From positions 1 to 64,000 of the forward strand of contig CAWBKB010000005.1 of NCBI GenBank assembly GCA_963789265.1: a DNA stretch of 64,000 bases, given 5' to 3'. A model generated the notes under the pieces. The model worked only from the letters and a program-made list of their open reading frames with translations, was not told the DNA's origin and did not search any database. The position numbers were made by a program, and so were the translations under genes. Each line of letters begins with the position of its first letter. The stretch's first letter is position 1. Source of the stretch: an uncultured delta proteobacterium (GTDB lineage Bacteria; Desulfobacterota; Desulfomonilia; Desulfomonilales; Desulfomonilaceae). Shown here in pieces: positions 1 through 64,000 of the stretch.

Positions 1-149
1 CTCAGCCGGCACTTGCCGCACGCACCCGATCCGCCGCAGACAGCCGGGATGAAGACTCCCGCCTCCAGAGCCACGTCGAGTAGAAGTTGCCCCACATCGG
101 CTTCCACGGTTACATCGTCGGGGAGAAATTTCACCTGGACTTTTTCCAA
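1..149 (-). CDS. N-terminus of a 2Fe-2S ferredoxin-domain protein, probably an ASKHA/DUF4445 corrinoid-activation (AcsV/RamA-like) protein; runs off the window edge
   Basis: Manual translation from TTG at 149, with GGAGG RBS upstream: MEKVQVKFLPDDVTVEADVGQLLLDVALEAGVFIPAVCGGSGACGKCRL. Contains the CGGxGxCGKC 2Fe-2S motif. Not in the ORF track. Confidence 0.7.
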   Translation of the reverse strand, partial: MEKVQVKFLPDDVTVEADVGQLLLDVALEAGVFIPAVCGGSGACGKCRL

Positions 150-444
150 CCGCCTACCTCCAAAATCGGTGTCCGGCCAAAGCGTAGTCGCCCGTTTCGG
201 CTACCTGATGCGAAGAAATTGTCTTATCAGAAGCCCCAAAATACAGTATCTTATCATCAGGGAAGAGTTTTTCAACTTTTGGTTTTCGGCCGATGTAACC
301 CCTCGGTCACCGGAGTGAAAGATTGTCATTGCGAGTCCCGCAGGACACGGGATCTTATTCCTCGGAGTTACACGGCACTAGAGATTTCCGTGCTTAATTG
401 AGTAGTTACTCAGTGTTTAACTCGTCTAGGCCAAGGAAGCAGCC

Positions 445-1087
445 ATGAGTTTGAACGTATACGAAATTTTCAGGAGTATTCAGGGAGAATCTTCGCATGT
501 CGGCTTGCCATGCGTGTTTATCAGGCTCGCAGGCTGCAACCTCCGTTGCCGCTATTGCGATACACGCTACGCGCAGGAAGGCGGGGAACCGATGTCCCAG
601 GAAGAGATTCTCAAGCGTGTTTCAGCATTCGGGGTCAACCTGGTGGAAGTCACCGGTGGAGAGCCTCTATTTCAGCAAGAAACGCCCGCACTAACCGCGG
701 CCTTGATGGAACGGGGTTACCACGTCCTTGTAGAGACTAACGGCAGTCTGGATATCTCCGCCCTCCCCGAGGGGGCTCTCCGAATCATGGATATCAAGTG
801 CCCTTCCAGCGGAGAGAACCACAAGATAATGTGGGAAAATATTTGGAAGCTGCGGCCGGACGATGAAGTCAAGTTTGTGATTTCGGATCGTCACGATTAT
901 GAATGGACCCGCGGGATTATTTTGGATCACTTCGCGGCATGCAAGAACAAAAATTCTCCTGTCCACGGTCTTTGGGGAACTGCCGCCCAAGAATCTCGTA
1001 GAATGGATGCTAGACGATCGAATCCAGGCCCGCTTTCAGCTACAGATTCATAAATACATCTGGCCCCATGACGTGCGTGGTGTCTAA
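445..1087 (+). CDS. queE: 7-carboxy-7-deazaguanine synthase, radical SAM (frameshifted near 935)
   Basis: EIFRSIQGE, FIRLAGCNLRCRYCDT (CxxxCxxC), TGGEP and ETNG motifs. The conserved C-terminus QLQIHKYIW lies in the +1 frame (ORF 899..1087). Confidence 0.9.
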
Positions 1088-1363
1088 CCTACAACTGCAA
1101 TAGGTCACCGCGGAGAACGCAGAGAATCCTGTTTTCAAAGTCCCCCTTTTGTAAAGGGGGATTTTGACGCATCTTCTGGATCCCAAGCTCTGTCTGGGGA
1201 ATCCATCGCGCGGGGTGCCACTGCTGGCTCGCCCAGCAGTGTTCATGGAGTAGGACCGGCCTCCCCGCGTCCCGCGGGATAGCGGCGCGCCAGAGTGCCC
1301 ACCGCATCCCTCTCATGGAAGCGAAATGGTATGAAAACACAGAGATCGCGGAGAATTCTGTTT

Positions 1364-2171
1364 CGAGATTATTCTCTTGACAAACCCATCTTAAAAATCA
1401 TCTTGTTCTAAATCTTTCACGTACTCTTCCCGTGATAACTTTGTGTATTCAGCATCATTTAATTCTTCCACCTCAATGCCGTAGGCTTGCAATCTCTCAA
1501 CCATATGATTTCCAAGATTATGAAGACTACCCAAGAATATATGCCAATTTCTCCAGATTTCAATGACTTGTCAATTTCCTTTGCTATGAACTCATTTCTA
1601 TCGAACATAGTGGTCACTTGGTATAACTTGTCATCAAGATGTTTGAATTGAGCGCTATGAAGATTTTCATTCTCGCATCGAACCAGGAAGCACCCCTTCT
1701 TAGATAAATCTATTAATGCCATATCATTCGGACCAAGACCCACCAAGTAGTCGGGATTAGGATAGCAACTCTTACGCCTGTCCAATACGTCAAGAAGTTC
1801 AAACCCTACCCGACACGGAAGAATTATCTCCGGAGGGCCGTTAGCCCATTTCTTGACATGAGAATCATTGTACATTTTATTGGGAGTTGGCAGCGTATCG
1901 AGCGTCTGCTCGATTTGCTTCCATTCTCCGAGAATCTGTATGTCAGGAGGTTTAGTCCAGCCTCTGTGATCCTTGGATTCTTTGCCAAGTTCACGTCTGG
2001 TGTGCATAATATGAACATAATAAAGCATCCGCTCCAGCGGTAATTCAGACAAGTCTATCATTGCTTATCTACTGATCCTTATCTATCGTGAATTTGTGGC
2101 TTGGTTTTTTCAGCAGTTTCTCTGTTCCCTTTTCTTGCGACTAAAATGGGTTTGTCAAGAAAATAATTCCG
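1364..2171. mobile_element. Non-autonomous element with terminal inverted repeats carrying a passenger ORF
   Basis: 1368-1393 ATTATTCTCTTGACAAACCCATCTTA matches the reverse complement of 2142-2167 (ATTATTTTCTTGACAAACCCATTTTA) at 24/26. The interior is AT-rich and has no transposase. Confidence 0.6.
1459..2061 (-). CDS. Hypothetical protein (200 aa), AT-rich
   Basis: Long ATG ORF in a visibly AT-richer segment; no motif recognised. Confidence 0.6.
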   Translation of the reverse strand: MIDLSELPLERMLYYVHIMHTRRELGKESKDHRGWTKPPDIQILGEWKQIEQTLDTLPTPNKMYNDSHVKKWANGPPEIILPCRVGFELLDVLDRRKSCYPNPDYLVGLGPNDMALIDLSKKGCFLVRCENENLHSAQFKHLDDKLYQVTTMFDRNEFIAKEIDKSLKSGEIGIYSWVVFIILEIIWLRDCKPTALRWKN

Positions 2172-2507
2172 TTCTGGTACTACGCGTTTGCTGAGTGCCA
2201 GGGATCTGGGCTTTGTCAGATCCGTGCTGAATTTATCGTTTGATAGTCTATCAATATGACTTGCTTGAAAGCGAATCGGTGTAATGGCGTTGGCGAGACC
2301 AAACTTTATTGGCAGGTTGGAAAACCTGCCCCACAATGCGGTTATTCTCGCCGAAGCGGAACTTGGGAATCAGAACTCTACTGAAACCCTCTTCCCGCGT
2401 CAGCGCGCATGCCACTGCTGGGCAAGCCAGACCCGCCCTGGTGGGACGCCCAAGACACAATCCTCATTGGTTGAATTCCAATCAAGAAAGGAACTTTTAG
2501 AGTTCTG

Positions 2508-2626
2508 GTTCCCAAGCTCTGCCTGGGACGCCTGTCGCGAGGCTCTGCCTCGACTATGATAGTGAACCGAAGCCAGTTTGCGGGCAGAGCCCGCGAGATA
2601 TGGGTTCCCAGGCAGAGCTTGGGAAC
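2508..2626. repeat. REP-like palindromic repeat
   Basis: GTTCCCAAGCTCTGCCTGGGA ... TCCCAGGCAGAGCTTGGGAAC inverted pair; a related half-copy lies near 1180. Confidence 0.75.
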
Positions 2627-2701
2627 GAGAAAAAATTCTTCACAGGCACGGAGGCCGGTGCTACCAATTCTTACAATTGCTCTTCACAATCCGTGATTAA
2701 T

Positions 2702-3982
2702 TTACTCTCCCGAATCAGCTTTGTACGCGCAGAGTTCACCGCACATAGTGCATGTCTCGTGGTCCTCGCGGCACGTCCGGCCTCGTATTTCGCGCGCGAG
2801 GTCAGGATCGATGGCCAAACGAATCTGTTCGGCCCAGTCCCGCCGTTTCCTGGCCCGGCTCATCTTTTCGTCCCACTCCCATGCACCGGGCCTTCGCCGC
2901 GCCAGGTCGGCCGCGTGTCCGGCAGCCCGGGCCGCCAGCACACCGATGCGCACATCCTCCGCGTCAGGCAGCCCAAGATGCTCGGACGGCGTCACATAGC
3001 AGAGGAAATCTGCGCCTGACATAGCTGCAATGGCTCCTCCGATCGCGGAGGTTATATGGTCCAGCCCCGGCGCAATATCCGTCACCAGGGGTCCCAGCAC
3101 GTAAAAGGGGGCATTGTCGCAGAGCTGCTTTTGGAGCTGCATTTGAGTCGGAATCTGGTCTATGGGCACGTGACCCGGTCCCTCAATAATTGCCTGAACA
3201 CCATTTTCCCATGCGCGGCGACTAAGCTGCCCCAGAGTTGCCAACTCCTCGACCTGCGCCCGGTCCAGAGAATCCGCGATTGCCCCCGGCCTTAGCCCGT
3301 CGCCTAGGCTGATGACCATTCCGTACTTCTTGCAGATCTCAAGGACTTCATCGTACCGCTCGAAAAGAGGGTTCTCACTCCGGTTCGTTCGCATCCAACG
3401 AGCGAGAAAGCTGCCCCCTCTGCTCACGATTCCGCACACTCTGGGCTTCATCTCAAGATGGGACAAGGCATAGAGCGTCACCCCGCAATGAATCGTAACA
3501 AAGCTTATGCCGTCTTCTCCGTGCAGACGGATGGCATCGAGCATCTCCTCGGGGTCCATCTTCTCGCCGCCGCCTCTTTTGCGAGCCGATTCCACAATGG
3601 CCTCGTAAATGGGGACGGAGCCGACAGGCACGGGAGACTCCTCAACGATCCTTCTGCGCACAGATCGTAGATCCCCCCCGGTCGATAGGTCCATAACAGT
3701 GTCTGTACCGGCTTTGACTGCGGCTGCTAGCTTGCGCAGCTCAAAATCTTCATCATGCACATCGCCGGAGGTGCCGATATTAGCATTGACCTTGACCCTG
3801 AGATTTTCTCCCACGGCAACAGATTTGCCGGAGCCGGAGGGCTTAAAAACCGCCACCCTGCCCTTTCCGAAACTCCTGTGAAGAACCTCGTAATCCACGC
3901 CCTCTTCTCGGGCGATTTCCTGCAGAAATCTGTTCAAGACAAAAAGTCTCCATTGTAAATTTGTCTCAGTATAGAAAGACAA
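2702..3982 (-). CDS. thiC: ThiC-family radical SAM protein (phosphomethylpyrimidine synthase or a Bza paralog); start uncertain
   Basis: KVNANIGTS, DTVMDLSTGGD, SRGGS, SLGDGLRPG, EGPGH, LGPLVTDIAPG, CYVTPSEHL motifs and C-terminal CTMCGELC. Confidence 0.85.
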   Translation of the reverse strand: MSFYTETNLQWRLFVLNRFLQEIAREEGVDYEVLHRSFGKGRVAVFKPSGSGKSVAVGENLRVKVNANIGTSGDVHDEDFELRKLAAAVKAGTDTVMDLSTGGDLRSVRRRIVEESPVPVGSVPIYEAIVESARKRGGGEKMDPEEMLDAIRLHGEDGISFVTIHCGVTLYALSHLEMKPRVCGIVSRGGSFLARWMRTNRSENPLFERYDEVLEICKKYGMVISLGDGLRPGAIADSLDRAQVEELATLGQLSRRAWENGVQAIIEGPGHVPIDQIPTQMQLQKQLCDNAPFYVLGPLVTDIAPGLDHITSAIGGAIAAMSGADFLCYVTPSEHLGLPDAEDVRIGVLAARAAGHAADLARRRPGAWEWDEKMSRARKRRDWAEQIRLAIDPDLAREIRGRTCREDHETCTMCGELCAYKADSGE

Positions 3983-4079
3983 GGGGATATTGTCTATCCT
4001 GCTTCAGAGTAAATGGCATAATCTAGCCCGGTTTCTCGGTATTGACTTTCGAATCTGTGGGCTGCTGGCAGGTGGTTAG

Positions 4080-4418
4080 TGTCATTGCGAGGAGCGAAGC
4101 GACGAAGCAATCTAATATCAGTGCCCGATCAAACGGTGAACAATCAAGGAAATACAGCACGGATCTGACAAAGCCCAGATCCGTGGCACCCAGGCAATCT
4201 ATAGCCGTTGCCAAAAGTAATGACCTGTTCACCACCCGTCACCCCGGCGAAAGCCGGGGTCCAGTCCCGCGAGAAACGCGGGATTGAAAAGACTGGATTC
4301 CGGCCTCCGCCGGAATGACGGTGTCAGGCTACCTCTTATCGGACAAAACTTTTGGCAATGGGTATAAAAGTTTTATTTCACGGGCACTTGAGATTGCTTC
4401 GCTGCGCTCGCCATGACA
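4080..4418. repeat. Nested composite of palindromic/MITE-like repeats
   Basis: Several inverted pairs stacked inside each other; detailed under findings. Confidence 0.8.
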
Positions 4419-4500
4419 ATCTATTGCCGCACGTGACTTAAGGATCACCTTCCCTATGGATGATTCAGGGTAATTATACGATGGGGCGGGCCACTCGGAT

Positions 4501-5436
4501 CTAGAAATACACGGCAAATTCAACGCCGTAATAATTCCATTCCATATCAAGTTCCCAGGTTTGCGGGGCCACGGGTTGCGGGGGGGGGGCCGGTGGGGAG
4601 GAGGCTGGACGATATGCGGTGTTGTCGGCTCCGTTTCGAAATTTCAGGTAGTTCTTTTCTGCAAGGAACTTGCAGGAAATATCGAACCTGTAAATCTGTG
4701 GCCTGAACGCTAAAGAGGCCCTGTACATTGTCAATTTCGATCCTTTGATCGGAAACTTGTACATCGCCTCGAAATGTACAGGGAAGCCAAGAATTTCAGG
4801 TGGAATGTACCTCAGATAGGCCCCCATAGTGATCGGTCGATCACCGACGAAGTCTATTGTTGCTGGATTGAGGCCCGGAGGGGTTGATGAAGATGGGTTC
4901 GTAATGAACAACCCTTGGAAAGTAGGATTGATGAAATAAAAATCAATTGAGGCACCCAGGGTCATCCACTCGAGCTGTACAGCGTCAATATCGCCACCGA
5001 GACTCAAACCGCTAAAGTCCACATGTGCACCGTTTAGGGAGTGGCTTCTTGTCTCGGCATTGGAATACGCGGCCCGGAGACCCAGCCGCCAGCAACGGAG
5101 TGTCGCATACGTGTCGTATCGAAGGGGGTATTCATCGAGAAATGCAGCTTTAAGAATGTTTAGTTCTCCGGAAGTAGCACCGGTAAGCTTGGCTGAGACC
5201 ACATCTCCGATGCACGCGCCGGTCCCCACTTCGCTCCTAAAGGTGCTGGCGAACCCATTGGCAGGACATATAGGACCGATGATACTCTCAATGGCGCTCA
5301 AGCGGAATATCGAACTGAGTGGCGAAGAGTATGACTGCGCAAGACATGGCACGGCCCCTGCGATGCACATCAGGATCGCGGCGAGAATTACTGCTGTAAC
5401 CAATTTCATCGCGCGAAGGCGCGTCACCCGTCTCAT
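4501..5436 (-). CDS. Exported hypothetical protein, putative outer-membrane beta-barrel
   Basis: Signal-peptide-like N-terminus, alternating hydrophobic strands, C-terminal YYGVEFAVYF ending in Phe. Confidence 0.65.
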   Translation of the reverse strand: MRRVTRLRAMKLVTAVILAAILMCIAGAVPCLAQSYSSPLSSIFRLSAIESIIGPICPANGFASTFRSEVGTGACIGDVVSAKLTGATSGELNILKAAFLDEYPLRYDTYATLRCWRLGLRAAYSNAETRSHSLNGAHVDFSGLSLGGDIDAVQLEWMTLGASIDFYFINPTFQGLFITNPSSSTPPGLNPATIDFVGDRPITMGAYLRYIPPEILGFPVHFEAMYKFPIKGSKLTMYRASLAFRPQIYRFDISCKFLAEKNYLKFRNGADNTAYRPASSPPAPPPQPVAPQTWELDMEWNYYGVEFAVYF

Positions 5437-5537
5437 GCAGCCCTTTACACAATAACGGTTAAACTTCAGCGTCTACATTTAATCACAATAGTACATAAAC
5501 CGTCAAGGAATTTGAGCAAGCATTCACTATGCGCGGA

Positions 5538-5682
5538 AAAGATTGTCATTGCGAGGAGCAAATAGTGGGACAGGCATCCTGCCTGTCTATTATGGACGAC
5601 GGGCAGGATGCCCATCCCACTGGCAATCCAAGTGGGGCCCAAAGGAAGAGATTGCTTCGCTTCGCTCGCAATGACAATCTTT
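5538..5682. repeat. Palindromic repeat with a nested second repeat
   Basis: Perfect 18-bp inverted pair AAAGATTGTCATTGCGAG / CTCGCAATGACAATCTTT enclosing a GTGGGACAGGCATCCTGCC...GGCAGGATGCCCATCCCAC hairpin; a related hairpin is at ~34569-34625. Confidence 0.8.
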
Positions 5683-5768
5683 CGCCGCTCATAACTGAAT
5701 GCTTACGCGGGACCAGCCCTACTTTTTCCTCTCAGCCGTTTTAGCCTTTTCGCTACAGGCCCATTCGA

Positions 5769-6942
5769 CTACCCCTTTGGGGAGTTGTGCGACCTCTTCT
5801 TTTCGGATGTTTTCAACTTTTCTTGTTCAGGCCGGACTCGCTGCCCTTCAGTAATGCTCTCCCCGACATTGAGCATCACTATTTCTCCTTCGGTAATTCC
5901 CGAAAGAAGCAGCACGCTTTTGCCGTCGCTTTCATAGACCTTCACCTCGCGAAAAAGAAGCTACATTGTCAGTGCCCACGGTTCCCACGAAGGTCTTTTC
6001 TCCGCGTATCACCAGAGCTGACGCCGGTATCTCAATGGCAGGGGGATTGCTGACGTACAACGTCACCTGGACAAAGCTTCCCGCCAGGATCTTTCCTTCG
6101 CCATTATCCAGATCGATTTCAACAAGAAGCGTACGCGTCTTTGTGTCCAACTGACCGGTGGTTCGGCTGACTTTGGCGGAAACCTTGTTCTCGGGCCTGG
6201 TGGCATCCGCGACCTCCACTTGATCGCCGATTTTCACCCGACTTGCCGTCCTCTGATCCGGATAGACGTACACTCGTAGCCGATCAGTCTCTGACAGCGA
6301 CACCACCGGCGACGAACTGGTTTGCGAACTGGTCGCGGCCTGGAGCAACGCGCCCGGGTCGACATAACGCGCGGTGATTATCCCATTAAACGGTGCGCGC
6401 ATGACCTCATAGTCTTTCTGAGCCAGAAGAGATGCTGCAGTATCACGGGCAATTTTGGCCGTAGCTTCAGCATTATCCGCGGTCTGAACCGAAACAGATC
6501 CGCTTTTGAGGAGGTACCGATATCGCTCAGCATCAGCCTCTTTATTCTTTGCGTCCGCGACTGCGGCGGCATACTGTTTGTTGAGTTCGGGCGAGTCTAG
6601 AATGGCTATGATTTCATCGGCTTGAACCTTGTCGCCTTTGTCCACTCTGATTTCCTGGAGATACCCACTTATTTTTGCATACAGCACCACATTGGCATAG
6701 GGAAAAGCCTCTCCAATCAGCAGGACGGATCGCGCGCGCGGGCCTTTCTTGGCCTTAACCACATTAATCCTGGGGCCCTTCGCCACCTTGTCCTTTCGGG
6801 ACTTTTCTTCCTGCCGAAGACCAACTTCGTGCTTCCAGATTATGCCCACGATAAGAATCAGCGATATAAGTATGGCCAGTGCCGCGGTTATTAAAAGAGA
6901 CCTTCTGCCCTTTTCGGCCTCTCGGGAATGATTGTCATTCAT
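5769..6942 (-). CDS. RND efflux periplasmic adaptor (MFP), frameshifted at the A5 run ~5952-5956
   Basis: N-terminal TM, lipoyl-like AKISGYL..VDKGDKV and RAPFNGIITAR segments. The C-terminus FREVKVYESDG...GITEGE..VRP continues in another frame to TAG at 5769. Start ATG at 6942 overlaps the permease end. Confidence 0.85.
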
Positions 6943-9900
6943 GATTACCTTCGGAAACGGTCTCGCCCCGTTCCTCCGCACGAAATCGCTTTTCAAGCAC
7001 GTACTTCGTGGGAAGGTCTTTACGCAAGATCGAATAGATTGTGGGCACGATATAAAGTGTGACCAAGGTCGCCACCAGAAGCCCCCCAATAACGGCGCGT
7101 CCGAGCGGGGCATTCTGCTCCCCGGCTTCCCCCAAAGCCAACGCCATGGGGAGCATACCGAGAATCATGGCCAAAGCCGTCATCAAAACCGGCCGCAACC
7201 TGGTCTTAGCTGCCTCCAAAGCCGCTTCCACCGGAGAGACGCCTTTTTCTACACGTATATCATTCGCAAAACTGACCATCAGGATCGAATTGGAAGTTGC
7301 GATTCCGATTGCCATAATAGATCCCATTAATGATTCCACGTTGATGGTGGTTCCCGTAAGTGCCAGCATCCAGAGTATGCCGGCCAATGCTCCGGGAACG
7401 GCCATCATTATAATAAAAGGATCCAGCCACGACTGAAACAGCACCACCATCAAAAAATAGACGAGTAAGATCGCAAGAATCACCCCTAAACCAAGACTAC
7501 GAAAGGATTGATTCATGACTTCGTACTGCCCTCGCAGAGTGATATGAGTTCCCGGCGGCAATTTGCCAAGTCCCGCGATCTTTCTCTGGATGTCCTTGCA
7601 CACGGACCCCAGATCTCGCCCCTCCAAAGTAGCATCGAGATTCACGACCCTTTGCACCGTATAGTGGCTGATACTCGCAGGAGTCACTCGGTGGTGTATG
7701 CTGGCAACATTGGACAGCGTTTGCGCTGGGATCTCGGGTATATCGGTAGGTTGAGGTTGGACAGGGGGCGGTAGCAACGTACTCGCCGTTGGCGGGGTTA
7801 CGGCAATCGCGTTCAGATTGTCTATGGATTCTATGCTCTTCAAAGGCATCTCAACGGCCACTGTATAATTAACGTTATTGCTCGGGTTTAGATAAAAGTT
7901 GGGGGAAATAAGAGTACTAGATGATAACGAAACAAGGATAGTATTGACTACGTCGTGTTCACTAAGCCCCACGTAAGCTGCTCGGGTTCGGTCTACGTTG
8001 ACCCGCAAGGCAGGATAGTCAAGAACTTCGTTAATGTGGACATCCGCTGCACCGGGAATTTCGCGCATTGCGTCCTTCAATTTAACGGCAAATTGATAGG
8101 CGCGATGCATATCCACGTCTTCTACTTGAACCTCAATTGGCGATGTGAGCCCAAAATTCAGCACAAGGCTGATGATGTCGGCAGACTGAAAATATGTGCT
8201 GCACCCTGGAAAGTCGCGTTCCAGAACCTCCCGAATCTTCTGCCTGCATACTGACGAAGGCCGGTGGTTCTTTTTCAATGCGATTAGGATTTCAGCATCC
8301 ATGGACGCGACATTGTCCGTTTGTACAAACGCAAGATTATAGAAGACAGGAAGACCAATCATAGAGTTTATGGTTTCGAGTTCTTGCGGCGGTATAATTT
8401 GTCGAATACGTTTTTCGACTTGAGCGACTATTTGCTCGGTCTTTTCGATTCTCGTACCGATGGGTGCCCTAAAATGCAGCTTCATCAATCCTGTGTCCAC
8501 TGACGGGAAAAAGTCGGTCCCCACTACGTAGATAAGCCCCAAGCTGATGGCGATCAGAATTCCTGCGCTGACAATACCTAGCACTGGATGCTCCAGAAAT
8601 GTTCCAAGCGTCCTGCCGTATGACTCTCGAAAACGCTCAAAAACGTCATCACGAAAATAATTCAGCTTTTGCGGCAGGTTCTTCAGCCATCCTGCCGGCG
8701 CGCCCGATTCAGAATTTGTTCGGTTGTGCAGATGGGACTCACCGCCCATGAGCATCCTCGACAGGGTCGGCACAAGCGTCCTCGAGAGGAGATAGGACGC
8801 GAGCATGGCAATGACCACTGCCAGGGCCAACGGTGTGAAGAGGAACTTCGCAGGTCCCCAAAGAAGCACCACCGGGAAGAAAACGACGCAAATGGAGAGT
8901 GTGGCTACAATCGCGGGCACAGCGACCTGACGAGCGCCATCAAGAATAGCGACTGTCAGGGGCTTATTAAGGGCCCGATTGCGATGTATATTCTCAACCT
9001 CCACGGTCGCGTCATCCACCAACATACCGATAGCCAGGGCCAGGCCGCCGAGAGTCATGAGATTAATCGTCTCGCCCATGAGATTGAGCCCGATGATGGA
9101 TGTCAAGATGGAAAGCGGTATAGAGATGATCACAATCACCATGCTCCGCCAACTGCCCAGGAAAATAAGAATCATCAATGAAACCAGTATAGAGGCAAGA
9201 ATGGCTTCACGGAGGACTCCCTCGATGGCTCCCCGGACAAAGACGGATTGATCGAAATCTATTTTCAGATCCAGGCCCTTGGGAGCGGTCTCTTTGATCG
9301 AAGGTAACGCCGCCCTCGTAGCATCTACGACTGCCAGAGTTGACGCATCGGCATGTTTCAAGATTTCCAGATAGGTGGCTCGATGCCCGTTGATTCTGAC
9401 GATGTTGGTCTGATCGGCATAACTGTCCGAGACCCGGGCCACGTCCTGAATATAGACCGGCCTGTTGTTCACCACTTTAATCGGGATGGAATTGAAGTGC
9501 TCGACCAACGTGGGGCTTGCGTTGGTAAGTACGCTGTATTCGATCCCACCTATGCGGGCGATGCCTGCGGGTAGGATAACATTTGAACTCTGAAGTGCAT
9601 TGACGACATCAGTGGCAGATACTCCTCGTGCAGACATTGCATCGGGATTGACGTGAACCATAATTTGACGTTGCTTGCCCCCGAACGGGGCTGGTGTCGA
9701 CAGTCCTGGAATGGTAAACAGTTTCACCCTGATGAAGTTCAGCCCATAGTCAAAGAGAGTCTGTTCTGTCAGAATCTTGCTGGATACCGTTAGTTGAGCA
9801 ACTGGAACGTTGGATGCATTGAATTGGATAATGTTCGGCGCCTGCATACCAGGCGGCGTGATCCGTAATATGGTTTGCGACACTGCCGAAATTTGGGCGA

Positions 9901-10216
9901 TAGCGGCGCCTAAAGCAGTTCCGGGATAAAAGTAAACCTTCAGCAATCCTACGCCGGCTATAGACTGAGACTCAATACTCGAAATGCCGTTGACAGTGGT
10001 TGAGTAGGCCCTCTCAGCAATGATAACTACTCGTCTTTCCATATCCTCAGGAGAGAGGCCGGGATAGTTCCAAACGACCATTACCACCGGAATGTCAATT
10101 GCCGGCAAGACGTCAACAATCATCCTCGTCACTGAGAGAATGCCCATGACAAACATGAGAAAGCACATTACTGCAACAGTGTAAGGACGCCGTAAAGCGA
10201 GACGAACTATCCACAT
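6935..10216 (-). CDS. RND efflux permease (AcrB/AcrD/AcrF family)
   Basis: 1093 aa; GMLVDDATVEVENI proton-relay motif, RLRPVLMT, APLGRAVIGG. Confidence 0.95.
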   Translation of the reverse strand: MWIVRLALRRPYTVAVMCFLMFVMGILSVTRMIVDVLPAIDIPVVMVVWNYPGLSPEDMERRVVIIAERAYSTTVNGISSIESQSIAGVGLLKVYFYPGTALGAAIAQISAVSQTILRITPPGMQAPNIIQFNASNVPVAQLTVSSKILTEQTLFDYGLNFIRVKLFTIPGLSTPAPFGGKQRQIMVHVNPDAMSARGVSATDVVNALQSSNVILPAGIARIGGIEYSVLTNASPTLVEHFNSIPIKVVNNRPVYIQDVARVSDSYADQTNIVRINGHRATYLEILKHADASTLAVVDATRAALPSIKETAPKGLDLKIDFDQSVFVRGAIEGVLREAILASILVSLMILIFLGSWRSMVIVIISIPLSILTSIIGLNLMGETINLMTLGGLALAIGMLVDDATVEVENIHRNRALNKPLTVAILDGARQVAVPAIVATLSICVVFFPVVLLWGPAKFLFTPLALAVVIAMLASYLLSRTLVPTLSRMLMGGESHLHNRTNSESGAPAGWLKNLPQKLNYFRDDVFERFRESYGRTLGTFLEHPVLGIVSAGILIAISLGLIYVVGTDFFPSVDTGLMKLHFRAPIGTRIEKTEQIVAQVEKRIRQIIPPQELETINSMIGLPVFYNLAFVQTDNVASMDAEILIALKKNHRPSSVCRQKIREVLERDFPGCSTYFQSADIISLVLNFGLTSPIEVQVEDVDMHRAYQFAVKLKDAMREIPGAADVHINEVLDYPALRVNVDRTRAAYVGLSEHDVVNTILVSLSSSTLISPNFYLNPSNNVNYTVAVEMPLKSIESIDNLNAIAVTPPTASTLLPPPVQPQPTDIPEIPAQTLSNVASIHHRVTPASISHYTVQRVVNLDATLEGRDLGSVCKDIQRKIAGLGKLPPGTHITLRGQYEVMNQSFRSLGLGVILAILLVYFLMVVLFQSWLDPFIIMMAVPGALAGILWMLALTGTTINVESLMGSIMAIGIATSNSILMVSFANDIRVEKGVSPVEAALEAAKTRLRPVLMTALAMILGMLPMALALGEAGEQNAPLGRAVIGGLLVATLVTLYIVPTIYSILRKDLPTKYVLEKRFRAEERGETVSEGNHE

Positions 10217-10862
10217 GTCTTGGCACCTCGTTCGCGCTGCAATTCAAGATTTCGATGAGCAGTAAGCTGTGCCCGCTCCCGGATTATGCCATGCAATTCC
10301 GACTTCCCCCGCGGAGAGCGCCGCAACGAAACATGAAAACGCACTGATGGAGACCGGCAATCCCACGTTCCGCGAGAGACGGTCCTACTTGCGTTTTGAA
10401 AGGAATCCGCTTTCAACCGTAGATTATTTCGTCGGTGCAGTCCGTGCCATTTCGGGTAAACGTCCTGACCGTAGTCGGACCTTGCCGTTCGCAACGAACG
10501 AGACATGCCCGAAAGGGCTGTAGGCGATGCTATTAGTCTGATGGTACATTTTCGTAACATCTATCATTGTTCGCCTGCACCGTGCGGATAAGCGGCCTTC
10601 CCCACAATCACAGGACTGCGGCGACTGAATGTCGCACTCCCCGGTCAAATTCTACTGCTCATCACAAATCATATTCAAAAACGGGACGAACATTGCCGTT
10701 CCTCACCATCGCCGACTTTCGTTCAGGTGGCGAAACCACAGCCCTTCCCAAGGAATTGACCCTGTCTGTGCCTCAAGGACCAAATCATAGTTTGTCTCGG
10801 GGGTTTTATCAAGAAGCCGACTAGCAGCACACATAAAAGGTTTCAACGGTCAGGCCGCCATG

Positions 10863-11075
10863 AGGAAAGCGTCTCACAACAATTTTGATGAGCCTGAATC
10901 GTGCCACGATTCAGGCTCATTCGTATAGTCGTCGCCCTCACCCCAACCCTCTCCCAGAGGGAGAAGGAGCAGATCCAGGGCAGTTTCGCACTTCCCTCGC
11001 CCTCTGGGAGAGGGACACAGGGTGAGGGATTCGTGCTACGATTCCGACCGCTTCATTGTTTTTGAGACACTTTCT
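10863..11075. repeat. Composite repeat: imperfect terminal IRs, a 16-bp palindrome and a REP-like hairpin
   Basis: Ends GGAAAGCGTCTCA / TGAGACACTTTCT; ATGAGCCTGAATCGTG-C-CACGATTCAGGCTCAT at 10888-10920; CCCTCACCC...GGGTGAGGG at 10935-11028. The right end recurs at ~11191-11236. Confidence 0.7.
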
Positions 11076-11496
11076 AAGGCGCCCGTCTACGTCCTGTCGC
11101 CCCGATGGGGCTCAAAGAGAAGCGTCCCGGAGGGACGAAGGACAGCAGACCGGTCCTGCGCGGACCGCGGGATTGCCGGGAAAAGCCGGCATCGTGCCAC
11201 GAATCTCACTCATGCTTCGATTTTGAGACACTTTCTTCCAGCTTCCGGGAACCCCCCGTTCAGTGGCGGGCTAGAAAGCCCACTCCACGAAGCCATCCGC
11301 AAATTCCGGCTCTAACTGAATGCTTACTCGATTCGCACAAATTGCTTGACAGATCAGCAAGGGAGTTCTAGAAGCAATGCAATTAGGATCTTGGTTGTGG
11401 CGCTTTTCCAGCGGCATACATCGGGTCGATGTACTGAAATTTCTCAGACCTTTTTCTCAATATAACTATCCCTCCGGCTGAAGGAGAAGTTTGCTT

Positions 11497-11754
11497 ATGG
11501 CATCCATAGTTGATCTGTGCTGGACGAGTTCGGAGGACCTCTTCGAAAACCTCGACCTTGACGCACTGTACGCACGGCAAGTCCGAACAGTGCGGGCGGA
11601 CTCTTGTCCAAAATATCCGTACCTCATTTTGGTGCATACCGGCAAAATCACCATAGGAATAAACCTGGGGCGGAGATTCGAACAGCGGGAAGCGGCGCTG
11701 CGTCATTCGCGAGGCAGCGGCCTCCCATTGCAGGATGACCCCTTGTACTGCTGA
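11497..11754 (+). CDS. Possible small hypothetical protein
   Basis: ATG preceded by AAGGAG; natural-looking composition; no motif. Confidence 0.35.
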   Translation: MASIVDLCWTSSEDLFENLDLDALYARQVRTVRADSCPKYPYLILVHTGKITIGINLGRRFEQREAALRHSRGSGLPLQDDPLYC

Positions 11755-11972
11755 AACGGCATCCAGGATCCGTCTGGGTGAAGCTGTTCCACCTGATGAC
11801 ACTGACGTATGCAGTTCATGTCAAAGAAGACAACCGTTTCTTTCTCTCCTATCCTTCAACCAGGCGGACGGTCTTTATTTTTGCCGGCGAATCGCGGCGC
11901 CTTTTTAAGAGGTTGAAACTCCTGCCCACGGCTGCTATCTTATTCCAAAGCTTCTCTTTCAGTGTGTGTTGT

Positions 11973-12061
11973 GCCTGAGTGGTGGAACTAGGTAGACACA
12001 AGGGACTTAAAATCCCTTGGGGCTTGTCCCCGTGACGGTTCGAGTCCGTCCTCAGGCACCA
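11973..12061 (+). tRNA. tRNA-Leu (anticodon TAA)
   Basis: Acceptor stem GCCTGAG/CTCAGGC, anticodon arm AGGGA-CTTAAAA-TCCCT, long variable arm, GGTTCGAGTCC T-arm, encoded CCA. Confidence 0.97.
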
Positions 12062-12352
12062 TGTCACGTACCTCGCCATCAGCTAAAGTTCGCGTTTCAT
12101 CAACAGCTTTTAGCGCCTTGCTTTCGTTTGTTGTCCCAGGATGCATATAGACTGGGCTGAAGAGAGGCTTTTGCATAGGCGCAGAAGCTATCGAAGCAAT
12201 GTTGCACAATTTGGTTAAATGTTTTGCATTGACTATTAGATCGTGTTATTTATATTTAGATAAAAGTTAATGGAAGTTATAGTAAAGGATGTTGGTTTTT
12301 TGCTGAACAGCAAGGAGGCGGGACCTTATCGAGAGACGGAGAGGAGCGAGGC

Positions 12353-12934
12353 ATGAAAAAGGAAGCGCGACTTCAGGCTGAGAAAATGTTTCTGAAGGCA
12401 GGGGGCAAAATCACCAACAGAGATATAGCAAAGATGGTAAAAGTAAACCCCCTCACCGTCGGCCGATGGAAACGTGACGACAATTGGGAATCAAGACTGA
12501 CAGCAGGCGATCATCCCGCGCAGAAGGAAGGCGCGGGTATGGTGCGTAAGAAGGCTGCCCGCGACAAGGCGGTCAAGCTGTATATGGAGGAAGGGGGGAA
12601 CATAACCAACAAAGAGCTTGCGATAAAGGTCGGCGTAAGTCCTGCAACAATCAGCAAATGGAAGCAGGCGGATGGGTGGATCGACCAACTTGCCCCTGCT
12701 GAAGCGGAAGCGCCGATTGAAATGACAGAAGAGGCCGAGCTTGATATCGGTGAACTGGCATCCCCGGAACAGATTATTCTGATCAATCAAAGGATAGACA
12801 GTCTCCTCAAGCGAGACTATCTCAGTGCCGGTGAGGTCGCGGATCTGGCCGAAGCCAAAAGCGCCTTGCTCGAAGCCGTGGATATCTATCTGGCTATTGT
12901 TCACGATGTCGGGGAAATGAAATCGGAAGGCTGA
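12353..12934 (+). CDS. Tandem HTH protein resembling the phage terminase small-subunit N-terminal domain
   Basis: Two repeats: GGKITNRDIAKMVKVNPLTVGRWKRDDNW and GGNITNKELAIKVGVSPATISKWKQADGW. GAGGAG RBS. Confidence 0.75.
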   Translation: MKKEARLQAEKMFLKAGGKITNRDIAKMVKVNPLTVGRWKRDDNWESRLTAGDHPAQKEGAGMVRKKAARDKAVKLYMEEGGNITNKELAIKVGVSPATISKWKQADGWIDQLAPAEAEAPIEMTEEAELDIGELASPEQIILINQRIDSLLKRDYLSAGEVADLAEAKSALLEAVDIYLAIVHDVGEMKSEG

Positions 12935-12976
12935 TCGACCTCTTTCCTTGCCTTACCATCGAGAGAATCAAAAATA

Positions 12977-13792
12977 ATGATTTCCCCGGATGCCCTGCTA
13001 TACATTTATGAGATTCGGGGGGACCCCGGCGACAACCTTGCGGACCCTCCCTCCTCGTTTGTAGGATTATGGAATGAGGAAGGATTCTCTTATCTTTTTT
13101 TTACAAAACCCGAAGACCAATACGTTGACGACTCAATCCGGACCTGCGAATTGGGCCTGGGGTCCAGGCACGAAGTGCGTTACGGGGATTGGCAAACAGG
13201 GCTCCCGCCACACGGCATCCAAGTAGCCGGACTCTACTTTGTGAGACGCGACCATCCCTCTCCGCCTCCCGAAGCACTGCTACTTGATCCTTCCGTGGTG
13301 TTCGGCGACGGCAGCCATCCCACCACAATTTGTTGCCTCCGCTTTATGCAGGAGATCATCCGCGCCAAATCCATAACATCTATGCTGGATCTGGGAACAG
13401 GCAGCGGGATTCTGGCACTTGCAGCCGCACGTATGGGAGTCCGAAGCATTCTGGCCGTCGATCGAAATCGCTTGGCCTTTCGTACAGCTACGGAAAACAT
13501 TAGAGCAAACTCGCTGGAAACTGTTATTCGTGTTCGAGAAGGAGAGGCCAGACTTTTTATTGACCAACCATTCGATCTTGTTGCCGCAAATCTGCCTTTC
13601 CACGTGTTACGTGAGTTGATTCCTTTGAGGGCCGCTGCGCTCCACAAATTTTGGATTGTGTCGGGAATCAACGAGAAACAGGCGGAGACGCTTAAGGAGC
13701 TTTTTTCAGAACAAGATTACGAAATTTGCCGTCAGATTGCGGATCCGCCCTGGCTGACCTTCACGGCAGCCAAGGGAGAAACTATAGACTAG
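12977..13792 (+). CDS. PrmA-like SAM-dependent methyltransferase
   Basis: LDPSVVFGDGSHPTT, LDLGTGSGILA, FDLVAANL, IVSGI. Confidence 0.85.
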   Translation: MISPDALLYIYEIRGDPGDNLADPPSSFVGLWNEEGFSYLFFTKPEDQYVDDSIRTCELGLGSRHEVRYGDWQTGLPPHGIQVAGLYFVRRDHPSPPPEALLLDPSVVFGDGSHPTTICCLRFMQEIIRAKSITSMLDLGTGSGILALAAARMGVRSILAVDRNRLAFRTATENIRANSLETVIRVREGEARLFIDQPFDLVAANLPFHVLRELIPLRAAALHKFWIVSGINEKQAETLKELFSEQDYEICRQIADPPWLTFTAAKGETID

Positions 13793-13878
13793 ACCGGTTG
13801 ACCGAACCGACGAATGTGAAATTCCCGGAGGGACGAACACTGAAAATGCTTTGTACCCCGGAGTCTTAACAAAACCTT

Positions 13879-15148
13879 GTGGAACGAACATTGATGACAA
13901 GCGCTTCTGCTGCTTCTCCGGCTGATGGTGCCTGGATTATCCGGGCAGATGACGGACTACTGAGCGTGCCTGACAATCCGATAATAGGATTCATTGAAGG
14001 CGATGGAGTAGGTCCTGACATCTGGGCCGCTTCGCGCCCGGTGTTTGATGCGGCCGTGCGCAAGGCCTGGGGCGGCGGCCGCCAAATCAAGTGGTGGGAG
14101 ATACCGGCAGGGGAAAAGTCTTTTCGCGAATACGGGGAATACCTACCTGATCGTTCCCTGGTGGATATCCAACGAGCCCTCGTTATTATTAAGGGTCCGC
14201 TGACAACCCCTGTAGGCGGGGGCTTTCGCAGTTTGAACGTCACCCTCCGGCAGAAGCTAGACTTGTACGCGTGCGTGCGGCCGGTCCGGTATATATCGGG
14301 CACTCCCTCGCCGGTGAGGCACCCCGAAGATGTGAACATGGTCATTTTTCGGGAAAACACCGAAGATGTTTACGCGGGCATCGAATGGAAATCAGGAAGT
14401 GAAGAAGCCGACCGAATAGTCAGATTTCTAAAAGCCGACATGGGTATTCAATTGGACCCGTCTTCAGGCATAGGACTCAAACCCATGAGTCCCAAAGCCT
14501 CAAAACGGCTCGTGCGGCGGGCAATTCGTTTCGCGCTTGATAAGGGCAAACAGAGGGTCACGCTTGTTCACAAGGGCAACATAATGAAATTTACCGAGGG
14601 AGCTTTTCGAGATTGGGGTTATGAGCTGGCCCGTGAGGAGTTTTCCGACACAATTGTGTTGGAAGACGCACTCATGAATGACCATGATGGGGTAGTTCCC
14701 GAGGGCAAGATTCTACTCAACGACAGAATAGCCGATGCCATGTTTCAACAGGTGTTGCTGAGGCCAAAAGAATATCAAGTGTTGGCATTGCCGAATCTCA
14801 ACGGCGACTATCTATCCGATGCTCTGGCGGCCCAGGTCGGCGGTTTGGGGATGGCTCCCGGCGCAAATATCGGGGACAACTGCGCCATATTTGAAGCCAC
14901 ACATGGAAGCGCTCCTAAGTATGCCGGGCTTAACAAGGTGAATCCAGGCTCACTGCTTCTCTCAGGGGCCATGATGCTTGAATACATGGGTTGGGATGAG
15001 GCTGCCGCGCTCATCGAGGAGGCCATCTCCGAAACGATTCGGGCCGGGATTGTAACGTACAGACCTGGCTCGAATGATGCCGGGCTCCAGGGAAGTCTCC
15101 TGCTCCGGCTTTACATCTGCCGTGATCGAAAGAATCTGTGCAAATTAG
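13879..15148 (+). CDS. icd: Isocitrate dehydrogenase (extra base near 15061)
   Basis: [58 protein letters not shown]. Removing one A restores VTYDLAR...CAN* ending at 15148. Confidence 0.95.
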
Positions 15149-15540
15149 CCTTGAGATAGGATAAATCTTGAATAATAACCGTCCGAGCCAACCACAGCCG
15201 TTGAAAAAGCGGTACGCTTTTCACCGGAAAAATTGCCACAAAGCCGGTCCCACACAGGTAAATGGCGACAGCCTGCTAAAAACTCTTGACTACGTCGTGT
15301 CTCCTCGAATATGCTCCTGACTTACCGCACTCCGGAGTTTTTTTTCTTTTTTCGGTTCTTTTGCACGGAGGGTTGAAGGATACCCTGTCCCGGGAGAAAT
15401 TTTTCCGGCGAGCGGTCTTCCGGGACGGGGCATACAAAGCAAATCCTGGCTCTTCGTAGATTAACTCCCCTGTTCAAGACGTCGATCCATCATGCAGACC
15501 GGAAATGTTGTGCCCGTGGCCTCTCAGGGGAAAGTGACTC

Positions 15541-16530
15541 ATGATCATCACTCGAACGCCGCTTCGTGTCAGCTTCTGTGGGGGGGGAACCGATCTTCCG
15601 GCATATTATCTCTGTCAGCAAGGGGCGGTGGTCAGTACGAGTCTCAATAAATACGTATACATCACCGTCAACCGTCTCAGCCGTTACTTCCGTCACCGCA
15701 TTCTATTGAAGTATTCCCAGTCGGAACTTGTCGATTCGGTGGAAGAGGTCTCCCATCCCATCATCCGGGAAGCCATGAAAATGACGGGCATCATCGACGG
15801 TGTGGAAATTACTTCAATGGCCGATATCCCGGCTGGGACCGGGCTTGGATCCTCAAGTTCTTACGCCGTGGGACTGCTTCATGCGTTGCACACCTTTAAG
15901 GGTGAGTACGTTTCAGCGTCACAACTTTCAAGAGAAGCCTGTGAAATAGAAATCAAACGACTGGGTGACCCTATCGGGAAACAGGATCAATACATCGCAG
16001 CGTATGGGGGGATCTGCCATATCCGTTTCAATCCGGATGAGACAGTTTTCGTAGACCCTGTAATCTGCTCTCACGCCACCAAAATGGCCCTGCAAGGCAA
16101 TCTCTTGATGTTTTATACCGGTAGGGAACGACGCGCGGGAGATATACTGGAAGCGCAACAAGCAGCCACACAACAAAAAATGGATGTTCTCGCGCAGATG
16201 AAGGATCTCTGCGACCGTGCCCTGGACGTTCTCAGAGACGGTCGGTCGCTAAACCGATTCGGTGAGATTCTTCATGAGGGATGGCTTCTGAAGCGCTCGC
16301 TGGTAGATAATATCAGCAATGACTCCATCAACCGGTATTACCAATCTGCACTCACGGCGGGAGCAATAGGCGGTAAGCTCTTGGGAGCGGGAGGAGGAGG
16401 ATTCCTCTTATTTTATGTTGAACAACAGAACCAGGATCGTGTCCGGAAGGCGCTTCGAGACCTTCAGGAGCTGCCGTTCATGTTTGAGCCTCAAGGAAGC
16501 AAAGTCCTCTATATTTCGGACGGTGTGTAG
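15541..16530 (+). CDS. GHMP-family sugar kinase (HddA-like heptose-7-phosphate kinase)
   Basis: RTPLRVSFCGGGTD, PAGTGLGSSS, GKQDQY, GGKLLGAGGGG. Confidence 0.85.
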   Translation: MIITRTPLRVSFCGGGTDLPAYYLCQQGAVVSTSLNKYVYITVNRLSRYFRHRILLKYSQSELVDSVEEVSHPIIREAMKMTGIIDGVEITSMADIPAGTGLGSSSSYAVGLLHALHTFKGEYVSASQLSREACEIEIKRLGDPIGKQDQYIAAYGGICHIRFNPDETVFVDPVICSHATKMALQGNLLMFYTGRERRAGDILEAQQAATQQKMDVLAQMKDLCDRALDVLRDGRSLNRFGEILHEGWLLKRSLVDNISNDSINRYYQSALTAGAIGGKLLGAGGGGFLLFYVEQQNQDRVRKALRDLQELPFMFEPQGSKVLYISDGV

Positions 16531-16570
16531 TCCGACACCTGGGTTATTGAACGCGAGCGGCCGTTAACAC

Positions 16571-16888
16571 TCAGGCCATATCTACCCATTCAGGCGTCTT
16601 TTCACCCACCATGAAGACTTCCACTTCCTCAGGGGCTTCGAGTAACGGTTCAATTCGCGTAGAGAATGCTTTTCTCCTGGGAGAATCATGCCACTCTTGC
16701 CAGCGCTTTTGGCTAATCCAAGTGCTTACTACGGTCAGCTTGCCGGGGCTTGCGATGCTGAGAAGCGTTTGGCCCGATACGTAACCCGTCTGCAAAGTAG
16801 CTAACGATCTGAGTTCCATTAGAAGGTGATACGCTTTTTTCATTGCGTCCGGTTTGAACCTTCTGGTGATAAGCACTTTGACGGCCAT
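16571..16888 (-). CDS. Antibiotic biosynthesis monooxygenase (ABM)-like protein
   Basis: 105 aa; GYVSG, VVSTW.S...W..W..SP.R pattern; GGAGG RBS. Confidence 0.75.
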   Translation of the reverse strand: MAVKVLITRRFKPDAMKKAYHLLMELRSLATLQTGYVSGQTLLSIASPGKLTVVSTWISQKRWQEWHDSPRRKAFSTRIEPLLEAPEEVEVFMVGEKTPEWVDMA

Positions 16889-16997
16889 GATCGCTCCCTC
16901 CTTCCGGCGCTGCCGGCAGAAAGTCTTGCGCAGATTACTCGCGTGTTAGTTTATCACTTCCACAACGAAAAATGTAAAGTTCGAGACTGGTTTACGC

Positions 16998-18570
16998 TCA
17001 GCCGCTTTTCTCCAACCCTTTCAAATAATCAACCGTGCCGTCGGCTATTCTTTCGGCAATGGAGTTCAAGTATGCCGAGTGGGTCAGCTTTTGGCTTTCC
17101 CGCTTGTTGCTGATAAAAGCACACTCCACCAGAATTGCAGGCATTTTCGCCCCCAAGAGTACATAGAACGGGGCTTGCCTTACGCCTCTGTCACGTTCCC
17201 CGGGGCCGCCAGGCTCATTGTTTCGGGACAGTGAGCCCTGTACTGATATAGCCAATTGGGCGGATTCACTCTTTTTCGACGTCACCATTAGGTCAAGGAG
17301 TGTTGCCTCTATATCATTCATTTTGGATAGGGGTATCGCATTTTCACGGGCCGCGACTCGCATGGCCCCGCACGAACTGGCCTTGCTAAGATAGTATGTT
17401 TCAATCCCTGTTGAACTCGAATCCGCTGCCGAGTTGCAATGGATTGAAATAAAAACGTCCGCGTTTGCCGAATTGGCTACAGCGGTCCTCTCTTCAAGAG
17501 AGAGATATCTGTCGTCGGATCTTGTAAGCACAACCTTAATTGAGGGGTATTTGCTTTCGAGTATCGCCTTGAGCCTCATGGCGACATGGAGCGTCAAATC
17601 CTTTTCTTTCAGCCGACCGTCTCGTGATACGGCTCCAGGGTCTTTCCCGCCATGTCCCGGATCTATCGCGACTACAAACGCTCTCGCCGATGGATTGACA
17701 TTTCTGTAGGCCGCGACGCAGTCGTTAATTGTGGAAGGCAGCAGAGACGCCGTACTTATGGAAGGAACCAATTTGCGTCCAATGGCCTTCGCGTGCGGAC
17801 TGATTAATGAGTTCGCAATCGGCCGTTCCAACGGATTTCCTACGGCGTAGGAGGGTGCGCCCGAATTCATTCCAATTACGCTGGTGGATCCAGCCAAGAT
17901 CGGTCCCGATTTTGACTCTGCTTTGTAATTTCTAGCATCCTGAGTCCCAGGATTGTAAAAGGGGTTTCCCATGAACTGATTGGGCGCGGCGGTCGACAAG
18001 CTCCCGTTATGTACGGGAGGGCATGTTGATCGATCTGCTTTGACGGCGGACTGGGGTTTGGCGACTAGTGGCAACCCAGGCCGCGGCCGGCCTCTGCTCG
18101 GTCTTGTCCGGATTCGTTTTGCCCCCTCGAAATCATGGTTATTCCGGCCAAGCGATTCAAGAATCTTCCGCTTCAAACCATGCGCCTCTTTCAACTCGCG
18201 TAAGCCCAATTTCATATAGGGCCCCCTGCGATTAAGGCTGCAAAAATGACTCAGATGGCGGATTGCTTCATCGAGGTCTTGCACTTTGCCGCTCCGGCGG
18301 TAAAGATCCAACGAAGCCTTTCCCGCAAGAAAAAGTGATCGATTGGCTATCCGGCGGTCTTTGGCGGTCTCATGAATGGCCAAAAACGAACGTACGTACT
18401 TGCAGCCAATCTTTCCGGCTGGTGTCTTTAGACAATTTCTGCAAGAGGCTATATGTTTTAGAAAAAGACGGTATCTGCCGAGGCGAAGCGGCTCCCGCCA
18501 ACGATCCTGTCAAGAACAAAATGAAGACTCCACCAATTCCGGCCGCGATGAACATCGAGGTTTTTGGCAT
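16998..18570 (-). CDS. N-acetylmuramoyl-L-alanine amidase (Amidase_3), frameshifted near 18390
   Basis: IDPGHGGKDPGA, EKDLTL, LTRSDD, FISIHCN, ILVECAFISN. The signal peptide (MPKTSMFIAAG...) is in upstream ORF 18370..18636. Confidence 0.85.
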
Positions 18571-19125
18571 TCGCGAAGGACCTGGGATGCTTGTAGTAAT
18601 CAATTGAGGCCGGCTCGTCGGCCGGTCCGGATGCAACTTCAGTCGCAGGACTTGCCGATTCGTATGGTGGACCGCAGACCAACCTGATTCGAGGTGGAAC
18701 CGAGTTTATTCACGTCACGACAGCACTCCGGTAAGAGACGGACCCGGAGCACCTCACTGGAGATGTGGTTAATGCAAAAGCAAGATCGGGCGATTTTTTC
18801 ATGAAGTTCCACGGGAATAGTTATGGGCGGTCTACGTGGTTTCCAGAGCACAGGGCACCTCCTTGATATAGTATATAGCTATATAACACATAAATAACTG
18901 TATGTTCAATTGATTTTCAATAAATTACTTTAATTTAATCTCTTTGACCGCGCTGCCCGCCCCTGCTACACTCTTATCGTCCCTATCTACAAATGTGCCG
19001 CCATGCAGGTGAGTGCAAAGAAAATTTAAGGCGTCGAGTCTTGCGCCTGAATGGACACGTCACATGCCCCTCAACCAACTCGACTACGATTGCACCTCGC
19101 CGTTTCAGCGAGAGAGTGGAACAAA

Positions 19126-20259
19126 ATGAGCGAAGACAAAGCGAATAGGCCTGGTTTCTTCAAACGCTGGTTTAAGAAAGATAAAGCTGCGCCGGAAGCT
19201 TCAAAGACGGAAATCCCTCCTGAAACTGCGGAAGAAGCTGCTCAGCCTCCATCCATCGCGGCGCCCTTTGAGCCGGCAGTTGAAGGAGAGTTGGGAGAAT
19301 CCCCCGAATTCCGGGATGAGCAAGAAGGCTTCATAAGGCTAAAGACGGGCCTAAAAAAGACGAGGAAGGGTTTTCTCGGCGGCCTGAACCAGGTGTTTCT
19401 CGGAAAGAAACAACTGGACGATCAGATGGTCGCGGGGCTGGAAGAAGTGCTCGTGACCGCGGACATAGGAGTGAGAACCGCTTACGAGCTTCTGGACAAT
19501 GTTGCAGGCAGAATCAAGCGGCGGGAGATCGGTGATCCGGACGCAGTGGTTAGTCATCTAAAGGCACTGATCAAGGACATGCTTTCAGAGGTCGAAGCCC
19601 CTCTGCGGGTGGGTTATGGATCGGGGCCATTCGTCGTGATGGTGCTGGGCGTGAACGGTTCCGGCAAAACCACGACCATTGCCAAGATAGCTGCCCGGTA
19701 CCAGGCTGCGGGCAGACGGGTAATCCTGGCCGCGGGAGATACTTTCCGGGCTGCGGCTGTGGAGCAGCTTCAGATCTGGGGTGACCGCGTCGGTTGCACG
19801 GTGATCAAAGGAAAAGATAAAGCTGACCCGTCCTCGGTCGCGTTCGAGGCTCTGGAAAGGGCGCTGGCTGATGATGCTGATCTCGTCCTGGTAGATACAG
19901 CGGGTCGGCTCCACACGCGGGTTCCATTAATGGAGGAGTTGAAAAAGGTCAGTCGCACCCTGGGGAAGAAGGTCCCGACTGCGCCGCATGAGACCCTGCT
20001 CGTTATCGACGCGTCGATGGGCCAGAATGCAATCTTGCAGGCGCGGACGTTCAACGAGGCTGTCCCGGTAACGGGAATCGCTCTCACCAAGCTTGACGGT
20101 ACCTCGAAGGGTGGCGTACTGCTCGGAATCTCGCATGAACTTAAGATTCCTGTGCGTTACATCGGAATAGGAGAAAAGATAGACGATCTGCGCGAATTCA
20201 GTGCAAAGGATTTTGCGGAAGCCCTATTCGCCGATGTAGATACTGCTCAAACGGATTAA
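19126..20259 (+). CDS. ftsY: SRP receptor GTPase
   Basis: GVNGSGKTTT, DTFRAAA, DTAGRL, TKLDGTSKGG; acidic N-terminal region. Confidence 0.97.
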   Translation: MSEDKANRPGFFKRWFKKDKAAPEASKTEIPPETAEEAAQPPSIAAPFEPAVEGELGESPEFRDEQEGFIRLKTGLKKTRKGFLGGLNQVFLGKKQLDDQMVAGLEEVLVTADIGVRTAYELLDNVAGRIKRREIGDPDAVVSHLKALIKDMLSEVEAPLRVGYGSGPFVVMVLGVNGSGKTTTIAKIAARYQAAGRRVILAAGDTFRAAAVEQLQIWGDRVGCTVIKGKDKADPSSVAFEALERALADDADLVLVDTAGRLHTRVPLMEELKKVSRTLGKKVPTAPHETLLVIDASMGQNAILQARTFNEAVPVTGIALTKLDGTSKGGVLLGISHELKIPVRYIGIGEKIDDLREFSAKDFAEALFADVDTAQTD

Positions 20260-20302
20260 GTACTCTGCTGCCTAAGTTCGGTCTCATATTCTGGCACCAT
20301 TT

Positions 20303-20362
20303 CCGTCATGCCCGCGTACGCGGGCATCCAGACTGGACCCCGGATCGCAGTCCGGGGTGACG
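20303..20362. repeat. Palindromic repeat of the same family as 4237-4320
   Basis: CCGTCATGCCCGCGTACGCGGGCATCCAG-A-CTGGACCCCGGATCGCAGTCCGGGGTGACGG. Confidence 0.7.
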
Positions 20363-20469
20363 GAGTTGGATAGAGTTGCAAGCACCGACAACATTTCCGG
20401 AAATAGGTCACAGCATTTAGCAAATCGAGTAAGTAAGTTAAGTCAGATTTCTATCAATCAAAAGGAGGT

Positions 20470-21054
20470 ATGGATATGGAGATACGGAAGATCGTGAAGA
20501 TCGTTGAAGAGATACACAGAGAAATGGGCAAACCGGTGAATCCGCCCACCAGGCGGGCTGCGGCCGTCGCGGTAATAGCCAATCCCTTTGCAGGTCGATA
20601 TGAGGAGAATCTCGACGAGCTGATCGGAGTCGGCGAAGAGTTGGGCGGCATTCTGGGCAAAATGGCGGTGGAAGCGTTGGGAATCTCACCTGAACAGGCT
20701 GAAAGTTACGGCAAGGGGGCCATAGTCGGACCGCGAGGCGAGTTGGAGCATGCCGCAGCAATTTTGCACCCCAAGCTGGGTGGGCCTTTCAGGGAAGCAG
20801 TCGGAGGAGGCAAGGCACTCATCCCGTCCGCGAAGAAAATGGGTGGCCCAGGGACCGAAATCGACGTTCCCGTGCATTACAAGGATGCAGCATTCGTGCG
20901 TACCCATTTTGACGCCATGCCGGTGCGGGTTCAGGATGCTCCCCGCGGGGATGAAATCGTGGTGGCCCTGGTCGTCACGGCCTCGGGGAGACCACTGCCC
21001 CGTGTAGGCGGTCTTCTCAAGGACCAGGCAAAGAAAGAGGATGGGTTGCGATGA
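20470..21054 (+). CDS. Amino acid synthesis family protein (DUF1185-like)
   Basis: AVIANPFAG, SYGKGAIVG..GELEH.AA, RTHFD, DAPR.DE, GRPLPRVGGL. Confidence 0.8.
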   Translation: MDMEIRKIVKIVEEIHREMGKPVNPPTRRAAAVAVIANPFAGRYEENLDELIGVGEELGGILGKMAVEALGISPEQAESYGKGAIVGPRGELEHAAAILHPKLGGPFREAVGGGKALIPSAKKMGGPGTEIDVPVHYKDAAFVRTHFDAMPVRVQDAPRGDEIVVALVVTASGRPLPRVGGLLKDQAKKEDGLR

Positions 21055-21057
21055 GCT

Positions 21058-21126
21058 TGTCATAAAAGTTTTTGGAAGAGGGGTTCGGGGAGACCCTGCG
21101 TCCCGCGGGGTTACAAAAAAGTGTCT
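21058..21126 (+). repeat. Direct repeat copy 1 (~67 bp) flanking the DJ-1 gene
   Basis: TGTCATAA(AA)GTTTTTGGAAGAGGGGTTCGGGGAGACCCYGCGTCCCGCGGGGTTACAAAAAAGTGTCT, near-identical to 21958-22024. Confidence 0.9.
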
Positions 21127-21146
21127 GCTCGACTAATTCCTAGTGT

Positions 21147-21264
21147 TGTAGGATGTGCTGAGCGAAGCGATGCGCATCTGTCGCGGGTCGGCCGTGGGGT
21201 GGGATTGACGGGGGCGCGAGCGATGCGCTTCCCCCTGCATTCGCAGGGTTTAGCACATCCTACA
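21147..21264. repeat. REP-like GTAG-family palindromic repeat
   Basis: TGTAGGATGTGCT ... AGCACATCCTACA inverted ends. Confidence 0.75.
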
Positions 21265-21291
21265 TGCTTTTTGGAAGGGGACGTCCGGGAT

Positions 21292-21897
21292 TCATTTGTT
21301 GGTTGGGCCGTATAATTTGAATCCCATTTTTTGCCTTATTTGATCCGAATTCTCTTTGCTCGTTACTCTCGCTAAGAGTTCAAAAGCAACTTCCATCGCG
21401 GTAGCTGGCGAAGTAGACGTAATAACATTCCTGTCCCACACAATCGAACAATCAACTACATCCACTCCAAAGCGCACCAATTGCTCCCGACGCAATCCGT
21501 CGCGTAAATGATAGGTCGTTGCTTGTCGCCCAGTGAGAATGCCACTGTTCGCTAGTGGAAGGGCACCAACGCATACAGATGCGATCGGTTTCTCAGCATC
21601 ATCAAATCGACGGATGAGGTCAGCTACCGACTCAGAATATGCTTCCTCATAGTAACCGTGGGTCTCAAACCCGCCAGGAATAGCCAGTCCATCAAAATTT
21701 TCGACATATATTTCCGACAAAAGCTGGTCTGGAATTACTCTGATCCCAAACGCACCTCGAACTTCCTCATGTAAGCCAACAGTCACAACGTTCGCCCGTT
21801 CTGTGCCATATGTCTCGGACCAGCCCAAAACATCGTGAAACGCAGCCGCCTCATAAATTTCCACGCCTTTGCACAACAATAGTAAAACGCGTTTCAT
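21292..21897 (-). CDS. DJ-1/PfpI family protein
   Basis: GVEIYE, LAIPGGF, IASVCVGA nucleophile elbow, VITSTSPATA. Confidence 0.9.
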   Translation of the reverse strand: MKRVLLLLCKGVEIYEAAAFHDVLGWSETYGTERANVVTVGLHEEVRGAFGIRVIPDQLLSEIYVENFDGLAIPGGFETHGYYEEAYSESVADLIRRFDDAEKPIASVCVGALPLANSGILTGRQATTYHLRDGLRREQLVRFGVDVVDCSIVWDRNVITSTSPATAMEVAFELLARVTSKENSDQIRQKMGFKLYGPTNK

Positions 21898-21957
21898 GAT
21901 TTTACTTCCTAATATCGTCAGAAGGCCAGGGGCCACTTACGTAAGCTGCGTTAGAAG

Positions 21958-22024
21958 TGTCATAAGTTTTTGGAAGAGGGGTTCGGGGAGACCCCGCGTC
22001 CCGCGGGGTTACAAAAAAGTGTCT
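21958..22024 (+). repeat. Direct repeat copy 2
   Basis: Near-identical to 21058-21126. Confidence 0.9.
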
Positions 22025-22056
22025 CCCCGACCATTTCCCACCTTCTTGCCTTTCAC

Positions 22057-24087
22057 CTACCTGTGCACAAACGGAGCTTTGGAGCGCGCGCCTTTTTCAA
22101 CAAAATTCTTCAGCCCTATCTGGTTATCCTCTGTGGTCCAGCATTCCCCGAAGCATTTAGCTTCCCACTTGAGGCCGTCTTCGACGGTCATCTTTGCGCC
22201 TTCGAGGACGGCCTTGACCGCCAGCTTATCAATGGCACGGGACAAGTGTCCGATATCCACGTTAGGCAACTTTTCGGGAACGTTGGAAAGCGGGCCGGTT
22301 TCCATTTGCTTCACTTTAGTTTTGCCTGCTGCCAATTCACGAGCCAGATCTATGGCCCGTTCCAACACGTCGCCTTCCACCTCTTCATTTATGAGACCGT
22401 ATGCCAGAGCTTGGGCGCTTGAAATTGGCTTAGCGGTGCGAATCATCTCAGAAGCCTTTTCAAAGCCTATTAACCTGGGAAGGCGCTGAGTGCCGCCCAT
22501 CCCGGGTATGAGCCCGAGATTCACTTCCGGTTGACCGACGAAAAGGCCTAAACCTTTGGGGGCAACACGCGCGGTGCAGCACATTCCTAATTCGCACCCG
22601 CCGCCCAGCGAAAGCCCGTTCATGGCAGCTACAACCGGTTTGCCGATATGTTCGAGTTGCGAGGATGCAATCTGCCCTTTTCGAGCGAACGCCTCACCCT
22701 GCGCGGGGTCTTTGAGACCGGCCATTTCCTTGATGTCCGCGCCCGCAACGAACGCTTTGTTCCCGAAACCCGTAATTACCGCGGCTTTGATTTCCGGATC
22801 GTTCTTTATGGTCTCAATATGAGATTCCAACTCTATGAAAACTTTGCTGTTGAGAGCATTAAGGGCCTTGGGCCGCCGAATGGTGATAACTCCTATATCG
22901 CCTTTCTTTTCATAGAGCACATCAAGGACTTCCCAGGGCTTGCCCGAGGCAGCTTGCTCTCTCAGAGCCTTTGAAACAGGCATGGTCGGGTACTTCTTTG
23001 AGAATGCCTCCACCAGCTCAAGGGCTTTGCCGACACCCAAGGAATTCATGAATCCGAATGGCGGCTTCATATCCAGCGCGACGCTGATGAGCAGGTCAAA
23101 GTCGCTTGTGGTTATAATTCCTGAATCCAGGGTGTCGCACACCATGGCGAAATAAGCTCCCTGAATTTCCTCTGTGATGATTTTCTCCTTGTCCGGCGGC
23201 ACCTCGACAGTTTCGCCACGCGCAGGCACTTCCCAATCCAAGTTCGCATCGACCATTTTCTGAAGCCGTTCCGGAACCCGGTACCACGGGTTCAAACGTT
23301 TGTTCATTTCCGCGAGGCCGTGAACGCAGATCGGATTCCCACCCGTGAGGTTCTGGCCGGTCAAGGGTCCCACTGCAAGCCCGAGAGCTTTGGCTGCCAC
23401 CGCATCGATTTGTTTGGTGTCGCCATAGCCCGCGTCTGCGCATTGTATGCACGCGACCATGAGCCCTTCGAAAATGGGGTCCACCGCGTATCCATATCGG
23501 GAGCCGACTTGAATGGGGATTTTCCCGATGAACTCGTAAAAGCGCGTAATGAACTCAGCGATTTCCGGCTCGGTATCCTTGGCGCCAATGATTTCCAGCG
23601 CGGGGTTACGTTCCGCGGGAAAGAAATAGTGGACGCACAATGCTCGGCCTTTGTGAGCGAGTTCCTCGAAAATTCTTTCCGGTTCAAGATGTGATGAATT
23701 GCTGGCCAGAATTGTGTCCCGAGTAACCAGTTCTTCCACTTGTTTGAAGATTCGCCGCTTCAGAGGGAGATCCTCCGTGGCCGCTTCCACAACTAGATCA
23801 GCGCCTTTCAATTGATTGTAATCGGAAGTGAAGGTTACATGGCTCTTCATTCCCTCGACATCATGAGGCTTGAATGCTCCGGTCTGACCTCCTTTGTCCA
23901 CCTTTTTGAAGAGCTTGGCCTTCCCCTTTTCCAAAGCGGTTTCAGCAACATCCACCACGACGACTTGGACGTCAAAAGGATGCAGTACTTTTACAAAATG
24001 TAAGGCTATATCGGGACCGATCTGGCCGGAACCGATCACGCCGACTTTGCCGATCGTACGTCCGCGGAACGAAAATGCCATGTTCAT
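22057..24087 (-). CDS. Bifunctional 3-hydroxyacyl-CoA dehydrogenase / enoyl-CoA hydratase
   Basis: N-terminal GSGQIG Rossmann fold, VVEAATE, ASNSS, HYFFPA; C-terminal crotonase AFVAGADI, GGGCE, PEVNLGLIPG.GGTQRL. Confidence 0.92.
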   Translation of the reverse strand: MNMAFSFRGRTIGKVGVIGSGQIGPDIALHFVKVLHPFDVQVVVVDVAETALEKGKAKLFKKVDKGGQTGAFKPHDVEGMKSHVTFTSDYNQLKGADLVVEAATEDLPLKRRIFKQVEELVTRDTILASNSSHLEPERIFEELAHKGRALCVHYFFPAERNPALEIIGAKDTEPEIAEFITRFYEFIGKIPIQVGSRYGYAVDPIFEGLMVACIQCADAGYGDTKQIDAVAAKALGLAVGPLTGQNLTGGNPICVHGLAEMNKRLNPWYRVPERLQKMVDANLDWEVPARGETVEVPPDKEKIITEEIQGAYFAMVCDTLDSGIITTSDFDLLISVALDMKPPFGFMNSLGVGKALELVEAFSKKYPTMPVSKALREQAASGKPWEVLDVLYEKKGDIGVITIRRPKALNALNSKVFIELESHIETIKNDPEIKAAVITGFGNKAFVAGADIKEMAGLKDPAQGEAFARKGQIASSQLEHIGKPVVAAMNGLSLGGGCELGMCCTARVAPKGLGLFVGQPEVNLGLIPGMGGTQRLPRLIGFEKASEMIRTAKPISSAQALAYGLINEEVEGDVLERAIDLARELAAGKTKVKQMETGPLSNVPEKLPNVDIGHLSRAIDKLAVKAVLEGAKMTVEDGLKWEAKCFGECWTTEDNQIGLKNFVEKGARSKAPFVHR

Positions 24088-24536
24088 CCTCCCTCTAAGG
24101 AAATTGTCGAGTGAAAAAACCTCTACAGGATGCCCTACTGATTGGAGATCCCGGCGCGACTTCAGGCATTAAGAAAACCCTTGTCTTGCCGTTATGAGAC
24201 ACGCAAAGGCGCATCATAAGCTTTTCACCTTGCGTGTCTGAGCGCAACTGCCAGAAAAACTACCATTTCCCCTTTCCGATTGTAAAGGCGAATCGTTCAC
24301 TCTACCACATATTCACAGCCCCGGAAGTGAGATCTTGAATTTGGCCGGTATGAACGGAATGTTATCTTCCAGCGCCGTTCACAAAGATTTTAGCGAGGCT
24401 TCATTGAGATCGGATTGACTCGGCTCCGTTTCACTATAATGAAATAGTTGCCGGCTCCGGATTATGTGTCGCCTGACAGTTATTCGTGCTATTTTCGAAG
24501 GTCGTTTGCAGACAAACTTTCCAGGAGGAATGGGAT

Positions 24537-25199
24537 ATGGAACTAGACCAGGCCGTGCTGAACAGGCGAAGCATTCGAGCGTTTCTGCCCGATCCGGTCC
24601 CGCGGGATAAAATCGAAAAGATCGTTGAGCTTGCACGATGGGCCCCCTCATGGGGCAACACTCAGCCCTGGGAAATCGTCGTCGCGGATGGAGAAAAGGC
24701 CCGCAACCTGGCTGACGCCTTCGTGGAAGAGGTAATGAAAGGTGCTACGCCTCGGCCGGACATTGCCATGCCGATTGAATTCCCGGAAGCGCACAAGAAA
24801 CGCTACACCGGCTTGGGTCGTGATCTGCTCACATTTCTGGGAGTTGCTCGGGATGACGCAGAAGGCCGCAGACAACACTATTTGAACATGTACAAGTTTT
24901 TCGGCGCGCCTGCCGTAGTCTATCTGACCATAGACGGCCGATTGAACGAACCGTATGCCTGCCTGGATTTAGGCTCCATCGGCACCACAATTTGTTATGC
25001 GGCCGTTCGAGAGGGTCTCGGGACCATTTATCTCGCGGCATCGATGCACTATCCGGACATTGCGAAGAAGATGTTAGGCATACCTGAGGACAAGAAAGTG
25101 GTTATCGGCATAGCAATCGGATTCCCTCATCCGGACGCGCCGGCAAGCATTTTCAGAAGCAGCCGCGAACCGGTGGAAAACATATTGCGATTTGCGTGA
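24537..25199 (+). CDS. Nitroreductase family protein
   Basis: RRSIRAF, APSWGNTQPW, GLGT, IAIGF. Confidence 0.92.
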   Translation: MELDQAVLNRRSIRAFLPDPVPRDKIEKIVELARWAPSWGNTQPWEIVVADGEKARNLADAFVEEVMKGATPRPDIAMPIEFPEAHKKRYTGLGRDLLTFLGVARDDAEGRRQHYLNMYKFFGAPAVVYLTIDGRLNEPYACLDLGSIGTTICYAAVREGLGTIYLAASMHYPDIAKKMLGIPEDKKVVIGIAIGFPHPDAPASIFRSSREPVENILRFA

Positions 25200-25365
25200 A
25201 ATCGGGGGGGATTTCTTGACTAAAGGAGCAAGTAGCACTATGATGAATTTTATCCCATCGTTCGACAAAGAACCCGTCATCAGCCTGCAAAGTTCCGGGA
25301 ACTCCGTAGGGTCCCTGAGACTGTTACACATAGCTGACGGCTGCGGAGAATAAGAAGACGCCATT

Positions 25366-26277
25366 ATGAATAGGCGTGAATTCATTATTTCTGTCGGCGC
25401 GGCCGGAATGTTTTCACTGCTCCCTTCGATTCGGCTCCACGCTTTTAGTCCCCCGCGACAACAAGCGGCCGGCGAAGTAGGGCTCAAAGGCCCGTTCGAC
25501 ATTGCATTCGATCCTTCCGGTAATCTTCTGGCCACAGATCCTCCGAGTTATCGCGTAGTCTGTCTCGATGGTTCAAACCGGGAAATTTGGTCGTTCGGAG
25601 CCCCCGGTTCGCAAGCAGGGCGCCTGAATTTTCCTAGAGGTCTGGCAATCGGTCGGGACGGCCTTATCCACGTTGTGGATTCCAATAACTGCCGAATTCA
25701 GGTCTTTGATCGCATGGGGCGGGTTCAGCACATTATTGGTTCCGTCGGGTCCATAGGCGGCTCCTTCTCAACTCCGCAAGGAGTGTTTGTTGACCACTCA
25801 GGAAAGCTTCTGGTGGCTGACACGAGAAACCATCGAATACAGATTTTTCAGAGTGGCAAGCTAGTTGCTGTGCTAGGCGACCTTGGCGACGGAAACGACC
25901 AGTTCAGGCTCCCTACTGCTTCCGCTGTCACATCAGACGGAGAAATCCTGGTACTGGACAGCAAACACGGCCGCATCAAAGTCTTCGGGCAAGACCTCAA
26001 GTTCATACGGAGTTTTGCCGACGCGGGGAAAGACCCCGGCCTGCTCAATATGCCCCAGGGTATGACTCTGGATGCTGCGGGACACGTATGGGTGGCCGAC
26101 ACCGGCAATCATAGAATTCAGGAATTCAGTCCTGAGGGGAAAGTAATATCTGTGCTTGGAAAGCAGGGCTCCGCGGAGGGTCAATTCAGGAACCCTACTG
26201 GCATTGCCTGCCGCGAAGACAGAATTTATGTGGCTGACAACGGGAACGCCAGAATACAGGTACTGGCCCGAAACTGA
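25366..26277 (+). CDS. Tat-exported NHL-repeat six-bladed beta-propeller
   Basis: MNRREFI signal; six P.G/D..D...VAD..NHRIQ.F repeats. Confidence 0.9.
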   Translation: MNRREFIISVGAAGMFSLLPSIRLHAFSPPRQQAAGEVGLKGPFDIAFDPSGNLLATDPPSYRVVCLDGSNREIWSFGAPGSQAGRLNFPRGLAIGRDGLIHVVDSNNCRIQVFDRMGRVQHIIGSVGSIGGSFSTPQGVFVDHSGKLLVADTRNHRIQIFQSGKLVAVLGDLGDGNDQFRLPTASAVTSDGEILVLDSKHGRIKVFGQDLKFIRSFADAGKDPGLLNMPQGMTLDAAGHVWVADTGNHRIQEFSPEGKVISVLGKQGSAEGQFRNPTGIACREDRIYVADNGNARIQVLARN

Positions 26278-26283
26278 GACGTC

Positions 26284-26610
26284 ATGCATATTGAACAAGC
26301 TACAGTGCTTTTTCTGGTGATGGTATTTGCCGCGGCTGAAGTTTATCGCCTGGTACGGGGAAGACGAGGTGTCATCGTTTCCGAGGACGATTCGGGACTT
26401 GCCGGGATCGCCCTTCCTGTGACATCCGTCAAAGTGAGATTGGAATGCGGTGATGAGGTGACGGCCACCATGAACTGTTGCACCGCATGCCTTGGCCGTT
26501 TGAAGATTGGTGACGAGGTTCGCGTCTCGGATTCCAGTGACGGATATGTGGTGGACCTCCCCTGGTTCCGCCGCAGGTCTTGCCACGGCCGAGCTTCCAT
26601 GAGCGATTGA
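26284..26610 (+). CDS. Small membrane-anchored protein with a CCTAC motif
   Basis: N-terminal TM; VRLECGDEVTATMNCCTACLGRLKIGDEVRV looks OB-fold-like. Confidence 0.7.
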   Translation: MHIEQATVLFLVMVFAAAEVYRLVRGRRGVIVSEDDSGLAGIALPVTSVKVRLECGDEVTATMNCCTACLGRLKIGDEVRVSDSSDGYVVDLPWFRRRSCHGRASMSD

Positions 26611-26624
26611 ACTGGAGACATCTG

Positions 26625-28401
26625 TTGGAAATTCTGGGATATATCACGCTTTTCATTTTCTTGGGCCTGATGCTCCTTACGCTATTTGGTTACATACGCA
26701 CTCCGGTTCAGACTGTGTTGGTTATTTCCACGATCCTGTGCCTTCTGGTTGGGGGAGCATTCCGGTACGCCTATTCCGGGTGGAACGCGGTCATGCTTCT
26801 TCCCAATGAATTCCTCGGCGGAATAATCCTGCATCCCATAACCGCTCTGCTTGCAGGTCTGTTTCTCGCGGGAGGGTTGAAGGCGTCCGGTGGGTTCGAG
26901 GCCTTAAAGGTTATTTTACGCTACCTTCGGAAGAGCCCCATCGGTCTTGTGGGCACATTGGTCATCCTGATTAATCTTCCTGTGATCTCCTCTCTACCCT
27001 GCGGTAGGATTCTGGCTGCGGCGCTCTTGCCCCTGTTGTTCACTTTCGGCTTTGAAGGCGGGATGGGGATACTCACGAAATCGCAGCTCATAGTCCTGAT
27101 AGGAGCCTTCACACGTAATGCTATGGGTTCGTGCGGCCCGTCGCCGATCGGCGGTGTGGGACAAATCGGGGAAGGTTTTCTCGGAAGCTTTTTCGCCACC
27201 GCGTCAGACGGGATCCTTCGGGCTCCGCAGGCATTTTCCCTGATGCTGGGCACGGCGATAGTGGCACTGTTCCTTAAATTGGTCAGTCAGCGGCTTTATC
27301 CCAATGACGTCGCTCTTCGAGAAGCTCCGGGCGCCATGCCGGGCGAGGAAAGCACTGAACCTGACATAAACGCGCCCCTTGAAGGCTATCTTGCGTTGAT
27401 CATTTTCGTGCTCTCGCTGCTCATAGCCATATTTCAGCCTTTTGGCAAAATGCCGGTTCAGACGGTCCTCGTGGCCGGCGCGCTGTTAATGATAGTTTTC
27501 TGTCGCATCCGGCTCACTCACCTGATGGAAGGAATTATTCTCTTGCCGGTGACAGCAATGGCCGCAGGTTTTTCTGGCCGCGGGAGCCCTCGCTGCCACC
27601 GGAGGATTTGATGCTCTTGGTGTGCTATTGAATAGCCTTGTAAAAGCCCCGTTTCTTGGTGTTGCCGGGATGCTCGCCATCTTCGTCCAGTTCCAGACTA
27701 TCCTCCCCCTTTCCTGTTCGAGAATCCTCACTGCCGCTCTGGTCCCGGTGCTTTATCTGTTCGGGCCTGCGAAGTTCGGCTTTCTCAACTGGCCGCAACT
27801 GGCGATCGTCATGGCAGCTTACATCATCAATGCCACGACTTCTTGCGGCCCTTCGCCTCTCGGCGGCGGAGGCATGATGGGCGAAGGGACCATGAGGGCC
27901 GAAACCGGGTTCATAAAGGGGGCGTACACCTTCGCTTCCATGGCCATTATGGCGCCATTGGCCGCCATTTATATGAAGTTCCTGAACCTTTCAGTTTTTG
28001 AGCCCTCCAATCCCAACTTTGCCAGGGACATTGTAACAATCGCTGAATTCGCACTCATCATTGTGGGTGTGAACGTCATCTTCATCTACTTCGGCAGTCG
28101 CTTGTTCGGCACCAACGCGTCGAAGAATTTCACTGTTCAGCTTGCGGGATTCCTGCTCAGCGGGGCCATAGGCGGTGGGGTTCTGGCTTTTGCCCTCTTC
28201 GAGTCGAACCCAACAGCAATCATTCAGGGAATCACCGGAGGCGTGATAGCGGCAGCGTTGATCGGGCTCATGGTTCCCAGGACGTTGTCAAGGCAGATGT
28301 CCGTCACGCTGGGTGGGCCTGATTTTGAACCGACAGCCGATCTGGACAAGAGACAGCTACAGCCGGTCATAAGAGAGGCTGGGCGCCAATTACCGGCATG
28401 A
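26625..28401 (+). CDS. Internally duplicated polytopic membrane protein, ion-transporter (IT) superfamily-like; frameshifted at the T5 run ~27569-27573
   Basis: Two homologous halves (PVQTVLV...GIILxP...SCGPSP[I/L]GG.G..GEG). ORFs 26580..27611 and 27622..28401 join if one T is removed. Confidence 0.75.
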
Positions 28402-28424
28402 ACCGGCATTCTTGAGGTGGAGCT

Positions 28425-28577
28425 TTGCTCACGTGGATCATCTTTCTCTTTGTTGGAACCGTTTCCGGAGTGATCATAGCATGGGCACTGGACATGAAGT
28501 CACCAAAGGAGCTCCTTCAGGGGGCTGCCGGGGGATTCATAGCGGGACTGTTGATGGCCGCCATGCTGCCTCATTAG
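28425..28577 (+). CDS. 50-aa two-helix membrane protein (below the ORF-track cutoff)
   Basis: GAGGTGGAG RBS, TTG start: MLTWIIFLFVGTVSGVIIAWALDMKSPKELLQGAAGGFIAGLLMAAMLPH*. Fills the operon gap exactly. Confidence 0.8.
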   Translation: MLTWIIFLFVGTVSGVIIAWALDMKSPKELLQGAAGGFIAGLLMAAMLPH

Positions 28578-28596
28578 GACCGAGACACTGAAACCG

Positions 28597-29136
28597 ATGT
28601 CAGAAGAAAAGACTAGCGAAATAAAGCACAAACGGCAGGATCTCAACCAGCCTATGGTGCTCCCCGGTATCCATCGGTACCAGTTCTTCACCAACCTGAA
28701 GGACCGCGGTTGGACGCTCAATCTTGACCGCATAGCACTATTCGGAATTGTCTCCGCGTTGCTCGCAACGGTGATCAAACCCCTTCTCAAAGGCAATCCG
28801 GCAACCATCTACTGTTATGAATGTCGGGCCTGTTACGCCACTCAGGATCGGTGCCCCGCGGGCATTATGTTTCAGGCTGAGCTAACTGTTGCAGCGCGCG
28901 TCACAGACTATGATCGCTTTATACGCAACGGCGGTCTCAAGTGCGTTCGCTGTGGGAATTGTCAGAGTTATTGCGTTCAAAACCTCCCAACCGCTCAGAT
29001 GTTCGGGACGATGCAGGAAGACACACGCATGGCCATGAGAAAGGGCATTGTGCCTCGTTATTCTCTCAAAAGGGCTATGGATCAGGGGCTGGTAGGAAAG
29101 GAATTTATCGATGACGTGGTCAAAGCTCTTGCGTGA
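28597..29136 (+). CDS. Membrane-associated 4Fe-4S dicluster protein
   Basis: Hydrophobic stretch, then CYECRACYATQDRCP and CVRCGNCQSYC. Confidence 0.8.
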   Translation: MSEEKTSEIKHKRQDLNQPMVLPGIHRYQFFTNLKDRGWTLNLDRIALFGIVSALLATVIKPLLKGNPATIYCYECRACYATQDRCPAGIMFQAELTVAARVTDYDRFIRNGGLKCVRCGNCQSYCVQNLPTAQMFGTMQEDTRMAMRKGIVPRYSLKRAMDQGLVGKEFIDDVVKALA

Positions 29137-29177
29137 TCCTACAGGGTTTTTGTGGAGCGCCCTGACCACGCGCTGGG

Positions 29178-30140
29178 GTGCGCCTCTCGATTTTCCTGAT
29201 CTTGACGGCCGCTCTCTTCCCTTCGAGTAGATTCATACTCACGGTTACTTTGCTGGTCACTCTGGGAATCATGTGGACGAGAGACTACCGGGCCGGCGGC
29301 AGCCCGAATATTTGGTACCTTGCAGCGGCAGTTTGTGTACTTTTCATCGGTTATGGTTTTGCTCGTTTTGATGTGAAGCGGGTTGACGACCTGCGCTATG
29401 CCAAAAGCCCCTGGGCGGCGGGAATCTCCAGAGTCAAAGACGGGACCTATACGGGCTCAGGAGAAGGCTTCCGTGGCCCGATAGAAGTCAAGGTCGAGGT
29501 TGCGAATCATCGCATAACCGACATCCGAACACTCGAATATCCGGATCTGATCTCAGTCAAAGACAATGCCGTAAAGTCGTACCGGGATGAGATCCTCAAG
29601 AAAGGGATGTTGGAGGTTCCCGGTCAGCCCCGAATGTACCGTGGGGCCGAGACAACCTTGACCGGATACGCCGGTGCGATTGAATCCGCTCTCACCAATG
29701 GCATTTCGGATTATCCTCAGTATAGCATCATAACGAGGGTCTTCCTGAACGCGTTCCTGGGAAAGGCTCCGGATCGAGTAACCCTGAACGCGTTGGCGAT
29801 CCTATTTGCAGCGTTTATCGTTTTCGAGTACGCCTTGCAATCCATGCTGACGCCCGGAACCGGACGCTCGATCAACTGCTACAACTGTGCGACCTGCGTG
29901 GGAGCGTGTCCTGTTAAAGAGGCCGAAGGCGTTCAGATACCCATGGGCTTGGTGTTGCTGACAAGACTGGGCGATTACGAAAGGGTAATGGAGCTTTCCA
30001 AATACTGCGTGGGCTGCGGTAGATGCGCTGCAAAGTGTCCCATAGGCAATTCCGGTCCATTGGTCATTTCCGCTGCTTTCCAGGCTTGTCTGAAACAGAG
30101 AAGCACAAAAGAGGCTGTGCGACGCGAGGACACTGCCTGA
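29178..30140 (+). CDS. Membrane protein with FMN-binding domain and C-terminal 4Fe-4S dicluster; start uncertain
   Basis: N-terminal TMs; DGTYTGSGEGFRGPIEVKVEV (FMN_bind-like); TM; CYNCATCVGACP and CVGCGRCAAKCP. Confidence 0.8.
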   Translation: MRLSIFLILTAALFPSSRFILTVTLLVTLGIMWTRDYRAGGSPNIWYLAAAVCVLFIGYGFARFDVKRVDDLRYAKSPWAAGISRVKDGTYTGSGEGFRGPIEVKVEVANHRITDIRTLEYPDLISVKDNAVKSYRDEILKKGMLEVPGQPRMYRGAETTLTGYAGAIESALTNGISDYPQYSIITRVFLNAFLGKAPDRVTLNALAILFAAFIVFEYALQSMLTPGTGRSINCYNCATCVGACPVKEAEGVQIPMGLVLLTRLGDYERVMELSKYCVGCGRCAAKCPIGNSGPLVISAAFQACLKQRSTKEAVRREDTA

Positions 30141-31112
30141 TGGGTCGAGCGCTGTGGTACATCGTGGGCCTAGCTCTGGTAATTCTTGTCGTGGGGGCCG
30201 CCGGAGAGTATTCGCTGCGGAGCACGACCTGCATGGCATGCCACGCCCGAGAAGCCTCTTACGCCCACTGGATGGCCGCACGTCTGAAAGCGAAACACAG
30301 GGGATTTTCTCACGAACTCATCGCTTGTGCCGATTGCCACATTGAAGGGAGCGCGGCAGGGACAGCGACTTCAAGACTACGAGGTTTATTGCACGCTGTG
30401 AGCTATTTTGTGCCACAACTCGATCCTCGACAGCCCCGTGTTGCAGACCTTTTCGACAGGACACGCATTCCAAGCGAGACCTGCGAGGTACTGTCACTAT
30501 GCGGCAATATATCGCAAGAAAGTTTATCTTAGGGACCTTTCTCCCGGCCTCAAGAAGATCGGCCTTGTCATGGATCATCGAAAACACGTGCTCGCACGAG
30601 ACGACACGTGCGCCAAGTGCCACGAACGCTACAAGGAGAAGGGGACTTCCGAAGCGGACAAGACCGTGACGTACACGGAGGTGAATCATCTGGCTTGTGA
30701 TTCTTGCCACGCTTTTGCCTCTCATTCGTACATGGCGGGCCGCATGCTCCCCATGTCTGACCAAGAATACAAGACCGCAAGAAAGGCAGCATGGAGCCGG
30801 CTTTCGACTAATCCGAGATGGATGGTGGCCATGCCGTCTGAGAAGACCTGTCAGCGCTGCCACAACGGCAAAATTCATTACAAGACCAAGATCTTTCTCG
30901 CTGATTGTCGCGGAGACAACAATTTTGAGAACTGTGTCAAGTGCCACCCGCTCATGACGAGGAAGTACTTCGAGAAGCTAAGACGCAGCCGGGGCACAAT
31001 GGCCTCGACTCAAGACCGGGGAAGTAATCGTTCACTAAGTCAGGTTGTCGCCTCATCACGATCCAGTACAAAAGACGAGAAGCTGAGCCAGCACAGCGAG
31101 CAAGAAAATTGA
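30140..31112 (+). CDS. Membrane-anchored multiheme cytochrome c (7 CxxCH; NapC/NirT-like N-terminus), frameshifted near 30485
   Basis: TGATG coupling to the upstream gene; TM; CMACH, CADCH, CxYCH (restored across the shift), CAKCH, CDSCH, CQRCH, CVKCH. Confidence 0.85.
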
Positions 31113-31163
31113 ACTTTGATAGCCTGAAAAGACCATCTGATCTTGTGAACAGGAGCGCATAAA

Positions 31164-31643
31164 ATGGCTACGAAGAGTGATGAGCCCAAAGACAATATCA
31201 ATCGCGAAGTAGCGGACATTATACTCAAGACCAAAGAGCCGCCAGTGGCCAGATTCCGCCTTTTGTCAAAGGGCGTGGAACCCTATCACCGTCTTTACAT
31301 TGTAGACCCTGGGTCAGATATCACAGGTGACAAGGCATGCCTTGCCTGCGGAAACTGCGTAGACTCCTGCCCTGTTTTGCGTAGAGATCCGAAGCGCTTT
31401 GAGAAGACGGAACAGCGTACATCGTTTGCGCTGGAATCCTGTGTGGGGGAAGACTGCGAACAATGCTACTCGTGCATTCTGGCCTGTCCACAGGTAGACA
31501 CGGCTTATAAGGACTACATCGTGGACGAAGTGATTCCGGAGACAATACAGCCTGCTCCGCGGATCACCTCGTTGGACAACTATTTCATGGCGCTCATTGC
31601 CTTGATATTAGGAATTGTTATAGGCGTCTTCGTTGCACGCTAG
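31164..31643 (+). CDS. 4Fe-4S dicluster protein with C-terminal membrane anchor
   Basis: CLACGNCVDSCP, CEQCYSCILACP, C-terminal TM. Confidence 0.85.
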   Translation: MATKSDEPKDNINREVADIILKTKEPPVARFRLLSKGVEPYHRLYIVDPGSDITGDKACLACGNCVDSCPVLRRDPKRFEKTEQRTSFALESCVGEDCEQCYSCILACPQVDTAYKDYIVDEVIPETIQPAPRITSLDNYFMALIALILGIVIGVFVAR

Positions 31644-31654
31644 GGATTTGAAGG

Positions 31655-32476
31655 ATGGATCACGGATTGAGGTCGAAGAAAGGATCAGAGCACATGCCAA
31701 TGCTTGACCAACATCAGGCCGCCCAGGAAATTGCCTTCCCGCCGGAAGCAGCCGAGAGAACCGATCTTGTCCCGATTTTTATCATGGGAAAAAGATATGA
31801 CGTCCCCAGCACGCTAACCATACAGAAGTCATTCGAGTTTGCCGGTTATCAATTGATCCGCGGATGCGGATGCCGGGGCGGAATCTGCGGAGCTTGTGCG
31901 ACGGTTTACCGGATGCCTGACAGCCCTAAGATATATGTGGGTCTAGCGTGCCAAACGGTGGTGCAGCCCAACATGTACCTGGCTATGGTGCCGTTTTTCC
32001 CGGCCAATCGTGCGGTGTACAGCCTTGAAGAGCTGGCCCCCAACGTCAAAACCCTCCTGAAGTATTACCCGGAAATTGCCAAGTGCATGGGTTGCAACAC
32101 ATGCACCAAGTCATGCCCCATGGACATCCCGGTAATGGAATACATTTCCGCCGCGTTGAGAGGCGATCTCGAGAAAGCTGCGGAACTCTCTTTCCCCTGT
32201 GTTATGTGCGGCATCTGCACATCACGCTGCCCCGCGGAACTGGCGCAGTACAACATAGGGATTCTCTGCCGGCGGCTTACGGGGCGGCATATTAACCCAG
32301 CCGCGGCTCATCTTCAGGAAATGATCGGCAGGATAGAATCGGGGCGGTACGAAGAGCCTCTGAACAAGCTCGTCGGCACCGATCCGGAAACACTCCGGAA
32401 ACTCTATGTGGAACGACAAATGGAGCCGCATACCGCGGCCGAAATGTGGCAGCCGGACGATAAACAATGGCTCTAG
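31655..32476 (+). CDS. SdhB/FrdB-like iron-sulfur subunit (2Fe-2S + 2x4Fe-4S)
   Basis: GCGCRGGICGAC...LACQ; CMGCNTCTKSCP; CVMCGICTSRCP. Confidence 0.85.
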   Translation: MDHGLRSKKGSEHMPMLDQHQAAQEIAFPPEAAERTDLVPIFIMGKRYDVPSTLTIQKSFEFAGYQLIRGCGCRGGICGACATVYRMPDSPKIYVGLACQTVVQPNMYLAMVPFFPANRAVYSLEELAPNVKTLLKYYPEIAKCMGCNTCTKSCPMDIPVMEYISAALRGDLEKAAELSFPCVMCGICTSRCPAELAQYNIGILCRRLTGRHINPAAAHLQEMIGRIESGRYEEPLNKLVGTDPETLRKLYVERQMEPHTAAEMWQPDDKQWL

Positions 32477-32777
32477 TGACGTCCGTTACGACAGTTATAG
32501 CAGAAGGAAACCGTTCACTGCGGAGATCGCAGAGGATTTTGTTTTGTGTGGATTTGTCTCAGAACCACAGTGCATGCGGATCTGTCAAAAGGCAAACGAA
32601 CCTCGCATTAATGCACATCTCGCTGGATTGTGCCTCAGCGTATAAGATATTTTTGGTCTCTGCGTTTTCTGCGCATCCCGCGTCTCGCGGGACGGTGAAA
32701 CTTCACTAGAGGTGGACGGTTACAGTGGAAGCTAAGCTTACTCTCAAGATGCATCGCCTTTAAGGCTGGAGGCAATC

Positions 32778-34458
32778 ATGGCATATACGCCGGAATTGAT
32801 GGCGCTAATTAAAAAAGTTGAGAAAACCCGCCCCGAAAGGGTAGCTCGCAAAAAGGCGGGGCAGGAGTTTCCCGCCCTCACCCTGGAAGATCGCCGAATA
32901 CGGTTGGAAAAATACCATCCGGACTTCAGATCCGACGCGCTCCGGGATTTGAAGGTGGGGCCGAGCAAGGGCTATGCAGTAGCACAGGAGATCGCCGACA
33001 CCTTTGAGGCCCGCAGTAGGGTAGACCCTGACAAGATCGACTTGAATGAGGTCCATTACGAAACGGACGTCCTGGTGATCGGCGGAGGAGGGGCGGGAAC
33101 CGCGGCTGCCTTGATTGCTCAAGAGCATGGATCGCGGGTCATCATAGCGACTAAACTTCGACACGGCGATGCCAACACCATGATGGCCGAAGGCGGCATC
33201 CAGGCGGCTACCAAGGGCTGGAAAGATTCACCCTATTACCATTACCTGGATGTAATGGGAGGCGGGCACTTCGAGAACGACACGGCATTGGTCAAGACAA
33301 TGGTAACGGAAGCGCCCAAGGTTATAGGCTGGCTGGAACGTCTTGGTTGCATGTTCAATAAGTGGGATGACGGCAAGCTCTTCACGCTTCACGGGGCCGG
33401 CACATGCCGTAAGAGAATGCACTATGCCGGAGATATGACCGGCGCAGAAATCATGAGGACCCTTCGGGATGAGGCTCGCAATCGTGTCAGCCATATTGGG
33501 GTCCTGGAGTTTTCACCGGCCGTGGAACTGCTCATGGACGACAAAGGCCGGTGTTCCGGAGCGGTATTGTACAACCTCGAGACCGAAGAGTATTTTTTAG
33601 TAAAGGCCAAGGCCGTTGTCATGGCCACCGGCGGGTTCGGGCCGTCTTCACATGCAAGGGTTTATGACTACAAACCATTACGGCGCGACCGGCGATGGTC
33701 TAGTCATGGGATACCGTCTGGGCGTGGAAGTTCGCTTTCTTCATGCCACCCAATACCATCCGACAGGCGCAGTTTTCCCCGAGCAGGCTGAAGGGTTGCT
33801 GATTACTGAAAAGGTTCGAGGTGCAGGCGCGAACCTTGTGAATATCGATGGTGAACAGTTCGTTTTCGAGCGTGAACCGCGGGATATCGAATCATCGAGC
33901 ATAATTCGTGAATGCACAAAGGTCGGCAAAGGCGTTCCGGTTCCGGGACAAGCAAACAAATTCGGAGTGTGGCTGGACTCGCCGATGATCGAGATGCTGG
34001 AAGATAAAGGGACCGTGGAGCGGGAATTTCCGGCCAAGTTCATCCTGTTCAAACGGTACGGGATTGACATCTCGAAGCTTCCGATGCTGATCTATCCCAC
34101 TCTCCACTATCAGAATGGCGGTCTTGCTTACAACTCCGACGGGACCACCACAGTGCCGGGCTTCTTTGTCGCGGGTGAGGTAGGCGGCGGCGTTCATGGG
34201 GCCAACCGGCTCATGGGAAATTCGCTGCTGGACATCACTGTTTTCGGAAGGCTCGCTGGTGAAAGTGCAGGCAAATATGCCGGTGAACGCGCCGACATCG
34301 GCACACTCAGTGTGGAGCACGTCAGAAGGTTCCACAAAGAACTCGAAGAAGCAGGAATCGTAACGGACAGAGTTTCTCCCATGGTGTTGCCGGATTATGG
34401 GAACCCCGAGGTTAAAAAGAGACAGTGGACCACCACCTACGTGGGGACAGTTCGGTAG
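32778..34458 (+). CDS. FrdA/SdhA/NadB-family flavoprotein, frameshifted near 33640
   Basis: VIGGGGAG, NTMMAEGGI, MATGGFG|RL, QYHPTG, LITEKVRG, LHYQNGG, HGANRLMGNSL. Confidence 0.9.
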
Positions 34459-34691
34459 GACCGATCTCCCACAGACCGCAACATGCCGACCATTGGCCTT
34501 GGTTCAGTGTGGTGGCTCTCGAATGAATAGTCGTTATACACCATGCACACTGACAGAGAGTTTAGGTTGGTGGGACAGGCTTCCAGCCTGTCGCTGACGG
34601 ACGGGCAGGATGCCCGTCGCCACCAAAACATTTTCTTTTTCCGCAACTACTTTTGGGGATTCGCTTAAGCAAAGTTGAGATCGTTACAGTA

Positions 34692-35228
34692 ATGCGTGAA
34701 CCAGAAAAGCCCAGCACCCTACACCGAATAGGTGAATACTTCAGCCACCTGCGGGATCCGTCTCCGTACTGGAGAGTTCAGGCTGCCGCGTGGGGGATCA
34801 TTCTAGTTGTCGCCGTAGTCGGAGGCGTGCTCTTCGCTTTTCTGGCGCTTTCTTCAGTCTTAGGAGGCGGGAACATATACTACCGGGCCGTAGGCTCGCC
34901 CGGTCCCGTGGTATTCCGGCACTACAGTCATATCTGGTTCAAGAACGGCAAGTACAAAGACTGTAAGACCTGCCACGATTCCATTTTCGCCACCCAAAAG
35001 TACGGCACCTTCGTGCTCAGGGCATTGAAGGATTCTCCACTCAAAAAAATCCACATAGGGCGGGATGTCTCGACTCTGTACGATCCGGGTTCGGCACCTG
35101 TCGATCTGGCTTCCCTGGCGAGTTACAGCGTGCCGAGAGCCTGTGCAACTTGCGCTACCGGTAAATGCCACGACGGCAAAGAATCTTTTAGCAGATTGGA
35201 GTGCCTGAAATGCCATCAAGCGCACTAG
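34692..35228 (+). CDS. Membrane-anchored c7/c3-like cytochrome c (2-3 hemes)
   Basis: TM; VVFRHYSH; CKTCH; atypical CATCATGKCH; CLKCH. Confidence 0.8.
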   Translation: MREPEKPSTLHRIGEYFSHLRDPSPYWRVQAAAWGIILVVAVVGGVLFAFLALSSVLGGGNIYYRAVGSPGPVVFRHYSHIWFKNGKYKDCKTCHDSIFATQKYGTFVLRALKDSPLKKIHIGRDVSTLYDPGSAPVDLASLASYSVPRACATCATGKCHDGKESFSRLECLKCHQAH

Positions 35229-35265
35229 GTATTCCATTAATCTAGGATGAGAGCCCATATTTCAA

Positions 35266-36024
35266 ATGAGTAAGACTCTTGTGACACAAGGCGGTGTGAT
35301 TCAATCAACGGAGGAAAGACCCAAAGGCATCGCTTCAGGCAGCGCGGCCGACATGTCCAAACCGAAGCGCTGGGGAATGCTGGTGGATCAGCGGAGGTGC
35401 ATAGGCTGCCATAGCTGCACCATCGCTTGCAAGAGCGAAAACAATGTCCCACTGGGGTTCTGGCGCTCATGGGTGAAGGGCATACAAAAGGGGCGCTTCC
35501 CGGACGTTTCCAACCAATTCCTCCGGCGCCTCTGCAACCAGTGCGATGCCCCCCCTTGTGTGCAGGTTTGCCCTGTTCAGGCTACGGTAAGGAGAGAAGA
35601 AGACGGCGTAGTGGTCATGTACTACGGAAAATGCATCGGCTGCGGAATGTGCATCGCCGCATGCCCGTACGACGCCCGGTTCTTTAACCCCATTCGTAAT
35701 ACGGCGGAAAAATGCGATTTTTGCGCACCGCGGATAGATGCGGGACTCCAGCCCGCGTGCGTGGAGGCGTGTGTGTCCGGCGCTCTCGTGTTCGGAAATC
35801 TGGACGATCCTTCGAGCGAGATCTCACGGAAGCTTGTGTCCCTGGGAACGACTGTCCTCAAGCCGGAACTGGGGACCAGGCCCAAGGTATTTTATGTGGC
35901 TGCGGATCACCAGTTGCAGGGGAGAATCAGCTTCTCGGACGATTTCAAAACGGAAATACTCGAATACAGGCGGAGCATCCCAAGTCCTGACGCCTCGTAC
36001 TGGAAGAAAGAGGAAGCCAAATAA
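35266..36024 (+). CDS. Four-cluster Fe-S subunit (TtrB/PsrB/NrfC family)
   Basis: CIGCHSCTIAC, CNQCDAPPCVQVCP, CIGCGMCIAACPY, KCDFC...PACVEAC, GTRPKVFY. Confidence 0.92.
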   Translation: MSKTLVTQGGVIQSTEERPKGIASGSAADMSKPKRWGMLVDQRRCIGCHSCTIACKSENNVPLGFWRSWVKGIQKGRFPDVSNQFLRRLCNQCDAPPCVQVCPVQATVRREEDGVVVMYYGKCIGCGMCIAACPYDARFFNPIRNTAEKCDFCAPRIDAGLQPACVEACVSGALVFGNLDDPSSEISRKLVSLGTTVLKPELGTRPKVFYVAADHQLQGRISFSDDFKTEILEYRRSIPSPDASYWKKEEAK

Positions 36025-36915
36025 ATGGACACAGTGGTTCTCTATAACGTGCCCCATGCAATCCCCTGGAAGATCTACATTCCGCTGTACTTCTACTTTA
36101 CAGGGTTGTCTGCGGGTTCGTTTATTCTCTCCACGCTCTCCACGGTGTTCAAAATTAAGCGCTTCAAGCCGATGGCTCTCCCCGCGGCAATTATCTCGTT
36201 TCTGCTGCTGCTGCTCGCACCTGCCTGTCTTATCCTCGACCTGCATCAGCCCACTCGATTCTGGCACACTCTGGTCCCTGGATATTTCAACAACACTTCC
36301 GCCCTGTCTTACGGGTCCTGGCTTTTGACGGCTTATCCTATTGCCAATCTCATATACATCTATTTCATTTTCGTGAAAAACGATCGGGTGACCAGAATAC
36401 TAGGGATGTTAACCGTCCCGTTGGCCATTTTCGTTCACGCATACACCGGCTTCGCTTTCGCTCTGGTGAGAGCGCGCGCGTGGTGGCATTCCGCGCTTAT
36501 GCCGGGCTATTTTCTTACGTCTGCGCTTCTTTCGGGCATTGCGCTACTCGCTGTGGTGGCCCTGATCATGGACCGATACCGTCAGGAAAAGTTGGACCCG
36601 GAATTGTATTCGAGTCTTCGCGTCATGATGATCGGGATCTTGCTGGTGGACCTGTTTTGGAACGGGAGCTTCTGGTTGACGCTGCTGGTATCGAACGCTG
36701 ACGGGCACGCGTCCATTCTTATGGCACTGCATGAAAAGCTTTATCTATGGGGCGAGGTTGTATCCGGCATGCTTATCCCGCTCACGATTCTTACCCTTCC
36801 GCGAACCGGGAAACAGAAGGTGTGGCTTTGCGTGGCTTCGCTGCTAATCATTGGGGGAGTGTTTCTAATGAGATACTCGGTAGTATTTATAGGCTTTGAC
36901 ATACCGCTAAGCTGA
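36025..36915 (+). CDS. NrfD/PsrC/TtrC-family membrane anchor
   Basis: PWKIYIPLYFYFTGLSAG, LILDLHQPTRF, HAYTG, final TM with MRY; ~8 TMs. Confidence 0.92.
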   Translation: MDTVVLYNVPHAIPWKIYIPLYFYFTGLSAGSFILSTLSTVFKIKRFKPMALPAAIISFLLLLLAPACLILDLHQPTRFWHTLVPGYFNNTSALSYGSWLLTAYPIANLIYIYFIFVKNDRVTRILGMLTVPLAIFVHAYTGFAFALVRARAWWHSALMPGYFLTSALLSGIALLAVVALIMDRYRQEKLDPELYSSLRVMMIGILLVDLFWNGSFWLTLLVSNADGHASILMALHEKLYLWGEVVSGMLIPLTILTLPRTGKQKVWLCVASLLIIGGVFLMRYSVVFIGFDIPLS

Positions 36916-36936
36916 CATGCACAAGTTGAGAAAAAC

Positions 36937-39243
36937 ATGGCTGATGTGACCCGACGAGAATTTCTTCGCCTTGCCGCCTTGATGGGAGGCGCATCCCTAT
37001 TCGCGGGATGCAGTTTCTTTAAAGAGGCCGCGACCGTTCCTGAATATATCGAGGGTGCTCCAGGTGTAGACCCTCTGGAAACCCTCCCTGGCGTAAGAAA
37101 TATCTATACTGTCTGCGGGCTCTGCGCGGGAAACTGCGGGATTTGTTGCAGGGTGGCGCAGGAAACTCTGGTCAAGATCGGCGGCAATCCCTATCACCCT
37201 GTGTCTGCTAACCCCTGCCTCCCCTTTGAAACTCCGCTTAATAAGGCCGCTATACAAAGCGGTAGCGTGTGCGCGGTAGGCGGCAGCGGTATTCAGACAC
37301 TTTACGATCCTTTCAGGATCGCTCGGCCCCTGAAGCGAGTGGGACCGAGAGGCTCGGGAAAGTGGACCGGGATATCCTGGAATCAGGCGCTGACGGAAAT
37401 ATTGGAAGCCGGGGACTTGTTCGGTGAGGGTAATCTGGTCGGTCTCCGTGGGATCAGGCGACAGGAAGGGGGGCTAAAGTTCCTTGCCGGCAGAGCTGAC
37501 TGGGGCGCGCTTACGTTTATAAAGAGATTCTTATCAGGATTTCCCGGCGCAGCGCTGGTTCGCGATGATGAATCTCAAGTGATGGACGCCTCACGCATAA
37601 TTGCGGAACAGGTATTCGGGCCTGGCAAAGGCTCTGTTGATGCGGACTACAGGACCGCTAGCGTGTTGATCAGTTTCGGAGATGCCCCGCTCGACTCCGG
37701 ACTTCCTCTCGCCCTTCCGGCCAGGCAAATTGCAGATGCGAGAGTCAACGGGCCGTGCTTACGTTGGGCCGTGGTGGACCCAAGACTTTCCACCTCCGCG
37801 TCAAAGGCGGACTTATGGATACCGGTCATCCCGGGTAAGGATCATGCCCTGGCTTTGGGGATCATGCGATCTCTCCTGGAACGATATTCCGGAAACGTCC
37901 GGCAACCGGAAGAGAGTCTCACCAACAAAGTTAGGAATGGAACTGTCGAAAGCTACGCAGCGGAATGCGGCATCCCGCGGAGCGTCATCGACAGAATGGC
38001 CGACCTCCTCATCGAAGGCGGCGAGCGTTCCGCGGCAATTCCCGGAAGAGGCATCCTGGCAGGTGCGAACGGGAAAGAAGCCGCGTTGGCTATACTTACT
38101 CTCAACCTGATGGTTGGCTCTGTACCCGGTTCAGGAGGACTTGCTCACAGGAAAGACGATTTTCTCGACCTAGCTTATAGTAAAGTTATGGCCGGGTATG
38201 AATTCAAGGAGCAGGCGCAGACCGACGGCCTATCATCAAAAGCCTTGTTTTTGTGGAACGCGGACCCGGTTTACGATGATCCTGCCATGTCCTCAACATT
38301 AAGAGACAAAGGAGAAGTGCCGCTCTTCGTGGGCATTGATCGACAAATCACCGAAACCACCGCGCTGGCGGACTATATCCTCCCCGACACCACTTATCTT
38401 GAAAGGTGGGATGTCTGTGTCTCGCCACCTTCGGTCACAACGGAAGGGTTCGGTGTGCGCCGTCCTGTAGTGGGGGTGGTTGACCCCAAGACCGGTAAGT
38501 ATTTTCCTGTTCTCTCCGAAACGAGACCGATGGAGGACATTCTTATAAGTTTGGCCGCACCGCTGAATCTGCCTGGTTTCGGTGAAAAAGGGATTGATTC
38601 GTCAGTTCCTCTGCGTACCGGCCGGGATTACTATACATGGTTGCTCTCGGTCATTTTGGGTACGATGAAAAACACGGGCTTGGATGTCTCACCTTCGTCC
38701 AAAGAAGTGGCCAAGGTTTTTGACAGGGGCGGCATCTTCCTATCCTCCAGGAGTTCATCGGTTTCGCCGAAGAGCAAGCCCGATACGGCTTCTCCTATCA
38801 AGCCACAGGAGCCTTTGGGCCGCATGTCATATCCGCCGTTACACTCCGGCGATGACCGGTTTGTCCTTATCACCTACACGTTACCGTTTCATCGAACTGC
38901 GTTATCCGGCATCAACAGTTGGCTCCTGGAAGTCATTCCTCAGAACAGGCTGGTAATCAATTCTCAAGATGCAGCCAAACTCAACATAGTTCAGGGCGGT
39001 TCCGTCTCTATTGAAACCATTGACGGAAAAGCCTCTTTGAAGTGCAAGGCCCAGGTTATGCCGGGGATTAGACCGGGGGTTGTGGCTTTGGCAAAGGGAT
39101 TCGGATATCGGCAGGCAGGTGTCGCGAGACAAATAATTAAGGGCATCGCCACTTCTGAGGATAAGACTCGCGGGGCCGGGGTCAATCCCTCGGTGCTTAT
39201 GCCAGGAAAAGCACCGATCAGGGTCAAAGTGAAACCCGTCTGA
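36937..39243 (+). CDS. Tat-exported molybdopterin oxidoreductase-family subunit, TtrA-like
   Basis: TRREFL with lipobox-like FAGC; CGLCAGNC...C; LKRVGPRGSGKW..ISW, GDLFGEG; ETTALADYILPDTTYLERWD; C-terminal molydop-binding domain. Confidence 0.88.
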   Translation: MADVTRREFLRLAALMGGASLFAGCSFFKEAATVPEYIEGAPGVDPLETLPGVRNIYTVCGLCAGNCGICCRVAQETLVKIGGNPYHPVSANPCLPFETPLNKAAIQSGSVCAVGGSGIQTLYDPFRIARPLKRVGPRGSGKWTGISWNQALTEILEAGDLFGEGNLVGLRGIRRQEGGLKFLAGRADWGALTFIKRFLSGFPGAALVRDDESQVMDASRIIAEQVFGPGKGSVDADYRTASVLISFGDAPLDSGLPLALPARQIADARVNGPCLRWAVVDPRLSTSASKADLWIPVIPGKDHALALGIMRSLLERYSGNVRQPEESLTNKVRNGTVESYAAECGIPRSVIDRMADLLIEGGERSAAIPGRGILAGANGKEAALAILTLNLMVGSVPGSGGLAHRKDDFLDLAYSKVMAGYEFKEQAQTDGLSSKALFLWNADPVYDDPAMSSTLRDKGEVPLFVGIDRQITETTALADYILPDTTYLERWDVCVSPPSVTTEGFGVRRPVVGVVDPKTGKYFPVLSETRPMEDILISLAAPLNLPGFGEKGIDSSVPLRTGRDYYTWLLSVILGTMKNTGLDVSPSSKEVAKVFDRGGIFLSSRSSSVSPKSKPDTASPIKPQEPLGRMSYPPLHSGDDRFVLITYTLPFHRTALSGINSWLLEVIPQNRLVINSQDAAKLNIVQGGSVSIETIDGKASLKCKAQVMPGIRPGVVALAKGFGYRQAGVARQIIKGIATSEDKTRGAGVNPSVLMPGKAPIRVKVKPV

Positions 39244-39366
39244 ATGAGACGGAAGGACTGTGCATCAGTCAGGAGGGGGTCTCAAAGAAATTGATTGAAC
39301 CCTTTTGCCGTTACGGCGCTCCAACATTTCATAAACAAAACGTAATTCTTCCATTAGGAGCAGCCT

Positions 39367-40011
39367 ATGATAATTCACGACATTTCTCTCCCCGTCTCGG
39401 AAGCGCTCGTAGTTTGGCCTGGAGATCCGGCGATTCACATCACTCAGCCCTCACGCTTGGACAAAGGTGACAAAGCCACCGTGAGCAGACTCGACATAGG
39501 TGCGCACACAGGAACCCACGTGGACGCGCCCTGCCATTTCATCCAAGGCGCTCCGGGGATAGACTCGTTGGATCTGAATACATTGATAGGCCGCGCGTTG
39601 GTTGTCGAAGTCGCTTCAAACGGAGCCATTTCGGCTGACGTGTTAGAGAAGCTTTCGATTCCTCCGGAAACCAGGCGGGTTCTCTTCCACACTCGAAACT
39701 CGGGGCTGTGGTCCACGGACAAACGAGCCTTTTCCAAAGACTTCGTCGGGATCCCCGAGGACGGTGCGCAATGGCTTGTGGACTTCGGAGTTCGACTCGT
39801 CGGTGTAGATTATCTTTCGGTGGCTCCGTTCGGCCAGTCAGGCCCCACGCACCGCGCTTTGCTGAATGCAGGGATCATCATTGTAGAAGGATTGAATCTG
39901 AGCGGGGTTCGAGCCGGTTTGTACACCCTGGCCTGCCTCCCCTTGAAGTTGGTCGGCCTCGACGGCTCACCCGCTCGGGCAATTCTCATCGAAGATGACA
40001 AGGACCTGTAA
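39367..40011 (+). CDS. Cyclase family (kynurenine formamidase-like) metal hydrolase
   Basis: HTGTHVDAPCH, GVDYLS, IVEGLNL, DGSPARA. Confidence 0.9.
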   Translation: MIIHDISLPVSEALVVWPGDPAIHITQPSRLDKGDKATVSRLDIGAHTGTHVDAPCHFIQGAPGIDSLDLNTLIGRALVVEVASNGAISADVLEKLSIPPETRRVLFHTRNSGLWSTDKRAFSKDFVGIPEDGAQWLVDFGVRLVGVDYLSVAPFGQSGPTHRALLNAGIIIVEGLNLSGVRAGLYTLACLPLKLVGLDGSPARAILIEDDKDL

Positions 40012-40081
40012 CGATCTCCTGCCGATTTGGGGACAAGGGGATCACGTGTCGTACCTGCGGCTGACACCGGCTTCGGAACCT

Positions 40082-41276
40082 TTACCGCTTGTGCATGACA
40101 ATCAGCGGATAAGCTCCGACTTTTCCTAAAAAGTGCGGGAATTTCTCTTCCAGGGAGAAAATAAAATTTAGTAGCCGGCCTCCGAATAGCCGGGGATGAA
40201 CTGTACACGCGTAGGAAAAGAACACTCACGCTACGCCACACCACAATGTCAAAATCACAGAATTTCCCAAGCTCTTCCTGAATTTTCCTGCGAGGATGGT
40301 GAAAAAAATACAAAGTAGGCTCGTTCTTGGCACTAACGGGCCTTTTCAGCCGCTTCCTCAATTGTCGTATCAGCCGCAACGGCCACCTGAGTATTGCTAA
40401 CGGGAGCATCGTTACCGTCATTAGCGGCGAGTACGATCCCCAAGAATAAACAATTGCTGCGGTGGCCCCTGGCTTCAATACCCTGTAGAGTTCCCGAAAG
40501 GCGCCAAACTGCTCTTGGGCCGGCACATGGTAAATAGTGTGGAGTGAGACCACGGCATCGACGCAGTTGTCAGCAAGTGGAAGATTGGTGATATTAGCTT
40601 GGACAAAAATCCCTTTGTCCCCAATCTTCCTGGAAGCTTCTCTGAGCGCCAGCAGCGATATGTCAATACAAATCCTGAAATCGTAATCATCGGAATAGGC
40701 AAGGTATTCCTCGTATTGTATGGGACCCGAGGCCGCATCTAGGATATATTTGCCGTTCTTTCGTATGTTTCTGGCCACTCGGAGATGACAATTTGAAATG
40801 TAGCCGTGCGACACCGAGCGAAGATCCTCAAACCGCGACGCATCGGAATATGTATTTTCGTCAATCTTCTTCCACCCTATGCGATCATAGAACTCTTGCA
40901 CTTCTTCCTTTGGGCGCGTCGGTATAGCTTTGTCATGCTGCGTCAACGAGTCACCTGACGCGAGTATCGCCTGGTCAGGCAGCATGCATAGAATACGGTG
41001 TTGTACTCGATAGATGAATCTGCCGTCGGCTGAAATCAAGCCGGCTTCAAGGCTTTCAAGCACCGGGGTGCCATCCAAGAATCGGCAGGTCCCCTTGGCA
41101 ATGAGCCGGTTCAGTTGCTCAATTTCCGGGAATTCAAGCGCACGCAACCTTTGTTTGCTTATCGGACACCTCAAAATGGCCAAATGCTCACGGACCGGCT
41201 CAAACATGTCCTTTTCTGTGAGACGACACGACCCGCCGAAGCTCACCCAACTACTGTCCGTGTGTTTCTCCGCCAT
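40082..41276 (-). CDS. Class I SAM methyltransferase with Trm112-like N-terminus; frameshifted near 40202
   Basis: LRCPISKQ.L, LDAASGP, ANITNLPL, ELYRVLKPG. The alternative frame gives ...GAYPLIVMHKR* at 40082 and removes the overlap with the cyclase gene. Confidence 0.8.
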
Positions 41277-41300
41277 TTCTCCTCCGGCCTGGTCTGATAC

Positions 41301-41376
41301 CAGTGCGCGATCGAACGGTGAACAATCAAGGGCATACAGCACGGATCTGACAAAGCCCAGATCCGTGGCACCCAGG
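41301..41376 (+). repeat. 76-bp dispersed repeat (copies at 4119-4194; partial inverted copy at 2191-2229)
   Basis: CAGTGC.CGATC.AACGGTGAACAATCAAGG..ATACAGCACGGATCTGACAAAGCCCAGATCCGTGGCACCCAGG. Confidence 0.9.
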
Positions 41377-41505
41377 ACCCGATCTTGACTGGATGTTGGG
41401 TGCCACTGACCTGAGCACCATCATGGCGCCAGGTCAGTGCCGTTTGCTATCGACCCATTCTCACTTGTTTGAAAGCGAATCGGTATCAATCATCTTCGGA
41501 GCCAA

Positions 41506-42507
41506 TCAGAATACAATTTGGCCGTAAGCGGCGATTGAGGCCTGGTCGGACCATACCTTTGACCCGTTGAAGGACAAATTAAGTTGAAATAGACTATTGC
41601 TTAAATTGTGATCGCCATCCGTCAACAATCTCTTAAAATCACCTTCGACCCCTGCACTCAAAACGCCTTTTCGGAACAAACCCATGCTAACATAGAAATG
41701 CCAGCAGTGTCCGCCGGTGTTCTCCGTGGTTACACGATCCCCGATACGTAAAAGATGAAGGTCTTCATTCTTCGCGTGGATTAGAGCATAATCCACTTCT
41801 AACTCCAAGTCGAGTGTCGGGAATATGCTCGAAGTGGGACCGAGATTGAAACTGGTATTGAAAACTCCGCCGAAATATACGTGATTGAATGTTTGCTTGA
41901 AATCTATTCCATCGCCGGGCAAATCCAGCACATTGCCCGCCAGATCAGCTTGAGCGCCGTCATGCGTGGTGAAGTAGAAATACTGATATCTGTATCCTAA
42001 GAGAGGCTTCACACTGGAAAATACCGTCCAGGGCATGCTTATTGCTAGGTATGTGTCAAAAAGCAGGCCTTTGTTCAATCTGCATGCTGACTCGCTGAAA
42101 ATGGTCTTCTGAGTGGGATCCGCATCATCATCCCAATCGCTGTCCTGCATCTTCAATCCGCTTTCACGGCTCAGATTGACCCACCCTTCGGCACGCGCCG
42201 CCCATAATCGCGTCTCATATTTTCCGGACAGCCCCAAGAACCACTGGTCAATGGGGAACTCCAAGCGGCTGAGAGGATCTTGGAAGGGCGGCAACGGATT
42301 GGAAAACTGATATGAAGTGTAGCTATTGATAAACTTCTTAATGCCGATCGCCGGAACCATACGCGGAGAACTATTGACTGCGTTTACGGCCTCAGAAGCG
42401 TAAAAACCGCCTAAGAGACTTGAAAGGCCCGCAGCACGACCGTGAGCGGGGACAAAACAACACGAAGCAAGAACAACAAAAGCCGCTACGACTCCTCGGA
42501 CAACCAT
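41506..42507 (-). CDS. Omptin-like outer-membrane beta-barrel protein
   Basis: Signal peptide; SRLEF and MQDSDW resemble the omptin S.LDW and M.D.DW motifs; D.H.LR; terminal Phe. Confidence 0.7.
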   Translation of the reverse strand: MVVRGVVAAFVVLASCCFVPAHGRAAGLSSLLGGFYASEAVNAVNSSPRMVPAIGIKKFINSYTSYQFSNPLPPFQDPLSRLEFPIDQWFLGLSGKYETRLWAARAEGWVNLSRESGLKMQDSDWDDDADPTQKTIFSESACRLNKGLLFDTYLAISMPWTVFSSVKPLLGYRYQYFYFTTHDGAQADLAGNVLDLPGDGIDFKQTFNHVYFGGVFNTSFNLGPTSSIFPTLDLELEVDYALIHAKNEDLHLLRIGDRVTTENTGGHCWHFYVSMGLFRKGVLSAGVEGDFKRLLTDGDHNLSNSLFQLNLSFNGSKVWSDQASIAAYGQIVF

Positions 42508-43555
42508 ACCACTTCCTTCAATAAAAGAGCCGGGACAGAACCGGCAAAACAAGAAAGTTTAGTGCGACACGAACAGACATCAGATGCGATACTCTTTCGG
42601 TACAAACGGGAGACCGGTTTTATGTCGTTTTGTAGAAAGATTAACGCAGTCTTGTCTGTCGCGAATTTCTTTACAACTACATCTTCCTTAAATATTTAAT
42701 TATTTCTTATATACTCGGTGAAATCATAATAACACGAACATAATGCCAAGTCAAGCCCGAATCTAGATTATATAATCAATACTATTTACTTGAGATAATC
42801 AGCATAACTAGTTTAACATTTAGTATAAATATTGTATTGGATTTGTAGTGGCCCCGCATGTACAATCCTACGGGCAGTTCGGCAGGGGGCGTCTTTTTTC
42901 ACGTTCATTCTGTTATGGACGCGCTCCCGGCACATGCTTGCGCGATTCTATTGAGACCCGGACCGTGCATATCTGCCTTTGAGCTTCTGCGACCTCGCAA
43001 GGTATCGGCGCATGTTTTCGCGGTTCCGCTGGGGTTTCTCAATAGGATTGAGACATTGTCGTTCGCGGGGTAGGAAATATGCATTAAAGAAAAAGGATTG
43101 CCGTGGTGAGGGCATCGCACGCTCTTAGGACACTTATACCGCCCACGCAGCCTATCATTTGAGTTGGCAGCCCAAAGCTTGGCCATACGTCAGGAACTCT
43201 TTATAAGCAGCAGACGTAGACCAGGGAGTAATCAGGAGGCTTTCATTTGCATTTGACGAGTCACGAGAAGCCAAGGGGGCGAGCCGATTTCACCCTGTTC
43301 AGCCATTTTTTTGCTGTATTTCTAATCCAGCAAATTTTCGCTGTGTTCGAAAGGGATTTGCACTCATGGCTTAATGAAAGTTTTCTGCATGCCAAATTAA
43401 TTGCCCAATGCTGTTTCTGGCTTCACGTGTATGGTAATTATACCATAATATCCAATTATTCCATGTATATCATATTATAGAGGTTAATATTATCGTAATA
43501 TATTATTGATATATATGGTCAGTAGTATAAAAAATGTCGCGGTCGCTATTATTAC

Positions 43556-43584
43556 TTGACAAGAAGAACTTTTTATTCTAGAAA
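43556..43584 (+). promoter_or_regulatory. Candidate sigma70 promoter
   Basis: TTGACA-N17-TAGAAA in AT-rich DNA ~90 bp upstream of 43673. Confidence 0.5.
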
Positions 43585-43672
43585 TTTAACATTCCAAAAA
43601 TTTCGGTTTGTTCAATGGGCTATGCCTCTCAGAGATCTTGGGAAGGCTGGTGTTTTCTGCTGTTAGGAGGAT

Positions 43673-44665
43673 ATGGATATGAAGCGTGTCGTTGTACTTT
43701 GCATAGGAATTCTTGTCTTTGCCCTGATCCCGGCTGTGGTCCCCGCGCAAGGCTTGCTGCCCAATATTCCTCTGTTGGGCGGAGTATTCCGTGGGCCCAC
43801 TAGTTGCGGAGAGGGGACCCCATCCCTTGGACTGGGCCCTCTAGTCGGCTACGTAGGCTGGATGCCATACACCACGCGCGGTGTCGGCTTCGGTGTCGGT
43901 GGCTCCCTGGGCCAGTTCGATCAAAACTACGGTCTTAGTGGCGTCTGGTTCGGTGCTCAAGACACCTGCCTCTTGTCTAATTGGCTGGGTTTCATGGCGT
44001 CCGGTTGGTATTTAGTGCCTTCCAATGCGACCTCAACCGAAGTGTACAACAACGGCCTTTTCGGGGCGAGACCTTGGGACACATCTACCGAATGGTGGTA
44101 CGTAGACGGTGCCCTCCTCATCAACGGTCCGCACTGCCTCTCGCTTATTTTGGGCCTCCGTTACGATTATCATAACACCCAATTTTCGTATACCACTACT
44201 GCTTCTACCACCATCGACGGTGATCGTGTTATCTTCGGGTTGCCCACCGACCAGGCTACCGTGACGTCGGAGGGATGGATTCCCCTCATCGGCACTCAAG
44301 TTGCATACAGCGGCCCGACCACAGACCTGACGGTAAGAGTGGTAGGCTTTCCCGCGCTGCCCGGCAACATCGAGTACAGGGAGACTCTCGGGGCTCTGGG
44401 CAATCTTCTGGGCGGCGGTGGCGCGGGCAATGCTGACTTTAGCGGTACGTATTTCAACGGCTATTTTCTGGAAGTCTTTGCCGACTACACTCGAAAGTTC
44501 GGAGCCGGCGGGATCGGGGCGTTCGCGCGATGGAACATGACGCACGGAAACTCGAACGCAGATATCGCCCTTCCCATTGGGACCGCCAGCTACGCCTTGG
44601 GCTTCAACCGGACGTCCTGGACCTTTGGAGGCAGCGTTAGCTTAAGCTTCAACTCACCATTCTGA
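43673..44665 (+). CDS. Exported hypothetical protein, putative outer-membrane beta-barrel
   Basis: AGGAGG RBS, signal peptide, Gly/aromatic-rich strands, C-terminal WTFGGSVSLSFNSPF. Confidence 0.75.
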   Translation: MDMKRVVVLCIGILVFALIPAVVPAQGLLPNIPLLGGVFRGPTSCGEGTPSLGLGPLVGYVGWMPYTTRGVGFGVGGSLGQFDQNYGLSGVWFGAQDTCLLSNWLGFMASGWYLVPSNATSTEVYNNGLFGARPWDTSTEWWYVDGALLINGPHCLSLILGLRYDYHNTQFSYTTTASTTIDGDRVIFGLPTDQATVTSEGWIPLIGTQVAYSGPTTDLTVRVVGFPALPGNIEYRETLGALGNLLGGGGAGNADFSGTYFNGYFLEVFADYTRKFGAGGIGAFARWNMTHGNSNADIALPIGTASYALGFNRTSWTFGGSVSLSFNSPF

Positions 44666-44747
44666 TCGCTGACTTCGGAGAGAAGGTCGTTTGACCTTCT
44701 CTCTAGTCTTGTCGACTCCAAATATTCCACTGTTTGCTTGGGCGAAC

Positions 44748-44774
44748 AACCCTCTTCGGAGGGTTTTGTTTTTT
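44748..44774 (+). terminator. Rho-independent terminator
   Basis: AACCCTC-TTCG-GAGGGTT followed by a T-rich tract. Confidence 0.75.
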
Positions 44775-44868
44775 CGCCAAACCGAGGTGCTACCAAAAGG
44801 CATTGCAAGGAAACCCGCGGCGATTCATATTAGTTAGATGAGACTAACTTAACTCTACCCTAGAGCAC

Positions 44869-45558
44869 TTGATGGAGCCAGCGGTGCCACCTACCGATGA
44901 ATATACCATGTGGTTGGAAAGAGCGCGGACGGGCAGGAATGTGGACCAGCTCGAGAAGTCTTATGAACTCTTGATGAAACTTGTGAAAAGTGTAGACCCT
45001 ATCACTATCGCGGAGATGACCGATGGCGAGTACAGAGGTGGTGATGGAGTCCCTCGGGTGGTGATCCCATTTCTCCATAGTTGGTTTGTCCTGGAATTGC
45101 TTCCGTACCGGATCCGGGCAGAGCATCAGATAATTGACACACTGCCGATGAAAGTACTGGTTTTGCAACATCTGATAGCGGCCGCAGAGAATCAAGGGAC
45201 GGCCGTAAGGGTGATGGGCGAGTGGATTGATTGTCGGTCATTGCGGCACGGTGCCGTGATGGGGGCCCATTTCTCTAAAACTACCTCTGAACTGCTCGAG
45301 CGCTACTTTGCCCTGGCCTGGAGCGATCGATTGTCCCGAGCGTTGCAGTGGGGCGGCAAACCGGTGGAATTGGGGGAAGAGGGATTCCTGTTCAAATTCT
45401 TTCCCAGATTGCCTGTCGCATTCATCCACTGGAACGCGGACCCGGAATTCCCTTCTTACAGCAAGATCCTTTACGATATCTCGGCCAGCAATTATATGCC
45501 AATTCACGGATTGGCCGCACTCACGGAGTTTCTGATCCACAGGTTGGCCGAGGGATAA
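44869..45558 (+). CDS. DUF3786-like protein
   Basis: GEWI..R.L..G, FFPRLPV..IHW.AD.EFP....ILYD pattern. Confidence 0.7.
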   Translation: MMEPAVPPTDEYTMWLERARTGRNVDQLEKSYELLMKLVKSVDPITIAEMTDGEYRGGDGVPRVVIPFLHSWFVLELLPYRIRAEHQIIDTLPMKVLVLQHLIAAAENQGTAVRVMGEWIDCRSLRHGAVMGAHFSKTTSELLERYFALAWSDRLSRALQWGGKPVELGEEGFLFKFFPRLPVAFIHWNADPEFPSYSKILYDISASNYMPIHGLAALTEFLIHRLAEG

Positions 45559-45773
45559 CACTGTGCCATCGGTTCGGGGCAAGTGCTTGATAGCGCGATG
45601 CTTAAATTCAGAGTAGGGCGGCCCGTGGCCGTCCCGCGCCTCGCGGGATCGGGCGTGGCCCGACCTACCCGTGGATCTGCGTCTGGATTAACCCCCCTTA
45701 ACGCGGGGCAGATTGGACAAAACTTTTGACAACCACTATAGCTGGTCCCTTTACCTGCTAAAGCATTCTCCCG

Positions 45774-46373
45774 TTAGGGTGTTTTGCCACTGGAAGGTTC
45801 GGATCCCAGCTTTTCTTTCAACTGCTTAACCCAGGGCCGAACCATCACGGCGTGAGGGCTATTCCCCGCTTTCTTCAAGAACAGCTCCCATGTCTTCAAT
45901 GCCCCGGCGTCGTCCTTGATGTCGTCTCTAAGCACAATTCCGAGGTTGAACAGGGCCATTGGATGTACCGGATTTACTGCCAAGGCTTGGCGAAATGCTT
46001 TGACGGATTCTTCGGGTTTCCCAATCTTCCGATAGCTGATCCCCATATAGAACATGACGTCGGCATTGCGGGCATCGATCTTTAAAGCTTTCTTGTAGGT
46101 CCCGACGGCTTCGGCATAATCGCCCGCGTTAAAATAGGAGTTCCCCAGTAACACGAGATTGTCAAGATCCTTCGGCTTGAGTTTCAGTCTTTTCTTCAGA
46201 TCGGCTATTCTGGCTCTTAATTCAACTTGTTGGTCTCGTTCTTTGTTCACGGTGCGCGAGCCTTGCACGGCTCCGACACCGTTGTCCAGTTTCCAGGCCG
46301 AAAATACTATCCCGGCTAAGAAGCCCGCAGCAAAGAATCCCAACCACCCGAACCACAAAGAGTTCTTCTTCAC
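45774..46373 (-). CDS. Membrane-anchored TPR protein
   Basis: N-terminal TM and three TPR-like repeats. Confidence 0.85.
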   Translation of the reverse strand: MKKNSLWFGWLGFFAAGFLAGIVFSAWKLDNGVGAVQGSRTVNKERDQQVELRARIADLKKRLKLKPKDLDNLVLLGNSYFNAGDYAEAVGTYKKALKIDARNADVMFYMGISYRKIGKPEESVKAFRQALAVNPVHPMALFNLGIVLRDDIKDDAGALKTWELFLKKAGNSPHAVMVRPWVKQLKEKLGSEPSSGKTP

Positions 46374-46593
46374 TAAATCTACTCCAGGTCAACTTTCTTT
46401 TAGGGTAACACAAGCGGCTGCGGCATGGAAGAGAGGCATCGAACCGAGGAAATGTGGAACTGGAAACCTTTTCGCGAAGACCAAATCCGTGGTAAGGTCG
46501 GACTGACGGCGATTCCAAACAACGGAATCAATTCTAGGCTTGCTGTTCGGAATGGTCCACATCGGCAAGGAAGAACTCTCAGGAGAGCTGTTC

Positions 46594-47859
46594 ATGGAAG
46601 ACCTGAAGCGAAAATATAGGACAGTCATGGATGATCATTTCCCGGAGACAATGAAGATTATCTTCGGGAATCAGGAGTTGGAATACAGAAAGCGGACATG
46701 GAAAATTGCCGATTCGTCTGGGGCTTTAGTGGAAAAGGGTCTACGTTACGGCGAAAATCCCGGCCAAGAGGCAGCACTTTACGAATTGACCTCGGGCAAC
46801 CTAGCGTTGGGCGATTGCAAGTTTGTGGGGCCGGGAAAAGGTTTGGTCAGCTCGCTGAGCGAACCGGAGATGATCCAAGCTGGGAAGCACCCGGGCAAGA
46901 TAAATCTCACCGATGTGGACAACGCGCTAAATATACTAACATTTCTTATGAAATCACCTGCCTGCGCGATAATGAAGCACAACAATCCTTGCGGTGTGGC
47001 GGTTCATGAAAATATGTCGCAAGCATATTACCGGGCCAATATGGCTGACCGCATAGCTGCGTTCGGCGGGGCAGCGGTTTTTAATCGTGCGATGGACAAA
47101 GTTACCGCGGAATTGATCGCCCAGAACTACCTCGAAGTAGTAGCTGCACCCGATTTCGAAGAAGGTACCGTGGAGGTTCTTTCCAGGCGCAGGAATTTGC
47201 GGATACTGGCCGTACCGGGGATCGATAGACTTCAGGACTACTTATTCGCTCGCTACGTTGATTTCAAATCTCTCATGGACGGCGGAATTATAGTTCAACA
47301 ATCTTCGGTGAACTCCATTCTGTCGCCGGGAGACCTTGTTCCGGCCCGGGCGCGCCATCGGGACAAGGAATATGTGATAAAACGTCTCCCAACGGAGCGT
47401 GAAGTCCAGGACATGATTTTCGGCTGGGCTGTTGAGCAAGGCGTGACATCCAATTCAGTTTTGTATGTGAAAGACGGCTGCACAGTGGGTATCGGGACAG
47501 GCGAGCAAGACCGGGTTGGCGTCGCGGAACTGGCGGTAGTCAAAGCATACACGAAATACCGGGATCGCCTATCTTTCGAGCACCATAAGGTACCCTTCAA
47601 CGAACTGAAGGACGCGATGATTCGCGAAGGCCTGGACTTGGAAACGCGGCAGTATAAGGCCGGCTTGCTCGGATCGGTAATGGTTTCTGACGCTTTTTTT
47701 CCATTCAGAGACGGAGTGGATGTAGGAATAAGGGAAGGCGTCTCTGCAATAGTTCATCCTGGCGGCTCCGAACGAGACTTCGAGTCGATTCAGGCTTGCA
47801 ATGAAGCGACCCCTCAGGTGACCATGATGTTCACAAACCAACGAGCTTTCAGGCATTGA
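46594..47859 (+). CDS. purH: PurH-family AICAR transformylase/IMP cyclohydrolase (short form)
   Basis: LRYGENPGQ, MKHNNPCG, AAFGG, EVVAAP, SNS, SDAFFPF.DG, RAFRH; no N-terminal MGS-like domain. Confidence 0.85.
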   Translation: MEDLKRKYRTVMDDHFPETMKIIFGNQELEYRKRTWKIADSSGALVEKGLRYGENPGQEAALYELTSGNLALGDCKFVGPGKGLVSSLSEPEMIQAGKHPGKINLTDVDNALNILTFLMKSPACAIMKHNNPCGVAVHENMSQAYYRANMADRIAAFGGAAVFNRAMDKVTAELIAQNYLEVVAAPDFEEGTVEVLSRRRNLRILAVPGIDRLQDYLFARYVDFKSLMDGGIIVQQSSVNSILSPGDLVPARARHRDKEYVIKRLPTEREVQDMIFGWAVEQGVTSNSVLYVKDGCTVGIGTGEQDRVGVAELAVVKAYTKYRDRLSFEHHKVPFNELKDAMIREGLDLETRQYKAGLLGSVMVSDAFFPFRDGVDVGIREGVSAIVHPGGSERDFESIQACNEATPQVTMMFTNQRAFRH

Positions 47860-47917
47860 GCCGGTCGACTGTTGTCGGCCTAGTCCGGGGAGTGGACATC
47901 GGGTCGGGAAACGAAAG

Positions 47918-48607
47918 ATGATAAAGGGACACCTTGCCGTCTTGCTACTTGGGATTGTGGTATTGCAGCCCGGGCTTTCAGCCGCACTTACCTTCCAGGA
48001 AGTGGACAGCCGCATTCAGGCTAGCGATACCGCGCTAAAAGCTGCTCTGGCTATGCCCGAGCGGGGTATTCCAAAAGACTTGCTCCAAAGATGCAGAGGA
48101 CTGGCAATTTTCCCGGCGGTCCTCAAGGTGGGACTAGTATTGGGGGTGACCTTCGGGAGAGGAATTGTCCTTAGGAGAGACGAGAAGACCGGCCAATGGA
48201 GCGGCCCCGCTTTCTTCACTATTCGCGGTGGTAGTGTGGGGCTTCAAGCAGGCGCACAGGCCACTGATCTTATTCTCCTCATAATGAACGAGGAAGGTGT
48301 TGAAGGACTTCTGGAAGATAAATTCACGCTCGGGGCGGATGTTTCGGTTGCCGCGGGCCCTATAGGGAGGATGGCTTCGGCGGAAACTAATGTCCGACTC
48401 AACTCGGGCATTTTGTCTTATTCGAGATCAAAGGGCCTGTTCGCAGGCTTTGCCCTCAAAGGCGCAGAACTCGAACCTGACCAGGAGGCCAACGAGGTCT
48501 ACAATGGCAAGGGGATCACGGTCCAGGACGTCCTTTACGAAGGCAAAGGGTCCATTTCAGACAATGCCCGCCTTCTTATCAAGAGCTTGGACGACGCAAC
48601 CCGATAA
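47918..48607 (+). CDS. Lipid-binding SYLF (Ysc84) domain protein
   Basis: Signal peptide; WSGPAF, GGSVGLQAG, AAGPIGR, SYSRSKGLFAG. Confidence 0.9.
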   Translation: MIKGHLAVLLLGIVVLQPGLSAALTFQEVDSRIQASDTALKAALAMPERGIPKDLLQRCRGLAIFPAVLKVGLVLGVTFGRGIVLRRDEKTGQWSGPAFFTIRGGSVGLQAGAQATDLILLIMNEEGVEGLLEDKFTLGADVSVAAGPIGRMASAETNVRLNSGILSYSRSKGLFAGFALKGAELEPDQEANEVYNGKGITVQDVLYEGKGSISDNARLLIKSLDDATR

Positions 48608-48697
48608 GCAAGCGCGCTACATATCAATCCCTATGAAATCCCTGTTCGCCCAAAATGTCGGCGCAGTCTCCAAGTAGATGCCGGAGTCGCGCTGAGA

Positions 48698-49366
48698 ATG
48701 GAAGAAGATGCTTTGACCCAAGGCAACCGTAATGCCGAAAAGAAAGCGTTCCAACAACAACATTCCTTAAAAACGTGCGCTTCTCCGATCGTTCTGATTA
48801 CGGCGGTCGTCTGTTTCCTAGTTTATCCAAACGCCTGTTCCAGCCAACAGACGTTCGAAGAACCTTCTTCGAAGATAGTGATCCTGAAGCAGAGGCACAT
48901 CCTGGAGTTCCACCAAAACGGCAAGCCTGTAAGGACTTACAAGGTAAGTCTGGGATTAAACTCGCATGGTAGCAAGCGGGTCGCCGGCGATGAAAAGACC
49001 CCGGAGGGAGAGTATTTCATCTGTTACAAGAATGCCGCGAGCCGTTTCCATCGCTTCCTGGGTATCAGCTACCCAAGCGCGGCAGACGCCCAGACTGCGT
49101 TTGAGAGTGGTCTAATATCACTCGATAAAAGGGATTATATCGTAAACAGCCTTAAAAGCGGGAAAGCCCCTCCCTGGGACACTGCATTGGGGGGCTGGGT
49201 CGGAATTCATGGCTATCCGAGCAATGAAAATCAGAGAATATGGGTGACGCTTCTCTACCCCAAACCTGAAGACTGGACCGACGGATGTGTAGCAATGTGG
49301 AACTTTGAAATTGAGGAGCTTTTTCCCAAGGTTTCCCTGGGAACACCCGTTATTATCTCGCCCTGA
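48698..49366 (+). CDS. L,D-transpeptidase (YkuD family)
   Basis: GDEKTPEG, ISYP, IGIHG-like VGIHG...WTDGCVA. Confidence 0.9.
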   Translation: MEEDALTQGNRNAEKKAFQQQHSLKTCASPIVLITAVVCFLVYPNACSSQQTFEEPSSKIVILKQRHILEFHQNGKPVRTYKVSLGLNSHGSKRVAGDEKTPEGEYFICYKNAASRFHRFLGISYPSAADAQTAFESGLISLDKRDYIVNSLKSGKAPPWDTALGGWVGIHGYPSNENQRIWVTLLYPKPEDWTDGCVAMWNFEIEELFPKVSLGTPVIISP

Positions 49367-49440
49367 ATCTCATTGTCGTATGCGGCACGTGCTGAAAGTT
49401 GGAGCCTGTTCCGCCGGGGGTACCCATTGAGATTCACTAC

Positions 49441-50094
49441 CTATGGTGTTGAGTTCCTTTGAGACTGATCCTTGCGGGGGCTGGTTTTGGCAAGGTCCTG
49501 CTCGTTCTGTTTCAGGTAGTTCTCGGCCTGCCGGATCAAGTTCTTCAGGTCAGGTACTGACATCGTGTGTAGGTAATCTATTTCTCCCTGGATCTCCTTC
49601 AAGATGTTGGTGAGTTTAGCCTGCCGCTCTTCAACAACCAGGAGAGTCGCGGCAACTTCCGTGGAAAGACCCGAGAGGCCAAGAATCCGCTTTCTGCTCA
49701 ACATCCAGATTGTGACCGGGAAAGCTATGGCTATCATTATCAGGGCAATTACCATCAGCCTTACATACGCGATCAGTTGCGCTCCGAGCATTTTGTTGAC
49801 GTAAGATCGCTCCTCTGATTTTTCGCCTGTTTTCTTGATGGATTCGAGAGTTTTCTCGATCATTGCTATGCGCTCGTCCTGAGTCAACTTTGACTGATCT
49901 GCGGCATTCTCTTCAGCAGCTTGGGCACCTGACGTCAAAACTTCAGACTTTGGGGGAACGGGAATCCCCGTTGTTTCCTGACCAAAGACTCCGATCTCGT
50001 TCAGGCAGCAGAATGTCGCAACTAATGTCAGGCAACACACACACCTGATAATGAAGAAAACAACTTGCCTCATGTCCGACTTTCTGTCTGTCAT
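49441..50094 (-). CDS. Hypothetical membrane/coiled-coil protein
   Basis: N-terminal hydrophobic segment, central TM, coiled-coil tail. Confidence 0.7.
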   Translation of the reverse strand: MTDRKSDMRQVVFFIIRCVCCLTLVATFCCLNEIGVFGQETTGIPVPPKSEVLTSGAQAAEENAADQSKLTQDERIAMIEKTLESIKKTGEKSEERSYVNKMLGAQLIAYVRLMVIALIMIAIAFPVTIWMLSRKRILGLSGLSTEVAATLLVVEERQAKLTNILKEIQGEIDYLHTMSVPDLKNLIRQAENYLKQNEQDLAKTSPRKDQSQRNSTP

Positions 50095-50107
50095 TTTCGT
50101 AACCCCA

Positions 50108-51331
50108 TCATTTGATAATGCCTATTTCCTTTCCTACGCGCCCACATATCTCGACGACTTTTTTCAAGTCCTCCAAAGTATGCGTCGCCATCAGACACAT
50201 TCTTATTCTTTGAGCCCCTTGCTGCACTCCCGGAGCCAAAATGCAATTTGTAAAGAGCCCCTCATCAAAGAGGCGTTTCCAGAAGTAAAGAGTGCGCATA
50301 TCGTCTCCCACAATTAAGGGGACAATGGGAGTCTGAGTCGGCCCCGGATCAAACCCCAGAGCAACAATCCCTTCCATTAGGAAGCGCGTGTTCTCCCAAA
50401 GACGCTCCCTGATTTGCGGCTCGGTTTGGATCACCTCAAGCGCGGCCTGAACGGCCGCTATAGCAGATGGAGGCATGGAGGCCGAAAAGATCAAGGCCCG
50501 GGAGTGATGCTTGATATATGAAATGACACGCTCCTCCCCCGCAACGAAACCGCCCAGGGAGGCAAAGGACTTGCTGAAGGTCCCCATAACCAGATCGACC
50601 TGATCTGTTAGGCCGAAGTGCTCGAGAGTTCCCGCGCCGGTTTTGCCCAGCACTCCCAGGCCGTGGGCGTCATCCACCATGATCCTGGCACCGAACTCCT
50701 TAGCGGTTGCTACGATTTCCGGAAGGGGGGCGATGTCTCCTTCCATGCTGTACACGCCATCAACAATTACAAGTATCCCATCGGAGTCAGAGCTGGCTTC
50801 AAGATTCCTGCGAAGAGACTCAGCATCGTTGTGGCGGAATCTCCTCACCTTGCCGAAGCCAAGGCGAACCGCATCAAGAATGCTCGCATGTACTAGACGG
50901 TCCACAATTACCGTGTCAGTCCTCATGAGGAGGGGGGCAATGACGCCTTGATTGGTCAAGAATCCGGTGGTGAAGACCAAGGCTGCATCCTTCCCGACGA
51001 AGCGAGCAAGTGACGCCTCGAGCTTCTCGTGGAGATCGAGAGTGCCGTTGAGGAACCGGGAACCCGAACAGCTAGTTCCGAACTCCTCCAGCGCTCGCAT
51101 AGCGGCCTGCTTGACCTTGGGATGAGTGGTCAGCCCCAAATAGTTGTTGGAGCCGACCATTATCGTGTCTCGCCCATCTACAGTGCAATGGGGGCCGTTT
51201 AGTGCAGAAATTGCTCTGAAGTACGGGTAGATCCCTGATGATATGGCTTCTGCCAGACCCAGTTCCATACCGTTTTCAGAAATAACAGGATCACGGGTAA
51301 ACGAAAAGCATTTCTCAAAAAGATCGGACAT
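50108..51331 (-). CDS. PLP-dependent alpha-oxoamine synthase, serine palmitoyltransferase-like
   Basis: YPYFR, GSNNYLGLT, GSRFLNGT, HASI.D, DGVYSMEGD, DDAHG, GTFSKS. Confidence 0.85.
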   Translation of the reverse strand: MSDLFEKCFSFTRDPVISENGMELGLAEAISSGIYPYFRAISALNGPHCTVDGRDTIMVGSNNYLGLTTHPKVKQAAMRALEEFGTSCSGSRFLNGTLDLHEKLEASLARFVGKDAALVFTTGFLTNQGVIAPLLMRTDTVIVDRLVHASILDAVRLGFGKVRRFRHNDAESLRRNLEASSDSDGILVIVDGVYSMEGDIAPLPEIVATAKEFGARIMVDDAHGLGVLGKTGAGTLEHFGLTDQVDLVMGTFSKSFASLGGFVAGEERVISYIKHHSRALIFSASMPPSAIAAVQAALEVIQTEPQIRERLWENTRFLMEGIVALGFDPGPTQTPIVPLIVGDDMRTLYFWKRLFDEGLFTNCILAPGVQQGAQRIRMCLMATHTLEDLKKVVEICGRVGKEIGIIK

Positions 51332-51778
51332 GGTGCAATTTTCCCGTCTGATTGGACCTTCTGCCGCTATCCCCAACGGCTTCGCAGAGAATGACAGGCA
51401 ATGTGGACGGGATGCTTACTCTTCCTCATTTCAAGGTAACGTTCAGCCCAAAGACGACTGCCTGGGTAAAATTGAATCGGGCTGGTCGCAGAGAGCCCGA
51501 TAGCGCGTGAGATCACCGTCACGAGGAGCTGCCCCTTCATGCTTTTAGCCGACCACTACTCTGTGTCGGGAGTGCCGCTCAATTCGTTCAGGGTAAAGCG
51601 CCAAATGACTCCTCAAGATTCCCGGGAGACTACCGGACGGTCCTCAAGCCTCCAATTATTTATGCCCTACACACGCGCAACTCGTCAAGCTTTGGACTCG
51701 AATGCAAATAGCCCGCGGATCGGTCCATTTTTAAACAATGAGAAGAAGGTCACATCGAATGTCCGCGATTCTGAAAAG

Positions 51779-51812
51779 TGATAAAGAGGGCCTGAGGAGG
51801 CCCTCTTTATCA
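51779..51812 (-). terminator. 15-bp stem hairpin downstream of the sat operon
   Basis: TGATAAAGAGGGCCT-GAGG-AGGCCCTCTTTATCA. Confidence 0.65.
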
Positions 51813-51848
51813 TTCAAGCGCCGGCTTTTGCGAAGCCAATGAAGCACG

Positions 51849-52148
51849 CTAGTAGCCTTGCAGGAAATCAGCCAGGATGTCGACCGATTGCTTTTCAACG
51901 ATCTTGTCGAAGATCTTGTCCTTGACCTCCTTGGGGAGGAGTTCGATGCTCTTTGTAGTGGCACTATCGAATTTAGCCGTCGGAAAAGTCTTCAGAATCT
52001 TCTCCTTCTGAGCGTCGTTGGCATAGACCCGAAGTACTTTCAAACCTGCAAGCATCTCTTCCGGCAAGTCGGCAAGTCCGGCCTTTTGAAGTTTTGAGTA
52101 TCTGTCCTCATTGATCCAGATATTAATCGGATATTTTTCTTCGGCCAT
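51849..52148 (-). CDS. Small protein of unknown function (99 aa) coupled to sat
   Basis: GGAGG RBS directly after the sat stop; MAEEKYPINIW...FDSATTKSIELLP. Confidence 0.8.
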   Translation of the reverse strand: MAEEKYPINIWINEDRYSKLQKAGLADLPEEMLAGLKVLRVYANDAQKEKILKTFPTAKFDSATTKSIELLPKEVKDKIFDKIVEKQSVDILADFLQGY

Positions 52149-52159
52149 GTTGTAACCTC

Positions 52160-53416
52160 CTACTTCAGGGGCGGGATTTCGAAAACAGGAATCCTCTTTT
52201 CGAGATAGGTGTCGGTAACGAACGGGGAGCCAAAACCATATTTTTCCCCGCATTCAATCATTACGTCAAACACTTCGGGTCTATAAATGAGGCGCGGCGG
52301 TTTGACGCCGTCCTGCACGATACTTCTCATTACTGTTCCACTAAATTTCTGCCATTCTTTCTTGTGATCGCAAATGCCTTCGGAAGTTATTTCTCCACAG
52401 TGAGGGCAGTATAGCCAATTCATGGAATAAACCGGCGTGATTTTAAGCTCGTCTTGGACCGTGGCCAAAAGATGATGAGCGTCGTACGCGCCATAGTAAG
52501 TCCCCACCCCGGCGTGATCCCTGCCATACATGTGATGAGTGAGGCCGAGGTTGGTTCTGAGAGCCGCATGGAATATTGCTTCTTTGGGGCCGGCGTACCT
52601 CATATCCCAGAATGTAAGTGAGGTCAGGTGGTTATGGTCGCCGAAATATCCCGCTTTTCTTAGTTCGTCATGCGTAAGGATTATAGCTTCGTCGATGTAA
52701 TCGCCCTTGCGCTTTTCGCCGATGATCGCGTTTACCAAAACCCCAACGAGAGGCTTTTCGATCGGAAGCTCCGCGTATGTCTGCAACCAAGCGCCTTTCA
52801 TGAGCCATTCATGTCCGGTATGGGGAACATTCCTGGTCTGATGAGCTACAATCCTTTCCCAGCCCTTCTCTTTGAACCGCTTTCTCATTTCAAGCGGGGG
52901 TATGAAATAAGGATCGTATGGAGCATTGATTTTTGGACGTTGCACGAGAGTCACTTTTCCGCCTACGAATTTATCCTTGCAATCGTAGACTCGAGCGCAG
53001 CCAGGGTGCTTTGCCTCATCGGTTCCGAAAATCGCCTTACACATGGCTTTCTTGTCGTAATCGAATATCTCTTCGATTTCGAAAATTGCCATGGGATTGC
53101 CGCCATAGGTCAGCACAACTGAATTGCCCGCCTTCAGGTTGTACTTGGCGATCTCCTCATCGGAGACGTCGAAGAGGAGAGGAATGCTCCAAACAACTCC
53201 ATTGGTCAGCCTCATGTTCTTGCACACGGAGTCCACGTCGGCCCTGTTCATGAAGCCTTCGATGGGTGTGAAGTATCCATAAGTCAACCCTATGACTTCA
53301 TTTGCAATCTGACTCCGGATCGGAATTTGGGTAAGACCCTTAATCTTCTTGGCAGCCTGCGTGGGCTCCAGTATCCGCTCTACAATCTGTTTTCCACCGT
53401 GACCTATTTCCGCCAT
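52160..53416 (-). CDS. sat: Sulfate adenylyltransferase
   Basis: QTRNVPHTGHE, MRYAGPKEAIFHA..R.N, GRDHAGVG, CPHC zinc site, SGT..R. Confidence 0.97.
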   Translation of the reverse strand: MAEIGHGGKQIVERILEPTQAAKKIKGLTQIPIRSQIANEVIGLTYGYFTPIEGFMNRADVDSVCKNMRLTNGVVWSIPLLFDVSDEEIAKYNLKAGNSVVLTYGGNPMAIFEIEEIFDYDKKAMCKAIFGTDEAKHPGCARVYDCKDKFVGGKVTLVQRPKINAPYDPYFIPPLEMRKRFKEKGWERIVAHQTRNVPHTGHEWLMKGAWLQTYAELPIEKPLVGVLVNAIIGEKRKGDYIDEAIILTHDELRKAGYFGDHNHLTSLTFWDMRYAGPKEAIFHAALRTNLGLTHHMYGRDHAGVGTYYGAYDAHHLLATVQDELKITPVYSMNWLYCPHCGEITSEGICDHKKEWQKFSGTVMRSIVQDGVKPPRLIYRPEVFDVMIECGEKYGFGSPFVTDTYLEKRIPVFEIPPLK

Positions 53417-53894
53417 ATTTTTTTCTCCTTTCTTCACCTTAAAGCCTTAACTTGACTTTAGGAAGAAGTCCTTTAGGGCTTCAAGAAGCTGCATCAGCCT
53501 CAGTACGATGCTCTCACTCCGCCCCATAACGTTTCAGAAGATGGAATGAAACTGCAATGATAGTCGCGAAAGTGGTTTACTGTAGTGAAACTGCGGCCTT
53601 CTGTCAAGACCAAAAACTCTTACGCATTTGGCAAGCTGGACTCTCAGTGCCTCGATCCCTTGCATTCGGGAGCAGAATAATATTCTGGAAGAGCCGTTGT
53701 CGACACGACTGTTTCACACTGCTCGAAAAACGCTGCGATTATTCCTGCTCCGTATTTCACACAGACTGAATTGGACCAGGACAACAAACAGTCCGGTTGC
53801 ATGCTTCCGGACACATAGTCTTGAACCCTGTTCCCGAAACGCAGTAAATGCGGTCACCTGCGCACACCACAAGGGTTCATTTCAACGAATAGGC

Positions 53895-54815
53895 TCAGCG
53901 TCTCGCGGTTAGCAATTCCGGTACCCGCCAATGTGCGCGCACCGGGCCCATTGGGGAGTCGCTGAAACGCTTCGCAACTGAAATCCCGCAGAGTTCCTTG
54001 GGACAGAAATACGCCAGCGGGTTGTACATCTTATTTGTTACACGAACCTCCAGGTGGAGATGCGGACCCGTTGAACGTCCGGTGTTTCCCACAAGAGCGA
54101 TCTTCTGGCCGCGGCGTACCCACTGGTTCCTCTTGACCTTGATCGCGCTCACATGCGCATAATACGTGTAAACACCCCGACCGTGATCGATGAGGACCGT
54201 GTTGCCATAACGACGAAATCTCTTCCGGCTTCCTGCGAAAACGACACGTCCGGCCGCGCAGGCTAGTACGGGTCGTCCAATTGGCGCTGCGATGTCGAGT
54301 CCTGTGTGAAAACGGCCCCATCGGTAACCGAATGGAGAAGTGAGAACTCCTCCAATCACAGGAAATCTGAGTTCCGGAACAATGGGGTCTCGCTTGCCTC
54401 GGATGGCGGCTGAAAGCTTGAAGTTGCTATGCCTCCTGATCGCCGAGCTTGCCATTGCTCCTTTTCTCCATCCCAAACTTTGTTCGTCATCCGCGAGCAG
54501 CGCCTCGGCAGGAAGGAACACCTCGTCTCCCTTCTTAAGAACGTAAGGTGGGAGGATCCTGTTGATTTTGGCTACCTTAGCCAGATCAAGTCCGTAAACA
54601 ACACAAATGTGTCGCAGGCTTTCTCCCGCTGAGACGATATGAAACGCCCCTTCTTTTTTGGGAGTAGCCGATGATGAATTCCTTTTGGCGATATCAACTT
54701 TTTGATGAGAAGTGGATTTTAAATCAGGAGTCTTTTTGACTATTCCAAAGCAAGTTGAACAGGAAGCAAATAGAGGCAGGAGAATCGCCGCAAACCATTT
54801 GACTCTACGATCCAT
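53895..54815 (-). CDS. LysM + M23 peptidase
   Basis: LysM segment HIVSAGESL; HTGLD, YAH, GNTGRSTGPHLHLE. Confidence 0.92.
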   Translation of the reverse strand: MDRRVKWFAAILLPLFASCSTCFGIVKKTPDLKSTSHQKVDIAKRNSSSATPKKEGAFHIVSAGESLRHICVVYGLDLAKVAKINRILPPYVLKKGDEVFLPAEALLADDEQSLGWRKGAMASSAIRRHSNFKLSAAIRGKRDPIVPELRFPVIGGVLTSPFGYRWGRFHTGLDIAAPIGRPVLACAAGRVVFAGSRKRFRRYGNTVLIDHGRGVYTYYAHVSAIKVKRNQWVRRGQKIALVGNTGRSTGPHLHLEVRVTNKMYNPLAYFCPKELCGISVAKRFSDSPMGPVRAHWRVPELLTARR

Positions 54816-55104
54816 GCCTTCTCCAGGGAGAACATCCAATGCATTAGAGCGCCATTTTATCGTTGTTTGACAATAATGTCAATTAAAAAAGGGTATAGTG
54901 GTTATTTATGAATGTATATTCTATTTTATTGGTGTAACTTGTTGTCGAGGAAAGGCCGACGGAGACACACAGGCCGGGAAAAGGCGGTGACAATTCTTAT
55001 CTGCGTCTGTGTGTCTCGTCGTTTGCTAACGAACGAGTCTGGCCATTGGAATCCGGCAGCAGGCAAACTTCCGGCAAAACGGCAAAGTTCGTTTTTCCAA
55101 CCGA

Positions 55105-55557
55105 TCATTTCCCGGGGGTCGGTGCGCCCTTGCCAGGAATGGGCAGTTTGGCGGTGTCGTTAGCCTTTTGATTCCCCTGAGGGCCCTGCTTGGCCACCAG
55201 CCCTGAAAGTTGTTGTTTGACGCTGCCAAGCTCGTCCTTGTACTCTTTCATCTGCCTGGAAAGATTCGCGTCGGCATTCTTTTTGATCTGGTTCTTCTGG
55301 TTCTGCAACGTGGCAATGTGTGCATCCAGTTGGACTCTTTGCTTCACAAGGCTATCAATTGAAGCCGCTATCGCCTTCATTTGTGGGTCCAAACCCTGTG
55401 CGCTCTGCAGTTCGGCCTGATTGATCTGGCTTTGTATGCGGTCGAATTTTTGTTTGAGCAGAGTGATCTGGCTCGAAAAGTCTTGGGCATAGCAGGTCAG
55501 GCAAAGCGCCACTGCAAGAATTGAAAGAGTCATCGTCAGGACGACCATCTTCTTCAT
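55105..55557 (-). CDS. Exported coiled-coil hypothetical protein
   Basis: GAGGAG RBS, signal peptide, Gln/Lys-rich heptads. Confidence 0.75.
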   Translation of the reverse strand: MKKMVVLTMTLSILAVALCLTCYAQDFSSQITLLKQKFDRIQSQINQAELQSAQGLDPQMKAIAASIDSLVKQRVQLDAHIATLQNQKNQIKKNADANLSRQMKEYKDELGSVKQQLSGLVAKQGPQGNQKANDTAKLPIPGKGAPTPGK

Positions 55558-55964
55558 CGCTCAGCTCCTCTTCCGTAGATTTGAGACCACGGGTCTCCTT
55601 CCTCGGGGGACATTCATATCATAGACGTCAGAGAATGCAACCATATTTTTAATAATAATGCCAAAAGGTTCTATTTGAAACGATAACCAACACTTTAATT
55701 ACGTGCCTTGCACAGCCCTTCAAATCCGCGCTGACGGGCTTGAGATGCACCGTTCATTTCTTCTCCAAAAAGCCCCTCTCCACAGAGCCCAAAAGAGCGC
55801 GCATCATCCATTTAAACTTTCGCATTCCCCGGCCCGTCGACCGGCATTTTTTGTTTACTTTCATCTAGTCTGATGGTAGAGATGCGGCCTGAGCGGTAAA
55901 TCCGGCCTATCTTTCGTACGGTTAATCGGGAAAGACCGGTTTACTGTGTAAATCCGCCTGTGCG

Positions 55965-57293
55965 GTGGTTTATAGAGGAGGCTTCCCGTCTTGCTTGGCC
56001 GGCGCCATCAGATTGATTCCCCCCTTGCCTGCCGGTTTCTTATTAATTTTATTGACCGCCTGCGGTTTTCTACCCAATTTGTGTCAAGCGGCCCTCACCA
56101 TCCCTGGCGAAGGTGGACACGGCCTTTTTTACGTGATCACCCATCTCAACCCTGTCGCTTACGTCGTTCTCTTTCTCGTAGCCGTTCTGTCCCTAATCAA
56201 TCTGATTGTCCAGGGCTGGATACCGTTGAGATCATGGCCGTTCCCTTCGTTTGTGACCCTCCCCCCCCGGCTCCGCAACAGAACCGATCAAGGTTCGGCA
56301 GGCCAAGGCATGAAAAGAGCGGGAATTCATTCAGCCGGAAAGGATGAGCTGGGTAAGCCGAGCAAAGCCCGCGGACATCCAGTGAGTAGACAGGCGGCTG
56401 AGGATGGGATCGTTAATATTCGCCGCGTCGGTCGGGTTCCGGATGGCCGGGCGGCAGTGAAGATCCCTACGCCGCTGGAAGGGATCAACCACCCGTTGCC
56501 GCAATTTTCCCGTGCTACGGATCCCCCGACTGGTAGCCCGAGGATCCTTGAGCGAGAACAGGATCAAAAACGGCACGGCACGGAATTCAAGTTTTCTTCC
56601 GCGGTAGATTTGGTTCCGCAGGAAGAAATAGGCCGCCGTGAAAAAGACCAATTAGTCGTTTCCGGCACCGTGACCGGACCGGACGGCTGTGGGGTAGCCT
56701 CTGTAATGGTATATTTGGTAGATCAAGCGGGCAACCGAGTGGGACAGTCGTCTCGCTCCGCCCGCGACACTGGGGAATTTAAAGTGTTGGTCAACGAACC
56801 GGGCAAGTACGTGCTCAGCGGGTATAAAAGAGGGTACATAACGGAGAGCAGAGAACCGCTGATATTGCCGTTTGAATCGGGAAAGATCGAAGGATTCAAT
56901 CTTCGTATGTTACCGGAGGGTTGCCTGGTCCACGGCCGCGTTCTTGTCGAGGGGGGGAAAGAAGGCGCCCGTGGTTTGGAGGTCAGATGCGTTTGTGGAG
57001 ACGGCGCTTTTTCCCGTTCGGATCGCTCTGACTCGGCAGGAGAATTCAGAATTTCCGGAGTGCCGCTGACATCCAAATGTTTTATCGAGGTTTGCGGAAC
57101 GGGGGACGAGGTCCTGGCCAGGTCTGCCCCCTTCCAGACGCTCCACAAGAAAGAAGTGTATCGAGAGATCGCCATCACGCCCTTTCCGACTTCCGGGAAA
57201 ACTTCGACTGCAACTGCCGATTCAACCGATGTGCGGGATGATGATACAGGGCAAGGCGGAGAAAGCGCGCAGCTCACCTCGCAGGGCCCATAA
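55965..57293 (+). CDS. Membrane protein with two carboxypeptidase-regulatory-like beta-sandwich domains
   Basis: TMs, low-complexity linker, then VSGTVTGPDG...GEF...PGKY and VHGRV...SDSAGEFRISGVP. Confidence 0.7.
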   Translation: MVYRGGFPSCLAGAIRLIPPLPAGFLLILLTACGFLPNLCQAALTIPGEGGHGLFYVITHLNPVAYVVLFLVAVLSLINLIVQGWIPLRSWPFPSFVTLPPRLRNRTDQGSAGQGMKRAGIHSAGKDELGKPSKARGHPVSRQAAEDGIVNIRRVGRVPDGRAAVKIPTPLEGINHPLPQFSRATDPPTGSPRILEREQDQKRHGTEFKFSSAVDLVPQEEIGRREKDQLVVSGTVTGPDGCGVASVMVYLVDQAGNRVGQSSRSARDTGEFKVLVNEPGKYVLSGYKRGYITESREPLILPFESGKIEGFNLRMLPEGCLVHGRVLVEGGKEGARGLEVRCVCGDGAFSRSDRSDSAGEFRISGVPLTSKCFIEVCGTGDEVLARSAPFQTLHKKEVYREIAITPFPTSGKTSTATADSTDVRDDDTGQGGESAQLTSQGP

Positions 57294-57393
57294 TTTCAAT
57301 GGCTTGTCGCGATTCATTGTTCACGATTTGACTTTGGAGACCGCTTCTCATACGACTTTCTTGTACTGAGAGATTTCATGAAATTTGGCACTG

Positions 57394-58185
57394 CTAACCA
57401 TCAAATAGAACCGCCCGGACTTCCACTTTCTCTTTGAGTTTTCCGACCACCATCCTTTGTATCCGGGTATTTGCAGTGGATAGGCTGGCTTCCAGCTCTT
57501 CTGCCCACGATTCGTCAGATCCGAGCAGGTCCAACTTGTTCAGAAAAGGCACGACACGTGCCTTCTCCGGAACATTCTTCAGTGCCCCTTCGGGATGGCT
57601 CAAAAGTCTGACCACTGCACCCGGCGTGATCATTTCACCTCGATTAACACCGCTGACGGACAGGAATTTCTCCAGCCGAAAGACCCATTTTTCAGTGGCC
57701 GGCTTTCCAATGCTGTCGAGACCGACCACAGGAATGACAAGATCGGCAAAGTCAGGGATCATCGGTTCCCATGCCTCTGGCGCTTTGATCGGGTGCCCGG
57801 ATGCTCCGTCAGCCTCAATCAATACTCGATATGCGACAACCAGGCAGCGCCTGAGGGTTTCATTTGAGATTCCTCGGAGCTTGCCGCTCTCATGATCGTG
57901 AGATTGGGCTACCGTGACATGCTCGTATTCAGAGAGACGGCCTGGAAGCGAGGCGAGTTCCGGGTCATGCTCCACCAAAATCAAGCAAGGGGATTCGTGG
58001 GTCTTCGGCGGTAGGATCTTGGTGGTGGTTGTGGTGAGCACCTTTTCGTGGCGTGTCACCATTTCCCTGGCTAGGGCATACATGAGCGAAGTCTTCCCCC
58101 CCGCTCCCACCAAGGCGACTGTGCGGACCGTCGAGTCTATATCAAAACAGTCCAGAAGAGACTTTTTGTCCGAAGATATGGCCAC
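57394..58185 (-). CDS. yqeC: Selenium-dependent hydroxylase accessory protein YqeC
   Basis: LVGAGGKTS, TTTTTKI, IEADGA...PIKAP..WEP, NK.D. Confidence 0.88.
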   Translation of the reverse strand: MAISSDKKSLLDCFDIDSTVRTVALVGAGGKTSLMYALAREMVTRHEKVLTTTTTKILPPKTHESPCLILVEHDPELASLPGRLSEYEHVTVAQSHDHESGKLRGISNETLRRCLVVAYRVLIEADGASGHPIKAPEAWEPMIPDFADLVIPVVGLDSIGKPATEKWVFRLEKFLSVSGVNRGEMITPGAVVRLLSHPEGALKNVPEKARVVPFLNKLDLLGSDESWAEELEASLSTANTRIQRMVVGKLKEKVEVRAVLFDG

Positions 58186-58188
58186 GAA

Positions 58189-58536
58189 TCAGATCCAAGG
58201 TGGCGTCAGGCCATACCTAATTCGAAACGACGCGGCGTTTCCCGAGACAATCATGGGCCCCTTGCACGGCTGATACTTGTAAAACTTTAGGACATAGGTG
58301 CCTCTGTCCCCTATGTCGTAGCACTTGGTTCGGTTGCCCCAGGTAACCCACACTTTAAAGCGATCCAGCAATTCATACGGAGGATTACACCTGATATCAA
58401 AAACCTGCACGTATACGGGACCGACGTAGCCTTCCGGCCAATTGATGAAGTATCTGGTTCCCCGTGCAGACGACGGGGTTGGTGCCACCATGATGACCAA
58501 TGCCAAAATTATCGAACGACAAATCCATTTGCTCAT
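58189..58536 (-). CDS. Small exported hypothetical protein
   Basis: GAGG RBS, signal peptide, Cys- and aromatic-rich mature part. Confidence 0.6.
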   Translation of the reverse strand: MSKWICRSIILALVIMVAPTPSSARGTRYFINWPEGYVGPVYVQVFDIRCNPPYELLDRFKVWVTWGNRTKCYDIGDRGTYVLKFYKYQPCKGPMIVSGNAASFRIRYGLTPPWI

Positions 58537-58639
58537 GTCAGTTCCTCTCGCATGATCGCCGATCATCTGGAGAAATGTCATCGAAAATATATCACAAATA
58601 ACATTAAGTTGGAAGTATTTTTTGATGTGTTTTGCTAGG

Positions 58640-58878
58640 TCAGCGTTCGGTCGGTTCAGTTGCGCCCATTTCGGGCGGCCTTGATGACTCGGCTCCGAGA
58701 TTTGGATTCAGGCTGTCGAAGAGTGCGATTTGATCCTGTATGGACATCCTGCAATTGGCCTTGGCGCCCCCCCGGGAGCGGCAGGTCCTGCAACGCGTCC
58801 AGTACAATTCTGACACATTTTGCAGTCCGGGCACTGACGTTTACCGGACGAGACCTTATTTGAAAGAGATTGCATCAT
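58640..58878 (-). CDS. Small Cys-rich protein split by a frameshift near 58800
   Basis: Joining ORFs 58708..58890 and 58640..58834 gives CPDCKMCQNCTxTRCRTC...MSIQDQIALFDSLN. Confidence 0.55.
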
Positions 58879-58937
58879 GGCGCCTGTCATGCTAGTTTAA
58901 CAACTCTTTCCAGCCTGTCAAACACAAAGAGAGTTTC

Positions 58938-59831
58938 ATGAATTCCGTTGCCGTTAAAGAGACTTACTTGTCCCCAATCGTCCTCGTTGGCAGGGGCAAG
59001 GTGAGAGACATCTACACGATTGAAGACAAGCTTCTTATCGTCTGCACCGATCGGCTGTCGGCCTTTGACGTCGTTCTTCCGGATCCTATCCCGGATAAAG
59101 GAAAGGTCCTCAATCAGCTCAGCCTGTTCTGGATGGCCAAGACGCGCCACATAGTCGCGAATCATGTCGTTTCAGCAAATGTAAACGACTATCCGCGGGA
59201 ATGCGGAAGGTTTGCGGAAGTGCTGGAAGGTCGAAGCATGCTAGTGCGTAAGGCCCAAGTTTTCCCTCTGGAATGTGTTGCCCGCGGATACCTCATCGGT
59301 AGTGGTTGGAAGGATTACAAGAGGACTGGAAAAGTCTGTGACATCCCTTTGCCGGCCGGACTTAAACAGGCCGAAAAGCTCCCTGAGCCTATCTTCACAC
59401 CGTCTACCAAGGCCGAGCTTGGAGATCATGACGAAAACATTTCATTTAGTCGGGCCGTGGACCTGGTTGGGGAAGAAACTGCGCGGTGGCTGCGGGATAA
59501 GACGATAGAACTCTACCTACAGGGTTCCCGATGGGCAGAGGAGCGCGGCATTATCGTAGCGGACACGAAGTTCGAATTCGGAATAGTGAATGGAGTTCCG
59601 ACTTTGATAGACGAAGTTCTCACACCGGATTCCTCTCGTTTTTGGCCGATGGATGGATACCGTGTCGGAATTTCCCCCCCTTCGCTGGACAAGCAATTCG
59701 TTAGAGACTACTTGGAAGGCATCGCCTGGGATAAGAAAGCCCCCGCACCTAGTCTGCCTGCGGAAATCATCACCAAGACCAGGGCTAGGTACCTGGATAT
59801 TTATCGGATTATTACTGGGAGCAATTTGTGA
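58938..59831 (+). CDS. purC: SAICAR synthetase
   Basis: GKVRDIY, TDRLSAFD, ECVARGY, FTPSTKA, ADTKFEFG, DEVLTPDSSRFW. Confidence 0.97.
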   Translation: MNSVAVKETYLSPIVLVGRGKVRDIYTIEDKLLIVCTDRLSAFDVVLPDPIPDKGKVLNQLSLFWMAKTRHIVANHVVSANVNDYPRECGRFAEVLEGRSMLVRKAQVFPLECVARGYLIGSGWKDYKRTGKVCDIPLPAGLKQAEKLPEPIFTPSTKAELGDHDENISFSRAVDLVGEETARWLRDKTIELYLQGSRWAEERGIIVADTKFEFGIVNGVPTLIDEVLTPDSSRFWPMDGYRVGISPPSLDKQFVRDYLEGIAWDKKAPAPSLPAEIITKTRARYLDIYRIITGSNL

Positions 59832-60191
59832 CTCACTCCGAGCGACTTCCCAGACCTATAACGGAGATGCGCGCCTCGATGTGTGTAACCTCCTGAACGC
59901 GCTTCTCAGCATCCCGCATCGTCTGCTCAGACCGGTGTGCGAGGGTTCGTGGAGAGAGCGAGCAATCAGCTCACGATCTCCGCGTCTGTCCGGTTCCAAC
60001 TTTGTATTATTATTCAGCTAGTTACTCCAAGGGAACATCTGCAAAACTCAGCTTGACATTGACTATGTTCCGTTAGAGATTACCCCCGTTATTTCATGCG
60101 CAGGTATCCGTGGATGGCTTGAGGAAGCAGCCACTCGGCATTAATATAGAAAAGGATGCCCGCGACATTCCCCCTTTTACGATTTCCGTAA

Positions 60192-61943
<1,752 letters not shown>

Positions 61944-62104
61944 CCGGGCCGAGGCTAAGGAACGCCCGCAAGATTCTTTTGAAACTGGCTGCCGGAGACA
62001 TCCCTTTAGCTAAAGTCCCCTCCGACACATTGCGTTTTCTCCTTGAGTTACGAGATCATGGAATATTGTTCCCAACGGGTGTTTGCGGTTCTGGGAGGAG
62101 CAAG

Positions 62105-63514
62105 ATGGATAATCCCGGGACAGTTCGTACAGCTTTGCGCGTGGGTGATTATCGCCTTGACACGGACCGACTGTTCTTCGTTCTGGGCCCATGCGTGATA
62201 GAAAGTGAGGAACTGACACTTCATGTAGCACAGGAAGTTGCCCGTATATGCGGGACCACAGGCGTCCCTGCCGTTTTCAAGGCATCCTTTGACAAGGCGA
62301 ACCGCACTTCAGTGGACTCTTATCGTGGACCGGGCTTAAAGCAGGGGCTCGCGATTCTCGCTGCCGTCAGAGAGAAAACAGGGCTCCCTATAGTCTCGGA
62401 CATTCATACTCCGGACCAGGCGCCCTTGGCGGGAGAAATTCTCGATATAATCCAGATCCCGGCCTTCCTCAGCCGACAAACCGATCTCCTGATAGCAGCG
62501 GGGCGTACCGGACGGGTAGTAAATATCAAGAAAGGGCAGTTTCAGGCGCCGGAGGACTTACAGTACGCGATCAAGAAAGTCCTCAGCACCGGGAACAACA
62601 ACATCCTCATCACGGAGCGCGGATCAAGCTTCGGATACCGGGACCTCGTTGCGGACATGCGATCTATACCGCGTATGAAACGGTTCGGATTTCCGATAAT
62701 ATTCGATGCCACTCATTCCGCTCAATTTCCCGGTGACAATGATGGTTGCTCGGGAGGAGATCGATCCTTCGTGGCGCCTCTGGCTAGGGCCGCGGTTGCT
62801 GCGGGGACGGACGGCGTCTTTATGGAGGTTCACCCCGATCCTGAACACGCTCTTTGCGATGGCCCCAATTCACTGGCTTTGTCCGATCTTCAAGCATTGG
62901 TCTCAAATCTGGTTGCGATCCATGAGGTGATTTCGGCCTCCTCTCTGAATACCTCGGACTTTCTTACTCACACCCAGACAGAAGCACCAAGGAATCCCGT
63001 GCAAGAAAATTTACGAAGGACCCGTTTGATAATTTTTGATGTGGACGGAGTGTTGACTGACGGCAGAATAACTTTTGGCAGCGGGGGCCTTGAGATAAAA
63101 TCCTTTAATGTTAGAGACGGACATGGTATAAAGATTGCTAAGAGGTGCGGCATTTACATCGCCCTGGTCACTGGAAGAACTTCCGAAGTTGTTCACAGGC
63201 GTGCCCAGGATCTAGGAATTGAAAAGGTGTTTCAGGGCGTTTGGGACAAGAAGCCGGTGCTTGACCAACTTCTTACCGAGTTCAATTTGACGCCCGATCA
63301 GGTGGCGGTCATGGGTGACGATGTCGTCGACATACCGCTGATGCAGAGGGCAGGAGTGGGATTTACGGTCCCGGAAGCACCTGAGGAAGTCCGTCGTGAA
63401 GCTGACTACATAACGCAACACCAAGGCGGTAAGGGAGCTGCAAGAGAGATGATCGAGATCATCCTGAAAGCCCAAGGCAAATGGGAAGCCGCCCTGGCCA
63501 GGTATCGTGAGTAA
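62105..63514 (+). CDS. kdsA: Fused KDO8P synthase (KdsA) and KDO8P phosphatase (KdsC)
   Basis: GPCVIE, KASFDKANRTS, QIPAFL.RQTD, FDATHS; then in frame FDVDGVLTDG, GDD..D, GGKGAARE. GGAGG RBS before ATG 62105. Confidence 0.93.
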   Translation: MDNPGTVRTALRVGDYRLDTDRLFFVLGPCVIESEELTLHVAQEVARICGTTGVPAVFKASFDKANRTSVDSYRGPGLKQGLAILAAVREKTGLPIVSDIHTPDQAPLAGEILDIIQIPAFLSRQTDLLIAAGRTGRVVNIKKGQFQAPEDLQYAIKKVLSTGNNNILITERGSSFGYRDLVADMRSIPRMKRFGFPIIFDATHSAQFPGDNDGCSGGDRSFVAPLARAAVAAGTDGVFMEVHPDPEHALCDGPNSLALSDLQALVSNLVAIHEVISASSLNTSDFLTHTQTEAPRNPVQENLRRTRLIIFDVDGVLTDGRITFGSGGLEIKSFNVRDGHGIKIAKRCGIYIALVTGRTSEVVHRRAQDLGIEKVFQGVWDKKPVLDQLLTEFNLTPDQVAVMGDDVVDIPLMQRAGVGFTVPEAPEEVRREADYITQHQGGKGAAREMIEIILKAQGKWEAALARYRE

Positions 63515-63712
63515 GGTGAAGAAGCGCCTTGATTGCCGCTTCAGTGGTATGGTCCAAACTGGTGATTGGCACATACATAAGATATCGGATGTTACACAGC
63601 CCTGGGCTCACAGTACGGCTCTTGTTTGAGGCCCTGAGGTAAAGGAGACCGTATCACTGTGGGAACGAATACGCCAAGGTTGCGATCTCCCGGTGGACGC
63701 CGGGTAGATATC

Positions 63713-64000
63713 ATGAATCACAGAGAGATAGAGCGCTGGTATAGGCTGAGAAACGTCAAACGAGCGTCCCAGATACTAGTCGTGGTTGCAGTGGCCTTTC
63801 TAGTGTGCGGATATGCAGTTTCTCGTTTTGTACGGGGAGGGTCTGATATGCCGGCCCCTCCGGGAGGGACCGAAGGCAGTATACGAATAGACAATTTTTC
63901 ATACTCTTCGCCGGGCGCGCATCCCTGGGAACTTCGGGCTGCCTCAGCTATCGTTGCCGACTCCCTCGACTCGGTCAAGTTGAAGGGACCGAAAGTAGTT
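63713..64000 (+). CDS. lptC: LPS export protein LptC-like (partial, runs off the window)
   Basis: Manual translation MNHREIERWYRL...TM...IDNFSYS...WELRAASA; position directly after kdsC. Confidence 0.7.
   Translation, partial: MNHREIERWYRLRNVKRASQILVVVAVAFLVCGYAVSRFVRGGSDMPAPPGGTEGSIRIDNFSYSSPGAHPWELRAASAIVADSLDSVKLKGPKVV

Follow-up and report, generated by a model that had tools for sequence, protein, structure and literature searches.

Fourteen co-directional genes in the window (the whole 64,000-nucleotide stretch of DNA analysed) may together encode one modular respiratory membrane complex that is near-universal in the Desulfomonilaceae and contains a new membrane module; its activity would be that of a menaquinol or periplasmic-cytochrome:fumarate oxidoreductase. 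We regard the case for this reading as about evenly balanced. The membrane module includes g03, an undescribed, transporter-shaped membrane protein that occurs elsewhere with dehalogenases and heterodisulfide-reductase-like enzymes. If the reading is true, fumarate reduction by the complex would be charge-separating.

Gene content and integrity of the cluster

The 14 genes (Table 1) all lie on the + strand, between 25366 and 39243. Their number, order and domain content had been proposed in an initial annotation made from the sequence letters, and Pfam, NCBIfam and open reading frame analyses bear these out at the coordinates claimed. Other particulars of that annotation held less well, namely an FMN_bind call in g06, a 'CCTAC' motif in g02 and a repeat near 34570, and three split frames had gone unmentioned. 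A search for a direct repeat near 34570 found none; the spacer between g10 and g11 contains a hairpin, not listed by a terminator scan, with a T-rich run beginning about 12-15 nt beyond its 3' side. This spacer measures 6-43 nt in 11 of the 14 family loci (full range 6-491 nt, the longest in L015). The start of g07 overlaps the stop of g06; 12 of the 14 loci show such an overlap, of 1-4 nt, and the gap between g12 and g13 is -1 to 6 nt across the 14 loci. Upstream of g01, a promoter-like site with 10/12 matches is the best among seven such sites, a number showing no excess over shuffled sequence (mean 9.4 sites), and is a candidate to be taken as a lead only.

Table 1. Positions and assigned features of the gene cluster
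Feature	Position	Strand	Description	Basis
Candidate promoter-like site	25216..25244	+	TTGACT-17-TATGAT, between upstream nitroreductase-family gene and g01	
g01	25366..26277	+	Six-bladed NHL beta-propeller, periplasmic, twin-arginine-type N-terminus (MNRREF...)	Pfam NHL, E 2.5e-44
g02	26284..26610	+	108 aa	Helix prediction, alignment
g03	26580..28401	+	~570-aa duplicated membrane protein	Frames; profile match from 26625
g04	28425..28577	+	50 aa, two membrane helices	Helix prediction, g03 profile
g05	28597..29136	+	179 aa, one membrane helix and dicluster Fe-S, RnfC-C-terminus-like	Pfam/NCBIfam
g06	29178..30140	+	Three-helix membrane FMN_bind-like/dicluster protein	Pfam, helix prediction
g07	30140..31112	+	Membrane-anchored heptahaem c-type cytochrome, NrfH/NapC-like N-terminus	NCBIfam, CxxCH count
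g08	31164..31643	+	2x4Fe-4S ferredoxin, C-terminal membrane anchor	Pfam, helix prediction
g09	31655..32476	+	FrdB-like; 2Fe-2S-type motif and two CxxCxxCxxxCP	dhsB 22 bits, cut-off 88
g10	32778..34458	+	559-aa FrdA/TfrA-like flavoprotein, 96-aa N-terminal extension	Pfam, NCBIfam
Hairpin	34598..34616	+	7 bp, GACGGGC-AGGAT-GCCCGTC, g10-g11 spacer	Read by eye
g11	34653..35228 (likely start ATG 34692)	+	Membrane-anchored trihaem c7-like cytochrome	Pfam, NCBIfam
g12	35266..36024	+	Four-cluster Fe-S subunit, PsrB/TtrB/DsrO/NrfC type	Pfam Fer4_11
g13	36025..36915	+	NrfD/PsrC-type integral membrane subunit, 296 aa	Pfam NrfD, E 2.8e-40
g14	36937..39243	+	Molybdopterin-oxidoreductase-type subunit, Tat-exported, lipobox	Pfam, NCBIfam

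The window sequence breaks three genes, g03, g07 and g10, into two frames apiece. These breaks are single-base assembly insertions, because short-read contigs (X1; one contig per site, depth 3.8-5) are one base shorter at every shift site (27569 in g03, 30487 in g07 and 33636 in g10), all three genes are single open frames in relatives, and the canonical sdhA elsewhere in the genome is split likewise. The same contigs also lack one base at 29174, 4 nt before the start of g06. That three of 14 genes are split might otherwise be read as decay, with real frameshifts and g03, g07 and g10 as pseudogenes; we give this practically no credence, given the bases absent from the short-read contigs and the break in the unrelated sdhA of the same assembly. 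Furthermore, the codons flanking the breaks are 92-97% identical to those of the nearest relative, and in other few-contig assemblies of the genus the breaks hit other genes.

Conservation across three families

The synteny search that had been suggested as a check came out in favour of the cluster. The same 14 genes occur in the same order in all 14 Desulfomonilaceae loci fetched, and all are also present in L043 and, as far as the stretch reaches, in L176, from a closed 6.5-Mb genome. A locus from another family (L037) possesses all 14, and one from a third family (L038) has 13, the stretch ending before g14. Across the three families the core proteins are ~70% identical, with adjacency and order retained; the downstream flank of the cluster is not retained beyond the genus. 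Judged from this sequence conservation, the 14-gene arrangement is more than chance. The g03 gene is found in 67 of the 70 Desulfomonilaceae genomes, representing 25 of the 26 genera, and in 35 of the 36 that are of high quality, but in just 13 of the 401 genomes of a phylum-wide sample.

Over the 14 loci, identity ranges from 49-91% for g01, 74-96% for g04, 80-94% for g03, 80-97% for g08 and 83-98% for g13. The catalytic subunit g10 is 84-97% identical across genera, a degree of conservation that g03 equals, and g14 is the least conserved and fastest evolving subunit (47-86%). The g01 gene is also found in L037 and L038, and has no match in the distant Type B loci. In the DNA examined from four distant Frd-type loci (L140, L142, L145 and L163), searches for g01, g02 and g11-g14 found nothing; L140 also has no room for g07 and carries a cytochrome b gene in place of g11-g14. 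The input module (g07 and g11-g14) would accordingly be an add-on whose physical attachment to the rest is not required.

The reductase core and its haem and iron-sulfur subunits

The flavoprotein g10 aligns to SdhA/FrdA structures (E 7e-66) and retains the catalytic HPT, RG, HY and NRL motifs. At the position of the histidine that holds FAD covalently it has asparagine in all 18 sequences compared (14 + 4). Covalent FAD is held to be necessary for succinate oxidation and, as FrdA His44 variants indicate, asparagine at this position fits a reductase and not succinate-oxidising use; g10 therefore fits use as a reductase. In L037 and L038 the alpha and beta genes of a class I fumarase lie directly upstream and co-directional, accompanied in L037 by malic enzyme. 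The dicarboxylate-like substrate first supposed for the enzyme is thus backed by its catalytic residues and by the upstream fumarase of two other families. A separate canonical SdhAB is encoded in the genome, adjoining citrate synthase.

Among the remaining subunits, g02 belongs to no Pfam or NCBIfam family, and the supposed 'CCTAC' reduces to CxxC (CT[AL]C), the only invariant motif in the alignment. In g06 a degenerate FMN_bind-like domain follows helix 2 and precedes helix 3, with a 2x4Fe-4S motif at the C-terminus, a topology that would place the former outside and the latter inside. The Fe-S half of its original description stands, whereas FMN_bind reaches 17.3 bits, below the Pfam cut-off of 22; the flavinylation threonine is not conserved in the Desulfomonilaceae, and distant homologues carry the canonical SGAT of the D-x-x-S-G-A-T site. 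Both cytochromes have an N-terminal anchor followed by haem motifs, seven CxxCH in each of the six g07 orthologues checked (NrfH 30.7 bits, cut-off 134.2) and, in g11, two CxxCH and one CxxxxCH. The Fe-S subunit g12 has 16 cysteines and scores below the NCBIfam cut-offs for TtrB (227 against 416), DsrO (197.6 against 200) and NrfC (200.9 against 377.6). Two quinone-type modules, the NrfH-like g07 and the NrfD protein g13, are hard to assign in one complex.

The description of g14 as TtrA-like needs revision. It has a Tat motif and lipobox, and an alignment of 13 sequences shows that the FS0 cysteines and MGD-type motifs are retained, with the Mo-ligand position lacking any conserved residue. 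Its nearest solved structure is PsrA (2vpw), whose ligand cysteine aligns with a methionine in a variable stretch. Since g14 is without a conserved Mo ligand and evolves fastest, a catalytic Ttr-like module is doubtful; judging by these residues g14 is probably non-catalytic, and resembles Qrc more than Ttr. Loss of the cofactor does not follow, given the MGD-type motifs and FS0 cysteines.

A transporter-fold protein with a predicted iron-sulfur partner

The g03 protein consists of two mutually homologous repeats, and in the alignment HPxTA, PCGR and SCGPSPxGG motifs appear in both. It matches no Pfam family at E<=10 and no other sequence family, and its own family is rare (80 matches among 1.84 billion, 1.84e9, cluster representatives). 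The transporter-like character first noted for it is confirmed at the level of fold: its AF2 model (pLDDT 84.4) has the IT-superfamily fold of the DASS/ArsB type, with VIA-align Z scores of 18.1 to Pho90 (rmsd 4.7, 410 aligned), 16.8 to ArsB and 16.7 to INDY, and Foldseek matches at E 4e-6 to 8e-4. Four near-invariant cysteines lie in the model at two hairpin tips and in two broken-helix loops. Down to 25-30% identity these are the most conserved positions, whereas the polar carboxylate-/Na-binding residues are not. Homology links the small g04 with the C-terminal helices of g03 (g03 profile, E about 1e-6 to 1e-8).

Its neighbour g05 has eight cysteines in two 4Fe-4S-type motifs after the membrane helix, and its orientation is ambiguous by the positive-inside rule because the N-terminal tail is K/R-rich. 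Prediction of the g03+g05 complex gave an ipSAE of 0.63 (runs 0.61-0.64; best of three controls 0.00), a score that is the model's own confidence with custom alignments as input. Of 157 solved complexes, 116 come up to this mark, as do 2 of 215 mismatches; at least 63% of the contacts are common to the runs, with partner pLDDT of at least 72. The predicted contacts link g05 cysteine stretches 72-82 and 126-130 with g03 residues 125, 174-188, 366 and 370, and g05 is accordingly modelled as docking at the conserved cysteine loops of g03.

The pairing extends beyond this cluster. A g05-like gene follows the g03-like gene in 31 of the 41 metagenome loci having at least 900 nt downstream. Among 30 loci with enough flank, g03 and its Fe-S set recur with a hybrid RdhA in 15 and with FrdAB in three, and the g03 family recurs also with HdrBC-like, NapH-like and NapH-GltD-like partners. 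Since its neighbours are homologous Fe-S subunits while the terminal enzymes differ widely, g03 is probably not merely a substrate importer, and we infer a redox or coupling role for its cysteines.

A proposed complex and its alternatives

The trans-membrane conduit envisaged in the initial annotation fits a gene set with NrfD, haem and Fe-S parts on the periplasmic side and a fumarate-reductase-like enzyme in the cytoplasm. In the complex that we propose, a cytoplasmic fumarate reductase, consisting of the Fe-S protein g09 and the flavoprotein g10 with non-covalent FAD, would be joined to the new membrane module (g03, the small g04 and the membrane-anchored Fe-S proteins g05, g06 and g08) and to a periplasm-facing input formed by the heptahaem g07, the trihaem g11 and the Qrc/Psr-like g12, g13 and g14. 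The NHL propeller g01 and the CxxC protein g02 would be lineage-specific accessories. The NrfD and haem module would oxidise menaquinol or the periplasmic cytochrome pool at the outer face, the g03/Fe-S module would carry electrons inward to FrdAB, and FrdAB would reduce fumarate in the cytoplasm. The direction of electron flow, the use of quinone and electrogenicity are putative features of this model.

The fold matches of g03 include the dicarboxylate carriers VcINDY, INDY, NaDC3 and DiT1, an invariant arginine follows the hairpin cysteine in each repeat (PCGR) and could bind a carboxylate, and the adjoining fumarase suggests that fumarate is the pathway substrate. It is tempting, then, to see g03 as a C4-dicarboxylate (fumarate/succinate) carrier co-expressed with the reductase, like DcuB with FrdABCD, electrons reaching FrdAB via Fe-S proteins and cytochromes only. 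This was essentially the earlier view of g03 as an importer, and we now consider it unlikely. The RdhA, HdrBC-like and NapH-GltD-like partners have unrelated substrates, and a homologous membrane-anchored Fe-S protein follows most members of the g03 family; the predicted interface with g05 lies at cysteine loops that outrank the polar binding residues in conservation, and g03 is conserved like the catalytic subunit.

Nor need the proposed complex run inward. Operating in reverse, it would act as a succinate dehydrogenase driven by the membrane potential, with electrons sent outward from succinate to menaquinone or to periplasmic cytochromes; sulfate reducers and syntrophs require such a reaction to oxidise succinate. 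An inside-to-outside path with quinone reduced outside is the known solution for succinate oxidation with menaquinone (compare the abstract of PMC10308238), and the upstream fumarase and malic enzyme are compatible with either direction, but the asparagine common to all g10 sequences and the canonical 'forward' SdhAB beside citrate synthase make reversal improbable. We would also give a low probability to two independent systems, a fumarate reductase (g01-g10) and a Qrc/Psr-like quinone:cytochrome c module (g11-g14), adjoining through shared regulation or genome conservatism. The hairpin with its T-rich tail, a g10-g11 spacer that can reach several hundred nucleotides and the much faster evolution of g14 speak for such a division, as do distant metagenome loci, L140 with its cytochrome b gene among them, in which the core g03-g10 stands without g01, g02 and g11-g14. 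There the notion of two adjacent units, raised in the initial annotation, is upheld; within the three families the 14 genes stay together, order and adjacency persisting where the downstream flank is lost, and the spacer is short in most loci.

Comparison with known systems

The combination matches no described complex, as first surmised: every NCBIfam equivalog score for the cluster is below its cut-off, and full-text literature searches returned no published description of it. As in FrdABCD, SdhABCD (anchor types A-F) and TfrAB, g10 has FAD_binding_2 with the His/Arg/His/Arg catalytic set and g09 a 2Fe-2S motif with two further cluster motifs; TfrA is the best NCBIfam match of g10, far below cut-off. 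Unlike FrdABCD and SdhABCD, the cluster lacks an anchor of the SdhC/D type, the CCG type or any other type described, its membrane part being an IT-fold protein and three anchored Fe-S proteins, and g10 differs from FrdA/SdhA in its asparagine, its N-terminal extension and the lack of a Succ_DH_flav_C match.

With Qrc, alternative complex III and Psr/Ttr/Phs, g11-g14 share a c-type cytochrome, a four-cluster Fe-S protein, an NrfD protein and a Tat-exported molybdopterin-type subunit. The ligand position is not conserved in g14, as is also reported for QrcB. All scores are nevertheless below cut-off (QrcB 122.8 against 440, QrcC 125.7 against 400, QrcD 37 against 570, TtrA 253.7 against 1750) and, unlike Qrc, the cytochrome is trihaem and the gene order A-C-D-B.

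Rnf and Na+-NQR offer a working analogy only. RnfA/E and NqrD/E hold an intramembrane 2Fe-2S cluster, RnfG/NqrC an FMN_bind domain and RnfC Fe-S clusters; the present cluster would likewise combine a pseudo-symmetric membrane part, whose repeats have two cysteines each, with RnfC-like diclusters in the cytoplasm and an FMN_bind-type domain in the periplasm. However, g03 has an IT-superfamily fold and is unrelated in sequence to RnfA/D/E, in the Desulfomonilaceae the FMN site is degenerate, and the cluster has no NADH or ferredoxin entry subunit. With the DASS/ArsB/Pho90 elevators, g03 residues 1-456 share a fold of two helical hairpins and two broken helices. DASS carriers have Ser-Asn-Thr motifs where g03, to judge from secondary structure, has PCGR and SCGPSP; three extra C-terminal helices and the genomic tie to Fe-S proteins also set g03 apart from the elevators.

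Like the flavinylated trans-membrane electron carriers of the NapH, NosR and RdhC (PceC) type, g06 joins membrane helices to outward FMN_bind-type and inward Fe-S motifs; unlike them, it has no Fer4_5 (PF12801) match and in the Desulfomonilaceae has lost the flavinylation threonine. The five trans-membrane carrier classes set out in passages of Meheust et al. 2021 (PMC8238504) include the IT fold in none. Hybrid RdhA enzymes that carry membrane helices at the N-terminus (Atashgahi 2019, PMC6797604) are the type that adjoins g03-like and Fe-S genes in G376, in G458 and in no fewer than 15 metagenome loci; the passages of that paper on these enzymes leave neighbouring genes unmentioned ('gene cluster', 'ferredoxin' and 'transporter' 0 times each). 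Unlike those loci, the present cluster has an FrdAB-like terminal enzyme.

Conservation and integrity of the cluster

The fourteen genes follow one another in the order originally described (see the table below), between flanks of unrelated housekeeping genes. Synteny across Desulfobacterota, which had been put forward as a check on the cluster, bears it out: all fourteen recur in the same order in the Desulfomonilaceae, the family in which the source names of close homologues place this genome, at every one of 14 loci fetched (one per genome), and again in loci L043 and L176 and in other families. Identity across the 14 loci is 82-97% for g10, 73-94% for g03, 83-98% for g13 and 80-97% for g08, and is lower for g14 (47-86%) and g01 (49-91%); the core of the cluster is thus unusually highly conserved. 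The g03 profile matches 67 of 70 Desulfomonilaceae genomes; by genus the count is 25 of 26, and among high-quality genomes 35 of 36. Completeness of the three unmatched genomes is 96%, 99% and 89%. In a phylum-wide sample it matched 13 of 401 genomes, five of which fall outside the family: G053 has all 14 genes (locus L037), G277 has g01-g13 on a fetched stretch that ends at g13 (L038), G425 has g02-g09 on a 6.7-kb contig, G376 has two distant g03 copies, and G378 is the fifth. Core proteins of G053, G277 and G425 are about 70% identical to those of the window. A scan with two narrow peptide patterns, which by their narrowness have no bearing on wider absence, returned 64 loci, all in Desulfomonilaceae-like records; by record titles, the family is common in anoxic soils, lake sediments and groundwater.

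Genes of the cluster and other located features (window positions unless a locus or a contig is named; G000, the window's own genome; L, loci)
Feature	Position	Strand	Description
Cluster g01-g14	25366-39243	+	fourteen genes
g01		+	Tat-type NHL propeller
g02		+	108-aa protein, one membrane helix
g03		+	large membrane protein, two homologous repeats
g04		+	50-aa protein, two helices
g05		+	one helix; eight Cys in two 4Fe-4S motifs
g06		+	three helices; FMN_bind-like domain and C-terminal dicluster motif
g07		+	cytochrome, N-terminal anchor, seven CxxCH
g08		+	ferredoxin, C-terminal anchor
g09		+	FrdB-like
g10		+	FrdA/TfrA-like
g11		+	trihaem cytochrome, anchored
g12		+	four-cluster Fe-S protein
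g13		+	NrfD
g14		+	molybdopterin-type subunit, Tat-exported, lipobox
Nitroreductase-family gene	24486-25199	+	166 nt 5' of g01
Terminase-like ORF	12353-12934	+	193 aa; phage terminase small-subunit and HTH families (PF10668, E 1.2e-17)
Single-base differences	27569, 30487, 33636		one base fewer in short-read contigs (one contig each, depth 3.8-5)
Single-base difference	29174		just 5' of g06; one base fewer (one contig, depth 3.8-5)
Canonical sdhA	G000:C1:2089976-2091143 (L108 5398-7159)	-	beside sdhB and citrate synthase; two frames
Second TfrA-like/FrdB-like pair	G000:C4:133015-134790 and neighbours (L109 3148-5790)	-	soluble; 591 aa and 281 aa
Cytochrome b/b6-type gene	L140 9355-10086	+	PF00033, E 7e-42; directly 3' of g10 homologue
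DsbA/thioredoxin-like gene	L162 440-1660	+	PCYCGC domain; about 5 kb 5' of HdrC/HdrB-like and split g03-like set
Rdh-type locus	G458:C1:889000-906000 (L175)		distant g03-like gene, two hybrid RdhA-like genes, three Fe-S proteins, 142-aa membrane protein

The genes are tightly spaced: in 12 of the 14 loci there is an overlap of 1-4 nt between g06 and g07, and g12 and g13 lie -1 to 6 nt apart. The long spacers to which the initial annotation had drawn attention, g09-g10 and g10-g11, are not conserved features, since their lengths range from 9 to 323 nt and from 6 to 491 nt; the repeat near 34570, at which the cluster might have been divided, could not be recovered by a direct-repeat search there. 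Neither promoter-like sites (7, shuffle mean 9.4, sd 3.7) nor terminator-like sites (23, shuffle mean 17.6, sd 4.2) were clearly above shuffles. The nitroreductase-family gene upstream of g01 is present in 13 of the 15 Desulfomonilaceae loci tabulated (L017 is cut at a contig end and L024 lacks the gene) and in L176; it is missing from that position in two other families, where fumarase takes its place, and may be a lineage-specific fifteenth member. The downstream flank is kept only within the genus. Elsewhere in the window, the terminase-like ORF is surrounded by housekeeping genes (prmA-like, isocitrate dehydrogenase).

The window sequence spreads g03, g07 and g10 over two frames each. These genes are single frames in relatives, short-read contigs have one base fewer at the positions tabulated (in a run containing 65% of sampled words), and other few-contig assemblies of the genus show breaks in other cluster genes. 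Because the canonical sdhA, elsewhere in the genome, is also split, single-base indel errors are genome-wide in the 9-contig G000 assembly, and genes called on it will come out in fragments. On all these grounds the frame breaks are assembly errors, and the organism almost certainly has all 14 genes intact. We reject a pseudogene reading of g03, g07 and g10 as the short-read contigs lack the extra bases; that the cluster is decaying in this organism, as the broken frames might suggest, is scarcely credible.

Fold of g03 and its predicted contact with g05

The sequence of g03 belongs to a very small family. It matched no Pfam family at E<=10, its profile matched no PDB sequence at E<=10, and only 80 of 1.84 billion cluster representatives match that profile. 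Each repeat carries HPxTA, PCGR and SCGPSPxGG motifs, in which the four cysteines are the best-conserved positions of the protein, down to 25-30% identity. Assessed against the described sequence families of the IT superfamily (Na_sulph_symp, CitMHS, ArsB and others), g03 falls in none, and a single relative, P0200, touches CitMHS at E 9e-4, under the cut-off.

A first AF2 model from 11 close sequences was too poor (pLDDT 47.8) and was replaced by one from a 37-row alignment (pLDDT 84.4, pTM 0.86). In the latter, residues 1-456 form an IT-superfamily elevator-transporter fold, composed of a scaffold and a transport domain with two hairpins and two broken helices. VIA-align returned 11 IT-superfamily chains at Z 18.1 to 11.3 with 373-417 residues aligned, including Pho90 (Z 18.1, rmsd 4.7, 410 aligned), ArsB (16.8), INDY (16.7), DiT1 (15.6) and VcINDY (13.8), and Foldseek gave E 4e-6 to 8e-4 with TM 0.50-0.64; the transporter-like nature first ascribed to g03 is thus upheld at the level of the modelled fold. 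By the secondary structure of the model, one conserved cysteine lies at the tip of each helical hairpin (Cys126, Cys364) and one in the loop of each broken helix (Cys170, Cys407); in DASS carriers these elements make up the substrate and ion site. Beyond this fold the model has three more helices, to which g04 shows homology. Some half-size relatives of g03 (P0139, P0144, P0149, P0200) carry N-terminal fusions to a right-handed beta-helix (NosD-like) or to CARDB; domains of both kinds are typically found on the cell exterior.

Modelling of subunit pairs, likewise proposed at the outset, predicted that g03 binds g05. With alignments A2 and A5 the pair scored an ipSAE of 0.63 (three runs, 0.61-0.64; best of three controls, 0.00), a value that expresses the model's own confidence with custom alignments and is no measurement; among solved complexes 116 of 157 attain this mark, and among mismatched pairs 2 of 215. 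Contacts agree between runs to at least 63%, and partner pLDDT is at least 72. In the prediction the g05 helix packs against g03 helices, and the g05 cysteine stretches 72-82 and 126-130 touch g03 at 125, 174-188, 366 and 370, adjoining three of its four conserved cysteines.

Genomic contexts of g03 relatives

Distant relatives of g03 were traced in G376, in 65 metagenome loci scanned with an 8-row alignment (A4), and in the closed genome G458. In Type A loci, present in G376 and G458 and making up 15 of the 30 metagenome loci with enough flank, one to three hybrid RdhA with N-terminal membrane helices (PDB 4ras, E 1e-34; PceA, E 2e-17) precede a g03-like gene, which is accompanied by a g05-like gene and by genes for two additional Fe-S proteins and for a membrane protein of 142 aa. 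Type B loci contain the run g03-g04-g05-g06-(gap)-g08-g09-g10, in which g10 is about 60% and g03 38-40% identical to the window's; within the available DNA they contain no match to g01, g02 or g11-g14. In one of these, L140, there is no space for g07, and the cytochrome b/b6-type gene occupies the place that g11-g14 have in Desulfomonilaceae. In this lineage the slot after the reductase thus holds a membrane redox module of another kind, and both modules are presumably quinone-reactive.

The archaeal-looking loci of Type C combine g03-like and g05-like genes with more Fe-S proteins, NapH-like, HdrC-/HdrB(CCG)-like and DsbD_2 proteins, and Type D loci have two half-size g03-like genes with HdrC/HdrB-like genes before or a NapH-GltD-like fusion after them. 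Of the 41 loci with at least 900 nt of downstream DNA, 31 have a g05-like gene no more than 1.2 kb after the g03-like one; the Type D loci examined are among the other ten. Fumarate, organohalides and disulfides have no transport need in common. Common to the contexts is a membrane-anchored Fe-S chain ending in a cytoplasm-facing reductase. Type C clusters L117 and L123 end in DsbD_2 genes, and L162 encodes a DsbA/thioredoxin-like protein; this thiol-disulfide theme may bear on the role of the g03 cysteines. The closed 6.5-Mb Desulfomonilaceae genome G458 holds both the Rdh-type locus L175 and the full 14-gene cluster (L176).

The fumarate reductase-like enzyme

The intact g10 orthologue matches FAD_binding_2 (PF00890, E 5.1e-69, profile positions 1-414) over its full length, and in the window two halves match; Succ_DH_flav_C was not found in the orthologue in Pfam at E<=10, and there is a 96-aa N-terminal extension. 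Solved structures of SdhA/FrdA and of flavocytochrome c3 can be aligned with g10 (best match 7d6v_A, E 7e-66), and the motifs HPT, RG, HY and NRL, which hold the catalytic His/Arg/His/Arg, are kept in the alignment to 7d6v_A and in 14 orthologues, HPT and NRL also in 4 distant relatives. At the position of the histidine that binds 8-alpha-FAD covalently, all 18 of 18 sequences have Asn (GD[AS]NT[MVI]MAEGG). Judged by the behaviour of FrdA His44 variants, the Asn in g10 speaks for fumarate reduction rather than succinate oxidation. The TfrA equivalog was scored on the window's split halves (150.5 and 172.4 bits against a cut-off of 718), and g09 reached 22 bits against a cut-off of 88 for TIGR00384 (dhsB). 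Beside a 2Fe-2S-type motif, g09 has two CxxCxxCxxxCP motifs; as both are complete, its third cluster is probably 4Fe-4S.

In L037 and L038 the genes directly 5' of g01, and co-directional with it, encode class I fumarase alpha and beta, L037 having malic enzyme upstream as well, and this adjacency ties the cluster to fumarate. The same neighbourhood agrees with fumarate as the substrate of g10 and speaks against an AprA- or NadB-like identity. Both identities were rejected on model scores also: NadB models fall below TfrA/Sdh models, and no AprA model is among the best 25 of 65 for the N-terminal half or the best 25 of 28 for the C-terminal half. Since G000 also encodes canonical SdhAB beside citrate synthase and a second TfrAB-like pair, g09/g10 is an extra, specialised enzyme. 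The second pair has no obvious membrane partners and adjoins a FabT-like regulator gene.

The outer modules

Under the Pfam cut-off of 22 bits, g06 scores 17.3 for FMN_bind, and its flavinylation site [ST]GA[TS] is not kept, with E, I, K, T, T, P and V at the Thr position in seven sequences. Type B loci keep the canonical D-A-[IV]-S-G-A-T site. The Thr position is variable in Desulfomonilaceae and L038, and because it is in these lineages that heptahaem g07 is translationally coupled to g06, haems may there have replaced FMN. g07 does not reach the NapC/NirT/NrfH models (TIGR03153, 30.7 against 134.2; PF03264, E 0.067); it has the N-terminal architecture of NrfH/NapC quinol dehydrogenases, a helix followed by CxxCH at residue 31.

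The composition of g11-g14 is of Qrc/ACIII/Psr type, with all equivalog scores under the cut-off. The Ttr-like module of the initial annotation is doubtful: g14, g12 and g13 score 253.7 against 1750, 227.1 against 416 and 51.1 against 314 for TtrABC. Qrc scores also fall short (QrcB 122.8 against 440, QrcC 125.7 against 400, QrcD 37 against 570), and QrcA is hexahaem whereas g11 has three haem motifs. Among solved structures g14 is closest to PsrA; as we read the alignment, the Mo ligand of PsrA, Cys173, falls opposite a Met, within a segment that is variable across 13 orthologues, and a conserved Cys/Sec/Ser/Asp ligand, as in the catalytic Mo/W-bisPGD enzymes (Psr/Ttr/Phs/Arr), is absent from these 13. 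The FS0 cysteines and MGD-type motifs are invariant among them, and some members of the Mo/W-bisPGD family have no protein ligand to Mo, so cofactor loss is not implied. In these respects g14 resembles a non-catalytic subunit of Qrc type more closely than it does a tetrathionate reductase.

Discussion

Taken together, our findings are consistent with a charge-separating fumarate reductase fed from the outer face through the g03 module, a reading that we hold with about even confidence. The electron donor on the outer face would be either menaquinol, oxidised at g13 and/or g07, or periplasmic cytochromes, delivering to g11 and g07. From there the g03/g04/g05/g06/g08 module would carry the electrons inward to g09/g10, which would reduce fumarate in the cytoplasm. 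The same machine could run in reverse, as a succinate dehydrogenase driven by the membrane potential; the Asn at the covalent-FAD position points the other way, and we consider reversal improbable. Equally improbable is that the cluster comprises two adjacent, independent units: Type B loci do show the reductase without g11-g14, and the spacer at g10-g11 can be long, yet the fourteen-gene order is kept in every family locus fetched and the spacer can be as short as 6 nt. The fold of g03 would fit a plain dicarboxylate carrier; this alternative, unlikely but somewhat less so than the other two, must be set against the recurrence of g03 relatives beside reductases of such different substrates and against the predicted docking of g05.

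There is an appreciable chance, though less than even, that the g03 family represents a new class of trans-membrane electron carrier whose module is reused across reductases. In such a carrier, modelled as an elevator-type protein of IT fold, the four invariant cysteines would either bind an Fe-S cluster or form a redox-active dithiol pair, in a site loaded by the docked cytoplasmic 4Fe-4S protein g05 and either shuttled or wired to the outer face, possibly with coupled ion translocation. Bacteria and archaea would then reuse the module for fumarate reductase, membrane-anchored RdhA and Hdr-like disulfide reductases.

Should the charge-separating reading hold, Desulfomonilaceae would reduce fumarate via an architecture outside the described complex II anchor types, and could conserve energy by charge separation in doing so. 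Furthermore, on this reading a very rare, unnamed membrane family would be the common partner of three unrelated cytoplasm-facing reductases. The 'Outstanding questions' of PMC6797604 ask for the electron source of hybrid membrane-anchored RdhA and whether these enzymes respire, and the g03 module would bear on both. Since G458 has both Frd-type and Rdh-type clusters, both questions could be approached in one organism, provided that a cultured strain is alike.

The initial annotation did not recognise this combination of genes, and our search agrees: full-text searches of the openly available articles returned no description of the 14-gene cluster or of the g03 family. The parts of PMC8238504 available to us distinguish five classes of trans-membrane carriers, with the g03 module not among them, and the available parts of the hybrid-RdhA paper PMC6797604, of PMC12090745 and of PMC9012536 make no mention of it. 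The module of g03, g04 and anchored Fe-S proteins has no described counterpart, and no described system has the whole set. As a working analogy, the four conserved cysteines of g03 may be compared with those of an intramembrane Fe-S carrier of the Rnf/Nqr type, in which four Cys from two homologous halves ligate a single cluster in mid-membrane. Every part of the cluster has a known relative, and the whole is kin to the modular respiratory complexes and to the fumarate reductases of complex II type.
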